A DNA stretch of 64,000 bases, taken from Paracoccus sp. (in: a-proteobacteria). GTDB lineage: Bacteria; Pseudomonadota; Alphaproteobacteria; Rhodobacterales; Rhodobacteraceae. Of this stretch, positions 1-64,000 are shown one piece after another; the first letter of the stretch is position 1; every line of letters starts with the position of its first letter. The notes beneath the pieces were generated by a model. The model had not been told where the DNA came from. It worked only from the letters and a program-made list of their open reading frames with translations, and searched no databases. Location of the stretch: the NCBI RefSeq assembly GCF_030538495.1, contig NZ_JAUNTW010000008.1, positions 82,683 through 146,682 of the forward strand, in the 5' to 3' direction. The position numbers were made by a program, and so were the translations under genes.

Positions 1-1
1 C

Positions 2-1141
<1,140 letters not shown>

Positions 1142-1144
1142 TTC

Positions 1145-2161
1145 ATGGCACGCATGACAATGATCGAGGCCATCCGCGACGCGCATGACGTTGCTATGGC
1201 CGCTGATGACCGTGTGGTCGTTTACGGCGAAGATGTGGGGTATTTCGGGGGCGTGTTCCGCTGCACCGCGGGCCTGCAACAGAAATACGGCACCAGCCGG
1301 TGCTTCGACGCGCCGATTTCGGAATTGGGGATCGTGGGGGCTGCGGTCGGCATGGCCGCCTATGGCCTGCGTCCTGTGGTCGAAATTCAGTTCGCGGATT
1401 ATATGTATCCTGCCTATGACCAGATGGTGTCCGAAGCGGCGCGCCTGCGTCACCGCTCGGCTGGCGAATTTACCTGTCCGCTGGTCATCCGTATGCCCAC
1501 GGGCGGCGGGATTTTCGGCGCGAACACGCACAGCCAATCGCCCGAGGCGCTGTTTACCCATGTCGCCGGTCTGAAAACCGTTGTTCCGTCGAACCCCTAT
1601 GACGCCAAAGGGTTGCTGCTGGCCGCGATTGCGGACCCGGATCCGGTGGTCATTCTGGAACCCAAGCGGATCTATAACGGCCCGTTTGACGGCCATCACG
1701 ACAAACCCGTTGTGCCGTGGAAAAAGCACGATCTGGGCGACGTCCCCGAAGGGCATTATACCGTGCCGCTGGGCAAGGCCGCGATCCGTCGTTCTGGTGA
1801 TGCGGTCACGATCCTGACCTATGGCACCATGGTTCACGTCGCCCTGACCGCCGCCGAAGAATCCGGCGTCGATGCCGAGGTGATCGACCTGCGCACGCTG
1901 CTGCCGCTGGACATGGAAACCATTGCGGAATCGGTCAAGAAAACCGGCCGCTGCATGGTTTTGCACGAAGCGACGCTGACGTCGGGCTTTGGTGCGGAAC
2001 TGGCGGCGCTGGTTCAGGCCGAATGTTTCTATCACCTCGAAGCGCCGGTGCGTCGTGTGGCGGGCTGGGACACGCCCTATCCGCATGTGCATGAATGGCA
2101 ATATTTCCCCGGCCCCGCCCGTGTGGGTGCCGCATTGCAAGAACTGGTCCAGGAGGTCTAA
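1145..2161 (+). CDS. bkdA2: Branched-chain keto acid dehydrogenase E1 beta subunit
   Basis: 338 aa with typical transketolase-like beta-subunit motifs (VVVYGEDVG, FDAPISE, ILEPKRIY). It sits 3 nt after bkdA1. Confidence 0.92.
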   Translation: MARMTMIEAIRDAHDVAMAADDRVVVYGEDVGYFGGVFRCTAGLQQKYGTSRCFDAPISELGIVGAAVGMAAYGLRPVVEIQFADYMYPAYDQMVSEAARLRHRSAGEFTCPLVIRMPTGGGIFGANTHSQSPEALFTHVAGLKTVVPSNPYDAKGLLLAAIADPDPVVILEPKRIYNGPFDGHHDKPVVPWKKHDLGDVPEGHYTVPLGKAAIRRSGDAVTILTYGTMVHVALTAAEESGVDAEVIDLRTLLPLDMETIAESVKKTGRCMVLHEATLTSGFGAELAALVQAECFYHLEAPVRRVAGWDTPYPHVHEWQYFPGPARVGAALQELVQEV

Positions 2162-2164
2162 GCC

Positions 2165-3841
2165 ATGGGTGAATATCTGATCCGTATGCCCGACATTGGC
2201 GAAGGCATCGCCGAGGCTGAAATCGCCGAATGGCTGGTCGCCGTGGGCGACAGCGTGACCGAAGATCAGCCGATCTGCGCGGTCATGACCGACAAAGCCA
2301 CCGTTGAAATCCCCTGCGCCGTGTCCGGCAAGGTCATCTGGCAGGGCGGTGCGGCGGGCGATACGCTGGCCGTGGGCGCCGCGCTGATCCGGTTAGAGGT
2401 CGCGGGCGAAGGCAATGTCGCGCCGGGGCAGGGGCTGGACGCCGTGGATGACGCAACCACCGATGACAGCCCGCAGCCGTCGCCGGAACCCGTGGGTCAG
2501 GCTCCGGTCCCGGCGGATGCGACCCCTGCCGATGGCGCGCCTGTTGCGGCGGATGGCAAAGGAACATGGGTCACGAAAATGCCCGACATCGGCGAAGGCA
2601 TCGCCGAGGCGGAAATCGCCGAATGGCTGGTTGCCGTGGGTGACGTGATCGAAAAAGACACGCCGATCTGCGCCGTGATGACCGACAAAGCGACGGTCGA
2701 AATCCCGTCGCAAGTGTCGGGTAAGGTTCTGCATCTGGGCGGCGGCGTGGGCGACACGCTGTCGGTTGGCTCCGAACTGATCCGGTTGGAAATCGACGGC
2801 GCGGGCAACCTGTCCAGCAGCGCCGCCGCGAAACCCGCAGCCGCCCCCGCAGCCGCTGCACCGGCCCCCAAAGCCGCAGCACCTGCGCCGAAGCCCGCCG
2901 CGGCGGCCCCGGCAGCCAAGCCCGCCGCCAAACCCGCCGCGCCCCGCGCCGCCGGTCGCCTGCGCCCCGAAGGGGAAAAGCCGCTGGCCTCGCCTTCGGT
3001 CCGCAACCGCGCGCGCGAAGCCGGGATTGACCTGCGTTTCGTTCGCGGCACGGGTCCGGCTGACCGGATCACGCATGACGATCTGGACGCGTGGATCGCA
3101 TCGGGTGGCCCGATTCCGGGCGGCGCATCCGGTCCCGCCAAACGCGACGACATCGAAGAAACCCGCGTCATCGGTCTGCGCCGCAAAATCGCGGAACGGA
3201 TGCAGGCCGCGAAACGCCACATCCCGCACATCACCATCGTCGAGGAAGTGGACGTCACCGCGCTTGAGGACCTGCGCCAGCAGCTCAACACCGACAAATC
3301 GCGCACGAAACTGACGATCCTGCCGTTCCTGATGAAAGCGATGGTCAAGGCCGTGGCCGAACAGCCCGCCCTGAACGCGCATTTTGATGACGAAGCGGGC
3401 GTCATGCGCCGCTTTGGCGGGGTGCATATCGGCATCGCCACGCAGACGCCCACCGGCCTGATGGTCCCGGTCGTCCGCCACGCCGAAACCATGACCCTGT
3501 GGGACGCCGCGACCGAGGTTGCGCGCGTGGCGCAGGCCGCGCGTGACGGCACCGCGACGCGTGACGAATTGTCGGGCTCGACGATTTCCATCACCTCGCT
3601 GGGGGCTTTGGGCGCGATCTCGACCACGCCGATCATCAACCGCCCCGAAGTGGCGATTGTCGGTGTGAACAAAATGATGACCCGCCCGATGTGGGACGGT
3701 CAGGGCTTTGTCCCGCGCAAGGTGATGAACCTGTCCAACAGCTTTGATCACCGCGTGATCGACGGCTGGGACGCGGCGGTGTTCGTGGCCCGTATCAAAC
3801 AACTGCTGGAAACCCCGGCGCTGATTTTCGTGGAGGGCTGA
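2165..3841 (+). CDS. bkdB: Dihydrolipoamide branched-chain acyltransferase (E2). It has two tandem lipoyl domains, an Ala/Pro-rich linker, an E3-binding domain and a catalytic domain.
   Basis: There are two [16 protein letters not shown]...[13 protein letters not shown] lipoyl modules, each with the lipoyl-lysine motif TDKA. An E3-binding stretch ([14 protein letters not shown]) and a catalytic-site motif (DHRVIDG) follow. Confidence 0.9.
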
Positions 3842-3842
3842 T

Positions 3843-5228
3843 ATGTCCGAACTTTCCTGCAAATTGCTGGTGATCGGCGCGGGTCCGGGCGGCTATGTCT
3901 GCGCGATCCGGGCGGGGCAACTGGGCGTTGATACGATCATCGTGGACAGTCAGGCCCCCGGCGGCACCTGTCTGAATGTCGGCTGTATCCCGTCCAAGGC
4001 GATGATCCACGCCGCCGACGAATTCCACAAACTGACCGCATTCGCGGATGGCGGCCATATCGGCATCAGCGCGGCGAATCCGTCGGTTGATCTGGCGAAA
4101 ACCGTGGCGTGGAAAGACACCATCGTCACCCGCCTGAACAACGGCGTGTCGGCCTTGCTGAAAAAGGCCAAGGCGCGTCTGGTGGTGGGTTCAGCCCGGT
4201 TTGTCGATGGCAAAACCGTGGTTGTGGCAACCGATGCGGGCGATGTGACCATCCGCGCGGAAAACGTCGTGATTGCAACGGGTTCGGACCCGGTGGAACT
4301 GCCGTTCCTGCCGTTCGGTGGCGATGTGATTTCGTCCACCGGCGCGCTGTCGCTGGACGCGGTGCCGGGGCGGCTGGCCGTTGTCGGCGGCGGCTATATC
4401 GGGTTGGAGCTGGGCATCGCGCTGCGCAAGCTGGGTGCCGATGTGACCGTGGTCGAGGCTGGCCCCCGCATCCTGCCGCAATATGACGCCGATCTGACCA
4501 AACCCGTCGCCAACCGTCTGAAAGAACTGGGTATCCGCGTTCTGACCGGTGCCAAGGCGCAGGGTCTGGCCGATGATGGCGCGCTGCGCGTGCTGGTGGG
4601 GGACACCGAAGAAACCATCCCCGCCGATAAGGTTCTGGTGACCGTGGGCCGTCGTCCGCGCACCGGCGCGGGCATCCCGGAACTGCAATTGCCGATGGAT
4701 GGCCCGTTCATCCGCATCGACGACCGTTGCCGCACCGGGATGAAGGGCGTTTACGCCATCGGTGACGTGACCGGCGAACCCATGCTGGCGCACCGTGCCA
4801 TGGCGCAGGGCGAAATGGTCGCGGAAATCATCGCGGGCCATGACCGCGACTGGGACAAACGCTGTATCCCCGCCGTGTGCTTTACCGACCCTGAAATCGT
4901 GTCGGTCGGCCAGTCCCCGGACGAGGCCAAGGCCGCAGGCATCGACGCCATCACCGGCGTATTCCCCTTCATGGCGAATGGCCGCGCCATGACCATGGAA
5001 AACGAAGCTGGTTTCGTCCGCGTTGTCGCACGCGCCGATAATCACCTGATCCTGGGCGTTCAGGCGGTTGGCGGCGGTGTGTCGGAACTGTCGGCGGCGT
5101 TTGCTCTGGCCATCGAAAACGGGCTGCGGATCGAAGACGTTACCGGAACGATCCACGCCCACCCCACCCAATCCGAGGCGTTCCACGAAGCCTGTCTTCG
5201 TGCGCTTGGCCATTCCCTGCATATCTAA
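3843..5228 (+). CDS. lpdV: Dihydrolipoyl dehydrogenase (E3)
   Basis: FAD-binding motif GAGPGGYV, redox-active disulfide motif [13 protein letters not shown] and C-terminal HAHPT. Its ATG is 1 nt after the bkdB stop. Confidence 0.93.
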
Positions 5229-5238
5229 GGACATCCCC

Positions 5239-6273
5239 ATGCAGCTTTTCACTCATCAGGACTTTGCCGGTCACGAACTGGTCACCTTTGCCTGCGACGA
5301 AGAAACCGGCCTGCGCGCCATCATCGCGGTTCATTCAACCAAGCGTGGTCCGGCGGCGGGCGGTTGCCGCATGTGGCGTTACGAAACCGAGGCTGACGCC
5401 CTGCGCGATGCGCTGCGTCTGTCGCGCGGCATGTCGCTGAAAAACGCGGTTGCCGGTCTGGATCTGGGCGGCGGCAAGGCCGTGATCATGCTGGCCCCCG
5501 GTCAGACGAAAACCCCCGAACTGATGCGCGCCTTTGGCCGTGCGGTGGAACGTCTGAACGGTCTGTATATCACCGCCGAAGATGTGGGCGTTTCGACCGC
5601 CGATATGGAAGAAGTCGCGACCCAAACCAAACATGTGGCCGGTCTGGCCAGCGGCGAATTCGCCAGCGGCGATCCGTCGCCGGTGACCGCGCGCGGCGTG
5701 TTTGAATCCATCCAGATCGGTGCCGACGTTGTTCTGGGCCGCAAGGATCTGAACGGTCTGGTCGTCGCCGTGCAGGGTCTGGGCCATGTCGGTTACTACC
5801 TGTGCCAGATGCTGCATGATGCGGGCGCGAAACTGATCGTCACCGACATTAACGAAGAACGCTGCGCCCAAGCCGCTGCCGATTTCGGGGCCGAGGTTGC
5901 CAGCGTCGCCGGTTTCCACGCCGTTGAATGTGACGTTTACGCCCCCTGCGCGCTGGGCGGCATTTTGTCGGAACGCACGATCCCGGAAATCACCGCGAAA
6001 CTGATCGCCGGTGCGGCCAACAATCAGTTGGAAACCGAAGCCGACGCCGAACGTCTGGAACGTCAGGGCATCGCCTATATGCCGGATTTTCTGATCAATG
6101 CGGGCGGCATCAGCAACGTGGCGGCCGAAATCGGCGGCAAACCGGCGGCCGAATTTGTGGAAGGCTGGTTCCCCGGTTTCCGCGAACAGGTCCGCAATGT
6201 GATGACCCGCGCGGCTGAGGAAAACGTCTCGCCCCACGTGATCGCGGTGCAAATCGCGCAGGAACGCCTGTAA
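5239..6273 (+). CDS. Leucine dehydrogenase (Glu/Leu/Phe/Val dehydrogenase family)
   Basis: MQLFTHQDFAGHELVTF...GGCRMW...LDLGGGKAV matches the Leu/Val dehydrogenase N-terminal and catalytic motifs. There is a Rossmann motif GLGHVG. The start was chosen at the ATG with an RBS-like upstream sequence. The longer 5068 ORF would overlap lpdV. Confidence 0.85.
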   Translation: MQLFTHQDFAGHELVTFACDEETGLRAIIAVHSTKRGPAAGGCRMWRYETEADALRDALRLSRGMSLKNAVAGLDLGGGKAVIMLAPGQTKTPELMRAFGRAVERLNGLYITAEDVGVSTADMEEVATQTKHVAGLASGEFASGDPSPVTARGVFESIQIGADVVLGRKDLNGLVVAVQGLGHVGYYLCQMLHDAGAKLIVTDINEERCAQAAADFGAEVASVAGFHAVECDVYAPCALGGILSERTIPEITAKLIAGAANNQLETEADAERLERQGIAYMPDFLINAGGISNVAAEIGGKPAAEFVEGWFPGFREQVRNVMTRAAEENVSPHVIAVQIAQERL

Positions 6274-6280
6274 TCAGAAC

Positions 6281-6312
6281 GGGGCGGGGATTTTCCCCGC
6301 CCCTTTCGTTTT
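6281..6312. terminator. Bidirectional intrinsic terminator between ldh (+) and panB (-)
   Basis: GGGGCGGGG-ATTTT-CCCCGCCCC is a perfect 9-bp GC stem. TTTCGTTTT follows on the + strand and an A-run precedes it. Confidence 0.7.
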
Positions 6313-7120
6313 ACCGATAGACCTGTGCGTCGGTCGGGAAACTGCGGTCGCGCACCGCTGCCGCGTAATCCGCAATCGCCTGTTCCGCGCGCGGCCCCAG
6401 ATCGCCGAATTTCTGCACGAAACGCGGCACCCGCCCCGACAGGCCCAGCATATCATCCAGCACCAAAACCTGACCATCGCAGCGCGCCGATGCGCCAATG
6501 CCGATGGTCGGCACGGTGACGGCGGCGGTGATCTGGTCGGCCAAGCCCTCCATCACGCCTTCAACCACGATGGAAAACGCGCCGGCATTGGCAACGTCCA
6601 CGGCGTCTTGAACATGCGCGGGCCAGGTCGCCTGATCGCGCCCCTGCGTTTTGAACCCGCCCATGGTGTGCGTGGCCTGCGGGGTCAGCCCGACATGGCC
6701 CATCACCGGGATGCCGCGTTGGGTCAGAAACCGGATGGTGGGGGCCATGCGGGTGCCGCCTTCGAGCTTTACGGCGGCGCAGCCGACTTCGGACATGATG
6801 CGGGCGGCGTTGCGGAATGCCTGTTCCGGGCTTTCTTCATAGCTGCCGAACGGCATATCGACCACGACCATGGCCCGCGACGATCCGCGCATCACGGCCT
6901 GACCGTGCAGGATCATCATATCGATCGTGACGCCGACGGTGGATGACAGGCCGTGAATGACCATGCCCAGACTGTCACCGACCAGAATCACATCGGCATG
7001 ATCATCGACCATGGCGGCCAGAGGCGCGGTGTATGCGGTCAGCACGACCACCGGCGTATCGCCTTTGCGCGCGGCGATTTGGGGGACGGTCACACGTTTC
7101 ACAGGGGCTTGGGCGGACAT
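6311..7120 (-). CDS. panB: 3-methyl-2-oxobutanoate hydroxymethyltransferase
   Basis: 269 aa with characteristic PanB motifs ([35 protein letters not shown]). Confidence 0.92.
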
Positions 7121-7129
7121 GATGCCTCC

Positions 7130-7981
7130 TTAAGGTTGGGCGGTGCGTTGGTCGATCAGCAGCACATCGCCAAAGCGAACGGCCAGCAAAATCACGACCG
7201 GGCGCGTGATGGTGGTGACCGGCGACAAATCGCCCGCGTCGCGAATGTCGATGGATCGCACATCGGCGCGGGGTTCCGCGCGCAAAATACGGCGAATCGC
7301 GGCGCGCAGGGCGGGCAGGGTGGTGCCATCCGCAACCTGCCGTTCTGCCGCGTCCAAGGCGCGCGACAGCACCGGCGCGGCAGCGCGGTCATCGGGCGTC
7401 AGGCGGCGGTTGCGTGACGACATGGCCAGCCCGTCGGCTTCGCGCTGCGTCGGCACGCCGATGATCTGGACGGGCATGTCCAGATCGGCAACCATCTGAC
7501 GGATCAGGGTTAATTGCTGATAATCCTTTTCGCCGAACACCGCCGCATCGGGCTGCACGATGTTGAACAGTTTGGTCACCACGGTGGCCACGCCGCGAAA
7601 ATGGCCGGGGCGCAGCCGACCAATCAGCATCCGCGACAGGCGCGTGGTATCGACAAAGGTCTGCGCGCCGTCGCGGTAAATATCGGACACGCCGGGCAAA
7701 AACACCGCGTCACAGCCCGCATCGCGCAACTGGCGCAGGTCGTTGTCTTCGTCGCGGGGATAGGCGTCCAAATCTTCGTTCGGGCCAAACTGCGTCGGGT
7801 TCACAAAGATTGACGTGATCACCCGCCCGCCGCCCTGCTGTTCGACCCAAGCGCGGGCCTGCGCAACCAGTGCCATATGCCCGTCATGCAGCGCGCCCAT
7901 CGTCGGGACAAAGGCCACCGGCACACCGCGCCATTCGGCACGGGTCGTGCGGATTTCATCTTTGCTGCGGCAGATCTGCAT
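7130..7981 (-). CDS. panC: Pantoate--beta-alanine ligase
   Basis: PTMGALHDGH and VSIFVNPTQF motifs. I preferred the ATG at 7981 (MQICRS...) over the GTG at 8002 used by the ORF track. Confidence 0.88.
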   Translation of the reverse strand: MQICRSKDEIRTTRAEWRGVPVAFVPTMGALHDGHMALVAQARAWVEQQGGGRVITSIFVNPTQFGPNEDLDAYPRDEDNDLRQLRDAGCDAVFLPGVSDIYRDGAQTFVDTTRLSRMLIGRLRPGHFRGVATVVTKLFNIVQPDAAVFGEKDYQQLTLIRQMVADLDMPVQIIGVPTQREADGLAMSSRNRRLTPDDRAAAPVLSRALDAAERQVADGTTLPALRAAIRRILRAEPRADVRSIDIRDAGDLSPVTTITRPVVILLAVRFGDVLLIDQRTAQP

Positions 7982-8045
7982 GACACAACCCCTGAACGTC
8001 ACGTGCCCCCCAATTCCCGAGGCACAGGCACCGCCTTTATCAGGA

Positions 8046-8627
8046 TCAGGTCGGTTCCGTCAAATTCAGCGATGGAATCAGCGTGGTCAGCAAATCAACC
8101 ATGTTGATCGCCTGAAACGGCGCACTGGACGGGCGCGGCTGGCCCAGACGCAAACTGACATAGCCATGCGTCATCGCCCAAACGGCCAACTCACCCCGCG
8201 CGGCGTCGGCATCGCCCAGCAGCGGCCGCACCACCTCGCGCAGGGCCAGATATGTTTTGACCGCAGATTCGCGGACTTTGGGGTCGCCTTTGTCCAGTTC
8301 GTCAAACATCACATGAAACAGCGCCTCATGTGATTCGGCAAAGCTGACATAGTTGCGTGTTCGGGTCAGAAACTGGTCTTTTGGCGACATGGACGGGTCA
8401 TGACCGCGCATCAGAGCATGAAAGAATTTTTCAAAACCACAAATTGCAATCGCCCGACGCAGCCCAGGAAGCCCGTCAAAGTGGTGTGCGGGCGCCGCAT
8501 GGGACACGCCGGCCTGCGCGGCAATTCGCCGAAGCGTCAGATTTTGTACGCCTTCTTGATCCAAGATGCGCAACCCTACGGCGATCAGGCGATCTTTAAG
8601 ACTCTCTGGTGCGCAGGATTTTGGCAT
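8046..8627 (-). CDS. TetR/AcrR-family transcriptional regulator
   Basis: N-terminal HTH (LTLRRIAAQAGVSHAAPAHHF) typical of TetR. It lies directly upstream of panC-panB on the same strand, with no terminator between. Confidence 0.8.
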   Translation of the reverse strand: MPKSCAPESLKDRLIAVGLRILDQEGVQNLTLRRIAAQAGVSHAAPAHHFDGLPGLRRAIAICGFEKFFHALMRGHDPSMSPKDQFLTRTRNYVSFAESHEALFHVMFDELDKGDPKVRESAVKTYLALREVVRPLLGDADAARGELAVWAMTHGYVSLRLGQPRPSSAPFQAINMVDLLTTLIPSLNLTEPT

Positions 8628-8860
8628 ATTTTTCCATATATTAGCGATTGACAGTGTCTGAAATTATCAACAAAACGCTTATGTTCGATGGTAATTTAAG
8701 ACGTCATGGTGGCGTTTGGTTTTTAGTTCGGGTCCGGCAGTGCCGGGCCTCTGCTCCGGTCGAATGTGCTGTTTTCCAACATTTTTACGTTATCGGCCGG
8801 GGCAGCCCTTTTGCTTTTATATATTCAAGTTTCCTTTTGAAACAAGCGCATATCGAAATT

Positions 8861-8895
8861 AAAAAAACCGGACTATAAAGCCCGGTTTTTTTTAA
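8861..8895 (-). terminator. Intrinsic terminator downstream of tRNA-Gly
   Basis: AAAAAAA-CCGG-loop-CCGG-TTTTTTTT. On the minus strand the short stem is followed by a T-run. The stem is weak, so it is possibly bidirectional. Confidence 0.5.
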
Positions 8896-8896
8896 T

Positions 8897-8971
8897 TGGA
8901 GCGGGCGATGAGATTCGAACTCACGACCCTAACCTTGGCAAGGTTATGCTCTACCCCTGAGCTACGCCCGC
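8897..8971 (-). tRNA. tRNA-Gly (anticodon GCC)
   Basis: The reverse complement reads GCGGGCGTAGCTCAGGGGTAGAGCATAACCTTGCCAAGGTTAGGGTCGTGAGTTCGAATCTCATCGCCCGCTCCA. The cloverleaf has anticodon loop CTTGCCAAG, a T-loop GTTCGAATC and an encoded CCA end. It is near-identical in architecture to E. coli tRNA-Gly(GCC). Confidence 0.93.
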
Positions 8972-9131
8972 ATCCGTTCCGTCTGGCTGTCTGCCTTCGG
9001 TGAAGCGGTGTTTACGGAAACCCCGCGCGCCCCGCAAGAGGGAAAATTACATTTCTGTCATTTTTTTCCTGCGCCCTTGTCCGGGCGGCGGATTTCGGGA
9101 TGATGAACCCCATGATTTATGGGGATATGCC

Positions 9132-9749
9132 GTGCAGGCCGTTGAACATCTGACCCATTTTACGCAGCGCGCCTTGGCCGATGGCCATGATCCGGCGCGT
9201 ATTCGCGCCGCGTTGCTGGATGCCGGCTGGACCGGACCCGAGGTGGACACCGCTCTGTCCGGCTGGCGCGTATCGCCCGATCTGCCGCCCGTTCCGGTGC
9301 CGCGCACCTATGTTTCGGCGCGCGAAGCCGCGATCTATGCGCTGTTGGTCGTCGCGCTGGCGATGGTCTGTTTCCATGTGGTCAGTCTGGGCTTTGCCGT
9401 GATTGACGCATGGGTGCCGGATGCGACCGAAACCGTCTGGCGTGGCGATTCGTCGATGCGGTTTTCGGTTGCGGCACTGGTTGCGTTTTTGCCGGTGTTT
9501 TTGTGGCTGGATCGCCGCATGGCCCGCCGCGCGGTCGAAGCGGAATCACGCCGTCATTCCCCGGCGCGGCGCAGCTTTGCGTCGCTGACGGTGTTTGTCG
9601 CGGCTTTGGTCCTGCTGGGCGATGTGGTTGCCGCGGTTTACGCGCTGTTAACCGGCGATCTGTCCGCGCGTTTTCTGGCCAAGGTGCTGCTGGTCGCCGT
9701 CACCGGCGCGCTGATCGTCGCCCTGTATCGTGAGGATTTGGATGGATAG
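9132..9749 (+). CDS. Hypothetical membrane protein: an N-terminal soluble domain followed by four predicted TM helices (DUF5671-like from memory)
   Basis: GC-rich codon usage and hydrophobic helices (IYALLVVALAMVCFHVV, VAALVAFLPVFLWL, etc.). The start is uncertain: GTG at 9132 after an SD-like GGGGA, versus the track's 9000. Confidence 0.55.
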   Translation: MQAVEHLTHFTQRALADGHDPARIRAALLDAGWTGPEVDTALSGWRVSPDLPPVPVPRTYVSAREAAIYALLVVALAMVCFHVVSLGFAVIDAWVPDATETVWRGDSSMRFSVAALVAFLPVFLWLDRRMARRAVEAESRRHSPARRSFASLTVFVAALVLLGDVVAAVYALLTGDLSARFLAKVLLVAVTGALIVALYREDLDG

Positions 9750-10125
9750 GCGGGGTCCTCTGATCGGGTTTTCGGCACTGGCCGTTGCGGTTTTGGTCGC
9801 GGGCGTGATCGTGACCGGCGGCCCCGCGCAGGGCCGGGCTGAAAAGCGCGATTCGGTCCGTTGGCGCGATGTGTCTGAAATTGCGACGCATATCGGCTGT
9901 CGTTCCAGCGATGCCGGGCGTCTGGTCACGGATTTAGCCGCGACGCCGACTTGCCCCTTTCCCCCGCGTGTGAACGATCCCTTCACCGACACACCTTACA
10001 CGGTGACGGCGCTGTCGGACGATTCGGTCAGCATCTGCGCGACGTTCGAAACCGAATCCCAATATCGCCGTGTGGACGGGCAGGGCTGTTATGTGGATCG
10101 GGTTTCGTGGCGGGCGGCTGATTAA
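9742..10125 (+). CDS. Hypothetical signal-anchored or exported protein with four Cys
   Basis: Its ATG overlaps the upstream stop (ATGGATAG), which suggests translational coupling. There is an N-terminal hydrophobic segment LIGFSALAVAVLVAGVIV. Confidence 0.55.
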   Translation: MDRRGPLIGFSALAVAVLVAGVIVTGGPAQGRAEKRDSVRWRDVSEIATHIGCRSSDAGRLVTDLAATPTCPFPPRVNDPFTDTPYTVTALSDDSVSICATFETESQYRRVDGQGCYVDRVSWRAAD

Positions 10126-10130
10126 CCGGG

Positions 10131-10499
10131 CTAATCCGGTGGACCAATGCGGCCCAGATGCGTGTCACGGAACCCGGTTGGATGTTTCAACCCATAACCA
10201 AGCGCCCGATCCGCGCCAACATGCGCCATCCACGCGGCGCCTGCGGCAATCAACCACGGCTGACCGGTCAGCAACCCAAACAGCGCGGCCACCAACCCGC
10301 CCGCATAGAGATGCGCGACGTTATAAAGGACCGCGCCCACACGCGGCCCCGCCACATATCCCAGCATCGCCACATCCGGCGCCAGCAGGATCAGCGGCCA
10401 GACCCACCACGCCCAGCCGGGACCGGTCAGAACTGCCAGAGCCAGCCCCGCAATGGCGATCAGCCCGCCTTCAACGCGTTGCCAGAGATCGGTGGTCAT
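10131..10499 (-). CDS. Small integral membrane protein (DUF4260-like)
   Basis: 122 aa with 3-4 TM helices. It overlaps the upstream ORF by 4 nt (ATGA). Confidence 0.6.
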   Translation of the reverse strand: MTTDLWQRVEGGLIAIAGLALAVLTGPGWAWWVWPLILLAPDVAMLGYVAGPRVGAVLYNVAHLYAGGLVAALFGLLTGQPWLIAAGAAWMAHVGADRALGYGLKHPTGFRDTHLGRIGPPD

Positions 10500-10825
10500 G
10501 GGGCGGCCGCGACGCGGATCAGCAGATCACGCAGGCCAGCATCGGTTAACGCGGCCAGCTCCTGCGCCTCAGACGGGTCTTCCAGATGGAACAGGTGAAG
10601 CCATTCGCCGGACGCGTCCGCAATGGCGATATATTCGCCGTCCTGATCGCCCGCGCCGCCCATCACCGGGGTCAGCCCCATGCCATCAATCGCGCACCAC
10701 AGCCGGTCCGCCTGTGATTCATACAGCGGGGAAAAGCGTTCCCAGATCGTTTCTGGCGCATCGCCCGACAAACCCCATGCATAGGGTTCGCCATCGGGCT
10801 GGCGCGGAAAATTCGGTTTTGTCAT
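10496..10825 (-). CDS. Hypothetical acidic protein
   Basis: The ATG at 10825 is preceded by AGGATGG. Codon usage is consistent with the neighbours. No domain recognised. Confidence 0.5.
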   Translation of the reverse strand: MTKPNFPRQPDGEPYAWGLSGDAPETIWERFSPLYESQADRLWCAIDGMGLTPVMGGAGDQDGEYIAIADASGEWLHLFHLEDPSEAQELAALTDAGLRDLLIRVAAAP

Positions 10826-10882
10826 GTCACCATCCTGATTCGTCCCAATCATGCGGGCAAAAGATGAAGATTTCGTGGACGG

Positions 10883-13783
10883 TCACGCCTTTTTCCGTGG
10901 TTTTTTCACCGGCGCCGTGGGTTGGATCACGTCACAGCCGCGTCGTTCCCGCGCTGCATCCAGCATCGGCGCAAGGTAACGCCCGGTATGGCTGGCCGCG
11001 ACCTGCGCAACGGCCTCGGGCGTGCCGGTCGCGACAACCTGACCGCCACCGTCGCCGCCTTCCGGACCGATGTCGATGATCCAATCGGCGGTTTTGATCA
11101 CGTCCAGATTGTGTTCAATCACGATCACCGTGTTGCCCTGATCCACCAGTTCGTGCAGCACCTCAAGCAGTTTGCGCACATCTTCGAAATGCAGGCCGGT
11201 GGTGGGTTCGTCCAATATATACAAGGTCTTACCGGTGGAACGGCGCGCCAGTTCCTTGGACAGTTTGACCCGCTGTGCCTCGCCCCCGGACAGGGTGGTC
11301 GCCTGCTGCCCGACCTTGATATAGCCCAGACCCACCCGCATCAGCGCGTCCATTTTTTCACGGATCGACGGCACGGCGGCAAAGAAACTCTGCGCATCCT
11401 CGACCGTCATATCCAGCACGTCGGCGATGGATTTGCCCTTAAACTGCACCTCCAGCGTTTCGCGGTTGTAACGCTTGCCCTTGCAGGTTTCACATTCGAC
11501 GTAAACATCGGGCAGGAAATGCATTTCAATCTTAATAACGCCGTCGCCCTGACAGGCTTCGCACCGGCCGCCCTTGACGTTAAAGCTGAAGCGACCGGGC
11601 TTATACCCGCGCGCCTTGGATTCGGGCAGGCCGGCGAACCAGTCGCGGATCGGTGTAAACGCGCCGGTATAGGTCGCGGGGTTCGATCGCGGCGTCCGGC
11701 CAATGGGGCGCTGGTCAATGTCGATCACTTTGTCCAGCAGTTCCAACCCCTTAATCGTTTCGCAAGGGGCCGGAGTCTGCCGCGCGCCATTCAGGCGCAT
11801 ACTGGCGGTTTTGAACAGCGTTTCGATGGTCAGCGTCGATTTTCCGCCACCGGACACGCCGGTAATGCACACGAATTTGCCCAGAGGATAATCAACGGAA
11901 ATATTTTTTAAATTATTTCCGGTCGCGCCAATGACGGTCACCGCCTTGCCATTCCCGGCGCGGCGTTCGCCCGGCACGGTAATTTCGCGCGCACCTGACA
12001 GATATTGCCCGGTCAGGCTGGCGGGGTCGGCGGTGATCTGATCCGGCGTGCCGTGACTGACCACGGTTCCGCCGTGAACGCCCGCGCCCGGTCCCATATC
12101 GAACACATAATCGGCGTGGCGGATCGCGTCTTCGTCATGTTCGACCACGATCACGGAATTGCCCTGATCGCGCAGATTAACCAAGGTTGTCAGCAGGCGG
12201 TCATTGTCGCGCTGATGCAGGCCGATGCTGGGTTCGTCCAGCACATATAACACGCCGGTCAGGCCGGAACCGATCTGACTGGCCAGACGAATCCGCTGCG
12301 ATTCGCCGCCGGATAACGTTCCCGCCGCGCGGCTCAGCGACAGATAATCCAGCCCCACATTTACCAAGAAACCAAGCCTTTCGCGAATTTCTTTCAAAAT
12401 AGCGGCGGCGATTTCGTTTTTCTGTTTCGTCAGACTGTCAGGCGCGGCTTGAATCCATGCCAAAGCGTCGCGGATGGATAATTCGACGACCTGCCCAATA
12501 TGATTGCCATTGATTTTCACGGCCAAGGCTTCGGGTTTCAGGCGATACCCCCCGCAGGCACCGCAGGGGCGGTTGTTTTGATAGCGTTCAAATTCTTCGC
12601 GCACCCATTGGCTGTCGGATTCGCGCAGGCGGCGTTCCATATTGGGAATAACGCCTTCGAAAACGCGGCTGATTTGATACACGCGGCCTGCGTCGTCGAA
12701 CCAAAATTCGATTTCCTCTTTCCCTGATCCGCGCATGAACAGGTTTTGAATATCCGCGGGCAAATCACGCCACGGAGTTTTCTTATCAAAGCCGTAATGT
12801 TTCGCCAATGCGTTGATGGTTTGCGTCAGATAGGCCGATTTTGATTTCGCCCACGGCGCAATTGCGCCCTTTTCCACCGACAGCGCGGTGTCCGGCACAA
12901 CCAGCCGTTCGTCAAAAAACAATTCCATCCCCAAACCGTCGCAAACGGGGCAGGCGCCAAAGGGGGCGTTGAATGAAAAAGACCGGGGTTCAATTTCCGG
13001 GATCGTAAAGCCCGAAACCGGGCAGGCAAAGTTTTCGCTGAAGGTAATGCGCTCGGGGTCATCCGTCGCGGTTTCCAGAATGGCGATGCCGTCCGCCAAA
13101 TCCAATGCGGTGCGTAAACTGTCGGCAAGGCGGGTTTCCAAACCTTCGCGCACGACAATACGATCCACAACCACGTCGATATTATGGCGGAACTTTTTAT
13201 CCAGAACCGGCGGTTCGTCCAATTCGTAAAACGCGCCGTTGACCTTAACCCGCTGAAAACCCTGTTTCCGCAATTCCAGAAATTCTTTTTTATATTCGCC
13301 CTTGCGGTCGCGAACGATGGGGGCCAGCAAATAGGCGCGGGTGCCATCCTCCATCCCCATAATGCGGTCCACCATATCCTGAACCTGCTGCGCCTCAATC
13401 GGCAGGCCGGTTGCCGGGGAATAGGGGGTGCCGGCGCGCGCAAATAACAGGCGCAGATAATCGTAAATCTCGGTCACGGTTCCCACGGTCGAACGGGGGT
13501 TTTTCGACGTGGTTTTTTGTTCAATAGAAATAGCCGGAGAAAGCCCGCTGATATGATCGACATCGGGTTTGCCCATCATATCCAGAAACTGCCGCGCATA
13601 GGCCGACAGAGATTCGACATAACGGCGCTGCCCCTCGGCGTAAATCGTATCAAAGGCCAGCGATGATTTTCCCGACCCCGACAACCCGGTAATTACCACC
13701 AGTTTGTCGCGCGGAATGTCCATATCCACGCCTTTCAGATTATGTTCGCGCGCGCCGCGCACCTCGATGAACTTCTGTTCCAT
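10883..13783 (-). CDS. uvrA: Excinuclease ABC subunit A
   Basis: Two ABC ATPase modules ([22 protein letters not shown]), the zinc-finger pairs CPVCDGLG and CEACQGDG, and both LSGGE signature motifs. The start is taken at [11 protein letters not shown]. Confidence 0.95.
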
Positions 13784-13849
13784 GGCGTGTCCCCTGCGAT
13801 CCAAACGCATCAGATAGTGACGCCACGCAAAAACGCAACCGAAATCGCG

Positions 13850-13864
13850 GAACGAATGTTGAAC
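13850..13864. promoter_or_regulatory. Putative alphaproteobacterial LexA (SOS) box, GAAC-N7-GAAC
   Basis: GAACgaatgttGAAC lies in the 150-bp divergent region between uvrA and pyc. uvrA is a canonical SOS gene. GTTC-N7-GTTC is the established SOS box of Rhodobacter and Sinorhizobium. Confidence 0.6.
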
Positions 13865-13933
13865 ATTTTAGCTATCTTGGGGGTTGCGCGGGGGGGATTG
13901 ATCGCTACCATCACGCCAAACAGGGGGATGCGC

Positions 13934-16900
13934 ATGTTTAACAAAATCCTAATCGCCAATCGCGGGGAAATTGCGATCAGGGTCATGCGCGCCGCGAATG
14001 AATTGGGCAAACGCACGGTCGCTGTCTATGCCGAGGAAGACAAGCTGGGCCTGCACCGGTTCAAGGCGGATGAGGCGTATCGCATCGGCGCGGGGCTGGG
14101 GCCGGTCGCGGCCTATCTGTCGATCCCGGACATTATCCGCGTGGCGCAGGAATGTGGCGCGGATGCCATCCATCCCGGCTATGGCCTGCTGTCGGAAAAC
14201 CCTGATTTTGTCGATGCTTGCGTGGCGGCGGGCATCGCTTTTATCGGGCCGCGTGCGGATACGATGCGCGCCTTGGGCGATAAGGCGTCGGCGCGCCGTG
14301 TGGCTATGGCCGCCGGTGTGCCGGTGATCCCGGCGACGGATGTGTTGGGCGATGATTTCGATGCGATCCGGGCGCAGGCGGCAGAGATCGGTTACCCCTT
14401 GATGTTAAAGGCGTCCTGGGGCGGCGGCGGGCGCGGGATGCGTCCGATCAACGGCCCCGACGAACTGGTCGAAAAGGTCCGCGAAGGCCGGCGCGAGGCC
14501 GAGGCCGCCTTTGGCAATGGCGAAGGCTATCTGGAAAAGATGATCCTGCGCGCCCGCCATGTCGAGGTGCAACTGCTGGGCGATACGCATGGTGGGCTGT
14601 ATCATCTCTATGAACGCGATTGCACCGTGCAGCGCCGTAATCAAAAGGTGGTCGAACGCGCACCGGCCCCCTATCTGACCGACGCGCAGCGGGCCGAAGT
14701 GTGCGAACTGGCGCTGAAGATCGGGCGCGCGGTCGGCTATCAAAACGCAGGAACCGTTGAGTTTCTGATGGATATGGACAGCGGCGCGTTCTATTTCATC
14801 GAGGTGAACCCCCGCGTTCAGGTCGAACACACGGTGACTGAGGAAGTGACCGGCATCGACATTGTGCAGGCTCAGATCAAACTGGCCGAAGGGGCGACGC
14901 TGGCCGAGGCGACGGGCCATGCCACACAGGACGCGATCACGCTGTCCGGTCACGCCCTGCAATGCCGCGTCACGACCGAGGATCCGCAGAACAACTTTAT
15001 CCCCGATTACGGGCGGATCACGGCCTATCGCTCGGCCACCGGCATGGGGATCCGGCTGGACGGCGGCACGGCCTATTCCGGCGGTGTGATCACACGCTAT
15101 TATGACAGCCTGCTGGTTAAGGTCACGGCATGGGCGCAGACGCCCGAACAGGCGATCAAGCGCATGGACCGGGCGCTGCGCGAATTCCGGGTGCGGGGCG
15201 TCAGCACGAATATTGATTTTGTGATCAATCTGTTAAAGCATCCGGTTTTTCTGGCCGATGATTACAGCACCAAATTCATCGACACCACGCCGGACCTGTT
15301 TACCTTTACCCGCCGTCAGGACCGGGCGACGAAGATTCTGACCTATCTGGCGGATATTTCCGTGAACGGGCATCCCGAAACGGCGGGGCGTCCGCTGCCA
15401 CATGCGCAGGCCCGCCCGCCGGTGCCGCCTGCGCCGGTCGCCGCGCCCACGCCCGGCACGCGGCAGATGCTGGACGAACAGGGCGCGCAGGCCGTTGCCG
15501 ATTGGATGGCGGCGCAAAGGCGGCTGCTGATTACCGACACCACGATGCGCGACGGGCATCAATCGCTGCTGGCCACGCGGATGCGGTCGATTGATATGAT
15601 CCGGGTCGCGCCCAGCTATGCCGCCAATCTGCCGGGGCTGTTTTCGGTCGAGTGCTGGGGCGGGGCGACGTTTGACGTGGCCTATCGCTTCTTGCAGGAA
15701 TGCCCGTGGCAGCGGCTGCGGGACATTCGCGCGGCTATGCCGAATGTGATGACTCAGATGTTGCTGCGCGCCAGCAACGGCGTGGGTTACACGAATTATC
15801 CCGATAATGTCGTGCAGTCCTTTGTCACGCAGGCGGCGAAAACCGGGGTCGATGTGTTCCGCGTGTTTGACAGCCTCAATTGGGTTGAAAACATGCGCGT
15901 CGCCATGGATGCGGTGATCGAATCGGGCAAAATCTGCGAAGGCACGGTGTGTTATACCGGCGACATGCTGAACCCCGACCGCGCGAAATATGACCTGCAT
16001 TATTATGTCAAAACCGCGCAGGATTTGCGCGATGCGGGCGCGCATATTCTGGGGCTTAAGGATATGGCGGGGTTGCTGAAACCCAATGCCGCCACGATGT
16101 TGATTAAGACCCTGCGTGAAGAGGTGGGCTTGCCGATCCATTTCCACACGCATGACACTTCGGGGATGGGCGGGGCCACGATTTTGGCCGCGGCAGAGGC
16201 GGGGGTGGATGCCGTCGATTGCGCCATGGATGCGTTGTCGGGCAACACCAGCCAGCCGACCTTGGGCAGCATTGTTGAGGCGCTGACCGCAACCGATCGC
16301 GACACCGGGCTGGACATCGGCCATGTCCGCGCGATCAGCAATTACTGGGAACGGGTGCGTGAAAACTATGCCGCGTTTGAATCCGGCCTGCAAAGCCCCG
16401 CGTCCGAGGTGTATCTGCACGAAATGCCCGGCGGGCAGTTCACGAATCTGAAATCGCAGGCGCGTTCCATGGGGCTGGAGGATCGCTGGCATGAGGTCGC
16501 GCAGGCTTATGCCGATGTGAACCAGATGTTCGGCGATATTGTGAAGGTCACCCCCAGTTCCAAGGTGGTGGGCGACATGGCCTTGATGATGGTGGCGCAG
16601 GGGTTAGCGCCTGCGCAGGTGGTCGATCCGGGCGTCGATGTCAGCTTTCCCGATTCGGTCGTGGATATGATGCGCGGCAATCTGGGGCAGCCCCCCGGCG
16701 GCTGGCCTCCTGCCCTGCAAGCCAAGGTTTTGAAAGGCGAAACCCCGATCACGACGCGTCCCGGCGCGCATCTGCCGCCTGTGGATATGGAACAGACGCG
16801 CGCGAAGCTGTCCGCCGATCTGGGCGGCGCGGCGGTCGATGACGAAGACCTGAACGGATATCTGATGTATCCCAAGGTCTTCACCGATTACATGGCGCGG

Positions 16901-17368
16901 CACGACCTCTATGGCCCGGTGCGGACGCTGCCGACGCGCAATTATTTTTACGGGATGGAGCCGGGGCAGGAAATCAGCGTCGAAATTGACCCCGGCAAGA
17001 CGTTGGAAATCCGGTTGCTGACCTTTGGCGAAACGGATGAAAACGGCGAAATGAAGGTGTTTTTCGAACTGAACGGCCAGCCGCGTCAGGTCCGGGTCCC
17101 CAACCGCAAGGCCACCGGAACCGCTGCCGCACGACCCAAGGCGGATGCGCAAAACCCCGGCCATATTGGCGCGCCGATGCCGGGGGTTGTGGCCTCGGTC
17201 GCGGTGAAAGCGGGGCAGCCGGTCAGCCAAGGCGACCTGATCCTGACGATTGAGGCGATGAAGATGGAAACCGCCCTTCACGCCGACCGTGACGGTGTGA
17301 TTGCGGCGGTTCACGTCGCGCCGGGCCAGCAAATAGACGCCAAGGATTTGTTGTTTGAAATCGAATAA
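13934..17368 (+). CDS. pyc: Pyruvate carboxylase (biotin carboxylase, carboxyltransferase and BCCP domains)
   Basis: MFNKILIANRGEIAIR N-terminus, biotin carboxylase motifs, a carboxyltransferase domain (FHTHDTSG, the HTHDT metal site) and a C-terminal biotinyl-lysine motif EAMKME. The upstream in-frame extension was rejected because it covers the LexA box and uvrA start. Confidence 0.95.
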   Translation: MFNKILIANRGEIAIRVMRAANELGKRTVAVYAEEDKLGLHRFKADEAYRIGAGLGPVAAYLSIPDIIRVAQECGADAIHPGYGLLSENPDFVDACVAAGIAFIGPRADTMRALGDKASARRVAMAAGVPVIPATDVLGDDFDAIRAQAAEIGYPLMLKASWGGGGRGMRPINGPDELVEKVREGRREAEAAFGNGEGYLEKMILRARHVEVQLLGDTHGGLYHLYERDCTVQRRNQKVVERAPAPYLTDAQRAEVCELALKIGRAVGYQNAGTVEFLMDMDSGAFYFIEVNPRVQVEHTVTEEVTGIDIVQAQIKLAEGATLAEATGHATQDAITLSGHALQCRVTTEDPQNNFIPDYGRITAYRSATGMGIRLDGGTAYSGGVITRYYDSLLVKVTAWAQTPEQAIKRMDRALREFRVRGVSTNIDFVINLLKHPVFLADDYSTKFIDTTPDLFTFTRRQDRATKILTYLADISVNGHPETAGRPLPHAQARPPVPPAPVAAPTPGTRQMLDEQGAQAVADWMAAQRRLLITDTTMRDGHQSLLATRMRSIDMIRVAPSYAANLPGLFSVECWGGATFDVAYRFLQECPWQRLRDIRAAMPNVMTQMLLRASNGVGYTNYPDNVVQSFVTQAAKTGVDVFRVFDSLNWVENMRVAMDAVIESGKICEGTVCYTGDMLNPDRAKYDLHYYVKTAQDLRDAGAHILGLKDMAGLLKPNAATMLIKTLREEVGLPIHFHTHDTSGMGGATILAAAEAGVDAVDCAMDALSGNTSQPTLGSIVEALTATDRDTGLDIGHVRAISNYWERVRENYAAFESGLQSPASEVYLHEMPGGQFTNLKSQARSMGLEDRWHEVAQAYADVNQMFGDIVKVTPSSKVVGDMALMMVAQGLAPAQVVDPGVDVSFPDSVVDMMRGNLGQPPGGWPPALQAKVLKGETPITTRPGAHLPPVDMEQTRAKLSADLGGAAVDDEDLNGYLMYPKVFTDYMARHDLYGPVRTLPTRNYFYGMEPGQEISVEIDPGKTLEIRLLTFGETDENGEMKVFFELNGQPRQVRVPNRKATGTAAARPKADAQNPGHIGAPMPGVVASVAVKAGQPVSQGDLILTIEAMKMETALHADRDGVIAAVHVAPGQQIDAKDLLFEIE

Positions 17369-17570
17369 CCGCGCCATGCGGGCGGGGGAATCGCGCGCCG
17401 TGCCAATTCCGCAACCTTTCAATGCAGGGATGTGTTGCATTTGCGGCAATTTGGATATGTTCAGTCGGGCAGGGACCGTTGACCCGGACGCGCGCCGCGT
17501 CTAAACCCGATGCCAGCCAACCCGTCGCACGGTCAGCCGACCCCTGCGACCAAAAGGGGGATCAACGCCC

Positions 17571-18460
<890 letters not shown>

Positions 18461-18462
18461 CG

Positions 18463-19083
18463 ATGTCTGTGTATCCCGATCATGACGCGCTGCGCCAACT
18501 GGCTGACCATATTCAGGCCCGCCGCCCGGACAATGTGGTTGATACCACGCTGGCTTATGGCGAACTGACCGTCACGGCGACGGCCAGTGGTATTCTGGAC
18601 CTGATCGAATTTCTGCGCAGCGACAGCAATTGCCGGTTTTCGACGCTGGTTGATATTACGGCGGTGGATCATCCGGGCCGTGCGCAACGCTTTGATGTGG
18701 TTTGGCATTTCCTGTCGATGTATCAAAATCAGCGCATCCGCGTGAAGGTCGCCATTCGTGAGGATGAGATGCTGCCGTCGCTGACCGGCACCCATCCGGC
18801 GGCGAATTGGTTCGAACGCGAAGTGTTTGATATGTTTGGGATCCTGTTCACGGGCCACCCGGATATGCGCCGCATCCTGACCGATTATGGCTTCGCTGGC
18901 CACCCGCTGCGCAAAGATTTCCCGACGACCGGTTATGTCGAGGTGCGCTACAGCGAAACCGAACGCCGCGTTGTGTATGAGCCGGTGAATCTGGTTCAGG
19001 AATACCGCCAATTCGACTTTCTATCCCCGTGGGAGGGCGCGAAATACGTCCTGCCCGGTGATGAAAAAGGCGAAGCGAAGTGA
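18463..19083 (+). CDS. nuoC: NADH-quinone oxidoreductase subunit C
   Basis: 30-kDa subunit motifs ([23 protein letters not shown]). Confidence 0.92.
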
Positions 19084-19136
19084 TCCGGCGCGTGGTGAAT
19101 TTGAACGACAACCGCATGGTTGCGGAGGGCTGAGAC

Positions 19137-20375
19137 ATGGACGGCGATATTCGCAATAACCACTATGACGATGGCAGCGCAGACACGCTGACCGGCGAAC
19201 AGCGGATCCGCAATTTTAACATCAACTTTGGCCCGCAACATCCTGCGGCGCATGGTGTTTTGCGTATGGTGCTGGAACTGGACGGCGAGGTTGTCGAACG
19301 TGCCGACCCGCATATCGGCCTGCTGCATCGCGGCACCGAAAAGCTGATGGAATCGCGCACTTATCTGCAAAACCTGCCGTATTTTGACCGGCTGGATTAT
19401 GTTGCGCCGATGAATCAGGAACATGCCTGGTGTCTGGCGATTGAACGCCTGACCGGCACCACCGTTCCGCGCCGTGCCAGCCTGATCCGGGTGCTGTATT
19501 CGGAAATGGGCCGTATTCTGAACCACTTGCTGGGGCTGACGACCGGTGCGCTGGACGTGGGCGCGCTGACCCCGCCGCTGTGGGGGTTCGAGGCGCGCGA
19601 ACAGCTGATGATTTTCTATGAACGGGCCTGTGGGGCGCGGCTGCACGCGAACTATTTCCGGCCGGGCGGCGTGCATCAGGATCTGCCGCCTGACCTGCTG
19701 GACGATATCGAAGCGTGGTGCGACCATTTCCCGACCGTCATCGACGATCTGGGGACGCTGCTGACCGAAAACCGTATTTTTAAACAACGGCTTGTCGGGA
19801 TCGGCGTTGTGACCGAACAGGATGCCTTGGATTGGGGCTATTCCGGCGTCATGGTGCGCGGTTCGGGGCTGGCATGGGATTTGCGCCGCAGCCAACCCTA
19901 TGAATGTTATGACGAATTCGACTTTAAGATTCCGGTCGGGACGAATGGCGATTGTTACGACCGCTATTTGTGCCGCGTTCAGGAAATGCGCGAATCGACC
20001 AGCATCATGCGGCAGGCGATTGCGAAACTGCGCGCCGAACCGGGCGGTGACGTGCTGGCGCGGGGCAAACTGACCCCGCCGAAACGCGCCGATATGAAGC
20101 GCGATATGGAATCGCTGATCCACCACTTCAAACTCTATACCGAAGGATTCAAGGTTCCGGCGGGCGAAGTCTACGCCGCTGTTGAGGCACCCAAGGGCGA
20201 ATTTGGTGTGTATCTGGTCAGCGACGGGACCAACCGGCCCTATCGTTCGAAAATCCGCGCGCCCGGTTTCCTGCATTTGCAGTCGATGGACTGGATCGCC
20301 AAGGGGCATCTGCTGGCCGATGTGCCGGCGCTGATCGCCACGCTGGACATTGTTTTCGGTGAGGTTGACCGTTGA
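19137..20375 (+). CDS. nuoD: NADH-quinone oxidoreductase subunit D
   Basis: [21 protein letters not shown] and the C-terminal RAPGF motif. Confidence 0.95.
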
Positions 20376-20432
20376 CCTGTGCCGCCCATAATCAGACCGC
20401 CGCGCGGTCGCTGACACTGAACTGAGGTTGCT

Positions 20433-21308
20433 ATGCTGCGCCGATTGCACCCCGAACAGCCTGATAGTTTTGCGTTTTTGCCCGCCAATCTGGAATGGGC
20501 GCAGGCCCAGATCACAAAATACCCCGAGGGTCGCCAGCGGTCCGCGATCATTCCGCTGTTGTGGCGGGCGCAGGAACAGGAAGGCTGGCTAAGCCGTCCG
20601 GCCATCGAATATTGCGCTAATCTGCTGGATATGCCCTATATCCGCGCGCTTGAGGTGGCGACGTTTTACTTTATGTTCCAGCTGCAACCGGTTGGAACGG
20701 TTGCGAATATCCAGATTTGCGGCACGACCACCTGCATGATCTGCGGCGCCGAGGCGCTGATCGAGGTGTGCAAACGCAAAATCGCGCCCACCCCGCACAC
20801 GCTGTCGGCCGATGGCAAGTTCAGCTGGGAAGAGGTCGAATGTCTGGGCGCCTGTTCGAACGCGCCCATGGCTCAGATCGGCAAGGATTATTACGAAGAC
20901 CTGACGCCGGAAAAGCTGGAACAACTGATCGACGCCATGTCGGCGGGGCAGGTGCCGTTGCCCGGGCCGCAGAATGGGCGTTTTTCGTCGGAACCGCTGG
21001 GCGGCCCGACCAGCCTTCACGATTTGCAAGGGACCGGCGGCGACCTGAATGCCAGTGCGACTTTGGCGCGCGATTTGGGTGAAACGCTGAAACGGATCGA
21101 CGGGACCGAGGTTCCGATCCTGACCAAATGGCGTCGCGAACAGCCGGAACCGGCCACGGGCGAACCCGCGCCGGAACCTAAGCCCAGTGCCGACGCCCCG
21201 GCGGATGTCACCGGCATCACCAAACAAGAGGCTCAGGCCGCATCCGCCGCCCGCCCTGTATCGGCCAGCGAACCAGCAGGCAGTCGCGCCGCCGAAAAAG
21301 AGGACTGA
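20433..21308 (+). CDS. nuoE: NADH-quinone oxidoreductase subunit E, with an Ala/Pro-rich C-terminal extension
   Basis: Thioredoxin-like fold with the C..C...C.C 2Fe-2S ligands ([11 protein letters not shown]...CLGACSNAP). The long C-terminal tail is as in Rhodobacter NuoE. Confidence 0.9.
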
Positions 21309-21337
21309 TTTAACCCGCCCTTAACCCGGAATAGGCT

Positions 21338-21790
21338 ATGACGGACCGCATCAACACTGCTTACCTGAACGCCGGGGTCGTGCTGGGCGCTGTTGTTGGT
21401 GCGTCTTTGATCGGGTCAATCGGGGTGATTGCGGCGGTGATGTTGGGTGTAATGGCCGGGGGGATGCTGGTTGCGCTGCTGATCTGGATGTCGGGCGGAA
21501 CGGCAATGGTCGCGGATAACTGGGCGCCTCCGCCCGCACCGAAACCCGCGCCGCCGGTGATGGCGCAGACGACACCCGATGATCTGACGCAGATCAAGGG
21601 GATTGGGCCGAAACTGGGTCAGGCTCTGCATGGTATCGGGATCACCCGATTCGCGCAGATCGCCGCGTGGGATGATGCGCGGATCGACGCAGTGGCCACC
21701 GAAATCGGGCGCGGTGCCGCCCGGATTCGGGGGGATGATTGGGTCGGGCAGGCGCGCAGTCTGGCCGATCAACCGGTGGGGACGGCATGA
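21338..21790 (+). CDS. nuo-operon URF: a TM segment plus a helix-hairpin-helix motif protein
   Basis: LTQIKGIGPKLGQAL is a classic HhH GIG motif. Non-nuo ORFs are embedded between nuoE and nuoF in Rhodobacter and Paracoccus operons. Confidence 0.65.
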   Translation: MTDRINTAYLNAGVVLGAVVGASLIGSIGVIAAVMLGVMAGGMLVALLIWMSGGTAMVADNWAPPPAPKPAPPVMAQTTPDDLTQIKGIGPKLGQALHGIGITRFAQIAAWDDARIDAVATEIGRGAARIRGDDWVGQARSLADQPVGTA

Positions 21791-21999
21791 CGGCCCCGGC
21801 GGATAAGGACGCCAAGCAGATGCGTCTGGTGGGGGTGGTGATCGCCGCCGCCATGATCATCTGGATCGCCATTCAGGCGCTTGGCCGGGAATATGGATGG
21901 GCGGCAAAATGGGCCTATTTGGCCGATCTTGCCGCTATCGGCGCTTTTGTCTGGTCGCTGATCGTGACCTGGCGTATCTGGCGGCGCAGGAATGTGTGA
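21787..21999 (+). CDS. Small two-TM membrane protein (nuo URF, DUF5337-like from memory)
   Basis: The ATG overlaps the upstream stop (ATGA). 70 aa, two hydrophobic helices. Confidence 0.55.
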   Translation: MTAPADKDAKQMRLVGVVIAAAMIIWIAIQALGREYGWAAKWAYLADLAAIGAFVWSLIVTWRIWRRRNV

Positions 22000-23322
<1,323 letters not shown>

Positions 23323-23342
23323 ACGCAAAACCGGCATATGTT

Positions 23343-23365
23343 CACGCCCCGTTAACGGGGACGTG
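23343..23365. other. Perfect 14-bp palindrome CCCCGTTAACGGGG (extendable to CACGcCCCGTTAACGGGGaCGTG) within the nuoF/URF spacer
   Basis: Seen directly. No U-tract follows, so it is not a classical terminator. It could be an mRNA-stabilising hairpin or a dimeric protein site. Confidence 0.5.
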
Positions 23366-23426
23366 TCGGGCGGCAGAGGCCAAAGGCAGTTATGTGGACA
23401 CGCATAACCCGCTGAAAGGATCTGTC

Positions 23427-23825
23427 ATGACCCGTCTTGCCGTTGCGTTTGCCCTGTCGCTGTTGGCGGCCCCGGTGGCCGCGCAGGTGCCGCTGAATCA
23501 GGAAAAATACATTAACGACCGTCTGGTTGCTGCCCGCGTGGCCGATGTGCTGCGCCGTGGCTGCCCGACAATTGATGCACGCATGGTTCGCGCCTTTAAT
23601 GAGGCGCGGGCGCTGAAACGATATGCGTTGAATCAGGGCTATTCCGAGGCGGAAATCGACGCCTTTCTGGACAGCCGCAGCGAACGCGACCGCATTTATC
23701 GCGAAGCGGACCGTTACATGATTGCTGGCGGCGTGGTATCGGGCCAGCCAGAGACATTTTGCCGCCTCGGGCGGGACGAAATCGCCAAACAAACGATCGC
23801 CGGATCGTTGTTGCGCGCAAGATAA
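23427..23825 (+). CDS. Secreted nuo-operon URF (DUF5333-like from memory)
   Basis: Signal peptide [20 protein letters not shown]. The ATG is preceded by AAAGGA. Confidence 0.65.
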
Positions 23826-23835
23826 GGATGGAATG

Positions 23836-25857
23836 ATGGCCGAATTGCGGACAATCAAGATCGACGACATCGAAGTGCAGGTCGATCCCAACCTGACCTT
23901 GATTCAGGCTTGTGAACAGGCCGGGATCGAAATTCCGCGTTTCTGTTATCATGAACGGCTGTCGATTGCCGGCAACTGCCGCATGTGTCTGGTCGAAGTG
24001 GTGGGCGGCCCCCCGAAACCGGCGGCCAGTTGTGCGTTGCAGGTCAAGGACTTGCGCCCCGGCCCCGATGGTGCGCCGTCCGAAGTGCGCACGAACAGCC
24101 CCATGGTCCGCAAGGCCCGCGAAGGCGTGATGGAGTTTCTGCTGATCAACCATCCGCTGGACTGCCCGATCTGCGATCAGGGCGGCGAATGTGATTTGCA
24201 GGATCAGGCCGTCGCCTATGGCATTGATTTCAGCCGCTATCGCGAACCCAAACGCGCCGCCGAAGAACTGAACCTTGGCCCGCTGGTCGAAACGCATATG
24301 ACGCGCTGCATTTCCTGCACCCGCTGCGTTCGTTTCACCAGTGAGGTTGCTGGCATCACCCAGATGGGTCAGACGGGACGGGGTGAGGACAGCGAAATCA
24401 CCAGCTATCTGAACCAGACGCTGAACAGCAATTTGCAGGGCAATATCATCGACTTATGCCCGGTTGGTGCGTTGGTCAGCAAACCCTATGCCTTTACCGC
24501 GCGGCCGTGGGAATTGCGCAAAACGCAGTCGATTGACGTGATGGATGCGTTGGGTTCGAACATCCGCATCGACACCAAGGGCCGCGAAGTCATGCGCATC
24601 ATGCCGCGCAACCATGACGGCGTTAACGAAGAATGGATCAGCGATAAGTCGCGCTTTGTCTGGGACGGGCTGCGTCGTCAGCGTCTGGACCAGCCCTATA
24701 TCCGCGAAAACGGTCGCCTGCGCGCCGCCACCTGGCCCGAGGCACTGACCGCCGCCGCAACCGCGATGCAGGGAAAACGGGTCGCCGGTCTGATCGGCGA
24801 TCTGGTCCCGGTTGAGGCGGCTTTTAGCCTGAAACAACTGGTTGAGGGGCTGGGCGGCACGGTGGAATGTCGCGTTGACGGCGCGCGTTTGCCTGCTGGC
24901 AATCGCAGCGCTTATGTCGGCACCGCGCGCATCGAAGACATTGATAACGCTGAGATGATCCAGCTGATCGGCACCAACCCGCGCGACGAATCGCCGGTGC
25001 TGAACGCTCGTATCCGCAAGGCGTGGTCGCGTGGCGCGCAAATCGGGCTGGTGGGTCAGGCGGTCGATCTGACCTATGACTATCACCACGCGGGCGATGA
25101 TCGTGCCGCATTGGAAAACCTGTCATCGCTGAACATCACCGACGCGACGCGCGACAAACGCACCGTTGTGATCGTGGGGCAGGGCGCGATTCGCGAAGCG
25201 GATGGTGCCGCCGTTCTGGCCCATGCGATGAAGCTGGCCGAAAACAGCAATTCCAAACTGCTGATCCTGCACACCGCCGCTGCCCGCGTGGGTGCTATGG
25301 ACATTGGCGCCGTGACCGAAGGCGGTCTGACGGCGGCTGTGGACGGGGCCGAGGTGATCTTTAACCTTGGCGCGGATGAGGTAGACATCGCCCCCGGCGC
25401 CTTCGTGATTTATCAGGGCAGCCATGGTGATCGCGGCGCGCATCGCGCCGATGTTATCCTGCCATCCGCTTGTTATACCGAAGAAAACGGCCTGTTCGTC
25501 AACACCGAAGGACGCCCGCAATTGGCCATGCGTGCCAATTTCGCCCCCGGTCAGGCTAAAGAAAACTGGGCGATCCTGCGCGCTTTGTCGGCGGAATTGG
25601 GGCAGACGCTGCCATGGGACAATCTGGCCACGCTGCGCCGCGCTCTGGTCGATGCCGTGCCGCATCTGGGCCGCGTCGATCAGGTGCCGGAAAACGAATG
25701 GCGGCCCTTGCCGGCCGAGGCTATGGGCAAAGCAACCTTCGTTAACGCGGTGAAGGATTTCTATCTGACCAACCCGATTGCGCGCTGTTCGCCCCTGATG
25801 GGGGAATTGTCGCGCATGGCGACGGCGCGCGTCGCCGACAGCATCGCGGCGGAGTAA
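23836..25857 (+). CDS. nuoG: NADH-quinone oxidoreductase subunit G
   Basis: N-terminal 2Fe-2S ([19 protein letters not shown]), 4Fe-4[15 protein letters not shown] and [10 protein letters not shown] motifs. Confidence 0.95.
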
Positions 25858-25862
25858 CCAAG

Positions 25863-26630
25863 ATGCAGCCAGCCAAACGCCAGCCCATCCACCTGATCGT
25901 CGCCATGATGTGCGCGGCGTTGCTGGCAGGTTGTGCGGCTGGCAAGGATCAGGGCCGCCCCCCCGCCAAACCGGACGAAGTGACGGCGCGCATGTCCTTG
26001 GTGGCCCATACGGGCGAGGTGCGCGATCTGGATCCGGCGCGGATTTCGACCCGTTCCGGCACCATTCAGATTCTGGAAGCCGACGGCAGTGTCACGGAAA
26101 TGACGCTGGATGACGGCGCGTTCAGCGATCCGTTTCTGGTAACAGAATCGCAATTGGCGGCGTTGAATCAGAATCTGACGCTGGATTTCTCGCGGACCGC
26201 TGCGGCCAATTTGCCACGCGCCAAATCCGCACAGGAACAGGCGATCGAAGACTTCGCGGCCCGCACCCAACCGGCTTTGCCTGTCTGGCGTGGTGATAAA
26301 CCGGCTGACGCTGACGATTTTATCGCCGTTCGTGTCGATGTTCTGGGCGATGGCCCACGCCGCGATCTGGTCGAGGTGACGGCCAATTTGCGGCAGGGGG
26401 TGGACGCCGATATTGCGTTTTCGTATGCCACCTGCGCATTGGCTGCGTGGGCGGATTCGAATGGAACAGGTTACGGGCGTCACGTCCGCACCTTGCAGGC
26501 CAAACGCAACGGCAAGCTGCTGATCGGTGCTGCGTTTACAATGTCGGACCAACGGCCTTTGGGGCTGCGGGTCATGGAAACGAAAGAAACCTTGCGCGAA
26601 TGCAAGGCACGCGGCATTCCCGCGGCGTAA
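25863..26630 (+). CDS. Lipoprotein URF between nuoG and nuoH
   Basis: LLAGCAAG lipobox after a signal peptide. No recognisable domain. Confidence 0.6.
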
Positions 26631-26647
26631 GAAGGGGACAGGGGATC

Positions 26648-27679
26648 ATGGCTGATTTTTGGGCATCTTCCTTAGGGATCGCGGTTATCCTGCTGGCGCA
26701 GGGTCTGGCGGTGATTGCCTTTGTGATGATCTCGCTGATCTTTTTGGTCTATGGCGACCGGAAAATCTGGGCGGCGGTGCAAATGCGGCGCGGCCCGAAC
26801 GTGGTTGGACCGTGGGGTTTGCTGCAAACCTTTGCCGACGCATTGAAATTTGTGGTTAAAGAAATCGTCGTTCCGGCGGGTTCCGACAAATTCGTGTTCT
26901 TTCTGGCGCCGTTTTTGTCGATGACGTTGGCGCTCTTGGCCTTCGTCGCGATTCCCTTTGCGCCGGGCTGGGTGATGGCCGACATCAATGTCGGCATCCT
27001 GTTCATTTTCGCCGTGTCCAGCCTTGAGGTTTATGGCGTCATCATGGGCGGCTGGGCGTCGAACTCGAAATATCCGTTCCTTGGATCGCTGCGGTCGGCG
27101 GCCCAGATGATTTCGTATGAAGTCTCGATGGGCCTGATCATCATCGGCATCATCATCTCGGCCGGTTCGATGAACCTGACCGCCATCGTCGAGGCGCAGC
27201 GCGGCGCCGGTCTGTTGTCGTGGTTCTGGCTGGCGCATCTGCCGATGCTGGTGCTGTTCTTTGTGTCGGCTCTGGCCGAAACGAACCGCCCGCCGTTCGA
27301 TCTGCCCGAGGCAGAATCGGAACTGGTCGCGGGCTTTATGGTCGAATATTCGTCCACGCCTTACCTGCTGTTTATGGCAGGGGAATATATCGCCATCTGG
27401 TTGATGTGCGCGTTGATTTCGCTGCTGTTTTTCGGTGGTTGGCTGTCGCCGATCCCCGGCCTGCCCGATGGCGCGCTGTGGATGTTCATCAAAATGGTGT
27501 TCTGGTTCTTCATGTTCGCCATGGTGAAAGCCATCGTTCCGCGCTATCGCTATGACCAGTTGATGCGCATCGGTTGGAAGGTGTTCTTGCCGCTGTCGCT
27601 GGGCTGGGTTGTGATCGTGGCCTTTCTTGCGAAATTCCAGGTGTTCGGGACGTTCTGGGCCCGTTGGGCGGGGGTGTAA
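26648..27679 (+). CDS. nuoH: NADH-quinone oxidoreductase subunit H
   Basis: [21 protein letters not shown] and eight TM helices. The start was chosen at MADFWAS. Confidence 0.93.
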
Positions 27680-27682
27680 TCC

Positions 27683-28174
27683 ATGGCATTTGATCTGATG
27701 CGCGCCACCAAATACTTTTTGATGGTGGACTTTATCAAAGGCTTTGGCGTGGGGATGAAGTATTTCTTTGCGCCGAAACCGACGATCAACTACCCCCACG
27801 AAAAGGGGCCGCTGTCGCCGCGTTTCCGGGGCGAACACGCGCTGCGCCGTTACCCGAATGGCGAAGAACGCTGTATCGCCTGCAAACTGTGCGAGGCGAT
27901 TTGCCCCGCTCAGGCGATTACGATTGACGCGGAACCCCGCGCCGATGGCAGCCGCCGCACGACGCGTTATGACATCGACATGACCAAATGCATCTATTGC
28001 GGATTCTGCCAAGAGGCATGTCCGGTCGATGCCATCGTCGAAGGTCCGAATTTCGAATTCGCCACCGAAATGCGCGAAGAACTGTTTTATAACAAACAGA
28101 AACTCTTGGATAACGGCGCCCGGTGGGAGGCGCAGATCGCCCGTAACCTTGCTATGGATGCGCCCTACCGATGA
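27683..28174 (+). CDS. nuoI: NADH-quinone oxidoreductase subunit I
   Basis: Two CxxCxxCxxxCP ferredoxin motifs. Confidence 0.95.
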
Positions 28175-28584
28175 ACGACGCTTTCCAGAAAATGTTTCAG
28201 CAGATGGTTGCCTCGGGTCAGGAAATGGCGCGGGCGTTCAACCCTGCGCTGGAACATTTCGACCCGCGCGCCTTTGAAAAGCTGATCCCCACCATGCCCG
28301 CCGACATGATGGAGATGTGGTTTGGCAAGACCTTTAACCGCGACGGTCTGGACGCTAAAACGCGTCTGCTGGTCACGATTGCCGCGATGACCGTGCAGGG
28401 GGCGCACGCCGAACCGCAATTGCGCATGGCCATTCGCCACGCGGTCGAGGCTGGGGCGAAACCGCGCGAAATCGCCGAAGTGATTTATCAAATGGGCATG
28501 TTTGGTGGCCTGCCGGCCATGCAAAAGGCGCTGGAAATTGCGCAAGGCGTCTTTACCGAAGCCGAGAGGAGCGAAACGGAATGA
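28171..28584 (+). CDS. Carboxymuconolactone decarboxylase (AhpD-like) family protein, nuo URF
   Basis: CMD-family core around [22 protein letters not shown]. It overlaps nuoI and nuoJ by 4 nt each. Confidence 0.7.
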
Positions 28585-29183
28585 TGACATTTGCCTTCTA
28601 CCTGTTCGCGATTTCGGTCTGCATTGCGGGCTTTATGGTCGTGTTGGCCCGCAACCCGGTGCATTCCGTGCTGTGGCTGATCCTGGCGTTTCTGTCGGCG
28701 GCGGGCCTCTTTGTGCTGCTGGGCGCGGAATTTGTCGCCATGTTGCTGGTCATCGTCTATGTCGGTGCCGTGGCGGTGCTGTTCCTGTTCGTTGTCATGA
28801 TGCTGGATGTCGATTTCGCCCAGCTCAAAGGCGAATTTGCCCAATATCTGCCACTGGCGGGCCTGATTGGTCTGGTGCTGCTGGCGCAGTTGGGCATTGC
28901 TTTTGGCGCGTGGCAATCGTCGGATCAATCCGCGACGCTGCGGGATCTGCCAATCGCGCATGAAGTGCTGAACACCCGTGCCATCGGCATGGTCATGTAT
29001 GACCGCTTTATCCTGCCGTTCCAGATTTCGGGCCTGATCCTGTTGGTCGCAATGATTGGCGCGATCACTCTGACCATGCGTCACCGCCGCGACATCAAAC
29101 GTCAGGATGTGATCGAACAGATGCACCGCGACCCGGCCAAAGCCATGCAGTTGCGCGATGTCAAACCGGGGCAGGGACTATGA
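28581..29183 (+). CDS. nuoJ: NADH-quinone oxidoreductase subunit J
   Basis: NuoJ TM-helix pattern (FAFYLFA...[17 protein letters not shown]). Confidence 0.92.
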
Positions 29184-29251
29184 GCCGAACCGTTATCGTC
29201 GTTGTTGTTGTGATCGTTGTGCTGGTCGTCGGATTTAGCGGCTTCAGATAA
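29180..29251 (+). CDS. Putative 23-aa hydrophobic micro-ORF ([23 protein letters not shown]) overlapping the nuoJ stop
   Basis: ATGA overlap with the nuoJ stop. It is too short for the ORF track and is built from a (GTY)n simple-sequence tract. It could equally be non-coding. Confidence 0.3.
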
Positions 29252-29590
<339 letters not shown>

Positions 29591-29596
29591 TCCGGT

Positions 29597-31705
29597 ATGG
29601 CGCAATTTATCCTGTTTGCCCCGCTGCTGGGCGCCCTGATCGCCGGTTTCTGCTGGCGGCTGATTGGTGAACGCAGCGCGCAGTTGCTGACGACCGGCAT
29701 TTTGTTTGCCGCCGCCGCCGCCAGCTGGGTCCTGTTCCTGACCTTTGATGGTGAGGTGCGTCACCTGCCGGTGATGGATTGGGTTGTGTCGGGCGATTTT
29801 AGCTCGGCTTGGGCGATCCGTCTGGACCGCTTGACCGCGATTATGCTGATCGTCGTGACCTCGGTGTCGGCCTTGGTCCATTTGTATAGCTTTGGCTATA
29901 TGGCGCATGACGAAAATTTCAGCGATGCTGAACCCTATCGCGCGCGTTTCTTTGCCTATCTGTCGTTCTTCACCTTTGCCATGCTGATGCTGGTGACGGC
30001 GGATAACCTGTTGCAGATGTTCTTTGGTTGGGAAGGCGTGGGCGTTGCGTCCTATCTGCTGATCGGTTTTTACTTTAAGAAACAATCGGCTGGCGCTGCG
30101 GCGATGAAGGCGTTCATCGTGAACCGCGTCGGCGATTTCGGTTTCCTGCTGGGGATTTTTGGCATCTGGTGGCTGACCGGCAGCATCCAGTTTGATGATA
30201 TTTTCGCGCAAGTGCCGATGCTGGCCGCGACCGATATTCGGTTCCTGTGGGCCGATTGGAATGCCGCGAACCTGCTGGCCTTCCTGCTGTTTGTCGGCGC
30301 GATGGGCAAATCGGCGCAGCTGTTCCTGCATACCTGGCTGCCCGACGCGATGGAGGGGCCGACCCCCGTTTCGGCCCTGATCCACGCCGCGACCATGGTG
30401 ACCGCCGGTGTGTTTCTGGTCTGCCGCATGTCGCCTCTGTATGAATTCGCGCCCGAGGCCAAGAATTTCATCGTGATCATCGGCGCTTCGACCGCGTTTT
30501 TCGCGGCGACGGTGGGGCTGGTGCAGAACGATATTAAACGCGTGATCGCCTATTCGACCTGTTCGCAGCTGGGCTATATGTTCGTGGCGGCGGGCGTGGG
30601 CGTCTATTCGGTCGCAATGTTCCACCTGTTTACGCATGCTTTCTTCAAGGCGATGCTGTTCCTTGGCGCGGGCTCGGTAATCCACGCGATGCATCATGAA
30701 CAGGATTTGCGGAATTATGGTGGGCTGCGCAAAAAAATCCCGCTGACCTTTTATGCGATGCTGATCGGCACGCTGGCCATTACCGGGGTCGGTATCCCTC
30801 TGACGCATATCGGTTTTGCCGGCTACCTGTCCAAAGACGCCGTGATCGAAAGCGCCTTTGCGTCGGGGAATGGTTATGCCTTCTGGCTTCTGGTGGTGGC
30901 CGCGCTGATGACCAGCTTCTATTCGTGGCGGCTGATGTTCATGACGTTCTGGGGCAAACCGCGCGGCGATCATCATGCGCATGATCACGCCCATGAAAGC
31001 CCGTCGGTGATGACCATTCCGCTGGTCGTGCTGGCCGTCGGGTCGATTTTCGCCGGGATGGTCTGGTATAACAGCTTCTTTGGCAAAGATGACAGCGTGC
31101 GCGGTTTCTTTGGGATGCCGGTGATTTCGGCGTCGCATGATGAACCGACGACGGCTCTTGATGGTGCTGTGGCCGAGGCGCCGCAGGCCGAACCCCAGGG
31201 TGAGGCATTGCACAGCGCCGCCGGTGCCGCACAGGATCCGGCCCAGATCACCGTGACGCCGGGCGCGATTTACATGCACCCCGACAACCATGTGATGCAT
31301 GACGCGCATTATGTCCCGACCTGGGTCAAATTGTCGCCGTTCATTGCGATGCTGATTGGTCTGGGTCTGGCATGGCTGATGTATATCCGCCACCCCGAGG
31401 CTCCGGCGAAACTGGCCGCACAACAGCCGGTTCTGTATAATTTCCTGCTGAATAAATGGTATTTCGATCAGGTTTACGACGTCCTGTTCGTCCGCCCGGC
31501 GCGTTGGATTGGCGCGCGGCTGTGGACGGCTGGCGACGGAGCGGTTATCGACGGTGCCATTAACGGGGTTGCCTTGGGAATCATCCCGCGCCTGACCCGG
31601 TTCGCCGGGCGGGTGCAGTCGGGCTATCTGTTCCATTACGCCTTTGCGATGGTTTTGGGCATCGTAGGCTTGCTGATTTGGGTGATGATGCGAGGCGCGC
31701 ACTGA
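29597..31705 (+). CDS. nuoL: NADH-quinone oxidoreductase subunit L
   Basis: 702 aa antiporter-like subunit with the MFFGWEGVG and [23 protein letters not shown] motifs. Confidence 0.93.
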
Positions 31706-31706
31706 T

Positions 31707-33251
31707 ATGACGAACCTTCTTTCTATCATCACCTTCCTGCCGATTGTTGCGGCGGCGATTCTGGCGGTTGGCCTGCGTGGCGACGATGAGGCGGCGCAGC
31801 GCAATGCGAAATATGTCGCGCTGTTTGCGACCACGGCCACGTTCCTGATTTCGCTGGCGGTTTTGTTCGGCTTTGATCCGTCGAACACCGGTTTCCAATT
31901 CGTCGAAGATCGCGAATGGATCATGGGCCTGCGCTATAAGATGGGCGTGGACGGGATTTCGGTCCTGTTCGTCATGCTGACCACCTTCCTGATGCCGCTG
32001 ACGATCCTGTCCTGCTGGGATGTGAAAACGCGGGTCAAGGAATACATGATCGCCTTTCTGGTGCTGGAAGGGCTGATGATCGGCGTGTTCACCGCGCTTG
32101 ACCTGATCCTGTTCTATCTGTTCTTCGAAGCGGGCCTGATCCCCATGTTCCTGATTATCGGGATTTGGGGTGGCCAGAACCGGATTTACGCCGCGTTCAA
32201 GTTCTTTCTCTATACCTTCATCGGTTCGGTGCTGATGCTGGTGGCGATGATCGCCATGGCGATGACCGCCGGGACGACCGATATCGCGCAGTTGCTGACC
32301 TTTGATTTCCCGTCGGAAACCATGCGCGTGCTGGGCTTTACCGTTGTTGGCGGGATGCAGACGCTGCTGTTCCTGGCGTTCTTTGCCAGCTTTGCGGTGA
32401 AAATGCCGATGTGGCCGGTGCATACATGGTTGCCCGACGCGCATGTTCAGGCGCCGACCGCGGGTTCGGTCGTGCTGGCCGCCGTGCTGCTGAAAATGGG
32501 TGGCTATGGCTTCCTGCGTTTTTCGATGCCGATGTTCCCGGTCGCTGCGGATCTGCTGCAACCGCTGGTGCTGTGGCTGTCGGCTATTGCGATTGTCTAC
32601 ACCTCGCTGGTGGCTTTGGCCCAAAGCGATATGAAGAAACTGATCGCCTATTCCTCCGTCGCGCATATGGGTTATGTCACGATGGGGATTTTCGCCGCGA
32701 ACCAGCAGGGGATCGACGGTGCGATTTTCCAGATGCTGTCGCATGGCTTTATCTCGGGCGCGCTGTTCCTGTGTGTGGGCGTGATTTACGACCGGATGCA
32801 CACGCGCGAAATCGACGCCTATGGCGGCTTGGTCAACCGGATGCCGGTTTACGCTTTGGTGTTCATGTTCTTTACCATGGCTAATGTCGGCCTGCCGGGA
32901 ACTTCGGGTTTTGTGGGTGAGTTTCTGACCCTCTTGGGCGCGTTCCGGGCGAATACCTGGGTGGCCTTTGTCGCGGCAACCGGGGTGATCCTGTCGGCGG
33001 GCTATGCGCTGTGGCTGTATCGCCGCGTCACCATGGGCGCGCTGATTAAGGAAAGCCTGAAAACCATCACCGACATGACCCCGCGTGAGCGTTGGATTTT
33101 CGCCCCGCTGATCGCCATGACGTTGATTTTGGGTGTTTATCCGCGCCTTGTGACCGACATCACCGGACCGGCGGTTGAATCGCTGCTGGTGAATTTCCAC
33201 GCATCACTGCCGGTCGAGACCGGCGGCGATATGGCAACCGCCAGCCAATAA
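31707..33251 (+). CDS. nuoM: NADH-quinone oxidoreductase subunit M
   Basis: Antiporter-like. [12 protein letters not shown] motif. Confidence 0.93.
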
Positions 33252-33261
33252 GGACTGCAAG

Positions 33262-34776
33262 ATGACCGCGATGAATTTTTCGACCATTTTGCCTGAATTC
33301 TGGCTGGCTGTGTATGCCTTGGCCGCTCTGATGGCGGGGGCGTTTTTTGGCAAGGATGCGATTGCCAAGCTGATCCTGTGGGCCAGTGTTGCCGCCTTGC
33401 TGGTGGCTGGGCTGGCGGTTGGGCTGGACAACGGCCCGGCGCAAACTGCGTTTTTCGGGATGATTACCGATGATGCCTTTGGCCGCTTTGCCAAGGTCAC
33501 GGTCCTGTTGTCCGGCGCCGCCGTTCTGGCGATGAGCGCGGATTACATGGACCGTCAGCGCATGATGCGGTTTGAATATCCGATCCTGATTGTGCTGGCG
33601 ACCGTTGGTATGATGCTGATGGTATCGGCGGGCGACCTGCTGACGCTGTATATGGGGTTGGAACTGCAATCGCTGTCGCTCTATGTCGTGGCCGCGATGC
33701 GCCGCGAAAGCGTCAAATCGTCCGAGGCGGGCCTGAAATATTTCGTTCTTGGCGCGCTGTCGTCGGGTCTGTTGCTCTATGGTGCCTCGCTGGTTTACGG
33801 CTTTGCGGGGACGACGCAATTTGCCGGGATTATTCAGACGGTGATCGCGGGCAACCTGCCGATCGGCCTGCTGTTCGGTCTGGTGTTCCTGCTGGTTGGT
33901 CTGGCCTTCAAAGTGTCGGCGGTGCCGTTCCATATGTGGACGCCGGATGTTTACGAAGGCTCGCCCACGCCGGTGACCGCGTTTTTCGCGACCGCGCCCA
34001 AGGTGGCGGCCATGGCGCTGATCGCGCGGCTGATGTTTGACGCCTTCGGCAATGTCACCGGTGACTGGACCCAGATCATCGCGGCGCTTGCGGTGATGTC
34101 GATGTTCCTTGGCGCGATTGCCGGGGTGGGGCAGACGAATATCAAACGTCTGATGGCCTATTCATCGATCGCGCATATGGGCTTTGCTTTGGTTGGTCTG
34201 GCGGCTGGCACGGCTTTGGGTGTTCAGGCGATGCTGATTTATATGGCGATTTACGCCGTGATGAATGTCGGGGCCTTTGCCTTTATTCTGTCGCTGGAAC
34301 GTGACGGGCAGCCGGTGACCGAAATTGCGGCGCTGAACCAGTTCTGGCGCGTTGACCCGCTGAAGGCGGTTGCCGTGCTGGTCCTGATGTTCAGCTTGGC
34401 CGGTGTGCCGCCGCTGCTGGGGTTCTTTGCCAAGCTGTCCGTGCTGACGGCTGCGGTTGATGCCGGGATGGCGTGGCTGGCGGTTGCGGGTGTGATCGCG
34501 TCGGTGATTGGCGCGTTTTATTACCTGCGCATCGTTTACTATGTCTATTTCGGGGCGGAAACGGACCCGGTGACCAGCCGTATGGGGCCGGTGCAGATGG
34601 TGGCGATGCTGGGGTCGGTGCTGATCATCGTGCTGGGCGCGGTGTCGATGCTGGGCGTGGATCGTGCGGCAGGGCGCGCGGCGGAATCGCTGGTTGCTGT
34701 GCCGGTGATTACGGCGCAGCCGGGCGGCGCGATTGTCCCCGCTGCCACCCTGACCGAGCCGGTCCCGAGTGAGTAA
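33262..34776 (+). CDS. nuoN: NADH-quinone oxidoreductase subunit N
   Basis: Antiporter-like. [18 protein letters not shown] motif. Confidence 0.92.
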
Positions 34777-35530
34777 TCCGCAGCCGTGGCCGGATGGTGT
34801 CGCGCGGCATGTTCTGGACCGCGTGGACAGCACCAATGCCGAGGCGATGCGTCTGGCCGGTTCCCTTTCGGGGCCGGCTTGGATCATGGCGCGGCGGCAG
34901 GAATCCGGGCGCGGCAGGCGTGGGCGGGTCTGGAGCGATCCGCCGGGGAACTTTGCCGCAACCCTGTTGATGCGTCCCGATGGCGGCGCGGCGGATGCGG
35001 CGCGGTATTCCTTTGTTGCGGCTCTGGCGGTTGATACGGCGCTGCGCCAGTTATGCGGGCCGCAGGTGAATCTGTCGCTGAAATGGCCCAATGATGTGCT
35101 GTTGAACGGCGGCAAATTGGCGGGGATTCTGCTGGAAAGCGTGGGTGCGGGCGGATCGGTCAACGCGCTTGCCGTTGGGATTGGCGTGAACCTGACCCAC
35201 ACTCCCGACCATGTCGAATCTGGCGCGATGCGTCCGGTCAGCGTTCTGGGCGAAACCGGGCTGACCCTAACCGCGGATGAGCTGCTGGATGCCCTTGCCC
35301 CGGCCTTTGACCATTGGGCGCGGCAGATGCGGGATTATGGCTTTGGCCCGATCCGCCATGCATGGCTGGCGCGCGCGGCCAAGCTGGGCGAAACCATCAC
35401 GGCGCGCACCGGCACCACGGAAACGGTCGGGCGGTTTGATGGCATCGACGACACCGGCGCGTTGATGCTGACCACCCCGCGCGGTCCGCAGGCGATCCCT
35501 GCGGCCGATGTGTATTTCACCGGGGGCTGA
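34769..35530 (+). CDS. birA: Biotin--[acetyl-CoA-carboxylase] ligase (group I, without a DNA-binding domain)
   Basis: GTG start overlapping the nuoN stop. [18 protein letters not shown] matches the BirA GRGRRG.W biotin-binding loop. The conserved alphaproteobacterial position after nuoN fits. Confidence 0.85.
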
Positions 35531-35531
35531 T

Positions 35532-36311
35532 ATGTTACTGTGCATCGACACCGGCAACACGAATACGGTCTTTTCCATCTGGGACGGCACGCAATTTCTG
35601 TCGCATTGGCGGATCAGCACGGATCACCGGCGGACGGCGGATGAATATTTCGTCTGGCTGTCCACGCTGATTTCGGTGCGTAAATTCGACCTGAATATCG
35701 ACGCCTGCATTATCAGCGCGACCGCCCCGCGCGTGGTGTTTAACCTGCGTGTGCTGTGCAACCGGTATTTCGACATTCGCCCGCTGGTCGTGGGCAAACC
35801 CGAATGTTTGCTGCCCGCGCCGCCGCAGGTCGATCCGGGGACGAAGGTTGGTCCCGACCGTCTGGCCAATGCGGTTGCCGCCTTTGACCGGCACGGCGCC
35901 GACAGCGTGGTGGTGGATTTCGGCACCGCGACGAATTTTGACGTGGTGGGCGCGAATGGGGCCTATGTTGGCGGCGTGATTGCGCCCGGCGTGAACCTGT
36001 CGCTTGAGGCGTTGCACAGCGCCGCAGCCGCCTTGCCGCATGTCGATGTGACCATGCCCGACCGCGTGATCGGCACCAACACGATTGCCTGCATCCAGTC
36101 AGGGATTTACTGGGGCTATATCGGGTTGATCGAAGGGATCACCCGCCGCATTTGCGCCGAACGCGACAAACCAATGAAAATCATTGCAACCGGGGGGCTT
36201 GCCCCGTTGTTTGATCAGGGGTTTGATCTGTTCGACGCCATCGAAGACGACCTGACCGTTCACGGTCTGCGATTGATACATGATTACAACAAGGAGATGG
36301 GCAATGGCTGA
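35532..36311 (+). CDS. coaX: Type III pantothenate kinase
   Basis: LLCIDTGNTNT N-terminus (the CoaX/Bvg accessory factor motif) and GTAT..D. Confidence 0.9.
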   Translation: MLLCIDTGNTNTVFSIWDGTQFLSHWRISTDHRRTADEYFVWLSTLISVRKFDLNIDACIISATAPRVVFNLRVLCNRYFDIRPLVVGKPECLLPAPPQVDPGTKVGPDRLANAVAAFDRHGADSVVVDFGTATNFDVVGANGAYVGGVIAPGVNLSLEALHSAAAALPHVDVTMPDRVIGTNTIACIQSGIYWGYIGLIEGITRRICAERDKPMKIIATGGLAPLFDQGFDLFDAIEDDLTVHGLRLIHDYNKEMGNG

Positions 36312-37980
36312 GCGCCTGATCTATCTGCCGCTGGGCGGCGCGGGCGAAATCGGCATGAACGCCTATGTCTATGGCTATGGCGTGCCGGGGAAAGAACGGC
36401 TGATTCTGGTCGATCTGGGCGTCAGCTTTGGCGATATGGACAGCAGCCCCGGCATTGATCTGATCATGCCGGACATCACATGGCTGGAACAAAACCGCGA
36501 CCGGCTGGAGGCGATTTTTATCACCCACGCCCACGAAGACCATATCGGCGCCCTTGGGCATCTGTGGGGGCGGCTGGATGTTCCGATCTATGCCCGCCAA
36601 TTCACCGGCGCGCTGATCCGCCTGAAGCTGGAGGAACAGGGCCATCCGGCAAACGCCGTGAACATCACCGGCCCCCGCCCCGAGGTGACGCAGGCCGGCC
36701 CGTTCAACGTGCAATTCGTGCCGATCAGCCATTCGATCCCGGAAAGCGCGGCGCTGATTATCGACACGCCCGCCGGTCGGATCGTCCATTCGGGCGATTT
36801 CAAACTGGACAGCGCCCCCGTCGTTGGCGAGGCGTTTGACCCGATCCTGTGGCGCGACATTGCCGCCGAAGGGCGCGGCATCAAGGTGATGACCTGCGAC
36901 AGCACCAACATCTTTTCCACCCATCCGGGGCGGTCGGAATCCATGCTGGCCAACCCGATTCTGGAATGGGTGATGGCGCAGAAAAACATGATCGTTGCGA
37001 CCACCTTTGCGTCGAATGTCGCGCGTCTGAAAACGCTGGCTGATGCCGCCGTGGCCTCGGGGCGCAAGATTTGCCTGTTGGGTCGCGCGATGCGGCGGAT
37101 GGTTTCGGTCGCCTTGGAAACCGGCGTGTTGCAGGATTTCCCCAGCACCATCGGCCCGGATGAGGCCGCCAGCCTGCCGCGTCATCAGGTCATGCTGATC
37201 GCCACCGGCAGTCAGGGCGAACGCCGCGCCGCCAGTGCGCAATTGTCCCGCGGCCGCTATCTGGGCCTGTCCTTGAAAGAGGGCGACAGCTATCTGTTCA
37301 GTTCGAAAACCATCCCCGGCAATGAAAAGCCGGTCGGGCGGATCATGAACGCGCTGTCGGAATTGGGCGTTGACGTTTACGATGCCGATGACGGGCTGTT
37401 CCATGTCTCGGGTCACGCCAACCGCCCGGACATCGAGGCGATGCACGAACTGCTGAAACCGAAAATCGTGATCCCGCAGCATGGCGAACATCTGCATCTG
37501 CGCGAACATGTTCTGTTGGCGCGGTCCAAGGGGATGGCGTCCGAAATCGCCACCAATGGCACCATGCTGGATCTGACCGGCGACACCCCGCGCGTGGTTG
37601 ATCAGGTCGAAAGCGGCAAGCTGTATCTGGACGGCAATGTGCTGATCGGGGCCATGGACGGCATTGTCCGCGACCGGATTCGCATGGCGCTGAACGGTCA
37701 CGCCATGGTCAGCGTGATCGTGGATGAAGACGACAATGTTCTGCCCGATGCCTGGGTTGAACTGATGGGCCTGTCCGAACGCACCCGCGGCGGCGATGAT
37801 CTGGCCCGCCAGATCGAAGGCGAACTGGCGGATTTCCTGGAAGGCGCGGACCGCCGCACCGTCAACGACGACAGCAAAATGGACGAGGCGATCCGCAAGA
37901 TCACCCGTCAGGTTGCCATGGAAGAAATCGGCAAAAAGCCCGAGGTGACGGTAATTATCAGCCGTCTGGCTGCGGACTGA
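36304..37980 (+). CDS. rnj: Ribonuclease J (metallo-beta-lactamase / beta-CASP)
   Basis: HAHEDHIG metal motif and beta-CASP motifs. 559 aa. Confidence 0.88.
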   Translation: MAERLIYLPLGGAGEIGMNAYVYGYGVPGKERLILVDLGVSFGDMDSSPGIDLIMPDITWLEQNRDRLEAIFITHAHEDHIGALGHLWGRLDVPIYARQFTGALIRLKLEEQGHPANAVNITGPRPEVTQAGPFNVQFVPISHSIPESAALIIDTPAGRIVHSGDFKLDSAPVVGEAFDPILWRDIAAEGRGIKVMTCDSTNIFSTHPGRSESMLANPILEWVMAQKNMIVATTFASNVARLKTLADAAVASGRKICLLGRAMRRMVSVALETGVLQDFPSTIGPDEAASLPRHQVMLIATGSQGERRAASAQLSRGRYLGLSLKEGDSYLFSSKTIPGNEKPVGRIMNALSELGVDVYDADDGLFHVSGHANRPDIEAMHELLKPKIVIPQHGEHLHLREHVLLARSKGMASEIATNGTMLDLTGDTPRVVDQVESGKLYLDGNVLIGAMDGIVRDRIRMALNGHAMVSVIVDEDDNVLPDAWVELMGLSERTRGGDDLARQIEGELADFLEGADRRTVNDDSKMDEAIRKITRQVAMEEIGKKPEVTVIISRLAAD

Positions 37981-37990
37981 TCGGGGGGCA

Positions 37991-38008
37991 GGGGGCCTTT
38001 CAGCCCCC
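37991..38008 (+). terminator. GC-only hairpin after rnj (GGGGGC-CTTTCA-GCCCCC), without a U-tract
   Basis: Seen directly 10 nt after the rnj stop. It may be a terminator or processing hairpin. Confidence 0.4.
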
Positions 38009-38040
38009 CTCTTGGCCGTTGGCCAATTCACCCCCTTGAG

Positions 38041-38060
38041 GATATTTTTGCACAGAAGAT
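38041..38060 (+). repeat. Copy 1 of the 22-bp motif family (GATATTTTTGCACAGAAGAT), followed by the hairpin AAGGCGGGC-N10-GCCCGCCTT at 38061-38088
   Basis: Seen directly in the rnj/trmB intergenic region. Confidence 0.7.
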
Positions 38061-38104
38061 AAGGCGGGCTTGACGATAGGCCCGCCTTGCGTCACTGGGC
38101 CGCT

Positions 38105-38821
38105 ATGACTGATGAACCGATAACCGAATTTGATCCCAACCCGCCGCGCCGTAATTTTTACGGGCGGCGGCATGGGAAGACGTTGCGCCACAGCCAGAAG
38201 GGCTATCTGTCCGAGGACTTGGGCGAATTGCGTCCGCGTGGCATCACCGTGCAGGACAACCCCGAACGCCGCGTGATTGATCCGACGGCGATTTTTGGCG
38301 ATGACCGGCCGATTTGGTTAGAGGTGGGCTTTGGCGGCGGTGAGCATATGGTTCACATGGCCAAGACCTATCCCGATATTGGCATTATCGGGTGCGAGCC
38401 GTTTATTAACGGGGTCGCGATGCTGTTGGGGAAAATCCGTGCGGCGGGTGTGGAAAATGTCAGCGTGCATCCCGGCGATGCGCGGGATTTGATGGATGTG
38501 TTGCCGGATGCCTGCATTGATCGGGCGTTTCTGATGTATCCCGATCCGTGGCCCAAGGCCCGCCATCACCGCCGCCGTTTCGTGACGCCGGAACATCTGT
38601 TGCCTTTGGCGCGGGTGATGCGACCGGGCGGAGTGTTCCGCGTGGCGACCGATATTCCCGATTATGTGCGTCAGACGTTGGAGCAGGTGCCGCCTGCCGG
38701 GTTTGATCTGGTGTCGGAAACGCCGCAGGCTTGGGATGATTGGATCAGCACCCGCTACGAACAGAAGGCGCTGCGCGAAGGCCGTCCGCCGCATTATGTC
38801 ACGTTTCGTCGTCAGGGCTGA
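38105..38821 (+). CDS. trmB: tRNA (guanine-N7)-methyltransferase
   Basis: WLEVGFGGGEHMVHMA and D.WPK..HHRRR motifs. ATG at 38105 is preferred over the TTG at 38087. Confidence 0.88.
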   Translation: MTDEPITEFDPNPPRRNFYGRRHGKTLRHSQKGYLSEDLGELRPRGITVQDNPERRVIDPTAIFGDDRPIWLEVGFGGGEHMVHMAKTYPDIGIIGCEPFINGVAMLLGKIRAAGVENVSVHPGDARDLMDVLPDACIDRAFLMYPDPWPKARHHRRRFVTPEHLLPLARVMRPGGVFRVATDIPDYVRQTLEQVPPAGFDLVSETPQAWDDWISTRYEQKALREGRPPHYVTFRRQG

Positions 38822-38827
38822 TCTGCG

Positions 38828-40396
38828 ATGATCCGCGCGCTGCCCTATCTGGTGGCGGGGGCGCTGTTTGTACTGGGGCTGTGGGCGATGTATCGCCTGC
38901 TGGCGCCGGTGGATCTGGCGCAGGTGGCCGCGCAAATCCGGGCGACGCCGTGGCCGGTGATGGGCTTGGCGCTGATGGCGACGCTGTGCGGCTATCTGTG
39001 TCTGGCCGGTTATGATTGGTCGGCGCTGCGTTATATCGGCAAGCCGCTGCCGTTGCCGGTGGTGATGACGGGCGGGCTGATGGCCTATGCCTTTGGGAAC
39101 ACGATCGGGTTAACCGCGATTTCGGGTGGAGCGGTCCGGTGGCGCGTGTATTCCGGGCTGGGGCTGACCGGGTTGGATATTGCCGCGATTTCGACCTTTA
39201 CGGCGGTGTCTTATGGCATGGCGGCGACGGTGATCGGGCTGGGCGCATTAGCCGCGCATCCCACGGCACTGGCCGCGATGCTGCCGTTTTCGGCGGGTGT
39301 CGTGCGGATTGCGGCGGTCGCGGCGATTGTGGCGATTATGGGGCCGCTGGTCTGGGCGTCGCGGTCGGGGCGGGCGCTGCGGTGGCGGCGGTTTGCGCTG
39401 CGCGCGCCGTCGCTGCCGGTTTTGGGGGCGCAGGTCGCGATCAGTCTGGGCGATGTCGTGTCGGCGGCTTTGGTGCTGTATTTGTTCCTGCCGGTGACGG
39501 ATTGCGGTTTTTTCACCTTTCTGGCGGTGTTTGCGGCGGCGATGATGGCGGGGGTGATCAGCCATGTTCCCGGCGGCATCGGCGTGTTCGAGGTGGTGAT
39601 TATGGCCGCCATGCCCACAGGCACGCCGGTGGGTCAGGTCGCGGCGGCGCTGCTGTTGTTTCGGATGGTCTATTATCTGGTGCCGTTTGGGGCGGCGCTG
39701 TTGCTGTTGTCGGCCTACGAAGGGTGGCGGATGTTGGGCCGTCCGATGCTGCCGTCGCGGCTGGGGCATCTGGTGGGCGTTATCGAACCGGCGCTGCGGG
39801 CGGTGACGGCGTTAACTCCGGTGGTGCTGGCGGTGATGATCTTTGGGTCGGGGCTGTGGATGACGTTGTCGGCCATTCTGCGCCTGTCCCCCGCCACCGA
39901 TGACGCGGCCGAGGCGTTGTTTCCATTGGCATTTGTCGATGGGTCGGCGTTGATGTCGAGTGCTTTGGGAACGGGTCTGATCGTGCTGTCGCTGGGCGTT
40001 CTGGCGCGGTCGCGTGGGGCGTTCTGGCTGGCCGTGGCGGCCATGGCGGCGGGTGTTGGCGTGGCGTTAACCGGTCAACCGGAATGGGAACGCGCGGCGG
40101 CGCTGACGGTGGCGATTGGGGTGTTGCTGCCGTTTCGGCATGGGTTTGACCGTGACGCGGTGCTGACCCATGCGCCGTTCACGCCGGGTTGGGTTGCGCT
40201 GTTGCTGGCGGCGGTGTCGGGCTTTGGCTGCGTGTTGTTTTTCGCCGGGGAAAGCATGGCCTTTTCCGGCAAGCTGTGGTGGCAATTTGCCCTGGACGAC
40301 ACCGCGCCCCGCTGGCTGCGTGCGGGGTTAACGGCGGGGCTGTTGGTTGGGGTTGGCGCGCTGATTATGCTGTTGCGCGCGCCCGACCGGCGTTAG
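38828..40396 (+). CDS. UPF0104 / lysyl-phosphatidylglycerol-synthase-TM-like polytopic membrane protein (flippase-like)
   Basis: 522 aa and entirely hydrophobic helices. The N-terminal region resembles the MprF TM-domain family (recalled from memory). There is no synthase domain. Confidence 0.6.
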   Translation: MIRALPYLVAGALFVLGLWAMYRLLAPVDLAQVAAQIRATPWPVMGLALMATLCGYLCLAGYDWSALRYIGKPLPLPVVMTGGLMAYAFGNTIGLTAISGGAVRWRVYSGLGLTGLDIAAISTFTAVSYGMAATVIGLGALAAHPTALAAMLPFSAGVVRIAAVAAIVAIMGPLVWASRSGRALRWRRFALRAPSLPVLGAQVAISLGDVVSAALVLYLFLPVTDCGFFTFLAVFAAAMMAGVISHVPGGIGVFEVVIMAAMPTGTPVGQVAAALLLFRMVYYLVPFGAALLLLSAYEGWRMLGRPMLPSRLGHLVGVIEPALRAVTALTPVVLAVMIFGSGLWMTLSAILRLSPATDDAAEALFPLAFVDGSALMSSALGTGLIVLSLGVLARSRGAFWLAVAAMAAGVGVALTGQPEWERAAALTVAIGVLLPFRHGFDRDAVLTHAPFTPGWVALLLAAVSGFGCVLFFAGESMAFSGKLWWQFALDDTAPRWLRAGLTAGLLVGVGALIMLLRAPDRR

Positions 40397-41301
40397 GGCA
40401 TTTCATGCGCCCAAGGCGGGTTCGCGCCGGGGCGGGATACGGTGACCGCGGCGGCCTGCGCCCCCATGGTCAGGGCGGTGCGCAGCTGCGCGGGCGTCAC
40501 GGATGCCAGCCCGGATTTGGTTAACACGCCCTGCCGCGACAGGCTGGCCAGCACGCCCGCGTTGAACGTATCGCCCGCGCCGATGGTGTCGGCAACGGTG
40601 GTGCGCACCGCTGGCACGTTCACCACGTCCCCGGCCCAGATCGCGCGCGCGCCCGATTCGCCCCCGGTTTGCAGCACGATGCGCGGCCCGGTTTGCAGCA
40701 CACGCTGCGCCGCGGCGTCGGGCGACAGGTCGGGATAGAGCCACTCCAGATCATCGGCGGACAGTTTGACAATATCCGCCATCGGCAGCAGGTGCGACAG
40801 GCGCGCGCGGTAAGGTTCTGGTTCTGTTATGAAAAACGGGCGGATATTGGGGTCGATCATCACGGCCATGCGCGCGTGATTTTGCGCGATCAGCGTTTCG
40901 ATGGTGGCACCGCAGGGGTCCGGCACCAGACTGATGCCGCCCGCGAACAGCGCGGCCACCGTGTCGGGCAGGGGGGCGATGTCATCGGGGCGCAGCATCC
41001 GCCCCGCCGATTCGGCGTCATAGAATGAATAACGCGCCTCGGTCCCGGTCAGGGTCACGATGGCCAAAGTGGTTAACCGATCCGTCACCGGGCAGAGGTC
41101 GGTGTTCACCCCTGCATCGGCCAGCGGTTGCCGGATCATCGCGCCAAAGGGGTCGGTGCTGATCGGCCACAGATAGCCCGCATTGGCCCCCAATCGCCCC
41201 AAAGCCACAGCCGTATTATACACCGCGCCGCCCGCCAGAGGACGAAAACCGCCATCCTGCGGCACCATATCAATTAACGATTCGCCTGCGCACAGGATCA
41301 T
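40393..41301 (-). CDS. PfkB-family carbohydrate kinase (fructokinase or ketodeoxygluconokinase-like)
   Basis: GG..N.A and C-terminal DTIGAGDTFNAG (the PfkB signature 2). Its stop overlaps the convergent UPF0104 stop. Confidence 0.8.
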   Translation of the reverse strand: MILCAGESLIDMVPQDGGFRPLAGGAVYNTAVALGRLGANAGYLWPISTDPFGAMIRQPLADAGVNTDLCPVTDRLTTLAIVTLTGTEARYSFYDAESAGRMLRPDDIAPLPDTVAALFAGGISLVPDPCGATIETLIAQNHARMAVMIDPNIRPFFITEPEPYRARLSHLLPMADIVKLSADDLEWLYPDLSPDAAAQRVLQTGPRIVLQTGGESGARAIWAGDVVNVPAVRTTVADTIGAGDTFNAGVLASLSRQGVLTKSGLASVTPAQLRTALTMGAQAAAVTVSRPGANPPWAHEMP

Positions 41302-41368
41302 ATCGGCCCCCATTTTTCGCATTGGTAGCGTCAGACAGGGGCGCGCACCAGAGGGGGCTTGCATACGA

Positions 41369-41393
41369 TGTAATGTGATAATATACCAATACG
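41369..41393. promoter_or_regulatory. Putative Zur box upstream of zinT
   Basis: TGTAATGTGATAATATACCAATACG is an AT-rich imperfect palindrome. It resembles the GTAATGTTATAACATTAC-type Zur operator and lies 22-46 nt upstream of the zinT ATG. Confidence 0.5.
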
Positions 41394-41414
41394 ACCTATA
41401 TAAGGATCGCCACC

Positions 41415-42068
41415 ATGAACCTCTTTCGTTTATCGATCAGCAGCCTTGCGGTTGCCATGATCGCCCTGACCGCGCCCGCCATGGCGCACAGCACCAAGGC
41501 GGGCCACAGCCACAGCCACGCGCATCACGATGAAAAATCGGTTTACAAAGGTTACTTTGACGATGCGCAAATCCAGCCCCGCGATCTGTCGGATTGGGCC
41601 GGGGAATGGCAGTCGGTTTACCCGCTGTTGACAGCCGGCACGCTGGATCCGGTCATGGTGCATAAGGCCGAACATGGCAGCAAAACCGCCGAGGAATACC
41701 GCGCCTATTACGACATCGGGTATAAGACCGGCGTGGATCGCATCACCATCGACGGCGCGACGGTGACTTTTTACGGTCCCGAAGGCGCGGTCAGCGGGGA
41801 TTACGTCGCCGATGGGTATGAAATACTGACCTATTCCCGTGGCAATCGCGGCGTGCGGTTTGTGTTCGCCAAAGCTGCGGGCGATGACGCCGCGCCGGGC
41901 TATATCCAGTTCAGCGATCACCGCATCGCCCCGGAAACGTCTGATCATTATCACTTGTATTGGGGCGACGACCGGGCCAAGCTGTTAGAGGAACTGACAA
42001 ATTGGCCGACTTACTATCCGGCGGCGCTGTCAGCGGATGAAATTGTCCGCGAAATGATGGCCCATTAA
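41415..42068 (+). CDS. zinT: ZinT/YodA-family periplasmic zinc-binding protein
   Basis: Signal peptide, a His-rich HSHSHAHHDE stretch and the ZinT lipocalin-like core (YKGYFDD...W.G.W.SVYP). Confidence 0.85.
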   Translation: MNLFRLSISSLAVAMIALTAPAMAHSTKAGHSHSHAHHDEKSVYKGYFDDAQIQPRDLSDWAGEWQSVYPLLTAGTLDPVMVHKAEHGSKTAEEYRAYYDIGYKTGVDRITIDGATVTFYGPEGAVSGDYVADGYEILTYSRGNRGVRFVFAKAAGDDAAPGYIQFSDHRIAPETSDHYHLYWGDDRAKLLEELTNWPTYYPAALSADEIVREMMAH

Positions 42069-42076
42069 TGCCGGTG

Positions 42077-42101
42077 GGCGGGCCGTCCCTCCCGGCCCGC
42101 C
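42077..42101. terminator. Bidirectional GC hairpin between the convergent zinT and zinc-ribbon genes
   Basis: GGCGGGCCG-tccctcc-CGGCCCGCC, a 9-bp perfect stem exactly filling the gap between the two stop codons. Confidence 0.6.
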
Positions 42102-43295
42102 TTAATACCCGCGGACGACATAGCCGCCGTCCTGCATGACGAAAAACACCACAGCGGCGACCAGCAGGGCGGCGATGATGGCGGCGGCGATTTTCCACAC
42201 GGAATAGGGACGTTCGCCCATGACCTGCCCGGATTGACCATTGACAACAAAGCGATAGCTTTTGCCATTGTAACGATAGGCGGCGGTCCAGATCGGCAAC
42301 AGGATGTGTTTGAAGGTTTCCGCCGAATAGGTGGTGCTGACCTGTTCAACGCGCTGTTCATCGCCGCCAATATCGCGCCGGGCGTCGCCGTAAATGACCT
42401 GCGCCATCTCGGCCCGCGCCGAATCGTGACCGGCGGCGAGGGGGACGGTATACCCTTCGGCCCCGAAACCGGGCAGATAGGCCGGGTCATAGGGGCGCAG
42501 CGCCGACAGGTCCCACGGCGTTAACGCATCGGTAAACTGGCGGGGCAGAGCGGTTGACGCAAGGATCAGCACATCGTTGAAATCGCGCGCGACCTGCCCC
42601 GACACCCGCCGCCAGCGGATGCGGCGCACCTGCTGCGGCACCCGGCGCGTCTGGCCGTTCACCGTCTGCGTGACATACACGGTTTCATAATAGGCATCGC
42701 CCCGCTGCCCGCTGTAAACGCTGTGCGTATTGGCGTCAAAGGTCCAGAACGGCGAATAAATCCCGTTCATTCTCCGATCCTTACGGGCATAGGCCGCCAG
42801 TCCGTTCGGCGCAAACCACAGGCCGCCCAGCCAGTTCTTCATCGCCTCGCGCGCCTGCGGTTCGGTCAGAACAAAGGGCAGCACCCCCTGCGGCTTGATC
42901 CGCCGCGTGGCGCCCGTGTCGGTCACAACCGGGGTCGCGCAGAACGGGCAGGCGGTTGAATGGCTGGCCGACGATGATTCCACCCGCGCGCCGCAATTGG
43001 GGCAGGCGGTTTCGCGCACCGTTTCCGCCAGATCGCTGCCCGCGTCCAGCCGCAAACCCTTTTCCAGAGGGATTTCAACCAGTTCAGGCGCCTTATGCCC
43101 GGCATCCCATTGCAGGGCATGGCCGGTGTCGTCCTGCCCGTCATCCTGACGCCCCGGCGCGCGGGATGCGCCCGCGCCGATGTCCTGCGCATGGCCGCAG
43201 TAATCGCAGACCAGCCGTTGCTGCCCCGGCTGGAACCGCAGGCTGGCCCCGCATTGCGCGCAGGGGTAACGATATTCGGCGGGCCGCGTCGGCAT
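42102..43295 (-). CDS. Double zinc-ribbon membrane-anchored protein (YdjG/YdjH-like; often mis-annotated as primosomal protein N')
   Basis: Two C-x2-C...C-x2-C ribbons (CAQCG...CDYCGH, CPNCG...CPFCAT), a ~200-aa W/Y-rich middle domain and a C-terminal TM helix IAAAIIAALLVAAVVFFVM. Its stop abuts the start of the SPFH gene (4-nt overlap). Confidence 0.65.
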   Translation of the reverse strand: MPTRPAEYRYPCAQCGASLRFQPGQQRLVCDYCGHAQDIGAGASRAPGRQDDGQDDTGHALQWDAGHKAPELVEIPLEKGLRLDAGSDLAETVRETACPNCGARVESSSASHSTACPFCATPVVTDTGATRRIKPQGVLPFVLTEPQAREAMKNWLGGLWFAPNGLAAYARKDRRMNGIYSPFWTFDANTHSVYSGQRGDAYYETVYVTQTVNGQTRRVPQQVRRIRWRRVSGQVARDFNDVLILASTALPRQFTDALTPWDLSALRPYDPAYLPGFGAEGYTVPLAAGHDSARAEMAQVIYGDARRDIGGDEQRVEQVSTTYSAETFKHILLPIWTAAYRYNGKSYRFVVNGQSGQVMGERPYSVWKIAAAIIAALLVAAVVFFVMQDGGYVVRGY

Positions 43296-44401
43296 CAGCG
43301 CGGCAGCGGCGGCGGCAACATGGTGAACAACTGCGCCAGTTCGGCCACATCTTCGGCCCGTTGCCAGCCGTCCTGGCCCGGCGTCCAGACCAGCGTGTCG
43401 CGGGTAAAGCCGCCATCGGCGACCATGCGGCCCAGATGGCCCCGCCCGAACGGTCCCTGCGCCGCGCCGTCAATCGCGACATGCCAGACGGTTTCGACCG
43501 CCTTACCCGGCAGGGGCGGCGGCGCTGCGGGCGCGGGTGCCGGGGCCGCACCCCACGGGCCGGGACGCGCGCCCATCCCCATAGCCGCGCCCATGGCGGC
43601 ACCAAAGCCCGCCCCCGCACCGCCCTGATTTTGCGCGGCGTTCAGCATCGCTTCGCTGGCGGCGTATTGGCCGAAACGGTCCAGATCACCGATAATCCCC
43701 ATCGAGGTGCGCTTATCCAGCATCTGTTCCACCTCAGTGGGTAAGCTGATGTTTTCGATGTAAAATTCCGGCAGCGTCAGGCCATAGGTTTCGATGACCG
43801 GCGCAATCGCCTTGGCCACCAATTTGCCCAACTGGTCGGTATTCGCGGCCATGTCCAGCACCGGAATGTTGGACGCGGCAATTGCGCGGGAAAATTCCTG
43901 CACGATCACATTGCGGATCTGATAGGCGATTTCGTCACGGGTAAACTCGCCCTCGGTCCCGACGATTTCCGACATAAAGCGCGCCGGGTCCGTGATCCGC
44001 ATGGAATAGGTGCCAAAAGCCCGCAGCCGCACCGGCCCAAATTCGGGATCGCGCGCGATGATCGGGTTGCGCGTCCCCCATTTCAGGTTGTTGAACCGGG
44101 TTTTGTTAACGAAATAGATTTCCGATTTGAACGGGCTGCGGAAGCCGTGATCCCAGTGCTGCAACCGGGTCAGGATCGGCATGTTGTTGGTTTCCAACAG
44201 ATACAGGCCGGGGCCGAACACATCGGCCAGCTGTCCTTCGTGAACGAACACGGCGGCCTGACCTTCGCGGACGGTTAATTTCGCACCGTATTTGATCGCG
44301 CGACCGACGGTTTCAAACCGATACACCATCGTGTCGCGGCTGTCCGAGGTCCATTCAATCACCTCGATAAATTCGCCGCCAAGGATATTCAGAATGGACA
44401 T
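43295..44401 (-). CDS. SPFH/band-7 (flotillin/YdjI-like) protein with a C-terminal Gly/Ala/Pro linker and a GYF-like (DUF4339-type) domain
   Basis: N-terminal SPFH core (LTVREGQAAVFVHEGQLADVFGPGLY), a low-complexity AGAGFGAAMGAAMGMGARPGPWGAAPAPAPAAPPP linker and a C-terminal WHVAIDGAAQGPF...LVWTPGQDGWQRAEDV, which is GYF-like. Confidence 0.75.
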   Translation of the reverse strand: MSILNILGGEFIEVIEWTSDSRDTMVYRFETVGRAIKYGAKLTVREGQAAVFVHEGQLADVFGPGLYLLETNNMPILTRLQHWDHGFRSPFKSEIYFVNKTRFNNLKWGTRNPIIARDPEFGPVRLRAFGTYSMRITDPARFMSEIVGTEGEFTRDEIAYQIRNVIVQEFSRAIAASNIPVLDMAANTDQLGKLVAKAIAPVIETYGLTLPEFYIENISLPTEVEQMLDKRTSMGIIGDLDRFGQYAASEAMLNAAQNQGGAGAGFGAAMGAAMGMGARPGPWGAAPAPAPAAPPPLPGKAVETVWHVAIDGAAQGPFGRGHLGRMVADGGFTRDTLVWTPGQDGWQRAEDVAELAQLFTMLPPPLPR

Positions 44402-44405
44402 GGTG

Positions 44406-44458
44406 GAACCCCGTGCTGTCTGTTTGCCCTATGTATGGGGGCGCGGCGCACGGGGTTC
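44406..44458 (-). promoter_or_regulatory. 11-bp GC-rich stem (GAACCCCGUGC/GCACGGGGUUC) with a 31-nt loop, ending 4 nt before the SPFH start codon and sequestering its SD-like ACGGGG
   Basis: Seen directly on the minus strand: TAA-N10-GAACCCCGTGC-N31-GCACGGGGTTC-CACC-ATG. Confidence 0.5.
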
Positions 44459-44467
44459 AAGCGCGGT

Positions 44468-44809
44468 TTAGGCGTAAACGTCCTGCTTCCCGAAATGACG
44501 GGTCAGCATATAATACACAACGGCGCGATGTTTGTTGCGGTTGGATGACCCGTAATCGTCCAACACCTTGTCCAGTGCGGCGTCCAGTTCGGGCGTGTCG
44601 GGCAGGCCAAGCTTTTTGATCAGGAAATTGGTGCGCACGCGTTCCACTTCGCTGGGATCGCTGGCCGCAATGGTCGAGCTGTCGGCGTTATAGATCGACG
44701 GGCCGCAGCCAATCGTCACCTTGGTCAGCAGGTCCATATCGGGATCGTGGTTCAGCTTGTCGCGCAGGTCGTCGGCGTATTTTTGGATCAAGTCGTCGCG
44801 TTTGCTCAT
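44468..44809 (-). CDS. DUF2853-like small cytoplasmic protein
   Basis: 113 aa, MSKRDDLIQKYADDLRDKL. The ATG is preceded by AAAGGA. The family name is recalled from memory. Confidence 0.55.
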   Translation of the reverse strand: MSKRDDLIQKYADDLRDKLNHDPDMDLLTKVTIGCGPSIYNADSSTIAASDPSEVERVRTNFLIKKLGLPDTPELDAALDKVLDDYGSSNRNKHRAVVYYMLTRHFGKQDVYA

Positions 44810-44878
44810 CTCGGGCGTCCTTTTGTTGCCTGCGGGCAGGATGGCAAGCATCATATGCTAAATCAAGGCGCGCGTCTG

Positions 44879-45910
44879 TTACGCTGCGTCACCCAGCAAT
44901 TCGCGGGCGATTTTGCGGACGATGGGGGCGGCTTCGGCCTCGGACATGCCGGGGCGCAGGCGGGGGTCATACAGGATTTTCAACAGAAATTCGTCATGCC
45001 GGGTCAGCAGAGCGAATTCTTCGTCATCGTTGAAAATGGACGGGCGCGCGGCGGGGCTGTCATTGGCCAGCCCCATCCCCTGCGCCAGTTCTTCGTGGAT
45101 GCAGGATGTGCGCAAGAGCGGCGGTAATTCCGCCCGGATCAGCGCCACAGCATAGGAATAGGTCGCCTGCGCCCCCCGGGAATAGGCGAACACGCTGCAC
45201 GAAATATCGGGCGGCAGATCGGCCAGCATCGCCACATCCTGCGCCGGAATACCGGGGATCAGGTCGGCCAGACGCGGGCCGATGGCGCGGCGTTCGTCAT
45301 CGGTCAGGATTAAGACGTTGAAATTGCCCGCATCGGCGGTCATCGACACCGGATGCCCGGTCACGCGCGACAGCCGCGCGGCAAAGGCGCCAATCTGCGC
45401 CCGCCATGCGCTGCGTTCGGCGGCGTCGCTGGATGGGCCGAATTCCAACCGGATGCGCACAGGATCGGCCCAACGGCGCAAGGGGGCCGGGCGCGCCTGC
45501 GCGATCAGCCGGTCGCCGTCGCGGCTGTATTCATCAAACAGGGCGATGCGGATGAAATTGCGGGCCAGATCATCGGCGGTAAAGGGCGCGTCGGCGGGCG
45601 CGCGATCGCGGCGCAAACGGCCATCTGCACGCAAACGGGTTTCCATGCGGGCATAGAAATCACGTTGCGATATGCTGGCGGTGCTGGTGGTCGCGGCGGC
45701 GCGTATGGCGGCGCGATTTGCGGCGCGGTTGCGTTCGGCGCGGGCCGCGCGAAGATCGGCCTGCGTCGGCAGGGTGGGCGCCACATCAGGGCGCGCGACC
45801 GGACGGGGGGATGTCGGCGCGGGCGTGGCCACGGGGTCGGGGCGCTGACAGGCGGCGGTTGCCACCAATATCAACGCCACAGCCACCCGTATCAGCCGCG
45901 CCCCCGACAT
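44879..45910 (-). CDS. Lipoprotein of unknown function (DUF2927-like, Rhodobacterales)
   Basis: Signal peptide plus lipobox LVATAAC. Its ATG overlaps the telA-like stop (TAATG). Confidence 0.6.
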   Translation of the reverse strand: MSGARLIRVAVALILVATAACQRPDPVATPAPTSPRPVARPDVAPTLPTQADLRAARAERNRAANRAAIRAAATTSTASISQRDFYARMETRLRADGRLRRDRAPADAPFTADDLARNFIRIALFDEYSRDGDRLIAQARPAPLRRWADPVRIRLEFGPSSDAAERSAWRAQIGAFAARLSRVTGHPVSMTADAGNFNVLILTDDERRAIGPRLADLIPGIPAQDVAMLADLPPDISCSVFAYSRGAQATYSYAVALIRAELPPLLRTSCIHEELAQGMGLANDSPAARPSIFNDDEEFALLTRHDEFLLKILYDPRLRPGMSEAEAAPIVRKIARELLGDAA

Positions 45911-47094
45911 TACGCGCCGCGCTGTTCCGTGATGGCCGCCGTCTGATGACGGGCCGATGCGGATGACAAGGCGTCGCGCAGGTCACCCTCCATCCGGGTC
46001 AGTTCGGTTTCGGCGGCGGCGCGGCGGGCCTTACCTTCGTCGGCGATGCGCAGGCTATCCTCGATCGTGGCGATCAGTTCGGCATTGGCGGCCTGCACGG
46101 CCTGAATGTCAAACACGCCGCGTTCGGTTTCGGTGCGGATTTGCGCATTGGCCTGACGCAGATTTTCGGCGTTTTTCGTCAGCAATTCATTGGTCAAATC
46201 GCTGGCCTCGCGCACGGCGCGGGCGGCATCGGCGCTGCGCTGAATGGTGACGGCCTGCGCCAGCTGCGTTTCCCACAGCGGCACCGTATTCACCAAGGTG
46301 CTGTTGATTTTCGTGACCAGCGATTTGTCGTTTTCCTGCACCAACCGGATCGAGGGCAGCGACTGCATCGTCACCTGACGGGTCAGTTTCAGGTCATGCA
46401 CGCGGCGTTCCAGATCATCGCGCAGGGTGCGCAGATCGCGCAGTTCCTGCGCCTCCATCACCTGATCTTCGGGGGCTTTGGCGGCAACCTCGGCCTCTTT
46501 CGCCGGAATGGTGGTGCTGTCCAGTTCGCGCAGTTTTTCTTCGCCCGCAGCGATATACAGCGCCAGTTCGTCATAAAAGGCCAGCGTGCGATCATACAGC
46601 ACATCCAGCGATTTGATATCTTTTAACAGGGTTTGTTCATGCGTTTCCAGATCGGTGGTGATGCGGTCAATCTGGGTTTGCACCTGTTCATAATTCGCCA
46701 CGAATTTGGCAAAGGGCGCGGACCGGCCCAGCAGCTTTTCCCACCACGACCGGGTGCGGCGCATGTCCAGTTCGGATGTGGAAAAACCGCGAATGGTGGT
46801 GACGACCTGACGCAGGCTATCGCCCGCCGGGCCAACATCCTTGGATTTCACATCGGCCAGCATTTGTTGGCTGATTTCTTGCAGGCTGGCCTGCGCGCGG
46901 GTGCCGAACCGGACGATGGAACCCGTGTCGCGCAGGTCGATTTCGTCCATGCGTTTGCGGATTTCAGCGGCGGTCGCGGTGTCCGCCTGAGACAGCGCGA
47001 CGGGCTGCGCCTGCGGTTCGGCCAGCACAACGGCGGTCACTTCTTCGATGTCTTTCAAGGCGGCTTCGGCGCGGCGGCGGGTGTCTTGGGTCAT
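45910..47094 (-). CDS. telA: TelA/KlaA-family toxic-anion-resistance protein (long coiled-coil)
   Basis: ~395 aa alpha-helical protein matching the TelA-family pattern throughout (MTQDTRRRAEAAL...). The start was chosen at M51 of the track ORF. Confidence 0.7.
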   Translation of the reverse strand: MTQDTRRRAEAALKDIEEVTAVVLAEPQAQPVALSQADTATAAEIRKRMDEIDLRDTGSIVRFGTRAQASLQEISQQMLADVKSKDVGPAGDSLRQVVTTIRGFSTSELDMRRTRSWWEKLLGRSAPFAKFVANYEQVQTQIDRITTDLETHEQTLLKDIKSLDVLYDRTLAFYDELALYIAAGEEKLRELDSTTIPAKEAEVAAKAPEDQVMEAQELRDLRTLRDDLERRVHDLKLTRQVTMQSLPSIRLVQENDKSLVTKINSTLVNTVPLWETQLAQAVTIQRSADAARAVREASDLTNELLTKNAENLRQANAQIRTETERGVFDIQAVQAANAELIATIEDSLRIADEGKARRAAAETELTRMEGDLRDALSSASARHQTAAITEQRGA

Positions 47095-47207
47095 CGGTGG
47101 TCCTTTCGTCGGACATATGCGGCGGGACGGTTCAGGCGCAGCATAGGCAAAGTTCACCGCCCTGCAACCGGTCAAACATGAAATCGTTCCACTCGCGCAA
47201 AAGGATC

Positions 47208-47221
47208 GGGGGCTAGCCCCC
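47208..47221 (-). terminator. Perfect palindrome GGGGGCTAGCCCCC followed on the minus strand by CCTTTTG; likely the fadB terminator
   Basis: Seen directly, 36 nt downstream of the fadB stop. Confidence 0.55.
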
Positions 47222-47230
47222 GAACCCCCA

Positions 47231-47252
47231 GAGTATTTGCGCACAGAAGAAG
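47231..47252 (+). repeat. Copy 2 of the conserved 22-bp motif family (GAGTATTTGCGCACAGAAGAAG)
   Basis: It shares TATTT-N3-CACAGAAGA with the four other copies. Confidence 0.7.
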
Positions 47253-47256
47253 CGGC

Positions 47257-49431
47257 CTAGGCTGCCTTTTGGGCAAAGCGCTGATAGAAGTCTTCGCCTT
47301 TTTCGGCCATGTCACGCAGCAGGTCCGGCGCGGCAAAGCGGTCGCCATAGTGCGCGGCCAGCCCGTCGGCGATGTCAACCGCGCGGGCGGCGCCCATCAT
47401 GTCCAGCCAGCTGAACGGCCCGCCCGACCACGGCGCAAAGCCCCAGCCCAGAATCGCGCCGACATCGCCTTCGCGAATGTCGGTCAGAACGCCGTCTTGC
47501 AGGGCGCGCACGGCCTCGATCGTTTGGGCGAACATCAGGCGGTGCTGAACCGTGGTCAGGTCGGGCTGTTCGCCCTGCGGCCAATGATCAGCCAGCCCCG
47601 GCCACAGCCCGCCGCGTTTGCCCGCATCGTCGTAATCGTAAAAGCCCGCGCCAGCCTTGCGGCCCATGCGCCCCAGATCGGCCAGTTTGAAGATCACGTC
47701 ATCAACCGCGCCATCGGGATAGGCGTCGCCCATGGCGGCCCGCGTGGCGCGCGCGATTTTCACGCCCAGATCAATCGACGTTTCGTCAACCAACTGCAGC
47801 GGACCCAGCGGCATCCCCATCATTTTCGCCGCGTTTTCGATCAGCGTGGGGTTCACGCCTTCGCCGACCATGCGGATGCCTTCGTTGATATAGGGGATGA
47901 TGCAGCGATTGGCGTAAAAGAACCGCGCGTCATTCACCACGATCGGCGTTTTGCGGATTTGGCGCACGAAATCCAATGCCTTGGCCACGGCGCGGTCGCC
48001 GGTTTGTTTGCCGCGGATGATTTCCACCAGCAGCATCTTATCAACGGGGCTAAAGAAGTGGATGCCGATAAACTGATCGGGCCGCGCCGATGCCTGTGCC
48101 AGATCGCTGATCGGCAGGGTGGATGTGTTGGTCGCGAAAATCGCATCCGGCGGGATCACGGCTTCGGCCTGTTGGGTAACCTGGGCCTTGATCGCGGGGT
48201 CTTCGAACACGGCTTCAATCACCAGATCGCAGCCGTCAAGCGCGGCATAATCGGTCGTGGCGTGGATGCGGGCCAGCACCTGTTCTTTCTTATCCTCGGT
48301 CGCTTTTTTGCGGCTGATGGCTTTGTCCAGAAGGCCCGCCGAATACGCCTTGCCCCGATCCGCCGAATCCTGCGCGGCGTCGATCAGCACAACGTCGATC
48401 CCCGCCATGGCCGAGACATAGGCGATGCCCGCGCCCATCATCCCCGCGCCAATAACGCCGACCTTGCGCACCTTTTGATCGGGGGCCTCGGGGCGGTTTG
48501 CGCCTTTTTCCAATGCCTCTTTGTTGATGAACAGGCTGCGGATCATGGCGGTGGATGACGGGTTCATCAGCACATTGGTGAACCAGCGGGCCTCGATCCG
48601 CAGGGCGGTGTCAAAGGGCACCTGCGCGCCTTCGTAAACGGCCGACAGCAGCGCGCGCGCGGCGGGATAGACCCCCATGGTTTTGCCATGCACCATGGCC
48701 GAGGCCCCGACAAAGGTCATAAACCCCGCCGGATGATAGGGCGTGCCGCCGGGCATTTTGTAGCCGCGCGCATCCCACGGTTTCACCAGATCGGCGTCGG
48801 TCGCATTCAGCACCCAGTCGCGCGCGGCGGCGACGGGATCGGCCACAACCTCATCCACGACGCCGGCGGCTTTGGCCTTGTGCGGGGCGTTCAGTTTGCC
48901 TTCCAGCAGCAGGGGGGCGGCGGCCATGACGCCCATTTTCCGGGTCAGCCGCGTGGTGCCGCCCGCGCCGGGGAAAATGCCGACCATGATTTCCGGCAGC
49001 CCGATTTTCGCGCGCGGATTATCGGCGGCAAAGATGCGATGCGTCGCCAGAGGCAGTTCCAGACCGATGCCAAGCGCGGTGCCGGGCAGGGCGGTGGCAA
49101 TCGGTTTACCACCTTTCAGCGTTTTCGGATCCATCCCGGCGCGTTCGATTTTGCGCAGCACGGCATGCAGGGTCATGATGCCGTTATAGACCGATTCGGC
49201 CCCGCTTTCTTTCAGTTGTGCAATCACATTCAGGTCCATCCCACCGGCAAAATCGGGCTTGCCGGATGTGATCACAATGCCCTTGACCGCCGGATCCGCG
49301 ATCGCGTCGTCGATCAGCATGTTCAACGTCGCCACGCCTTGCAGCGACAGCACATTCATCGACTTGCCCGGAACGTCCCAGGTAATAATGGCCACGCCAT
49401 CGTCGCCGGTTTTCATGGTGAAATCGGTCAT
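47257..49431 (-). CDS. fadB: Fatty-acid oxidation complex alpha subunit (enoyl-CoA hydratase / 3-hydroxyacyl-CoA dehydrogenase)
   Basis: N-terminal crotonase fold and a central NAD-binding motif VGVIGAGMMGAGIA. Start at MTDFTMK with an AAGGA RBS. Confidence 0.9.
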   Translation of the reverse strand: MTDFTMKTGDDGVAIITWDVPGKSMNVLSLQGVATLNMLIDDAIADPAVKGIVITSGKPDFAGGMDLNVIAQLKESGAESVYNGIMTLHAVLRKIERAGMDPKTLKGGKPIATALPGTALGIGLELPLATHRIFAADNPRAKIGLPEIMVGIFPGAGGTTRLTRKMGVMAAAPLLLEGKLNAPHKAKAAGVVDEVVADPVAAARDWVLNATDADLVKPWDARGYKMPGGTPYHPAGFMTFVGASAMVHGKTMGVYPAARALLSAVYEGAQVPFDTALRIEARWFTNVLMNPSSTAMIRSLFINKEALEKGANRPEAPDQKVRKVGVIGAGMMGAGIAYVSAMAGIDVVLIDAAQDSADRGKAYSAGLLDKAISRKKATEDKKEQVLARIHATTDYAALDGCDLVIEAVFEDPAIKAQVTQQAEAVIPPDAIFATNTSTLPISDLAQASARPDQFIGIHFFSPVDKMLLVEIIRGKQTGDRAVAKALDFVRQIRKTPIVVNDARFFYANRCIIPYINEGIRMVGEGVNPTLIENAAKMMGMPLGPLQLVDETSIDLGVKIARATRAAMGDAYPDGAVDDVIFKLADLGRMGRKAGAGFYDYDDAGKRGGLWPGLADHWPQGEQPDLTTVQHRLMFAQTIEAVRALQDGVLTDIREGDVGAILGWGFAPWSGGPFSWLDMMGAARAVDIADGLAAHYGDRFAAPDLLRDMAEKGEDFYQRFAQKAA

Positions 49432-49442
49432 GTCGGTGTTCC

Positions 49443-50654
49443 TTATACGCGTTCGATGATGGTCGCCGCGCCCATGCCGGACGCGATGCACAGGGTGGCA
49501 AGGCCGGTCGATTTGCCCTGACGTTCCAATTCATCCAGCAAGGTGCCGATGATGATGGCGCCCGACGCGCCCAGCGGGTGACCCATGGCAATCGCACCGC
49601 CATTGACGTTGACGATGTCGGGCGACACGTCAAACGCCTGCTGGAACCGCAAAACAACGGATGCGAAGGCTTCGTTCACCTCGAACAGGTCGATGTCGCT
49701 GATGGTCATGCCGGATTCGCGCAGGATTTTCTCGGTCACATTAACCGGGCCGGTCAGCATCATGGTGGGGTCGCTGCCGATTTTCGCGGTGGCGCGGATG
49801 CGGGCGCGGGGTTTCAGATCATGCGCGCGGCCAAATTCGGCATTGCCAATCAGCATCGCCGCCGCCCCGTCCACGATGCCCGAGCTGTTGCCCGCGTGGT
49901 GGATGTGGTTAATTTCCGCCAGATGCGGGAATTTCAGCATTGCTACTTTGTCAAATCCGGGCATGACCTGCCCCATATCGGCAAAGCTGGCGCGCAGCTT
50001 CGACAGATCATCCTGCGTCGTTGCGGGGCGCATATATTCGTCGCGTTCCAGAATGGTCAGGCCGTTCTGATCGCGCACCGGGATGACCGACTGGCCAAAG
50101 CGGTTTTCCTGCCAGGCCTGCGCCGCGCGCCGCTGGCTTTCGGTGGCCAAGGCGTCCGCATCGTTGCGGGAAAAGCCATAAGTTGTCGCGATCAGATCGG
50201 CGGCAATGCCTTGGGGGACGAAATAGGTCGGAAAGGTCACGGTGGGGTCCACGGCAACCGCGGCGCCGTCGCTGCCCATGGGAACGCGGCTCATCATTTC
50301 GACGCCGCCCGCGATATAGGCGCTGCCCGCCCCCGCACGCAGTTGGTTGGCGGCCAGATTGACAGCCTCCATCCCCGAGGCGCAGAAGCGGTTGATCGAC
50401 AGGCCCGGCGTGGACGGGTCCAGTTTCGACGCAAGCGCAACCGTGCGCGCCAGACAGCCACCCTGTTCGCCGATTTGGGTGACATTGCCCCAGATCAGAT
50501 CCTCGACCCCGCTGCCGGTCAGACCGTTGCGGTCCAGCATCGCATCGACCAGACGCGACGACAGCGCGACCGAGGTCACCTCGTGCAGGGCGCCATCGGG
50601 GCGGCCCTTGCCGCGCGGCGTGCGAACGGCGTCATAGATAAAGGCTTCGGTCAT
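49443..50654 (-). CDS. fadA: Acetyl-CoA C-acyltransferase (3-ketoacyl-CoA thiolase)
   Basis: The thiolase active-site Cys motif NRFCASGMEA and the C-terminal GLATLCIASGMGAA. Start at MTEAFIYDAVRTPRGKG with a GGAGGA RBS. Confidence 0.92.
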   Translation of the reverse strand: MTEAFIYDAVRTPRGKGRPDGALHEVTSVALSSRLVDAMLDRNGLTGSGVEDLIWGNVTQIGEQGGCLARTVALASKLDPSTPGLSINRFCASGMEAVNLAANQLRAGAGSAYIAGGVEMMSRVPMGSDGAAVAVDPTVTFPTYFVPQGIAADLIATTYGFSRNDADALATESQRRAAQAWQENRFGQSVIPVRDQNGLTILERDEYMRPATTQDDLSKLRASFADMGQVMPGFDKVAMLKFPHLAEINHIHHAGNSSGIVDGAAAMLIGNAEFGRAHDLKPRARIRATAKIGSDPTMMLTGPVNVTEKILRESGMTISDIDLFEVNEAFASVVLRFQQAFDVSPDIVNVNGGAIAMGHPLGASGAIIIGTLLDELERQGKSTGLATLCIASGMGAATIIERV

Positions 50655-50753
50655 GATTCCTCCTCCGGGTGGCCCGGTTGATGTGGCAGGCATCCGCCCC
50701 AGCGGGCAGAGTGCAACAAAGATGTAAATGTCCGGTTAACAGCGCAGGATATT

Positions 50754-50775
50754 GAGTATTTTTGCACAGAAGAAG
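50754..50775 (+). repeat. Copy 3 of the 22-bp motif (GAGTATTTTTGCACAGAAGAAG); the left arm of an inverted pair
   Basis: Seen directly. Confidence 0.75.
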
Positions 50776-50817
50776 CCCGCCGTTCCGCCCGACCGTGACC
50801 AGTGGGCGCGACGGGAT

Positions 50818-50840
50818 GTTTCTTCTGTGTCCAAATACTC
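50818..50840 (-). repeat. Copy 4 (reverse complement GAGTATTTGGACACAGAAGAAA); the right arm of the inverted pair
   Basis: Seen directly. Together with copy 3 it forms an ~87-bp MITE-like element. Confidence 0.75.
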
Positions 50841-50871
50841 ATATCCCTCACCTGCGGGCGGGTGCCGCGTT

Positions 50872-52647
50872 TCAGAATTGGTCGGCGTCCAAGGCCATGA
50901 CCGGATCCGCGCCTGACTGGATGCGGGCCAGATGGGTGGCGGTCATCGGCAATTGCCGCGCCATGTAATAACGCCCTGTGGTCAGTTTGGTGCGCATGAA
51001 ATCCACGTCATCCGTGCCTGCGTCCAGTGCCGCCTGTGCCGCAACGGCCATGCGCGCCCACATCAGGCCCAATGCCGTATGGCCGAACAGATGCATAAAA
51101 TCATATGACCCGGCCAATGCGTCATTGGGGTTCGTCATGCCGCGTTCCATAAAGAACATCGCCGCCGCTTGCAGGTCTTTCGACGCGGCTTTCAGCGGTG
51201 CGATGAAATCAGCGGCCAGCGGGCCGTCGCCGTGTTCTTTGCAGAAATCACGGATCATCTGGAAAAACGCCATGATGTGTTTGCCGCCGTCCTGCGCCAG
51301 CTTGCGCCCGACCAGATCCAAGGCCTGCACGCCATTCGCGCCTTCGTAGATCATGGTGATACGGGCGTCGCGGACGAATTGCGACATGCCGTGTTCTTCG
51401 ATATAGCCATGCCCGCCATAGACCTGCTGCGCCAGCACGGTGGTGTCAAAGCCTTTGTCGGTCAGGAACCCTTTGATCACCGGGGTCAGAAGCGAGATCA
51501 TCCCTTCGGCATCCGCGTCATTGGCCATGCTGCTGCGGTCGATCAGATGCGCGCCCCACAAGGTCAGCATCCGCGCGCCCTCAAGGAAGGATTTCTGATC
51601 CATCAGGCTGCGGCGAATATCGGGATGCACGATCAGCGGATCGGCGGGGCCGTCCGGGTTTTCTGCGCCCGTCACCGCGCGCCCCTGCAAACGGTCGCGG
51701 GCATAGGCGACCGCGTTCTGATAGGCGGCAACCGCCACGGCGTAACCTTGCAGGCCGACGCCCAGACGCGCTTCGTTCATCATGGTGAACATGGCGCGCA
51801 TCCCTTTGTGCAGATCGCCCAAGAGCCAGCCCTGCGCGTCGTCAAAGTTCATCACACAGGTGGCGTTGCCGTGGATGCCCATTTTATGTTCAAGCGCGCC
51901 GACACTGACGCCGTTCCGGTCGCCCAGACTGCCATCATCATTGATCAGCAATTTCGGCACGATGAACAGGCTGATGCCGCGCGTGCCGGGGCCGCCTCCG
52001 GGGGCTTTGGCCAGAACCAGATGGATCACGTTTTCCGAAAGGTCATGATCACCGGCCGAGATGAAAATCTTTTGCCCCGTAATACGATAGCTGCCATCGT
52101 CCTGCGGTTCAGCGCGCGTGCGCAACAGACCCAGATCGGTGCCGCAATGCGGTTCGGTCAGGTTCATCGTGCCGGTCCAGTCGCAGCTGACCATTTTCGG
52201 CAGATAGGTGGCCTTCTGGTCGTCGGTGCCATGCGTGTGGATCGCGGAATAGGCGCCATGCGTCAGGCCCTGATACATGTTGAACGCCATATTCGCGGAC
52301 ACAAACATCTCGCCCGTGGCCACGCCCATCACATAAGGCATGCCCTGACCGCCATAATCGGGGTCGCAATCAAGCGCGGTCCAGCCGCCATCTTTGACCG
52401 CCTGAAACGCCGCGCCGAATCCGTCCGGGGTGCGCACAACGCCGTTTTCCAGAACGCAGCCCTGCCGGTCTCCAACCGCGTTCAGGGGGACCAGCACATC
52501 GGCGGACAGTTTGCCCGCCGCGTCCAGAACCGCCTGGGTAAAGCTGGCATCCAGTTCATCGTGACCCGGCAAAGCGGTTTCCGACAGTTTCAGCACATGA
52601 TGCAGCGCAAACTGCATGTCTTGGATCGGGGGCGCATAAATGGTCAT
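50872..52647 (-). CDS. Large (591 aa) acyl-CoA dehydrogenase family protein with an N-terminal extension (FadE/AidB-like)
   Basis: Acyl-CoA dehydrogenase middle and C-terminal domains (the YEGANGVQA pattern). Its ATG is 3 nt downstream of the merR1 stop. Confidence 0.8.
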
Positions 52648-52650
52648 GGT

Positions 52651-53043
52651 TTATCCTGTTGGAGATGTCGGGCTGGTGATCCCAGCCTCGGCGTCGAAAA
52701 TCTGGGCGCGGAGGTCGGAAATCGCCTCGGCCAGTTCGGCATATTGGTGTTCCATATCGTTCAGACGTTCGCGTGCAATGGCCACGGTTGCCGCGATCTG
52801 GGCGCTGTTCGCGCCGCCGGGTTGATACAGTTCCAGCAATTGCCGGATCTGTTCCAGACTGAAGCCAAAGCGTTTTCCCCGCAGGATCAGCGTCAGCCGC
52901 GCGCGGTCGCGACGGTCATACAGACGGTGCTGACCTCGTCTTTGCGGAGAAATCAGTTCCCGCGATTCATAAAAGCGCAGGGTGCGGGGTGTAACGTCAA
53001 AGGCGTCACACATCTGCCGAATGGTCATCAGCGTGTCGGACAT
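52651..53043 (-). CDS. MerR-family transcriptional regulator (LiuR-like), paralog 1
   Basis: HTH FDVTPRTLRFYE plus a coiled-coil C-terminus. 130 aa. Confidence 0.8.
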   Translation of the reverse strand: MSDTLMTIRQMCDAFDVTPRTLRFYESRELISPQRRGQHRLYDRRDRARLTLILRGKRFGFSLEQIRQLLELYQPGGANSAQIAATVAIARERLNDMEHQYAELAEAISDLRAQIFDAEAGITSPTSPTG

Positions 53044-53125
53044 CGTGGCGGTTTCCTCTGTGACCGGCCGTTTCCTGCAGGTCGGTTATAGCAGGGTTGA
53101 CGTGCGCGTAAATTGCGACGCGGCG

Positions 53126-53506
53126 TCAGTCCATGCTGTCCAATTCATGCGCAGCAGTATCCCGCAGGTCGTGCAGGTCCTGTTTCGCAACAATCAATTC
53201 GTCGATCTGGGTCTGAAGATGTTCCAGCTGGCGATCCGCATATTCAATAAGCACCTGATATTGTTCACGCGATCCCTGGTTATCATACATCTGCAACCAC
53301 TGGCGGATTTCTTCCAGCGAAAAACCGAACCGTCGCCCGCGCAAGATAAGGGTCATGCGCGCCACATCACGGGCGTTGTAAAACCGCGCGCGCCCTTCAC
53401 GGGCTGGGTTCAGCAGTTCGATATATTCGTAGTAACGCAATGTGCGCGGGGTCACGTCAAAGCGGGCGCACATATCCTTAAAGTTGATTCGTGTCTGTGT
53501 CGTCAT
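53126..53506 (-). CDS. MerR-family transcriptional regulator, paralog 2
   Basis: FDVTPRTLRYYE HTH. Start chosen at MTTQTR with a GAGGTGGA RBS. It shares a LTLILRG[KR]RFGFSLE[EQ]IRQ block with paralog 1. Confidence 0.75.
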   Translation of the reverse strand: MTTQTRINFKDMCARFDVTPRTLRYYEYIELLNPAREGRARFYNARDVARMTLILRGRRFGFSLEEIRQWLQMYDNQGSREQYQVLIEYADRQLEHLQTQIDELIVAKQDLHDLRDTAAHELDSMD

Positions 53507-53644
53507 GGTCCACCTCGACAAGTTCCCCATGGGTAAAGTTAGGATGCTTTGGCCGGTCACTCAATGCGGCAGTTAAAATTTTCGGGGTCTTGGCCGCGGC
53601 GGGCTGTCGCATTACAAGCGGGCAAACCCATCGGGGACGTAGGC

Positions 53645-54079
53645 ATGACACATAACACCACAATGGCGGATCGTATTCAGCAGACCCGCGACTTTATGCA
53701 GGGGCTGCCTCATGCCCGCGCTTTGGGGATGCGGGTGGATGATCTGGGCGACGGGCGCGCGACGTTAAGCATGGACTGGGCCGCCCATATGGTCGGCGAT
53801 CCGCGCACCGGGGTGGTGCATGGCGGCGTGGTGTCGGCGCTGATGGATACCTGTTGCGGCGCGGCGGTGATGGTGCATCCCGACATGCCGGAAATGACCG
53901 CAACGCTGGATTTGCGCATTGATTATATGCGCGCGGCCACCCCGCAGCAACGGCTGGTCGCCCGCGCCGAGGTGTATCACATGACGCGCAGCGTGGCCTT
54001 TGTCCGGGCGGTTGCCATGGATGACGACACAGAGCGCCCCGTTGCCAGTGCAACCGGCGCCTTTACGGTATTGAGGTAA
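53645..54079 (+). CDS. PaaI/YbgC-type hotdog-fold thioesterase
   Basis: 144 aa. HGGVVSALMDT motif. Divergent from the MerR operon. Confidence 0.75.
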   Translation: MTHNTTMADRIQQTRDFMQGLPHARALGMRVDDLGDGRATLSMDWAAHMVGDPRTGVVHGGVVSALMDTCCGAAVMVHPDMPEMTATLDLRIDYMRAATPQQRLVARAEVYHMTRSVAFVRAVAMDDDTERPVASATGAFTVLR

Positions 54080-54082
54080 GCC

Positions 54083-54577
54083 ATGGATCGCAACGAACCG
54101 CTGCAACAGATCAAAAACCGCCGCGATACCGCGCTGAACGCCATGGTCGCGGGCATCCCTTACCTGCAATGGCTGGGCATCCGGTTCGACCGGCGCGGAG
54201 ACGAACTGACCGGCATCTTGCCCTTTGACGAAAAGCTGATCGGCAACCCGCTGCTGCCCGCGCTGCATGGCGGCGTGACGGCGGCGTTTCTGGAATTAAC
54301 CGCCATGGTCGAATTGTCGTGGTCGGTCATGTGGGAGGATTTGGAATCCGGCCGCATCGCGCCCAATGCATCGGTGCCGGGCAGCCTGCCGCGCCTGCCC
54401 AAGACCATTGACTTTACCGTCGATTATCTGCGCAGCGGCCTGCCGCGTGACGCCTTCGCCCGCGCGCGTGTGGTCCGGTCGGGGCGGCGCTATGCGTCGG
54501 TCCATGTCGAGGCGTGGCAGGACAACCGCGCCCGCATGTTCGCGCAGGCAACCGGGCATTTCCTGATGCCTCAGTAA
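54083..54577 (+). CDS. PaaI-type hotdog-fold thioesterase, second copy
   Basis: LHGGVTAAFLELTAM motif. 3 nt after the previous stop. Confidence 0.75.
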   Translation: MDRNEPLQQIKNRRDTALNAMVAGIPYLQWLGIRFDRRGDELTGILPFDEKLIGNPLLPALHGGVTAAFLELTAMVELSWSVMWEDLESGRIAPNASVPGSLPRLPKTIDFTVDYLRSGLPRDAFARARVVRSGRRYASVHVEAWQDNRARMFAQATGHFLMPQ

Positions 54578-54596
54578 ACGCCCGGCACGGGGCTGC

Positions 54597-55436
54597 TCAG
54601 ACGTGCAGCGGGTCGGCTTTGGCCAGACGGTCAAACTGCATCAGCGATGCAATCAGCCCCGGCATCTGATGCAGCGGGATCATATTCGGGCCGTCCGACG
54701 GCGCGCTGTCGGGCGTTTCATGCGTTTCGATAAAGACCCCCGCAATGCCCAGAGACACCGCCGCCCGCGCCATGACCGGCGCAAATTCGCGCTGCCCGCC
54801 CGATGATCCGCCCATGCCGCCCGGCTGTTGCACCGAATGGGTGGCGTCCATGATGATGGGATAGCCCGTGCGCGCCATGATCGGCAGCGACCGCATATCG
54901 GCAACCAAGGTGTTATACCCGAAACTGGCCCCGCGTTCGGTCAGCAAGATGCGGTCATTCCCGGTCGATGCGACCTTTTGCGCGACATTCGGCATATCCC
55001 ACGGCGCCAGAAACTGCCCCTTTTTGATGTTCACGACCGCGCCGCTTTCACCTGCGGCGATCAGCAAATCGGTTTGGCGGCACAGAAAGGCGGGGATCTG
55101 GATCACATCCACCACCCCCGCCGCGCGCCGAGCCTGTTCCGCGTCGTGAATATCGGTCAGCACCGGGCAGCCGATCCGGTCGCGCACGGCGGCCAGAATG
55201 TCCAGCCCCGCATCCATGCCCAGGCCGCGTTTGCCCGACAGCGATGTCCGGTTCGCTTTGTCATAGCTGGCCTTGAACACGAAACCCGCGCCCGCATCGG
55301 CGCAGGCCACGGCCATTTTTTCCGCGATCATCAGCGCGTGATCCAGCGATTCCAGCTGACACGGGCCGGCGATCACCGTCAGCGGCTGGTCGTTGCCGCA
55401 GGTCAGATTGCCGATATTTACCTGTTTCTGTGTCAT
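54597..55436 (-). CDS. kdsA: 3-deoxy-8-phosphooctulonate (KDO-8-P) synthase
   Basis: 279 aa. AGPCQLES, FKASYDKANRTS and the C-terminal HETPD. Confidence 0.92.
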   Translation of the reverse strand: MTQKQVNIGNLTCGNDQPLTVIAGPCQLESLDHALMIAEKMAVACADAGAGFVFKASYDKANRTSLSGKRGLGMDAGLDILAAVRDRIGCPVLTDIHDAEQARRAAGVVDVIQIPAFLCRQTDLLIAAGESGAVVNIKKGQFLAPWDMPNVAQKVASTGNDRILLTERGASFGYNTLVADMRSLPIMARTGYPIIMDATHSVQQPGGMGGSSGGQREFAPVMARAAVSLGIAGVFIETHETPDSAPSDGPNMIPLHQMPGLIASLMQFDRLAKADPLHV

Positions 55437-57046
55437 GTGGATACCTGTTCGCGGAGAATGGATGCCGTCAGCGACACCATCAGATAAATGCCCAGAAACA
55501 CCATAAAGGCAACAAGAGTGTTCTGGAACGCCTTGGGATAGGTGGCCGCATCGGGCGGCACCGGCGGCACCGACAGCGACAGATAACGGACCTGTTTATT
55601 CGCCTCGATCCGGGCGTTTTCCAGCTGCGCCGCCGCCGAGGCCAAGAGTTCCTGCCGCGTGCGCAAATCGCTTTCGGCGATGCGCAATTCGCCGGTCACG
55701 GTGGCCAGCGAGGCGCGCACCGTGTCGCCTTCGGTCAGCTGCGACCGGGTGTCGGCGACCATCTGTTCCAGCCGCACAATATCGCCGCGAACGGCGGCCA
55801 CACGGCTTTGCACCGGGCTGGGATTGGACAGCAATTGCCCCAATTCCAGACGTTTGGCGGTCAGTTGCCCTTCCAGCTGGGCGACCTGTCCCATCACGAC
55901 GCTGCTTTCCGCCGCCGGGTCCAGAACACCCAGACGCTGCTGCAATTCGTTCACGCGGGTCTGAGCGGACAGGACGCGCGCCTCGGCATCCTGATAGGTT
56001 TGGGTCGCGCCCTGCATCTGATCTTCGCGCAGGCGGGCGGTGGTCTGATCGACCTGTTCTTCGGCATATTTGATCAAGGCCAGCGAAAAATCGCGGCTGA
56101 GATTCGGGTCGGGGGCGATCACCTCCATATTGATGACGCCTTCGGTCGGATCATAGCCGATTTTGACCGAGTTTTTATACAGCCGATAGACCGTTTCGTT
56201 GGAATCATCGGGCGAAATGCGGCGCACGGGGTCGATTGCGGGGTCTTCGAAGGCGCGGCGGAACCCCATATCCTGATTCAGGCGCAGCATCGCTTCGCGT
56301 GAGGTCAGATAGCTTTGGGTTTTGACGGCATCGACATTCAGCGCCATCATCGACCCGGCCAGCCCGCCCATGCCGCCGCCGCCAACCGCCGAGGGGGCGG
56401 CGGACTGAATTTCGAACTGGGAATAGGTCGCGTAAAGCGGAGTCGCGATTTTGAAGTAATACCACCCCGCAATCCCCGTCGGCAGAAACACCAAAAACAG
56501 CAATCGCATGGCCAGCATCGCCAGCCTGCGCCGCCGCCTGCGCGCAATATCACGTTGAATTTGCAGGATTTCGGCGGCCCGCCGCCCTTCGGTCAGGACG
56601 TCGCGGGATGGCAGATCGGGCGCCGTTGGCACGGCGGCGGTTTTGACAATTGCGGGCGTGTCGGTGGCGGGGCGGGACTGGCTGCGCGCGCCTTCTTGTG
56701 CCAGCATTTTGCCGACCACGCTGCGTTGCGTCGGGTCCAGCCCGCGCTGACGCAGGCGCAGAACCGCCTCTTCGTCGGTTGTGACGTTGATCTGATGCAG
56801 ATGGGCCATGCGGCGGGCGATGCGCAACTGACGCGCCGTCAGTTTTTCATCCCGGATCGCGTCCAAGGCCGCCTGATCCGACGCCGGACCCGCAGGCGCC
56901 GCTGCGGGCGGCGCGCCGGGGGTCTTGGCGGGATCATGGGCGGCGGGCGATTTGCGGACCGTTTCCACGCGGATATGTCCCTTGGCCGGCGGGACGGTGT
57001 CACCAACGGACAGATTATAACGGCGCGCTTTGGGCGGTGTAGTCAT
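55433..57046 (-). CDS. kpsE: Capsule polysaccharide export inner-membrane protein (KpsE/RkpR, Wzz-like polysaccharide co-polymerase)
   Basis: An N-terminal TM helix, a long periplasmic coiled-coil and a C-terminal TM helix. The start chosen at 57046 overlaps the kpsT 3' end, and other starts are possible. Confidence 0.7.
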   Translation of the reverse strand: MTTPPKARRYNLSVGDTVPPAKGHIRVETVRKSPAAHDPAKTPGAPPAAAPAGPASDQAALDAIRDEKLTARQLRIARRMAHLHQINVTTDEEAVLRLRQRGLDPTQRSVVGKMLAQEGARSQSRPATDTPAIVKTAAVPTAPDLPSRDVLTEGRRAAEILQIQRDIARRRRRRLAMLAMRLLFLVFLPTGIAGWYYFKIATPLYATYSQFEIQSAAPSAVGGGGMGGLAGSMMALNVDAVKTQSYLTSREAMLRLNQDMGFRRAFEDPAIDPVRRISPDDSNETVYRLYKNSVKIGYDPTEGVINMEVIAPDPNLSRDFSLALIKYAEEQVDQTTARLREDQMQGATQTYQDAEARVLSAQTRVNELQQRLGVLDPAAESSVVMGQVAQLEGQLTAKRLELGQLLSNPSPVQSRVAAVRGDIVRLEQMVADTRSQLTEGDTVRASLATVTGELRIAESDLRTRQELLASAAAQLENARIEANKQVRYLSLSVPPVPPDAATYPKAFQNTLVAFMVFLGIYLMVSLTASILREQVST

Positions 57047-57683
57047 AGTATTGCTTTGCTTCGTCCAGCGTTTCAAACATAAACAATTTACCGTCACGCA
57101 TCACTGCGGCCCTTTGGCACAGCTTTTCCAGAGTTTGCGGCTGGTGCGACACAATGACTGTCGTTGCCCCCTTAAGGCGGTCAAACAGGACCTGACCCGC
57201 CCGGCGGTTAAATTCGACATCGGTTGTTTGTGGCATACCTTCGTCGATCAGGTAAATATCGAAATCCAGTGCCAACAGCAATGAAAACGTAAACCGCTGG
57301 CGCATCCCGGCGGAATAGGTGCCGACCGGCATGTCATAATATTCGTCGATATTGGTCAGCCACCGGGTAAAAGCGGCGACATAATCGGGGTCCAGCCCGT
57401 AAATGCGCGCGATATAGCGTGCGTTTTCATTCGCCGACAGTTTATTGACCACGCCGCCCATAAATCCCAGCGGAAAGGACACACGGCAGTCGCGGCGAAT
57501 CTCTCCCTCATCGGGTTTTTCAAGGCCGCACATCATATTCACCAGCGTGGTTTTGCCGGTGCCGTTGGGGGCCAGAATCCCCAGCGACTGCCCCAGTTCC
57601 ACCCGAAAGGACGCCCCGGCCAGAATGACCTTGCGCTGTTTTCCGGTCCAGAACGATTTGGACACATTGTCAAATTCAAGCAT
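57015..57683 (-). CDS. kpsT: Capsule polysaccharide export ABC transporter ATP-binding protein
   Basis: Walker A GTGKTTL, signature YSAGMRQR, Walker B IYLIDE. 222 aa. No kpsM permease gene is adjacent. Confidence 0.8.
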   Translation of the reverse strand: MLEFDNVSKSFWTGKQRKVILAGASFRVELGQSLGILAPNGTGKTTLVNMMCGLEKPDEGEIRRDCRVSFPLGFMGGVVNKLSANENARYIARIYGLDPDYVAAFTRWLTNIDEYYDMPVGTYSAGMRQRFTFSLLLALDFDIYLIDEGMPQTTDVEFNRRAGQVLFDRLKGATTVIVSHQPQTLEKLCQRAAVMRDGKLFMFETLDEAKQYYDYTAQSAPL

Positions 57684-57864
57684 CGCCCGACCTTGTTCCC
57701 TGCTGCGCGGGCCGAACGTCCCGCCCTGTTACGCGCCCTTGTCCTTAGCCGTTCTGCACCCGTTCTGACAACGAAGATATACATAGCATTTGATCCTTTG
57801 CGTTGCCCAAATGACGGAAACGTGGCAAAAGCACGCAAAACATGCCCAGCCGAGGTTCCACGAT

Positions 57865-58518
57865 ATGCAGGATTTTGCCGCCAGCCGCACAATGATGGTT
57901 GATACGCAGGTGCGCCCCAATGATGTCACCAAATTCCCCGTGATCGAGGCGATGCTGTCCGTCCCGCGCGAACATTTCGTGCCGGATGCGCAACGTCATG
58001 TGGCCTATTCCGAAGACGATCTGGCCGTTGGCCATGGCCGCATTATGCTGGCTCCGCGCAGTTTTTCGAAAATGATTGACGGGCTGGACATTCAGCCAAC
58101 CGATCTGGTGCTGCATATTGGTGCGGGTCTGGGCTATTCGGCGGCGGTGCTGGCGCGCATGGCGCAGGCGGTTGTGGCCATCGACGATCAGCCCGAACTG
58201 GTGGCCGAGGCGCAGCGCCGTCTGGCGCAGGTCGGCGCGGATAACGCCGTGGTCACGCAGGCCGAACTGGCGGCAGGCGCGCCCGGTCAGGCCCCGTTTG
58301 ATGCGATCCTGATCGAAGGCGCGGTGCAGGACGTGCCAGCCGCCGTGCTGGATCAGCTGGCCGATGGCGGACGCATTGCGGCCCTGTTCATGGATGGGGC
58401 GCTGGGAACCGTGCGGATCGGCCATAAAGTTGCTGGACAGGTCAGCTGGCGATTCGCCTTCAACGCGACGGCGGCACTGGTGCCGGGGTTTGAACGTCGC
58501 AAGGAATTTGTGTTGTGA
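57865..58518 (+). CDS. Protein-L-isoaspartate O-methyltransferase paralog (of the pcm-tolC-linked type)
   Basis: SAM-binding motif VLHIGAGLGY. Its stop overlaps the tolC start. Confidence 0.75.
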   Translation: MQDFAASRTMMVDTQVRPNDVTKFPVIEAMLSVPREHFVPDAQRHVAYSEDDLAVGHGRIMLAPRSFSKMIDGLDIQPTDLVLHIGAGLGYSAAVLARMAQAVVAIDDQPELVAEAQRRLAQVGADNAVVTQAELAAGAPGQAPFDAILIEGAVQDVPAAVLDQLADGGRIAALFMDGALGTVRIGHKVAGQVSWRFAFNATAALVPGFERRKEFVL

Positions 58519-59903
58519 TGCGCAATCTGGTGCGTGGGGTCACGCTGGCCGTGGCCTTGGCCGGTGGGGCTGTGCAGGCCGAATCGCTGGCCGATGCGAT
58601 GGTTGCGGCCTATCGTCATTCGGCGCTGTTGGATCAGAACCGGGCTGTCCTGCGCGCCGCCGACGAAGATGTCGCCGCGGCCACGGCACGTCTGCGCCCC
58701 GTCGTTGAATGGGTGGCCCGCCATGCCGAAAGCGCGACCGATACCGGCACGGGGTGGCGGGGCGCGCGTTCGACCTCGGTCACGCTGTCGGGGTCGCTGA
58801 CGCTTTATGATTTCGGCCGGTCGCAACTGGCGATTGACGGGGCCAAGGAACAGGTTCTGGCCGCGCGTCAGGGGCTGGTTGCGGTGGAACAGAATGTGCT
58901 GTTGTCTGCGGCGTCGGCCTATTTTCAGGTGCGGCAGGCGACGCAGCAGGTGGCCTTGCAGCAAAGCTCGGTTCAGGTGTTGCAACAGGAACGGCGCGCC
59001 GCGCAGGATCGGTTTGATGTCGGCGAAATCACCGTGACCGATGTTGCGCTGGCCGATGCCCAACTGGCCGGAACGCAGGCGCGGCTTGCGGCGGCCTCGG
59101 GTCAGTTGGAAATCGCGCGCGAACAATATCGGTCGGCCACGGGGCGTTTGCCGGGATCGTTGTCGGCCCCGCCGCCTTTGCCCAAATTACCGGCATCTGC
59201 GGACGCAGCCCGCGCGGTTGCGCAGCGCACGCATCCGGTGATTTTGCAGGCGCAACGCGGCGCGGCGGCGGCGGAAATCGCCGTTGCGGCGGCGGCGGCA
59301 GAGCGTAACCCGACCCTTTCGGGCAATGCCAGCATCGGCGTGGCGCGCAGCCCGAACCAAGCCACGGGGCAATATAACTGGACTGATTCGGCGCAGGTCG
59401 GCGTTGAGATGCGCCAAACCGTCTATTCAGGCGGACGCCTGTCGTCGGGGCATCGCAAAGCGATGGCTGGGCGCGATCAGGCACGCGCGAATCTGTTGAA
59501 CGCGTCGCGGACCGTGGCGCAGCAGGTGGGCGAATCATGGGCGAATATCGACGTGGCCCGCGCGCAAATTCGGGCGATTGATCAGCAGATTTCGGCCGCG
59601 CAACAGGCCTATGATGGCGTCCGCGAAGAAGCATTGCTGGGCGCGCGCACCACTTTGGACGTTTTGGATGCGGAACAGGCGCTGTTAACGGCGCGCGCGG
59701 ACAAAATTTCTGCGGAATCTAATCTGCAGTTAGCACATTATCAACTTTTGGCCGCTATGGGTTTGTTGACGGTAGAAAGCCTGAAACTGGGAATCCAAAC
59801 CTATGATCCATCGCAATACTACAACGCCGTGCGCGACGCGCCGTTCACCAGCAGCCAAGGCGAAAGCCTTGACCGTGTTCTGCGCGCCATTGGCCGCAAC
59901 TGA
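58518..59903 (+). CDS. tolC: TolC-family outer-membrane channel
   Basis: Signal peptide and two repeated halves with a coiled-coil/beta pattern (ALADAQLAG...RLAAA). 461 aa. Confidence 0.85.
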   Translation: MRNLVRGVTLAVALAGGAVQAESLADAMVAAYRHSALLDQNRAVLRAADEDVAAATARLRPVVEWVARHAESATDTGTGWRGARSTSVTLSGSLTLYDFGRSQLAIDGAKEQVLAARQGLVAVEQNVLLSAASAYFQVRQATQQVALQQSSVQVLQQERRAAQDRFDVGEITVTDVALADAQLAGTQARLAAASGQLEIAREQYRSATGRLPGSLSAPPPLPKLPASADAARAVAQRTHPVILQAQRGAAAAEIAVAAAAAERNPTLSGNASIGVARSPNQATGQYNWTDSAQVGVEMRQTVYSGGRLSSGHRKAMAGRDQARANLLNASRTVAQQVGESWANIDVARAQIRAIDQQISAAQQAYDGVREEALLGARTTLDVLDAEQALLTARADKISAESNLQLAHYQLLAAMGLLTVESLKLGIQTYDPSQYYNAVRDAPFTSSQGESLDRVLRAIGRN

Positions 59904-59926
59904 CGCCAAACATCCGGGGGTGCAGC

Positions 59927-60712
59927 ATGGCTGATCCCCGGATGACCCAAAACCCCGCCAAACTGTCCGAAGAAATCGGTGACGTGCTGCAAACCATTCG
60001 TCGTCTGATCGCGGATGACGACGCCTTGACAGCGGCGCGTGCGAAACTGGCGGTTGCCCGCAATGATGTTCAGCACGAAGACAGCGCGGATTTTCTGGCG
60101 CGCCGTCATGGTGGCAATGCGGCCTTGGCGCGCGAATTGGTGCGTCATGAGCCCAAGGTCGTGCAGCCCGCGCCGATGTCTCAGGCGGCGTTGATTGCTG
60201 AATTTATGCGTCCGCAGGCTGAACCGGTTCAGCCGCAGCCAGAGCCGGAACCCGAACCCCTGCGTCTGGATCAGCAACGCCGCGTGGCTGAACCTGCGCC
60301 GATGCCGGTGTTTCTGCGCCGTGTGCCGGATGTGGCACCGGAACCCGCGCCTCAGGCCGAACCCGAACCGGCACCCGTCGCCAAGGCGCCGCGCCGCTTT
60401 TTCTGGTCGGTCAAGCCCGCGCCGGCGGAGCAGGTGGCGACACCGGCCAATGATCCGCAGCCGCAGCCGCAGCCGGAATTTGTGGGTTATGTGCAGGAAC
60501 CGGAACAGGTTGCGCCTGAACCGCTGCCCGAACCCGAACCCGTTGCGCAAGCGCAAACCGTTGATGATCTGGACGAATTGCGGGATTTGCTGCGCGAAAT
60601 GGTGCGGGCCGAACTGCATGGTGCCTTGGGCGAACGGTTTTCAGCCAATATCCGCGCGGTGATCCGTCGCGAAGTGGCCGAGGCGATTGACGCCCAGGTC
60701 GCGCGGCTGTGA
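59927..60712 (+). CDS. Pro/Glu-rich protein of unknown function (DUF2497-like), of the type that follows tolC in alphaproteobacteria
   Basis: PEPEPEP and PQPQPQPE low-complexity tracts. A conserved C-terminus (LREMVRAELHGALGERFSANIRAVIRREV). Confidence 0.6.
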   Translation: MADPRMTQNPAKLSEEIGDVLQTIRRLIADDDALTAARAKLAVARNDVQHEDSADFLARRHGGNAALARELVRHEPKVVQPAPMSQAALIAEFMRPQAEPVQPQPEPEPEPLRLDQQRRVAEPAPMPVFLRRVPDVAPEPAPQAEPEPAPVAKAPRRFFWSVKPAPAEQVATPANDPQPQPQPEFVGYVQEPEQVAPEPLPEPEPVAQAQTVDDLDELRDLLREMVRAELHGALGERFSANIRAVIRREVAEAIDAQVARL

Positions 60713-60724
60713 CCGGTGGCGGAT

Positions 60725-60746
60725 GGCGCGGCTGTGACGCCGCGCC
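60725..60746. terminator. Bidirectional GC hairpin (GGCGCGGC-tgtgac-GCCGCGCC) between the convergent DUF2497-like gene and nlpD
   Basis: Seen directly between the two stop codons. Confidence 0.55.
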
Positions 60747-60752
60747 GATCGC

Positions 60753-61823
60753 TTAGTTCAGGAATTTTTCCGGGTCTTGGCTTTCGAAACCGCGACGAAC
60801 CTCGAAATGCAGAGAACCGCCCGTGCCGGTGGTGCCGAGGCGCTGACCCCGCGTCACGGTATCACCGCGCGCGACGGTCAGATCGCCCATCCCGGCATAG
60901 ACGGTCATCAGGTCGCCATCATGACGCACCACAACGATGGATTTTCCCGACGTGTCGCGCGTGATCGCTGCGACGGTCCCGGCACCCGCCGCCGATACGG
61001 GCGTCCCGGTCGGTGCGGCGATGTCAATGCCATCATTGCGGCCTTTGTCATACACGCGGATGATCGCTCCATCGACGGGCATACGGAACCGCCCCGACCC
61101 AGAAGTCGTCGTCCGCGTCGCGCCCAGATTGGGGGCAGGGGCCGCGGGGGCCGGAGTCGCTGCCGGTTCGGTTTTTTCGTCAGGCAGGGGCTGGCTGGCC
61201 GATGGCGGCAGCGGGGTGGCGCTGCCCTGACCGGGGGCGGGGGGCTCGGGCGTGGTTGCGGGGGCGGCTTGACCCGCCTGCGGGATGATCAGGCGCTGAC
61301 CGGGGCGCAGCGCCATATCCGAGGGCAAGCCGTTCCACGACGCCAGATCCTGCACGCTGATATTGTAACGACGCGCAACGGCCCATGCGGTTTCACCCGT
61401 TTTGACAATATGTTGGCCCGGATTCGTGGGGGCAGGGGCAGGGGCCTGCGCGCGCGGGGGCTGGGCAGCGGGGGCGGGTTGCGCGGCGGCGATCCGCTGC
61501 GGCAGGACCAGCACCGCGCCGGCATCCAGAACCGCGTCTTTCGGCAGGGCGTTGTGCCGCGCCAAGGCATCGGCGTTGATGCCCAACCGCGCCGCGACGC
61601 GGGCCGGAGTCTCGCCCGCCTGCGCAACCGCGACCTGCGCATTGGCAAAGGTAATGATGCCGCGATTGTCGGGCTGGGGGCGCGGGGCTGCCGCCGCAGC
61701 GGCGGGGGCCGTGTTCAGGCCGCCCATCCATCCGCGCAAATCGGGATCAACAATCCCATCCGGGCCGCAGGATGCCAGCGTCAGCACCATCATGCTGGCC
61801 CCAAGGGGAAAAAATTTGCTCAT
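60753..61823 (-). CDS. nlpD: LysM-domain / M23-peptidase lipoprotein (NlpD-like)
   Basis: Lipobox LTLASCG, two LysM-like segments, the C-terminal M23 motif GIDIAAPTGTPV and SGKSIVVVRHDGDLMTVYAGMGDLTVARGD. Confidence 0.85.
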   Translation of the reverse strand: MSKFFPLGASMMVLTLASCGPDGIVDPDLRGWMGGLNTAPAAAAAAPRPQPDNRGIITFANAQVAVAQAGETPARVAARLGINADALARHNALPKDAVLDAGAVLVLPQRIAAAQPAPAAQPPRAQAPAPAPTNPGQHIVKTGETAWAVARRYNISVQDLASWNGLPSDMALRPGQRLIIPQAGQAAPATTPEPPAPGQGSATPLPPSASQPLPDEKTEPAATPAPAAPAPNLGATRTTTSGSGRFRMPVDGAIIRVYDKGRNDGIDIAAPTGTPVSAAGAGTVAAITRDTSGKSIVVVRHDGDLMTVYAGMGDLTVARGDTVTRGQRLGTTGTGGSLHFEVRRGFESQDPEKFLN

Positions 61824-61853
61824 GACCTTAATCCTCTGCCTGTCTGGCGGGGG

Positions 61854-62501
61854 TCATGTCTGGCCCAACCCCTCGACCAGAGGGACGAACCGCACCTGGC
61901 GCAGTTCGTCGTAATCGAAACCCGTTTCCAGCCGGGTGACGCGGATCAGGGTTTGAACCGCGTCGGACTGGCCGACCGGAACCACCATGATACCGCCGAT
62001 TTTCAGCTGTGCCAACAGGGGGCCAGGCGGATCCTCGGCCGCGGCGGTCACAAGGATACGATCAAACGGCGCCTGATCGGGCAAGCCACGCGATCCGTCC
62101 GCAACCTGCGCGGTGATGTTGGACAGGCCCAGTTGGTGAAAAATCGTCTCGGCCTCTTGGACCAGTCGGCGGTGACGGTCCACGGTATAAATGCGGCGGC
62201 ACAGCCCCGACAAAACCGCCGCCTGATAGCCGGACCCGGTGCCGATTTCCAGCACGGTATCGCGCGGCCCGACATTCAGCGCCTGCGTCATCAGTCCCAC
62301 GACCGAGGGCTGGCTGATGGTCTGGCCGCAGGGAATCGGCAGGGGGGTATCCTCATAGGCACGGTCGGCGAATTGACCGCGCACAAATTTTCCACGGTCG
62401 ATCCGCTCCATTGCGTCCAGCACGCGCGGATCGGTGACGCTGCGGCTGCGCAACTGAAACAGAAAGCGCATTTTGATTTCGGCGGGGCTGTCGTCGGTCA
62501 T
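61854..62501 (-). CDS. pcm: Protein-L-isoaspartate O-methyltransferase
   Basis: [15 protein letters not shown] motif. Its ATG overlaps the surE stop (ATGA). The surE-pcm-nlpD synteny is classical. Confidence 0.88.
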
Positions 62502-63313
62502 TCGGCAGGGTCCGGCAGGTGCAGCCCGTCCAAGGCTGTGGCCAGCCCGGACAGTGACGCATGGCAAGTCAGATCGGCGCGCATCGGCGTGACCGAAATA
62601 AAGCCCGCCATATTCGCCGCCACATCGGTGCCATCCGCCGCCGTTGCGCGCTGATTGCCACCGGTGATCCACATAAAGCGGCGCCCGTTCGGCGCGGTAT
62701 AGGGTTCGACGCCGAACCGGCTGTCGCGGCGGCGGCCCTGCGGTGTGACGCGCAGCCCCTGCACATCCGACGCCGCGACGGGCGGGAAATTCACGTTGTA
62801 AAACAGGCGGAAATCGGCATCCGATGTCCAATCTCCGTGATCCAGCAGCGCGCGGATGACCGATGCGCCATGCCGCCGCGCGGCCTGAAACGGATCATCC
62901 AGCATTGCCGTTTGCGGCCCCAGATATTGCGACAATGCAATCGCGGGCAGGCCCTGTAACGCGGCCTCCATCGCGCCGCCAAGCGTGCCGGAATACATCG
63001 CGTTTTCGCCGGAATTGTTGCCGCGATTAACGCCGGACAGCACCAGATCGGGCGGGCAATCGGCCATCACGTCGCCAATGGCGGCCAGCACGCAATCGGC
63101 GGGGCTGCCCTCGGTCGCGAAACGGCGTTCGGACAGACGCGCCACCATCATCGGGCGGGCATAGCTGATGCAATGCGCCACGCCCGATTGTTCAAAGGCC
63201 GGCGCGACCGTCCAGACCTGACCATCTGGCCCCGCCAATTCGGTGGCAATTTCGGTCAGCACCTGCAATCCCGGCGCGTTGATGCCATCATCATTGGTAA
63301 TCAGAATTCGCAT
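62498..63313 (-). CDS. surE: 5'/3'-nucleotidase SurE
   Basis: [16 protein letters not shown]-terminus. The track ORF's 60-aa upstream extension was rejected. Confidence 0.9.
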
Positions 63314-63394
63314 CATCGCCCCCATTCGCGTTTGGTCCTGATTAGCGGCGGGGGCAGGGTGCTTCAAGATATAAGGCGGTTTTGCGTGGACAGT

Positions 63395-63467
63395 GCGGGG
63401 GCCAGCCCCCCAGCCCGTCCCACGGGGATGGCACCGGGGGCCACCCCCCAGCCCGCCCCACGGGGAC
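63395..63467. repeat. Two tandem ~33-bp direct repeats (CGGGGGCCA[G/C]CCCCCCAGCCCG[T/C]CCCACGGGGA) spaced 40 bp apart
   Basis: Seen directly. Each unit contains two small GC hairpins. Confidence 0.65.
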
Positions 63468-63480
63468 GGGCGTTCGACGG

Positions 63481-63505
63481 GGAAAAGGTCCACTGGACCT
63501 TTTCC
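63481..63505. other. Perfect 11-bp hairpin GGAAAAGGTCC-ACT-GGACCTTTTCC
   Basis: Seen directly in the surE/tauE divergent region. Confidence 0.6.
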
Positions 63506-63523
63506 TGACCCGTCTCACCCCGG

Positions 63524-63544
63524 GATATTTACGCACAGAAGATC
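63524..63544 (+). repeat. Copy 5 of the 22-bp motif (GATATTTACGCACAGAAGATC)
   Basis: Seen directly in the surE/tauE divergent region. Confidence 0.7.
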
Positions 63545-63611
63545 GGGGCGGAAACCCGTTTGACGGGGGCGGCGTGGCGTTGCATCCTGCGGAAAACGGC
63601 GTGCGATTTCG

Positions 63612-64000
63612 ATGCAGATTTATCTTCCCATTGCCGAGGTTTCGGTTAACGCGTTCACCTTGATGGGTCTTGGCGGGCTGGTCGGGGTCATGAGCGGTCT
63701 GTTCGGCGTCGGCGGTGGGTTTTTGATCACGCCGCTGTTGTTTTTCATCGGGATCCCACCGGCGATTGCCGTGGCAACCGGGGCCAATCAGGTGGTCGCG
63801 TCCTCGGTGTCTGGCGTTCTGGCGCATATGAAGCGGAAAACCGTTGATTTCCGAATGGGTTGGGTGCTGCTGGCCGGTGGTCTGGTGGGGTCTGGTCTGG
63901 GCGTCATGGTGTTTAACCTGCTGCAAGGGATTGGTCAGGTCGAACTGGTCGTGCAGCTGTGCTATGTCGTGTTTCTGGGCCTGATCGGCAGTATGATGTT
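63612..64000 (+). CDS. TauE/SafE-family (sulfite/anion exporter) membrane protein, 3' end truncated by the window
   Basis: MQIYLPIAEV...GVGGGFLITPLLFFIGIPPAIAVATG is typical of the TauE family. It is not in the supplied ORF track because it runs off the window. Confidence 0.7.
   Translation, partial: MQIYLPIAEVSVNAFTLMGLGGLVGVMSGLFGVGGGFLITPLLFFIGIPPAIAVATGANQVVASSVSGVLAHMKRKTVDFRMGWVLLAGGLVGSGLGVMVFNLLQGIGQVELVVQLCYVVFLGLIGSMM

Follow-up and report, generated by a model that had tools for sequence, protein, structure and literature searches.

Intergenic spacers in the window (the whole 64-kb stretch of Paracoccus sp. DNA that was analyzed) carry five copies of the bipartite motif TATTT-N3-CACAGAAGA: copy 1 lies between RNase J and TrmB, copy 2 between TelA and a FadB-like protein, copies 3 and 4 together between a thiolase and an acyl-CoA dehydrogenase, and copy 5 between the divergent SurE and TauE genes. 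Gene models supported by Pfam confirm that all five are intergenic, and correct the identity of the gene 5' of the 38-kb copy to RNase J. Exact matches to TATTTNNNCACAGAAGA occur at 38043-38059, 47234-47250, 50757-50773, and 63526-63542 on the plus strand and at 50821-50837 on the minus strand, and in none of 100 dinucleotide-preserving shuffles of the window; the motif is thus real, as claimed in the preliminary description, with five copies where chance predicts none. Exact CACAGAAGA is confined to these five sites, sequences one mismatch away from it are about as frequent as expected by chance (7 found versus 5.8 expected), and an nhmmer profile built from 56 copies recovered the same five copies in the window and no others. 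Three of these are singles (38043, 47234, 63526), with the other two forming one inverted doublet (50746-50847). Among database records, the closest to the window is a thiolase of a Paracoccus sp. (100% identity).

Copy 1 (37981-38061, plus strand) abuts the RNase J stop codon (37978-37980) and consists of a G-run (37983-37988), the hairpins H1 (37991-38009) and H2 (38012-38026), the C-run ACCCCC (38030-38035), and the tail GGATATTT-TTG-CACAGAAGA-TA (38040-38061); the G-run can pair with the C-run so as to enclose both hairpins (z = -3.1). Its H2 module (TCTTGGCC-N4-GGCCAATTC) is also present in locus L051 of P. tibetensis, for which a BLAST comparison with the window found no homology. The GC-rich hairpin AAGGCGGGC-N10-GCCCGCCTT (38061-38088, plus strand), 3' of copy 1, had been offered as an example of structures beginning just after the motif. 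It exists, but it is local and no general part of the family, since conservation across the 56 copies ends 2 nt after AGA; the consistent GC-rich hairpins sit 5' of the motif.

Copy 2 (47206-47252, plus strand) is antisense to the TelA and FadB-like genes, both of which are on the minus strand, and comprises H1 TCGGGGGCTAGCCCCCGA (47206-47223), a C-run (47224-47229), and the tail GAGTATTT-GCG-CACAGAAGA-AG (47231-47252); read on the minus strand, H1 followed by TCCTTTTGCG has a terminator-like score directly after the FadB-like stop codon. Copies 3 and 4 make up the doublet (50746-50847, minus strand), located between the acyl-CoA dehydrogenase stop codon (50872) and the thiolase start. Its arms (50754-50775, plus, and 50819-50840, minus; inverted repeat I7) flank a GC-rich core (50776-50818), with the stem lengthened by flanking GGATAT/ATATCC, and the RNA fold is a single hairpin of ~100 nt (-57 kcal/mol, z = -8.2). 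Copy 5 (63482-63544, plus strand) consists of hairpin module D GAAAAGGTCCACTGGACCTTTTC (63482-63504), CTCACCCC (63514-63521), and the tail GGGATATTT-ACG-CACAGAAGA-TC (63522-63544). Upstream of it on the same strand lie two tandem hairpin modules of ~40 nt (63396-63475), of sequence GGGGGCCA(G/C)CCCCCC plus AGCCCG(T/C)CCCACGGGGA(T/C)GG, which together with copy 5 constitute a BIME-like cluster.

A mosaic intergenic repeat family with a conserved 3' tail

In Paracoccus and related Paracoccaceae, small non-coding mosaic repeats form an intergenic, multi-copy family whose conserved 3' tail is the motif, a finding that bears out the dispersed repeat among the functions initially proposed for it. 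Read 5' to 3', a unit comprises (i) an optional module TTGCGTCCCGCGATGG, (ii) hairpin H1 (G5-6 C / loop / G C5-6), (iii) a variable slot, either unoccupied or filled by one of several unrelated hairpin modules, (iv) the C-run (A/T)CCCCC-N2-3, and (v) the tail G(G/A)(A/G)TATTT-N3-(purine-rich 9-mer)-(T/A)G. In the conservation profile of the 56 copies, the C-run occupies positions -10 to -6, the tail comes next, and conservation ends abruptly at +19.

Different hairpin modules (A, B, C, D, E, and F) precede one and the same tail, with D and E recurring at loci without flanking homology to the window. The D module and tail of copy 5 are found again in L006 and L032, neither of which shares flanks with the window; comparison of L006 with its ortholog L008 places the D module of L006 as an insertion exactly between H1 and the C-run, the same slot that is occupied by the F module in P. 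saliphilus. Across 16 two-hairpin copies, H2 stems differ in sequence and display compensating changes; these stems were listed directly, a MAFFT alignment of the two-hairpin copies having left them out of register. The 55 nt upstream of the motif fold more stably on average than those downstream (-25.5 versus -18.2 kcal/mol, p = 1.6e-7). As RNA folds are equally stable on both strands (forward -25.5 versus reverse -25.8 kcal/mol), structure carries no strand signal, and an excess of G-U pairs sought in the forward fold was not found (60 forward versus 85 reverse). In doublets, two inverted tails pair into a long hairpin, a second example of which folds with z = -6.4. Terminal inverted arms of ~22-30 nt occur in the window, L084, L007, L106, L107, and P. 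saliphilus; such terminal inverted repeats are present in doublets only, and singles are far commoner.

The family ranges across Paracoccus and is also found in Cereibacter, Gemmobacter, Cypionkella, and Frigidibacter. A scan of a genome collection matched at least 105 stretches, 49 of those listed being Paracoccus, other Rhodobacterales, or alphaproteobacterial records; among the matches listed, the hairpin context is present in all but two of these 49, and the remaining listed stretches are single matches in unrelated taxa. A phage or GTA link was considered and rejected, as 68 of 69 viral-contig matches look like chance and the other is a P. tibetensis copy. Searched with Rfam 15 at gathering thresholds, the window and 18 related loci yielded only tRNA and a serC leader, both elsewhere than the motif sites, and a permissive scan of three sites returned only sub-threshold microRNA-like hairpin matches. 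Literature searches by motif and topic, with targeted reading on the Paracoccus mobilome, Paracoccus small RNAs, and GTAG/CGTC REPs, turned up no description of the repeat family.

TATTT and the 9-mer had been described as invariant blocks, a statement that holds inside the window only; elsewhere, the 9-mer varies between species, its variants being CACAGAAGA, TGAAGAAGA, CAACGAAGA, AAACGGAAA, AAACGGTGA, and CCA(A/G)(G/A)ATGA. It can be uniform within a replicon, as on the complete P. saliphilus plasmid, where 12 of 12 copies carry identical TGAAGAAGA, all 12 being located in the metabolic part (5.7-93 kb) and none in the conjugation- and IS-rich remainder. Some genomes carry many 9-mer variants side by side.

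Position at gene ends, turnover, and competing explanations

Elements begin 0-30 nt 3' of the stop codon of the upstream gene. In tandem gene pairs, sense copies outnumber antisense copies by 17 to 4 in our own gene calls and by 6 to 2 on the annotated plasmid, i.e., 23 versus 6 combined (p = 0.002). Of the six sense plasmid copies, two separate a TRAP binding-protein gene from its permease gene and one separates hutG from hutU; some copies are inside operons (hut, TRAP, cob, and nad in other genomes) or between convergent genes, and the neighboring genes are unrelated to one another in every genome. One P. saliphilus copy is in frame within an annotated acyl-CoA-synthetase-type gene. Across the 8-kb loci, the motif is on the G-rich strand by 41 to 16. 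Replication-strand polarity was rejected, with the complete P. saliphilus plasmid carrying 5 plus- and 5 minus-strand copies within one replichore; the 41-to-16 skew is thus probably a side effect of co-orientation with genes.

Occupancy of orthologous spacers differs between genomes. The RNase J/TrmB spacer holds an element in the window and none in the orthologous L084 spacer, L053 is filled where L106 is empty (with the reverse at a second site), each of three species shows a different state of the FadB/PfkB spacer, and the spacer downstream of the acyl-CoA dehydrogenase gene carries an element in six lineages and lacks one in three. Filled/empty orthologous pairs gave no clear target-site duplication, and no transposase was found between the inverted L006 copies, the intervening 3.6 kb containing routine housekeeping genes that encode RuvX, a CcmH-like protein, and a DAO oxidoreductase. 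In a tblastn search with E. coli RayT of a plasmid collection that includes 1.4-2.2-Mb Paracoccus replicons bearing the repeats, 32 records matched, none of them from Paracoccus (plasmids and chromids, with main chromosomes outside the search).

The acyl-CoA dehydrogenase doublet is orthologous in five other Paracoccus lineages, where its arms co-vary. Its left arm, internal reverse copy, and distal arm share a species-specific 9-mer in each of six lineages; from species to species these three copies change in concert, and they match unrelated copies of the same genome, as seen at other loci in the window, in L113, and in P. denitrificans and P. versutus. Simple copy-and-decay does not predict such joint change, which points to either homogenization or a co-evolving factor recognizing the motif.

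On balance, we favor the explanation that these units are non-autonomous repeats of a REP/BIME/RIME-like kind that probably act as 3'-end or intercistronic RNA hairpin cassettes. Non-autonomous copies would settle or persist in the short stretch just 3' of a stop codon, mostly sense to the upstream gene, a location from which they would be transcribed as 3'-UTR or intercistronic RNA. In the transcript, GC-rich hairpins could block 3'-to-5' exonucleases or partly terminate transcription, with the single-stranded AU-rich tail (GGAUAUUU, rare against a genome background of 62-68% GC) potentially serving as an RNase E-type entry site or as a weak U-tract. The stability or expression of the upstream gene would thereby become independent of that of the downstream gene, the effect that REP has between malE and malF in E. 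coli. This proposed RNA role is based on position and orientation.

Fixed TATTT and 9-mer blocks around a free 3-nt spacer, the concerted 9-mer at the acyl-CoA dehydrogenase locus and its match to unrelated loci, and the 12 identical plasmid copies would also suit a host-selected cis-element whose trans-acting factor drifts between species, such that sequence identity reflects recognition and not recent copying. The sites would co-evolve with the factor or be homogenized to match it, and the factor itself could be a protein or RNA at gene ends (acting in termination, in processing, or as a nucleoid-associated component) or the element's own recombinase. The ortholog pairs L030/L058 and L040/L086 keep both blocks while their spacers and hairpin loops differ, a comparison biased by the fact that both members were found by exact match. 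Base-pairing of the arms would, however, equally produce covariation within a locus, several genomes have mixed variants, and the presence or absence of elements at orthologous sites together with module swapping is indicative of turnover and not of fixed sites; no candidate factor was identified, and we regard host selection of this kind as possible but doubtful. We likewise think it unlikely that the tail is a recognition code read at gene 3' ends by a trans-acting protein or guide RNA of species-differing specificity, whereby hundreds of sites per genome, including those at inherited orthologous loci, would be kept matched to the factor; this would amount to genome-wide concerted evolution, comparable to that of DUS dialects tracking ComP. 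Uniformity of the 9-mer within a genome could alternatively arise if the units were simply mobile, including the case of REPIN-like elements mobilized by a HUH (RAYT-type) single-strand transposase, with singles as decayed halves and no host function. Terminal inverted arms of ~22-30 nt in the window and at other loci, singles alongside doublets, filled and empty orthologous sites, and the resemblance of the in-frame P. saliphilus copy to a Rickettsia palindromic element are all in keeping with such mobility. What makes it improbable is that no autonomous partner was found on Paracoccus plasmids and chromids or between the L006 copies and no target-site duplication seen, that singles far outnumber doublets and show the 23-to-6 sense bias after stop codons, and that the acyl-CoA dehydrogenase doublet encloses locus-specific sequence and persists across species; the absence of replication-strand bias on the complete plasmid (5 plus, 5 minus) also weakens a lagging-strand mechanism based on single-strand DNA.

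The preliminary description had envisaged a global regulator touching fadAB, acyl-CoA dehydrogenase, telA, trmB, and tauE. A transcription-factor operator for these genes would account for a bipartite 14-nt motif whose spacer is free and two copies of which flank fad genes, and MerR-family regulator genes do adjoin the acyl-CoA dehydrogenase gene; yet copies follow stop codons, lie between convergent genes or within unrelated operons (hut, TRAP, cob, nad), and have unrelated neighbors, the sites are gained and lost and not conserved at orthologous promoters, the 9-mer varies by species, the motif is attached to hairpin modules, and a promoter scan gave no signal at the sites, all of which leaves an operator very hard to credit. 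A promoter was itself rejected, given an empty sigma-70 scan at the sites and a C/G-run in place of TTGACA 17 nt upstream of TATTT; consensus sequences for RpoH, sigma-54, the DnaA box, and IHF did not fit by inspection, because the spacer varies. A small-RNA or leader 5' end, also envisaged at the outset, finds no support, given a gene end and hairpins in place of a promoter upstream, the lack of a consistent terminator 3', and the lack of an Rfam match. A DNA-level polar or uptake signal of the DUS/USS, Chi, or KOPS type, kept uniform by molecular drive, would explain species-specific "dialects" of the 9-mer, a core with an AT-rich flank reminiscent of the USS layout, the 41-to-16 preference for the G-rich strand in the 8-kb loci, and inverted pairs at gene ends, DUS/USS-type signals often occurring as inverted pairs in terminators. 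Such a signal is nonetheless most improbable, as there is no enrichment inside genes (in the 64 kb, exact copies are all intergenic and near-matches number 7 versus 5.8 expected), density is only about one per 10-20 kb, the strands divide 5 to 5 within one replichore on the complete replicon, and only 1 of 69 viral-contig matches is a family member.

Recognition of the family bears on annotation, as many short intergenic spacers of Paracoccus, Cereibacter (Rhodobacter), and Gemmobacter are taken up by these units, some of these organisms being models for denitrification and photosynthesis; unrecognized, the units will be mistaken for operators, small RNAs, or terminators, and at least one appears to lengthen an annotated coding sequence. 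If they do serve as 3'-terminal or intercistronic hairpin cassettes, relative expression within operons would be shaped by them, e.g., of binding protein versus permease, and they would also supply portable parts for expression engineering in high-GC alphaproteobacteria. Concerted tail change at an inherited locus, moreover, raises a testable question, namely how short dispersed repeats stay uniform.

Comparison with known repeat and signal systems

Among known systems, bidirectional terminators are matched in the GC-rich stem set between an A/purine-rich arm and the T/pyrimidine-rich complement of that arm, as well as in the location directly after stop codons and between convergent genes; the flank is, however, a fixed sequence and not merely U-rich. 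On the minus strand, copy 2 has a stem with an immediate U-tract; C-type copies, in which GGATATTT comes after the stem, plausibly share this layout, as would copy 1 provided that its G-run and C-run pair. In most copies of types A and B, a C-rich spacer of 9-12 nt separates hairpin and TATTT, so these commonest types are not canonical intrinsic terminators. Species "dialects" recall the DUS of Neisseria, but the motif is not over-represented inside genes, unlike DUS and the USS of Haemophilus. A transcription-factor regulon is a poor parallel as well, given that copies follow stop codons and orthologous sites are variably filled and empty. Hairpin MITEs (Correia elements of Neisseria, enterobacterial ERIC) resemble the doublets, which are hairpins of ~90-200 nt with inverted ends, located between genes and presumably co-transcribed with them; no clear target-site duplication or related insertion sequence was seen at the loci compared, and, as points of difference, most Paracoccus copies are single tails on unrelated hairpins and one doublet encloses locus-specific sequence.

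RIMEs (Rhizobium-specific intergenic mosaic elements) and CGTC-tagged REPs are closer, being likewise alphaproteobacterial, intergenic, and composed of palindromic modules in mosaic arrangement. RIMEs are not known to have sequence similarity to the Paracoccus family. As described in PMC3733652, CGTC REPs have 8-9-bp stems starting with A-T pairs, 4-5-nt loops, and CCA tails, and on each of these traits of stem, loop, and tail the Paracoccus family differs.

Like the Paracoccus family, REP and BIME elements are short, extragenic, and present in many copies, with GC-rich hairpins that follow gene ends or separate genes within an operon; they exist both as singles and as inverted doublets (compare REP singlets and REPIN doublets), in mosaic clusters with other motifs, and in genome-specific sequence variants. 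The E. coli REP between malE and malF stabilizes the 3' end and causes partial termination, a role mirrored by the one proposed here, with two Paracoccus copies located between a binding-protein gene and a permease gene. Differences from REPs are that neither GTAG nor CGTC abuts the Paracoccus stems and that the GCGTCCCGCGA carried by some copies lies 10-15 nt 5' of H1, unlike the published REP tag layout; among Paracoccus plasmids and chromids, the replicons searched, no RayT homologue was found. In REPs the palindrome sequence itself is conserved, whereas the Paracoccus hairpins vary (modules A-F, 16 H2 stems) and conservation resides in a single-stranded, non-palindromic tail of ~30 nt. The same motifs are combined with different neighboring modules at different loci, as in BIMEs and RIMEs, and with its variable hairpin slot and invariant, species-specific tail, the Paracoccus unit is the reverse of the classic REP element.

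The motif and the element it belongs to

The pattern TATTT-N3-CACAGAAGA occurs exactly five times in the window (copies 1 to 5 at 38043+, 47234+, 50757+, 50821- and 63526+), and none of 100 dinucleotide-preserving shuffles contained a match, bearing out the view of the preliminary description that the motif is far from random. Exact CACAGAAGA is confined to these sites, its one-mismatch variants are about as frequent as chance predicts (7 vs. 5.8 expected), and a window search with a profile from 56 related copies added no degenerate copies to these five. By Pfam-based gene models, all five lie between genes: copy 1 between RNase J (36280-37980) and TrmB, copy 2 between TelA (45910-47175, minus strand) and a FadB-like gene (47257-49491, minus strand), copies 3 and 4 between thiolase and acyl-CoA dehydrogenase (both minus strand), and copy 5 between SurE (true start near 63310) and TauE. 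The thiolase matches a "Paracoccus sp." protein at 100% identity, with the second-best match at 83%; the host is a divergent Paracoccus. Elsewhere in the window, a 393-nt tandem duplication within a long ORF (2186-2808; 94% between 2186-2251 and 2579-2644, 73% between 2262-2415 and 2655-2808) probably reflects a doubling of lipoyl domains in the E2 subunit of a 2-oxoacid dehydrogenase. Positions 24000-40000 display strongly negative AT skew (down to -0.23) and positive GC skew over a plus-strand gene block that probably encodes membrane-protein (nuo-type) genes.

Searched in one genome per species, the pattern GRRTATTTNNNCACAGAAGA matched at least 105 stretches. Among the matches listed, at least 49 are from Paracoccus (tibetensis, acridae, yibinensis, amoyensis, homiensis, haematequi, spongiarum, versutus, SSK6 and MAGs), other Rhodobacterales (Cypionkella and Frigidibacter being among the non-Paracoccus records) or alphaproteobacterial records; the other listed matches occur once each in unrelated taxa. 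Aligning copies on the motif yielded a consensus in which the stop codon of a same-strand gene is followed by the GC-rich hairpin H1 (G5-6 C, a 3-5-nt loop, G C5-6), optional extra hairpins, the C-run (A/T)CCCCC-N2-3, and the tail G(G/A)(A/G)TATTT-N3-CACAGAAGA-(T/A)G. Information content is at background 2 nt past AGA in the aligned copies, and fold energy is lower in the 55 nt upstream of the motif than in the 55 nt downstream (-25.5 vs. -18.2 kcal/mol, p = 1.6e-7). The motif is the tail of a longer element. A second hairpin, H2, is present in 16 copies; its stems vary in sequence (e.g., GTCC/GGAC, ATCTCC/GGAGAT, GTCGCC/GGCGAC and GCGCG/CGCGC), with pairing kept in all.

Mosaic modules, doublets and turnover

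At least six different upstream modules precede the identical tail, namely A (CCGGGGGC...GCCCCCGG, often with TTGCGTCCCGCGATGG before it), B (H1 + H2), C (GCCTCCGGCGG), D (GAAAAGGTCCACTGGACCTTTTC...GGCTCACCCC), E (TCTTGGCC-N4-GGCCAATTC) and F (GTCGCCGG..GGTTCTCGAACCA..CCGGCGAC); H2 and module F share one slot. Modules recur at unrelated sites: D is common to copy 5 and two loci from other genomes (L006 and L032) that lack flanking homology to the window, and E is common to copy 1 and L051, which BLAST does not link to the window. Moreover, L006 differs from its ortholog L008 in carrying module D inserted precisely at the junction of H1 and C-run. The SurE|TauE spacer also contains a tandem pair of tailless hairpin modules, ~40 nt each, upstream of copy 5 (63396-63475).

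Copies 3 and 4 are the inverted arms of a single hairpin (50746-50847; -57 kcal/mol, z = -8.2). In L084, the spacer between convergent genes consists, stop to stop, of two inverted full units (-87.5 kcal/mol, z = -6.4), and since the C-run of one pairs with the G-run of the other in the fold, the functional arm is ~30 nt long. Further doublets are found in L007, L053, L106, L107 and P. saliphilus.

Orthologous sites are commonly filled in some genomes and empty in others. The window has an element in the RNase J|TrmB spacer where L084 has none, the L084 doublet lying after trmB; L053 is filled vs. a 28-nt spacer in P. denitrificans, with the opposite pattern 700 nt away; and an A-type unit occupies the FadB|PfkB spacer of P. 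tibetensis, while that of L113 contains a different arm and that of L114 is empty. Downstream of acyl-CoA dehydrogenase, the doublet is present in the window, L109/L110, L113, P. denitrificans, P. pantotrophus and P. versutus, and absent from that spacer in L111, L112 and L114. In the five longer versions of this spacer, the left arm, an internal reverse 9-mer copy and the distal arm share one species-specific 9-mer, a covariation expected because the arms pair. Pairing does not explain why this 9-mer is also that of unrelated copies in the same genome (window, L113, P. denitrificans and P. versutus).

Within this doublet, five Paracoccus lineages (L109 4864-4889, L113 646-671, L115 513-538, L116 500-525 and L117 515-540) share a strongly conserved box, GGTCATCGGCTCYCCAGCCTGTACCG, which is absent from the window. 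Stretches of 32-47 nt on Shinella, Roseateles, Thiothrix and Azospirillum plasmids match it at 85-97%. The box matched no Rfam family and may belong to the fatty-acid degradation cluster as a small RNA or regulatory element. The likelier regulators of the acyl-CoA dehydrogenase-thiolase-FadB cluster are encoded by MerR-family genes directly upstream of it (window 52651-53043, minus strand; L109 2022-2897; and orthologs).

Placement relative to genes and species-specific tails

The element starts 0-30 nt past the upstream stop codon. Orientation is uninformative in convergent spacers; between tandem genes, sense copies predominate (17 sense vs. 4 antisense by rough gene calls with doublet arms removed, 6 vs. 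2 on an annotated P. saliphilus plasmid, and 23 vs. 6 combined, p = 0.002). Divergent spacers seldom hold the element, copy 5 being one case. In 8-kb loci the motif favors the G-rich strand (41 vs. 16); this preference was, however, not confirmed on the complete plasmid (5 plus vs. 5 minus within one replichore), and we attribute the skew to gene orientation.

That plasmid (NZ_CP067141.1, 243 kb) provided a whole-replicon census. All 12 copies carry an identical tail and all lie in its metabolic part (5.7-93 kb), with none in the rest (100-243 kb; conjugation and polysaccharide genes, IS5/IS110 transposases), which suggests that long-resident DNA accumulates the repeats and that they do not arrive with transferred DNA. 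Two sense copies separate a TRAP or TAXI binding-protein gene from its permease gene, and another lies between hutG and hutU. The distance from tail to next start codon ranges from 24 to ~300 nt, and the tail is therefore not a ribosome-binding module. One full unit (5' module, H1, F module and tail; ~47117-47254, L108 ~8005-8142) lies in frame within the 5' portion annotated for an AMP-binding (acyl-CoA-synthetase-type) gene, where it places ~45 extra residues between the motifs PDRPFL and LTYAEA; the explanation is either a mis-annotated start codon or an in-frame insertion resembling a Rickettsia palindromic element.

The 9-mer varies between lineages: CACAGAAGA in the window and the species found by scan, TGAAGAAGA in P. 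saliphilus, CAACGAAGA/CACGAAAGA in P. versutus, AAACGGAAA/GAACAGAGA in P. denitrificans, AAACGGTGA in L113 and P. pantotrophus, and CCAGAATGA/CCAAGATGA in Cereibacter and Gemmobacter. Constant across all are GGATATTT and the C-run. Other genomes are less uniform than the plasmid, as most additional family members in loci fetched by exact match have variant 9-mers.

Candidate functions and relation to known repeats

The preliminary description had offered a dispersed repeat, a transcription-factor site, or the 5' end of a small-RNA or leader family. Position, turnover and between-species variation rule out a regulon operator, leaving the transcription-factor option unsupported, and a promoter scan detected no promoter signal at the motif sites. 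The small-RNA option fares no better, with no curated RNA family matching the repeat. A phage-borne element was likewise rejected, and an uptake-sequence-like signal is contradicted by the lack of enrichment inside genes. The dispersed-repeat option was correct: this is a multi-copy mosaic element of hairpins plus tail, located after gene ends, sense-biased, turning over at orthologous sites and bearing species-specific tails.

Such units would be non-autonomous copies that are transcribed within 3' UTRs or between cistrons; in this RNA the hairpins would halt exonucleases or weakly terminate transcription, and the AU-rich, single-stranded GGAUAUUU could serve as an endonuclease entry site or weak U-tract. 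Copy 1 is predicted to fold with a closing stem ending immediately before GGAUAUUUUU, and copy 2, read on the minus strand, could plausibly terminate transcription of the FadB-like gene. Interest in the repeat would rise if tail uniformity reflects a co-evolving factor recognizing the tail.

We found no published description of this repeat in the literature. It is not a REP proper, as it lacks the conserved palindrome and the GTAG/CGTC tag, and no RayT homologue was found in Paracoccus plasmid and chromid records. The proposed hairpin-cassette role has parallels in the E. coli REP element between malE and malF and in the way hairpins and RNase E are arranged in the Rhodobacter puf operon. We class the repeat with the small intergenic mosaic repeats, a known kind, but its form, which combines variable hairpins with an invariant, species-specific tail, is unusual.

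Follow-up and report, generated by a model that had tools for sequence, protein, structure and literature searches.

We found that the inverted pair of 22-mers lying between an acyl-CoA dehydrogenase gene (acdH) and a thiolase gene (fadA-like) of Paracoccus sp. is, as judged by sequence comparison, a doublet of two tail-to-tail copies of a short repeat module that lies between genes and is characteristic of Paracoccus and other Rhodobacteraceae. The family is a REP/BIME-like dispersed mosaic intergenic repeat and not a fad operator, because its copies in the window are all intergenic with unrelated neighbours and its core is present in many Paracoccus genomes, where it is usually fused to a GC hairpin after a stop codon. 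In relatives, comparative alignment indicates that the complementarity of the arms is selected, since the arm sequences vary between lineages yet remain complementary. The window, by which we mean the whole 64-kb stretch of DNA analysed, carries a minimal version of a larger element found in these relatives: it keeps the stem that closes the element and a single inner GC hairpin, and lacks the conserved interior hairpin. The best reading, to which we assign a probability of roughly 0.45, is that the doublet would form an RNA stem in the acdH-fadAB transcript and affect its processing or stability. We infer both that the selected structure is RNA, the hairpin being probably in the mRNA, and how it acts.

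The doublet between acdH and fadA

The doublet is embedded in a run of minus-strand genes, in the order MerR-family gene (53126-53560), second MerR-family gene (52651-53043), acyl-CoA dehydrogenase (50872-52647, Pfam Acyl-CoA_dh_N/M/1/C), the element, thiolase (49443-50654, 100% identical to a Paracoccus sp. protein), fadB-like enoyl-CoA hydratase/3-hydroxyacyl-CoA dehydrogenase (47257-49491, with an unrefined start codon) and telA. The genes flanking the doublet are co-directional; the acdH stop codon (50872-50874) is 31 nt and the thiolase ATG (at 50654) 99 nt from the pair of 22-mers. A promoter scan found no sigma-70 promoter in the acdH-fadA spacer. Further upstream, the spacer between the two MerR-family genes (53044-53125) contains an imperfect inverted repeat, TTGACGTGCGCG-TAAATT-GCGACGCGGCGTCA, which could be the operator/promoter of the LiuR-like regulator heading the acdH-fadAB cluster. 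Read on the strand of the gene, the ribosome-binding region (53053-53062) of the second MerR-family gene (52651-53043) is CACAGAGGAAAC, which differs by a single base from the repeat's purine block CACAGAAGAA. This purine block resembles a Shine-Dalgarno sequence, and several Paracoccus loci have a start codon 10-20 nt past the end of the core.

Direct reading of the sequence placed the two 22-mers at 50754-50775 (plus strand, GAGTATTTTTGCACAGAAGAAG) and 50819-50840 (minus strand, TTTCTTCTGTGTCCAAATACTC), as an earlier sequence-only reading of this DNA had proposed; it located the first copy correctly and began the inverted copy one base off, at 50818 instead of 50819. The 22-nt cores of the two arms match each other except in a 3-nt loop and in the last base, and the number of matches expected by chance for the 22-mer at up to three mismatches is 0. 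A repeat finder delimited arms of 38 nt at 50753-50790 and 50804-50841, with 76% complementarity, and pairing of an outer GGATAT with ATATCC widens the palindrome to 50747-50847. Outside the internal loop, the arms of the doublet are perfectly complementary.

On the mRNA strand, the first arm (50819-50847, minus) reads GGGATAT-GAGTATTT-GGA-CACAGAAGAAA and begins 24 nt past the acdH stop codon; like the second arm, it was defined from the sequence, the repeat finder and the fold. The second arm (50747-50775) reads GGATATT-GAGTATTT-TTG-CACAGAAGAAG on the plus strand, which corresponds to CUUCUUCUGUG-CAA-AAAUACUC-AAUAUCC on the mRNA strand. Between them lies the GC-rich spacer (50776-50818), with an inner hairpin CCCGUCGCGCCC...GGGCGGAACGGCGGG seen in the sequence and in the fold. 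Its hairpin potential had been noticed from the letters, and the hairpin does form in the RNA fold; compared with the loci L115 and L106, it is positioned like the P2 helix of the larger element described below. A purine.purine mismatch beside UAUUU:AAAUA, mostly G.A in relatives and conserved there, is kept in the window copy save its last base.

For 50744-50850 the RNA fold had an energy of -57.0 kcal/mol and a z of -7.7 on the minus strand, and of -54.8 kcal/mol and -8.2 on the plus strand, and on neither strand was any shuffled sequence equally stable. The minimum-energy fold of the entire acyl-CoA dehydrogenase/thiolase spacer also pairs both arms.

A dispersed family of intergenic modules

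The family core, GRRTATTT-N3-CACAGAAGA (20 nt), gave 5 matches in the 64-kb window against 0.10 expected. Besides the doublet these are single copies at 38040, 47231 and 63523, as had been pointed out from the sequence; a count of the copies showed all five to be intergenic, with unrelated genes as neighbours. The single copy GAGTATTTGCGCACAGAAGAAG (47231-47252, plus strand), defined by motif match and sequence, is fused to a C-run and a GC hairpin, GGGGGCTAGCCCCC, the whole occupying 47206-47252. On the mRNA strand this copy comes after the fadB stop codon, and its hairpin (47206-47223), which the terminator scan scored as terminator-like, is followed by TCCTTTTG and has the GC-rich stem-loop and T-run of an intrinsic terminator. 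The other two, both on the plus strand and found by motif match, are GGATATTTTTGCACAGAAGAT (38040-38060), placed after two hairpins and a C-run in the spacer between the RNase J gene and trmB (37985-38060), and GGATATTTACGCACAGAAGAT (63523-63543), which follows the hairpin GGGGAAAAGGTCCACTGGACCTTTTCC between surE and a membrane-protein gene (63476-63543).

The copies fall into subtypes. The three around fadAB (47231-47252, 50754-50775 and 50819-50840) share a common GAG...AGAAGAAG subtype, and the two distant ones belong to a GGA...AGAAGAT subtype; fadA-fadB is bracketed by direct repeats, namely the arm at 50754 and the copy after fadB. The same split was observed between Paracoccus genomes as well, the copies of MAG S5R_Sa_4 being all GAG...AAG. 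In one sub-family, with A-tract and T-tract flanks like those of a bidirectional terminator, the hairpin GAAAAGGTCCACTGGACCTTTTC precedes GGC..CTCACCCC and the core; it was found at 63476-63502 of the window, near 3800 of L006 and near 2290 of L032, which are non-orthologous loci of three Paracoccus species.

A scan for the core that covered one genome per species returned at least 105 stretches, at least 44 of them from Paracoccus, representing at least ten Paracoccus species and MAGs. Among the matches listed, a few came from Cypionkella, Frigidibacter and unnamed Rhodobacterales, and the others were single chance hits in mostly unrelated, often AT-rich organisms. The canonical module, used as a blastn query, matched replicons of Paracoccus, Gemmobacter, Cereibacter and Sagittula. 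Alignment of 55 exact copies gave a 5' part composed of a stop codon, a GC hairpin (for example CCGGGGGC-N4-GCCCCCGG) and sometimes a second hairpin, and a 3' part composed of ACCCCCG, GGATATTT, two free bases, R, CACAGAAGA, T/A and G. According to crude GC3-based gene calls, in about 40 of the 55 copies the gene upstream runs in the same direction and its stop codon lies 29-70 nt ahead of the core, the GC hairpin and C-run standing between them; downstream, the same calls placed either a start codon (at 0-45 nt) or a convergent stop codon (at 1-30 nt). The core of 20-22 nt is itself not palindromic, and the GC palindrome that adjoins it in canonical modules is missing from the arms at 50747-50847. 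Tail-to-tail doublets occur at five other loci too (L007, L064, L084, L091 and L094). The core is kept across genera, while copies inside one genome differ. Because single copies keep the core though they have no partner, pairing is not the sole constraint on the family.

The larger element at the orthologous locus

Orthologous spacers were gathered through thiolase homologues and by searching metagenomes for AcdH. Most of them have, at the same locus and in the same orientation, an element of about 190 nt (172-212 nt) closed by both arms, which was seen in at least 27 relatives among the Rhodobacteraceae. The full element sits after acdH, or after a small ORF following acdH (L106, L107, L111, L112, L114 and metagenome loci). 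Copies of the element lie at L107:1622-1813, at L114:1618-1814 and, outside the acdH locus, at L195:2517-2710, with about 40 further loci in alignment A1. Its first half consists of the left arm GGGTATTT-nn-X, the GC helix P2, a middle copy X' and the hairpin P3 (GCGGTCATCGGCTCCCCAGCCTGTACCGC), and its second half of a GGTTAA-containing segment and the right arm X''-nn-AAATACCC. A G-run and a GC hairpin often come after the right arm, and the ribosome-binding site next in line belongs to a GST-like gene or to fadA. The sequence X varies widely by lineage (CACAGAAGAA, AACGGAAAAGA, AACGGTGAAAC, CCAAAGCGAGG, CAAAGATGAAG and others), and X' and X'' track it in each; in alignment A1 the TATTT block is the sole invariant part of the arms. 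Reduced versions were also found at the acdH locus, with both arms only (L126, L181) or with the right arm only (L131, L135, L164, L172). In P. pantotrophus a second full copy lies between ntrX and trkA, and on chromosome 2 of P. denitrificans blastn found five places for the ~190-nt element.

The closing stem, with its internal loop after UAUUU:AAAUA, is present in relatives and in the window alike. A strict pattern search of the window found neither the interior hairpin P3 (GCGGTCATCGGCTCCCCAGCCTGTACCGC), the most conserved part of the element in relatives, nor the middle copy X'. The full element is present in the closest relatives, L115 and L106 (82-83% identity); the window form may therefore plausibly have originated by deletion between X' and X'', which are direct repeats.

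Several observations concern the interior and the surroundings of the element. The P3 hairpin GGTCATCGGCTCCCCAGCCTGTACCG is 87-100% identical far beyond Rhodobacteraceae, in Azospirillum brasilense (L196:2498-2540) and on a 19-kb Shinella plasmid (L197:2489-2543), and blastn also matched it in Rhizobium and Thiothrix plasmids; the Shinella P3 is located about 170 nt past a canonical GGATATTT module, upstream of hicAB. An ORF of about 90 codons, MP.RFRLTRRFPVAMTEDGYRRL...RLRLFN.ELE.RKR, is kept between acdH and the structured element at metagenome loci (L126:3300-3560, L127 and L123) and was seen in many non-Paracoccus relatives. In the window, GTTAACC stands at 50731-50737 (region 50728-50737), just outside the element. 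In relatives a GTTAAC / TTAA-N7-TTAAC-like palindrome, which by eye only resembles a CtrA-type box, is kept near the right arm (P4 segment of alignment A1; GTTAACAACAGGTTAA in L121 and GGTTAAGACAAACCTAACC in L120).

Covariation was scored on 27 distinct sequences of alignment A1. In the lower stem of P1 pairing was 100% and 3 of 8 pairs had changed on both sides; the corresponding figures were 95.6% and 10 of 11 for the upper stem, and 96.6% and 4 of 11 for P3. None of 500 shuffles reached the covariation score, and controls in which the partner was slid were 37-45% paired versus 90.6% in the true register. An alternative helix, X:X', was about equally supported (90.6% paired, 10 of 11 pairs covarying, one conserved A.C mismatch). 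The two copies of P. pantotrophus, at the acdH locus (L198) and at the ntrX-trkA locus (L195), have arm sequences that differ and are each self-complementary; the covariation therefore operates per copy and points to selection for pairing, not to genome-wide drift of a repeat. Among the orthologous spacers, the arms pair in the minimum-energy fold in 4 of 6.

The strand on which the structure acts is less clearly marked. Non-canonical pairs in the closing stem favoured no strand (7 G.U versus 8 A.C), those in P3 favoured the gene strand (26 U.G) and those in the alternative helix the opposite strand (26 A.C). Because the fold is equally stable on both strands and the G.U/A.C counts are undecided, the covariation would be just as compatible with a hairpin of DNA or of single-stranded DNA.

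Possible roles, alternatives and known systems

As an RNA stem, the doublet might work as follows. In the co-directional acdH-fadA-fadB transcript the arms would form, by pairing, a helix of about 25 bp with interruptions, made of a UAUUU-containing lower stem of 8 bp, a purine-rich internal loop, an upper stem of 10-11 bp and the outer GGAUAU:AUAUCC pairing. Its action would be post-transcriptional: the helix would impede 3' exonucleases and/or serve as a substrate for a double-strand RNase, and it would bury the AU-rich AUAUUU stretch, which in single copies may be an accessible RNase E-type site. The stability or amount of the acdH and fadAB segments of the mRNA would thus be uncoupled. In single modules, a 3' hairpin would be protected and the AU-rich site after it accessible. 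In Rhodobacter, RNase E favours AU-rich sites that are single-stranded, in spite of the high GC content, and hairpins influence the stability of puf mRNA segments (PMC6238624).

A second reading, which we hold to be possible and rank as tentative, takes the arms as the closing helix of an undescribed ~190-nt structured RNA of Rhodobacteraceae, a switch or a protein-binding RNA between cistrons (acdH to GST/fadAB, ntrX to trkA). The dispersed GGATATTT modules would then be simpler relatives serving as mRNA processing signals, and the window would hold a natural minimal version. As a switch, the left arm would pair either with the right arm or with the middle copy, in two mutually exclusive helices both supported by covariation. 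The P3 hairpin of this element has a near-invariant sequence in organisms as distant as Paracoccus and Azospirillum and on plasmids of Rhizobiaceae and Thiothrix. Sequestration of the downstream Shine-Dalgarno sequence by X', which reads CUCC/CACC, was tested and rejected, as its duplex energy (-10.5 kcal/mol) was no better than that of shuffled X' (-9.9 kcal/mol). Readings of the core as a sigma-54, RpoH, IHF, CtrA, attC, DnaA-box or boxA site, judged by eye, were set aside for misfits in spacing or consensus.

It is rather unlikely, in our view, that the family is a selfish REPIN- or MITE-like DNA repeat, with the doublet as a mobilisable unit whose single-stranded DNA hairpin is copied by some transposase, the singles as decayed halves, and no host function. 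The family is indeed dispersed, extragenic and multi-copy, with inverted doublets, its modules are present on small plasmids too, and the hairpin is equally good on both strands. Sub-families set by differing hairpin modules recur at non-orthologous loci of different species (the window copy at 38040 is like L051, and that at 63523 like L006 and L032), and the module in the rnj-trmB spacer of the window is absent from its ortholog in L084. However, no target-site duplication was found at the ends of the doublet: the flanks outside 50747-50847 (ttaacagcgca and ctcacctgcgg) are not direct repeats, and the bases beside the 22-mers belong to the palindrome. A core common to genera, with copies that differ within a genome, is the opposite of what REPIN populations show, and the doublet is kept at one orthologous site, with compensatory change in each copy, across lineages of 71-83% AcdH identity. 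The copies are also strongly biased in orientation and distance relative to stop codons, and no transposase was seen next to any of them in an unsystematic look.

These results bear on the earlier description of the element as MITE- or REP-like. The REP-like half holds, the family being dispersed and intergenic with a recurrent inverted doublet. The doublet does have terminal inverted repeats around a short non-coding core, as a MITE has, but a MITE in the strict sense is not supported: besides the missing duplication, no copies of the whole element (arms and spacer) were found in the 64 kb and in about 1.2 Mb of related loci, where only the arm motif recurs. The doublet also holds its orthologous position across Rhodobacteraceae, with compensatory arm changes.

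Because it lacks P3, the most conserved part of the element in relatives, the window copy may be a decaying remnant. In its full form, as a non-functional relic, an ancestral ~190-nt element would have lost its interior (P3/P4) by deletion between two direct copies of a pyrimidine block, leaving a palindrome that has not yet decayed; we regard this as improbable to a similar degree as a selfish origin. It agrees with the full element in the closest relatives, with the missing P3, with an interior bounded in relatives by the direct repeats X' and X'', which would favour such a deletion, and with a window spacer that starts after the left arm like that of L115 (CATCCC...). Against it, the arms are still perfectly complementary outside the internal loop, which itself keeps the purine.purine character of relatives except in the last base, and arms-only forms exist independently in L126 and L181, which suggests that the stem alone is stable, tolerated or useful.

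A factor-independent terminator or attenuator between acdH and fadA is very unlikely. The hairpin is very stable and directly past a stop codon, and modules of the family usually have terminator-like GC hairpins, the copy after fadB scoring as one; but the stem of the doublet is followed by AAUAUCCUGCGCUG (tail AATATCCTGCG) with no U-run, the terminator scan was silent at 50744-50850, and functionally linked genes continue downstream in the same direction. Because it lacks a T-run after the stem, the doublet is not a canonical terminator.

We give still less credit to a pair of protein-binding DNA sites, either an operator or a looping site serving a regulator of lipid catabolism (for example the adjacent MerR-family proteins), as the sequence-only reading had offered as an alternative, or a site for a nucleoid-associated protein: an inverted pair ahead of fadAB, two MerR-family genes upstream and an invariant TATTT block would suit it, but the motif adjoins RNase J/trmB, surE and telA here and a wide variety of unrelated genes in other Paracoccus, the purine-rich half of each arm is unconserved between species (CACAGAAGAA, AACGGAAAAGA, CCAAAGCGAGG, others) with only complementarity kept, the arm spacing ranges from 8 to about 150 nt, and no promoter-like site, within whose spacer MerR-type regulators act, was found between the genes.

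In Rfam, the whole window at the gathering threshold yielded only a tRNA, a local E-value scan of the element only a plant miRNA-precursor model (26 bits versus a threshold of 64), and the full elements of relatives nothing meaningful. No published description of the motif or of P3 was found in the literature searched, which is absence of evidence within that scope only, and the P. denitrificans sRNA supplement contained no P3 or arm sequences. A paper on the regulon printed no LiuR motif for comparison. If the RNA stem reading is true, Paracoccus and its relatives share a modular intergenic signal, combining a GC hairpin with a rare patch rich in AU and a block rich in purines, that shapes mRNA ends and the relative expression of neighbouring genes, and some loci build two modules into larger selected structures. 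The family accounts for many unannotated conserved intergenic palindromes in Rhodobacteraceae genomes, and searches for operators, small RNAs and mobile elements should mask or model it. The family is present in Cereibacter, the genus to which the organism published as Rhodobacter sphaeroides belongs; for that organism, cleavage maps of RNase E and RNase III exist, so the idea is testable there with published data.

Among known systems, the REP/BIME elements of enterobacteria, such as the intercistronic REPs of malE-malF, are likewise extragenic, multi-copy, placed at gene 3' ends or between cistrons, and organized as mosaics of hairpin modules that are often inverted doublets; their RNA hairpins stabilise the upstream mRNA segment. 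Here, in contrast, the conserved core is non-palindromic, AU-rich and purine-rich, stands beside a GC hairpin and is kept across genera. We know of no RAYT link for the Paracoccus family, nor of any sequence similarity to REP. The Correia elements (NEMIS) of Neisseria and the ERIC/IRU elements are similar to the doublet in size and arm length. They measure about 100-150 bp, their terminal inverted repeats pair in co-transcribed mRNA, and cleavage of the hairpins by RNase III or RNase E changes mRNA stability. Correia elements have TA target duplications and are copied as whole elements, whereas here only the arms are dispersed, singles predominate, there is no duplication, and the position of the doublet is conserved with compensatory change. 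The REPIN-RAYT systems of Pseudomonas and E. coli also form a long hairpin from inverted doublets of a short repeat, with singlets alongside doublets. REPIN populations are near-identical within a genome and diverged between species, in contrast to the present family, in which copies differ within a genome and the core is common to genera; the name REPIN cannot be applied without a RAYT gene.

Within the genus, MITEPye1 of Paracoccus yeei, the only MITE described in Paracoccus, is also intergenic, a non-autonomous inverted-repeat element with a predicted long RNA stem-loop (PMC11578231). Its IS1182-family ends, its direct-repeat borders and its low number of 1-3 copies per chromosome (PMC11578231) are all absent from the present family. 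The repeat family is a new addition to intergenic hairpin-forming repeats. The closest model for its possible mode of action comes from the same bacterial family, in the puf operon of Rhodobacter, where intercistronic hairpins and rare AU-rich RNase E sites set segmental mRNA stability (PMC6238624); the puf structures belong to a single locus and are not dispersed repeats, and the motif is likened to them by analogy.
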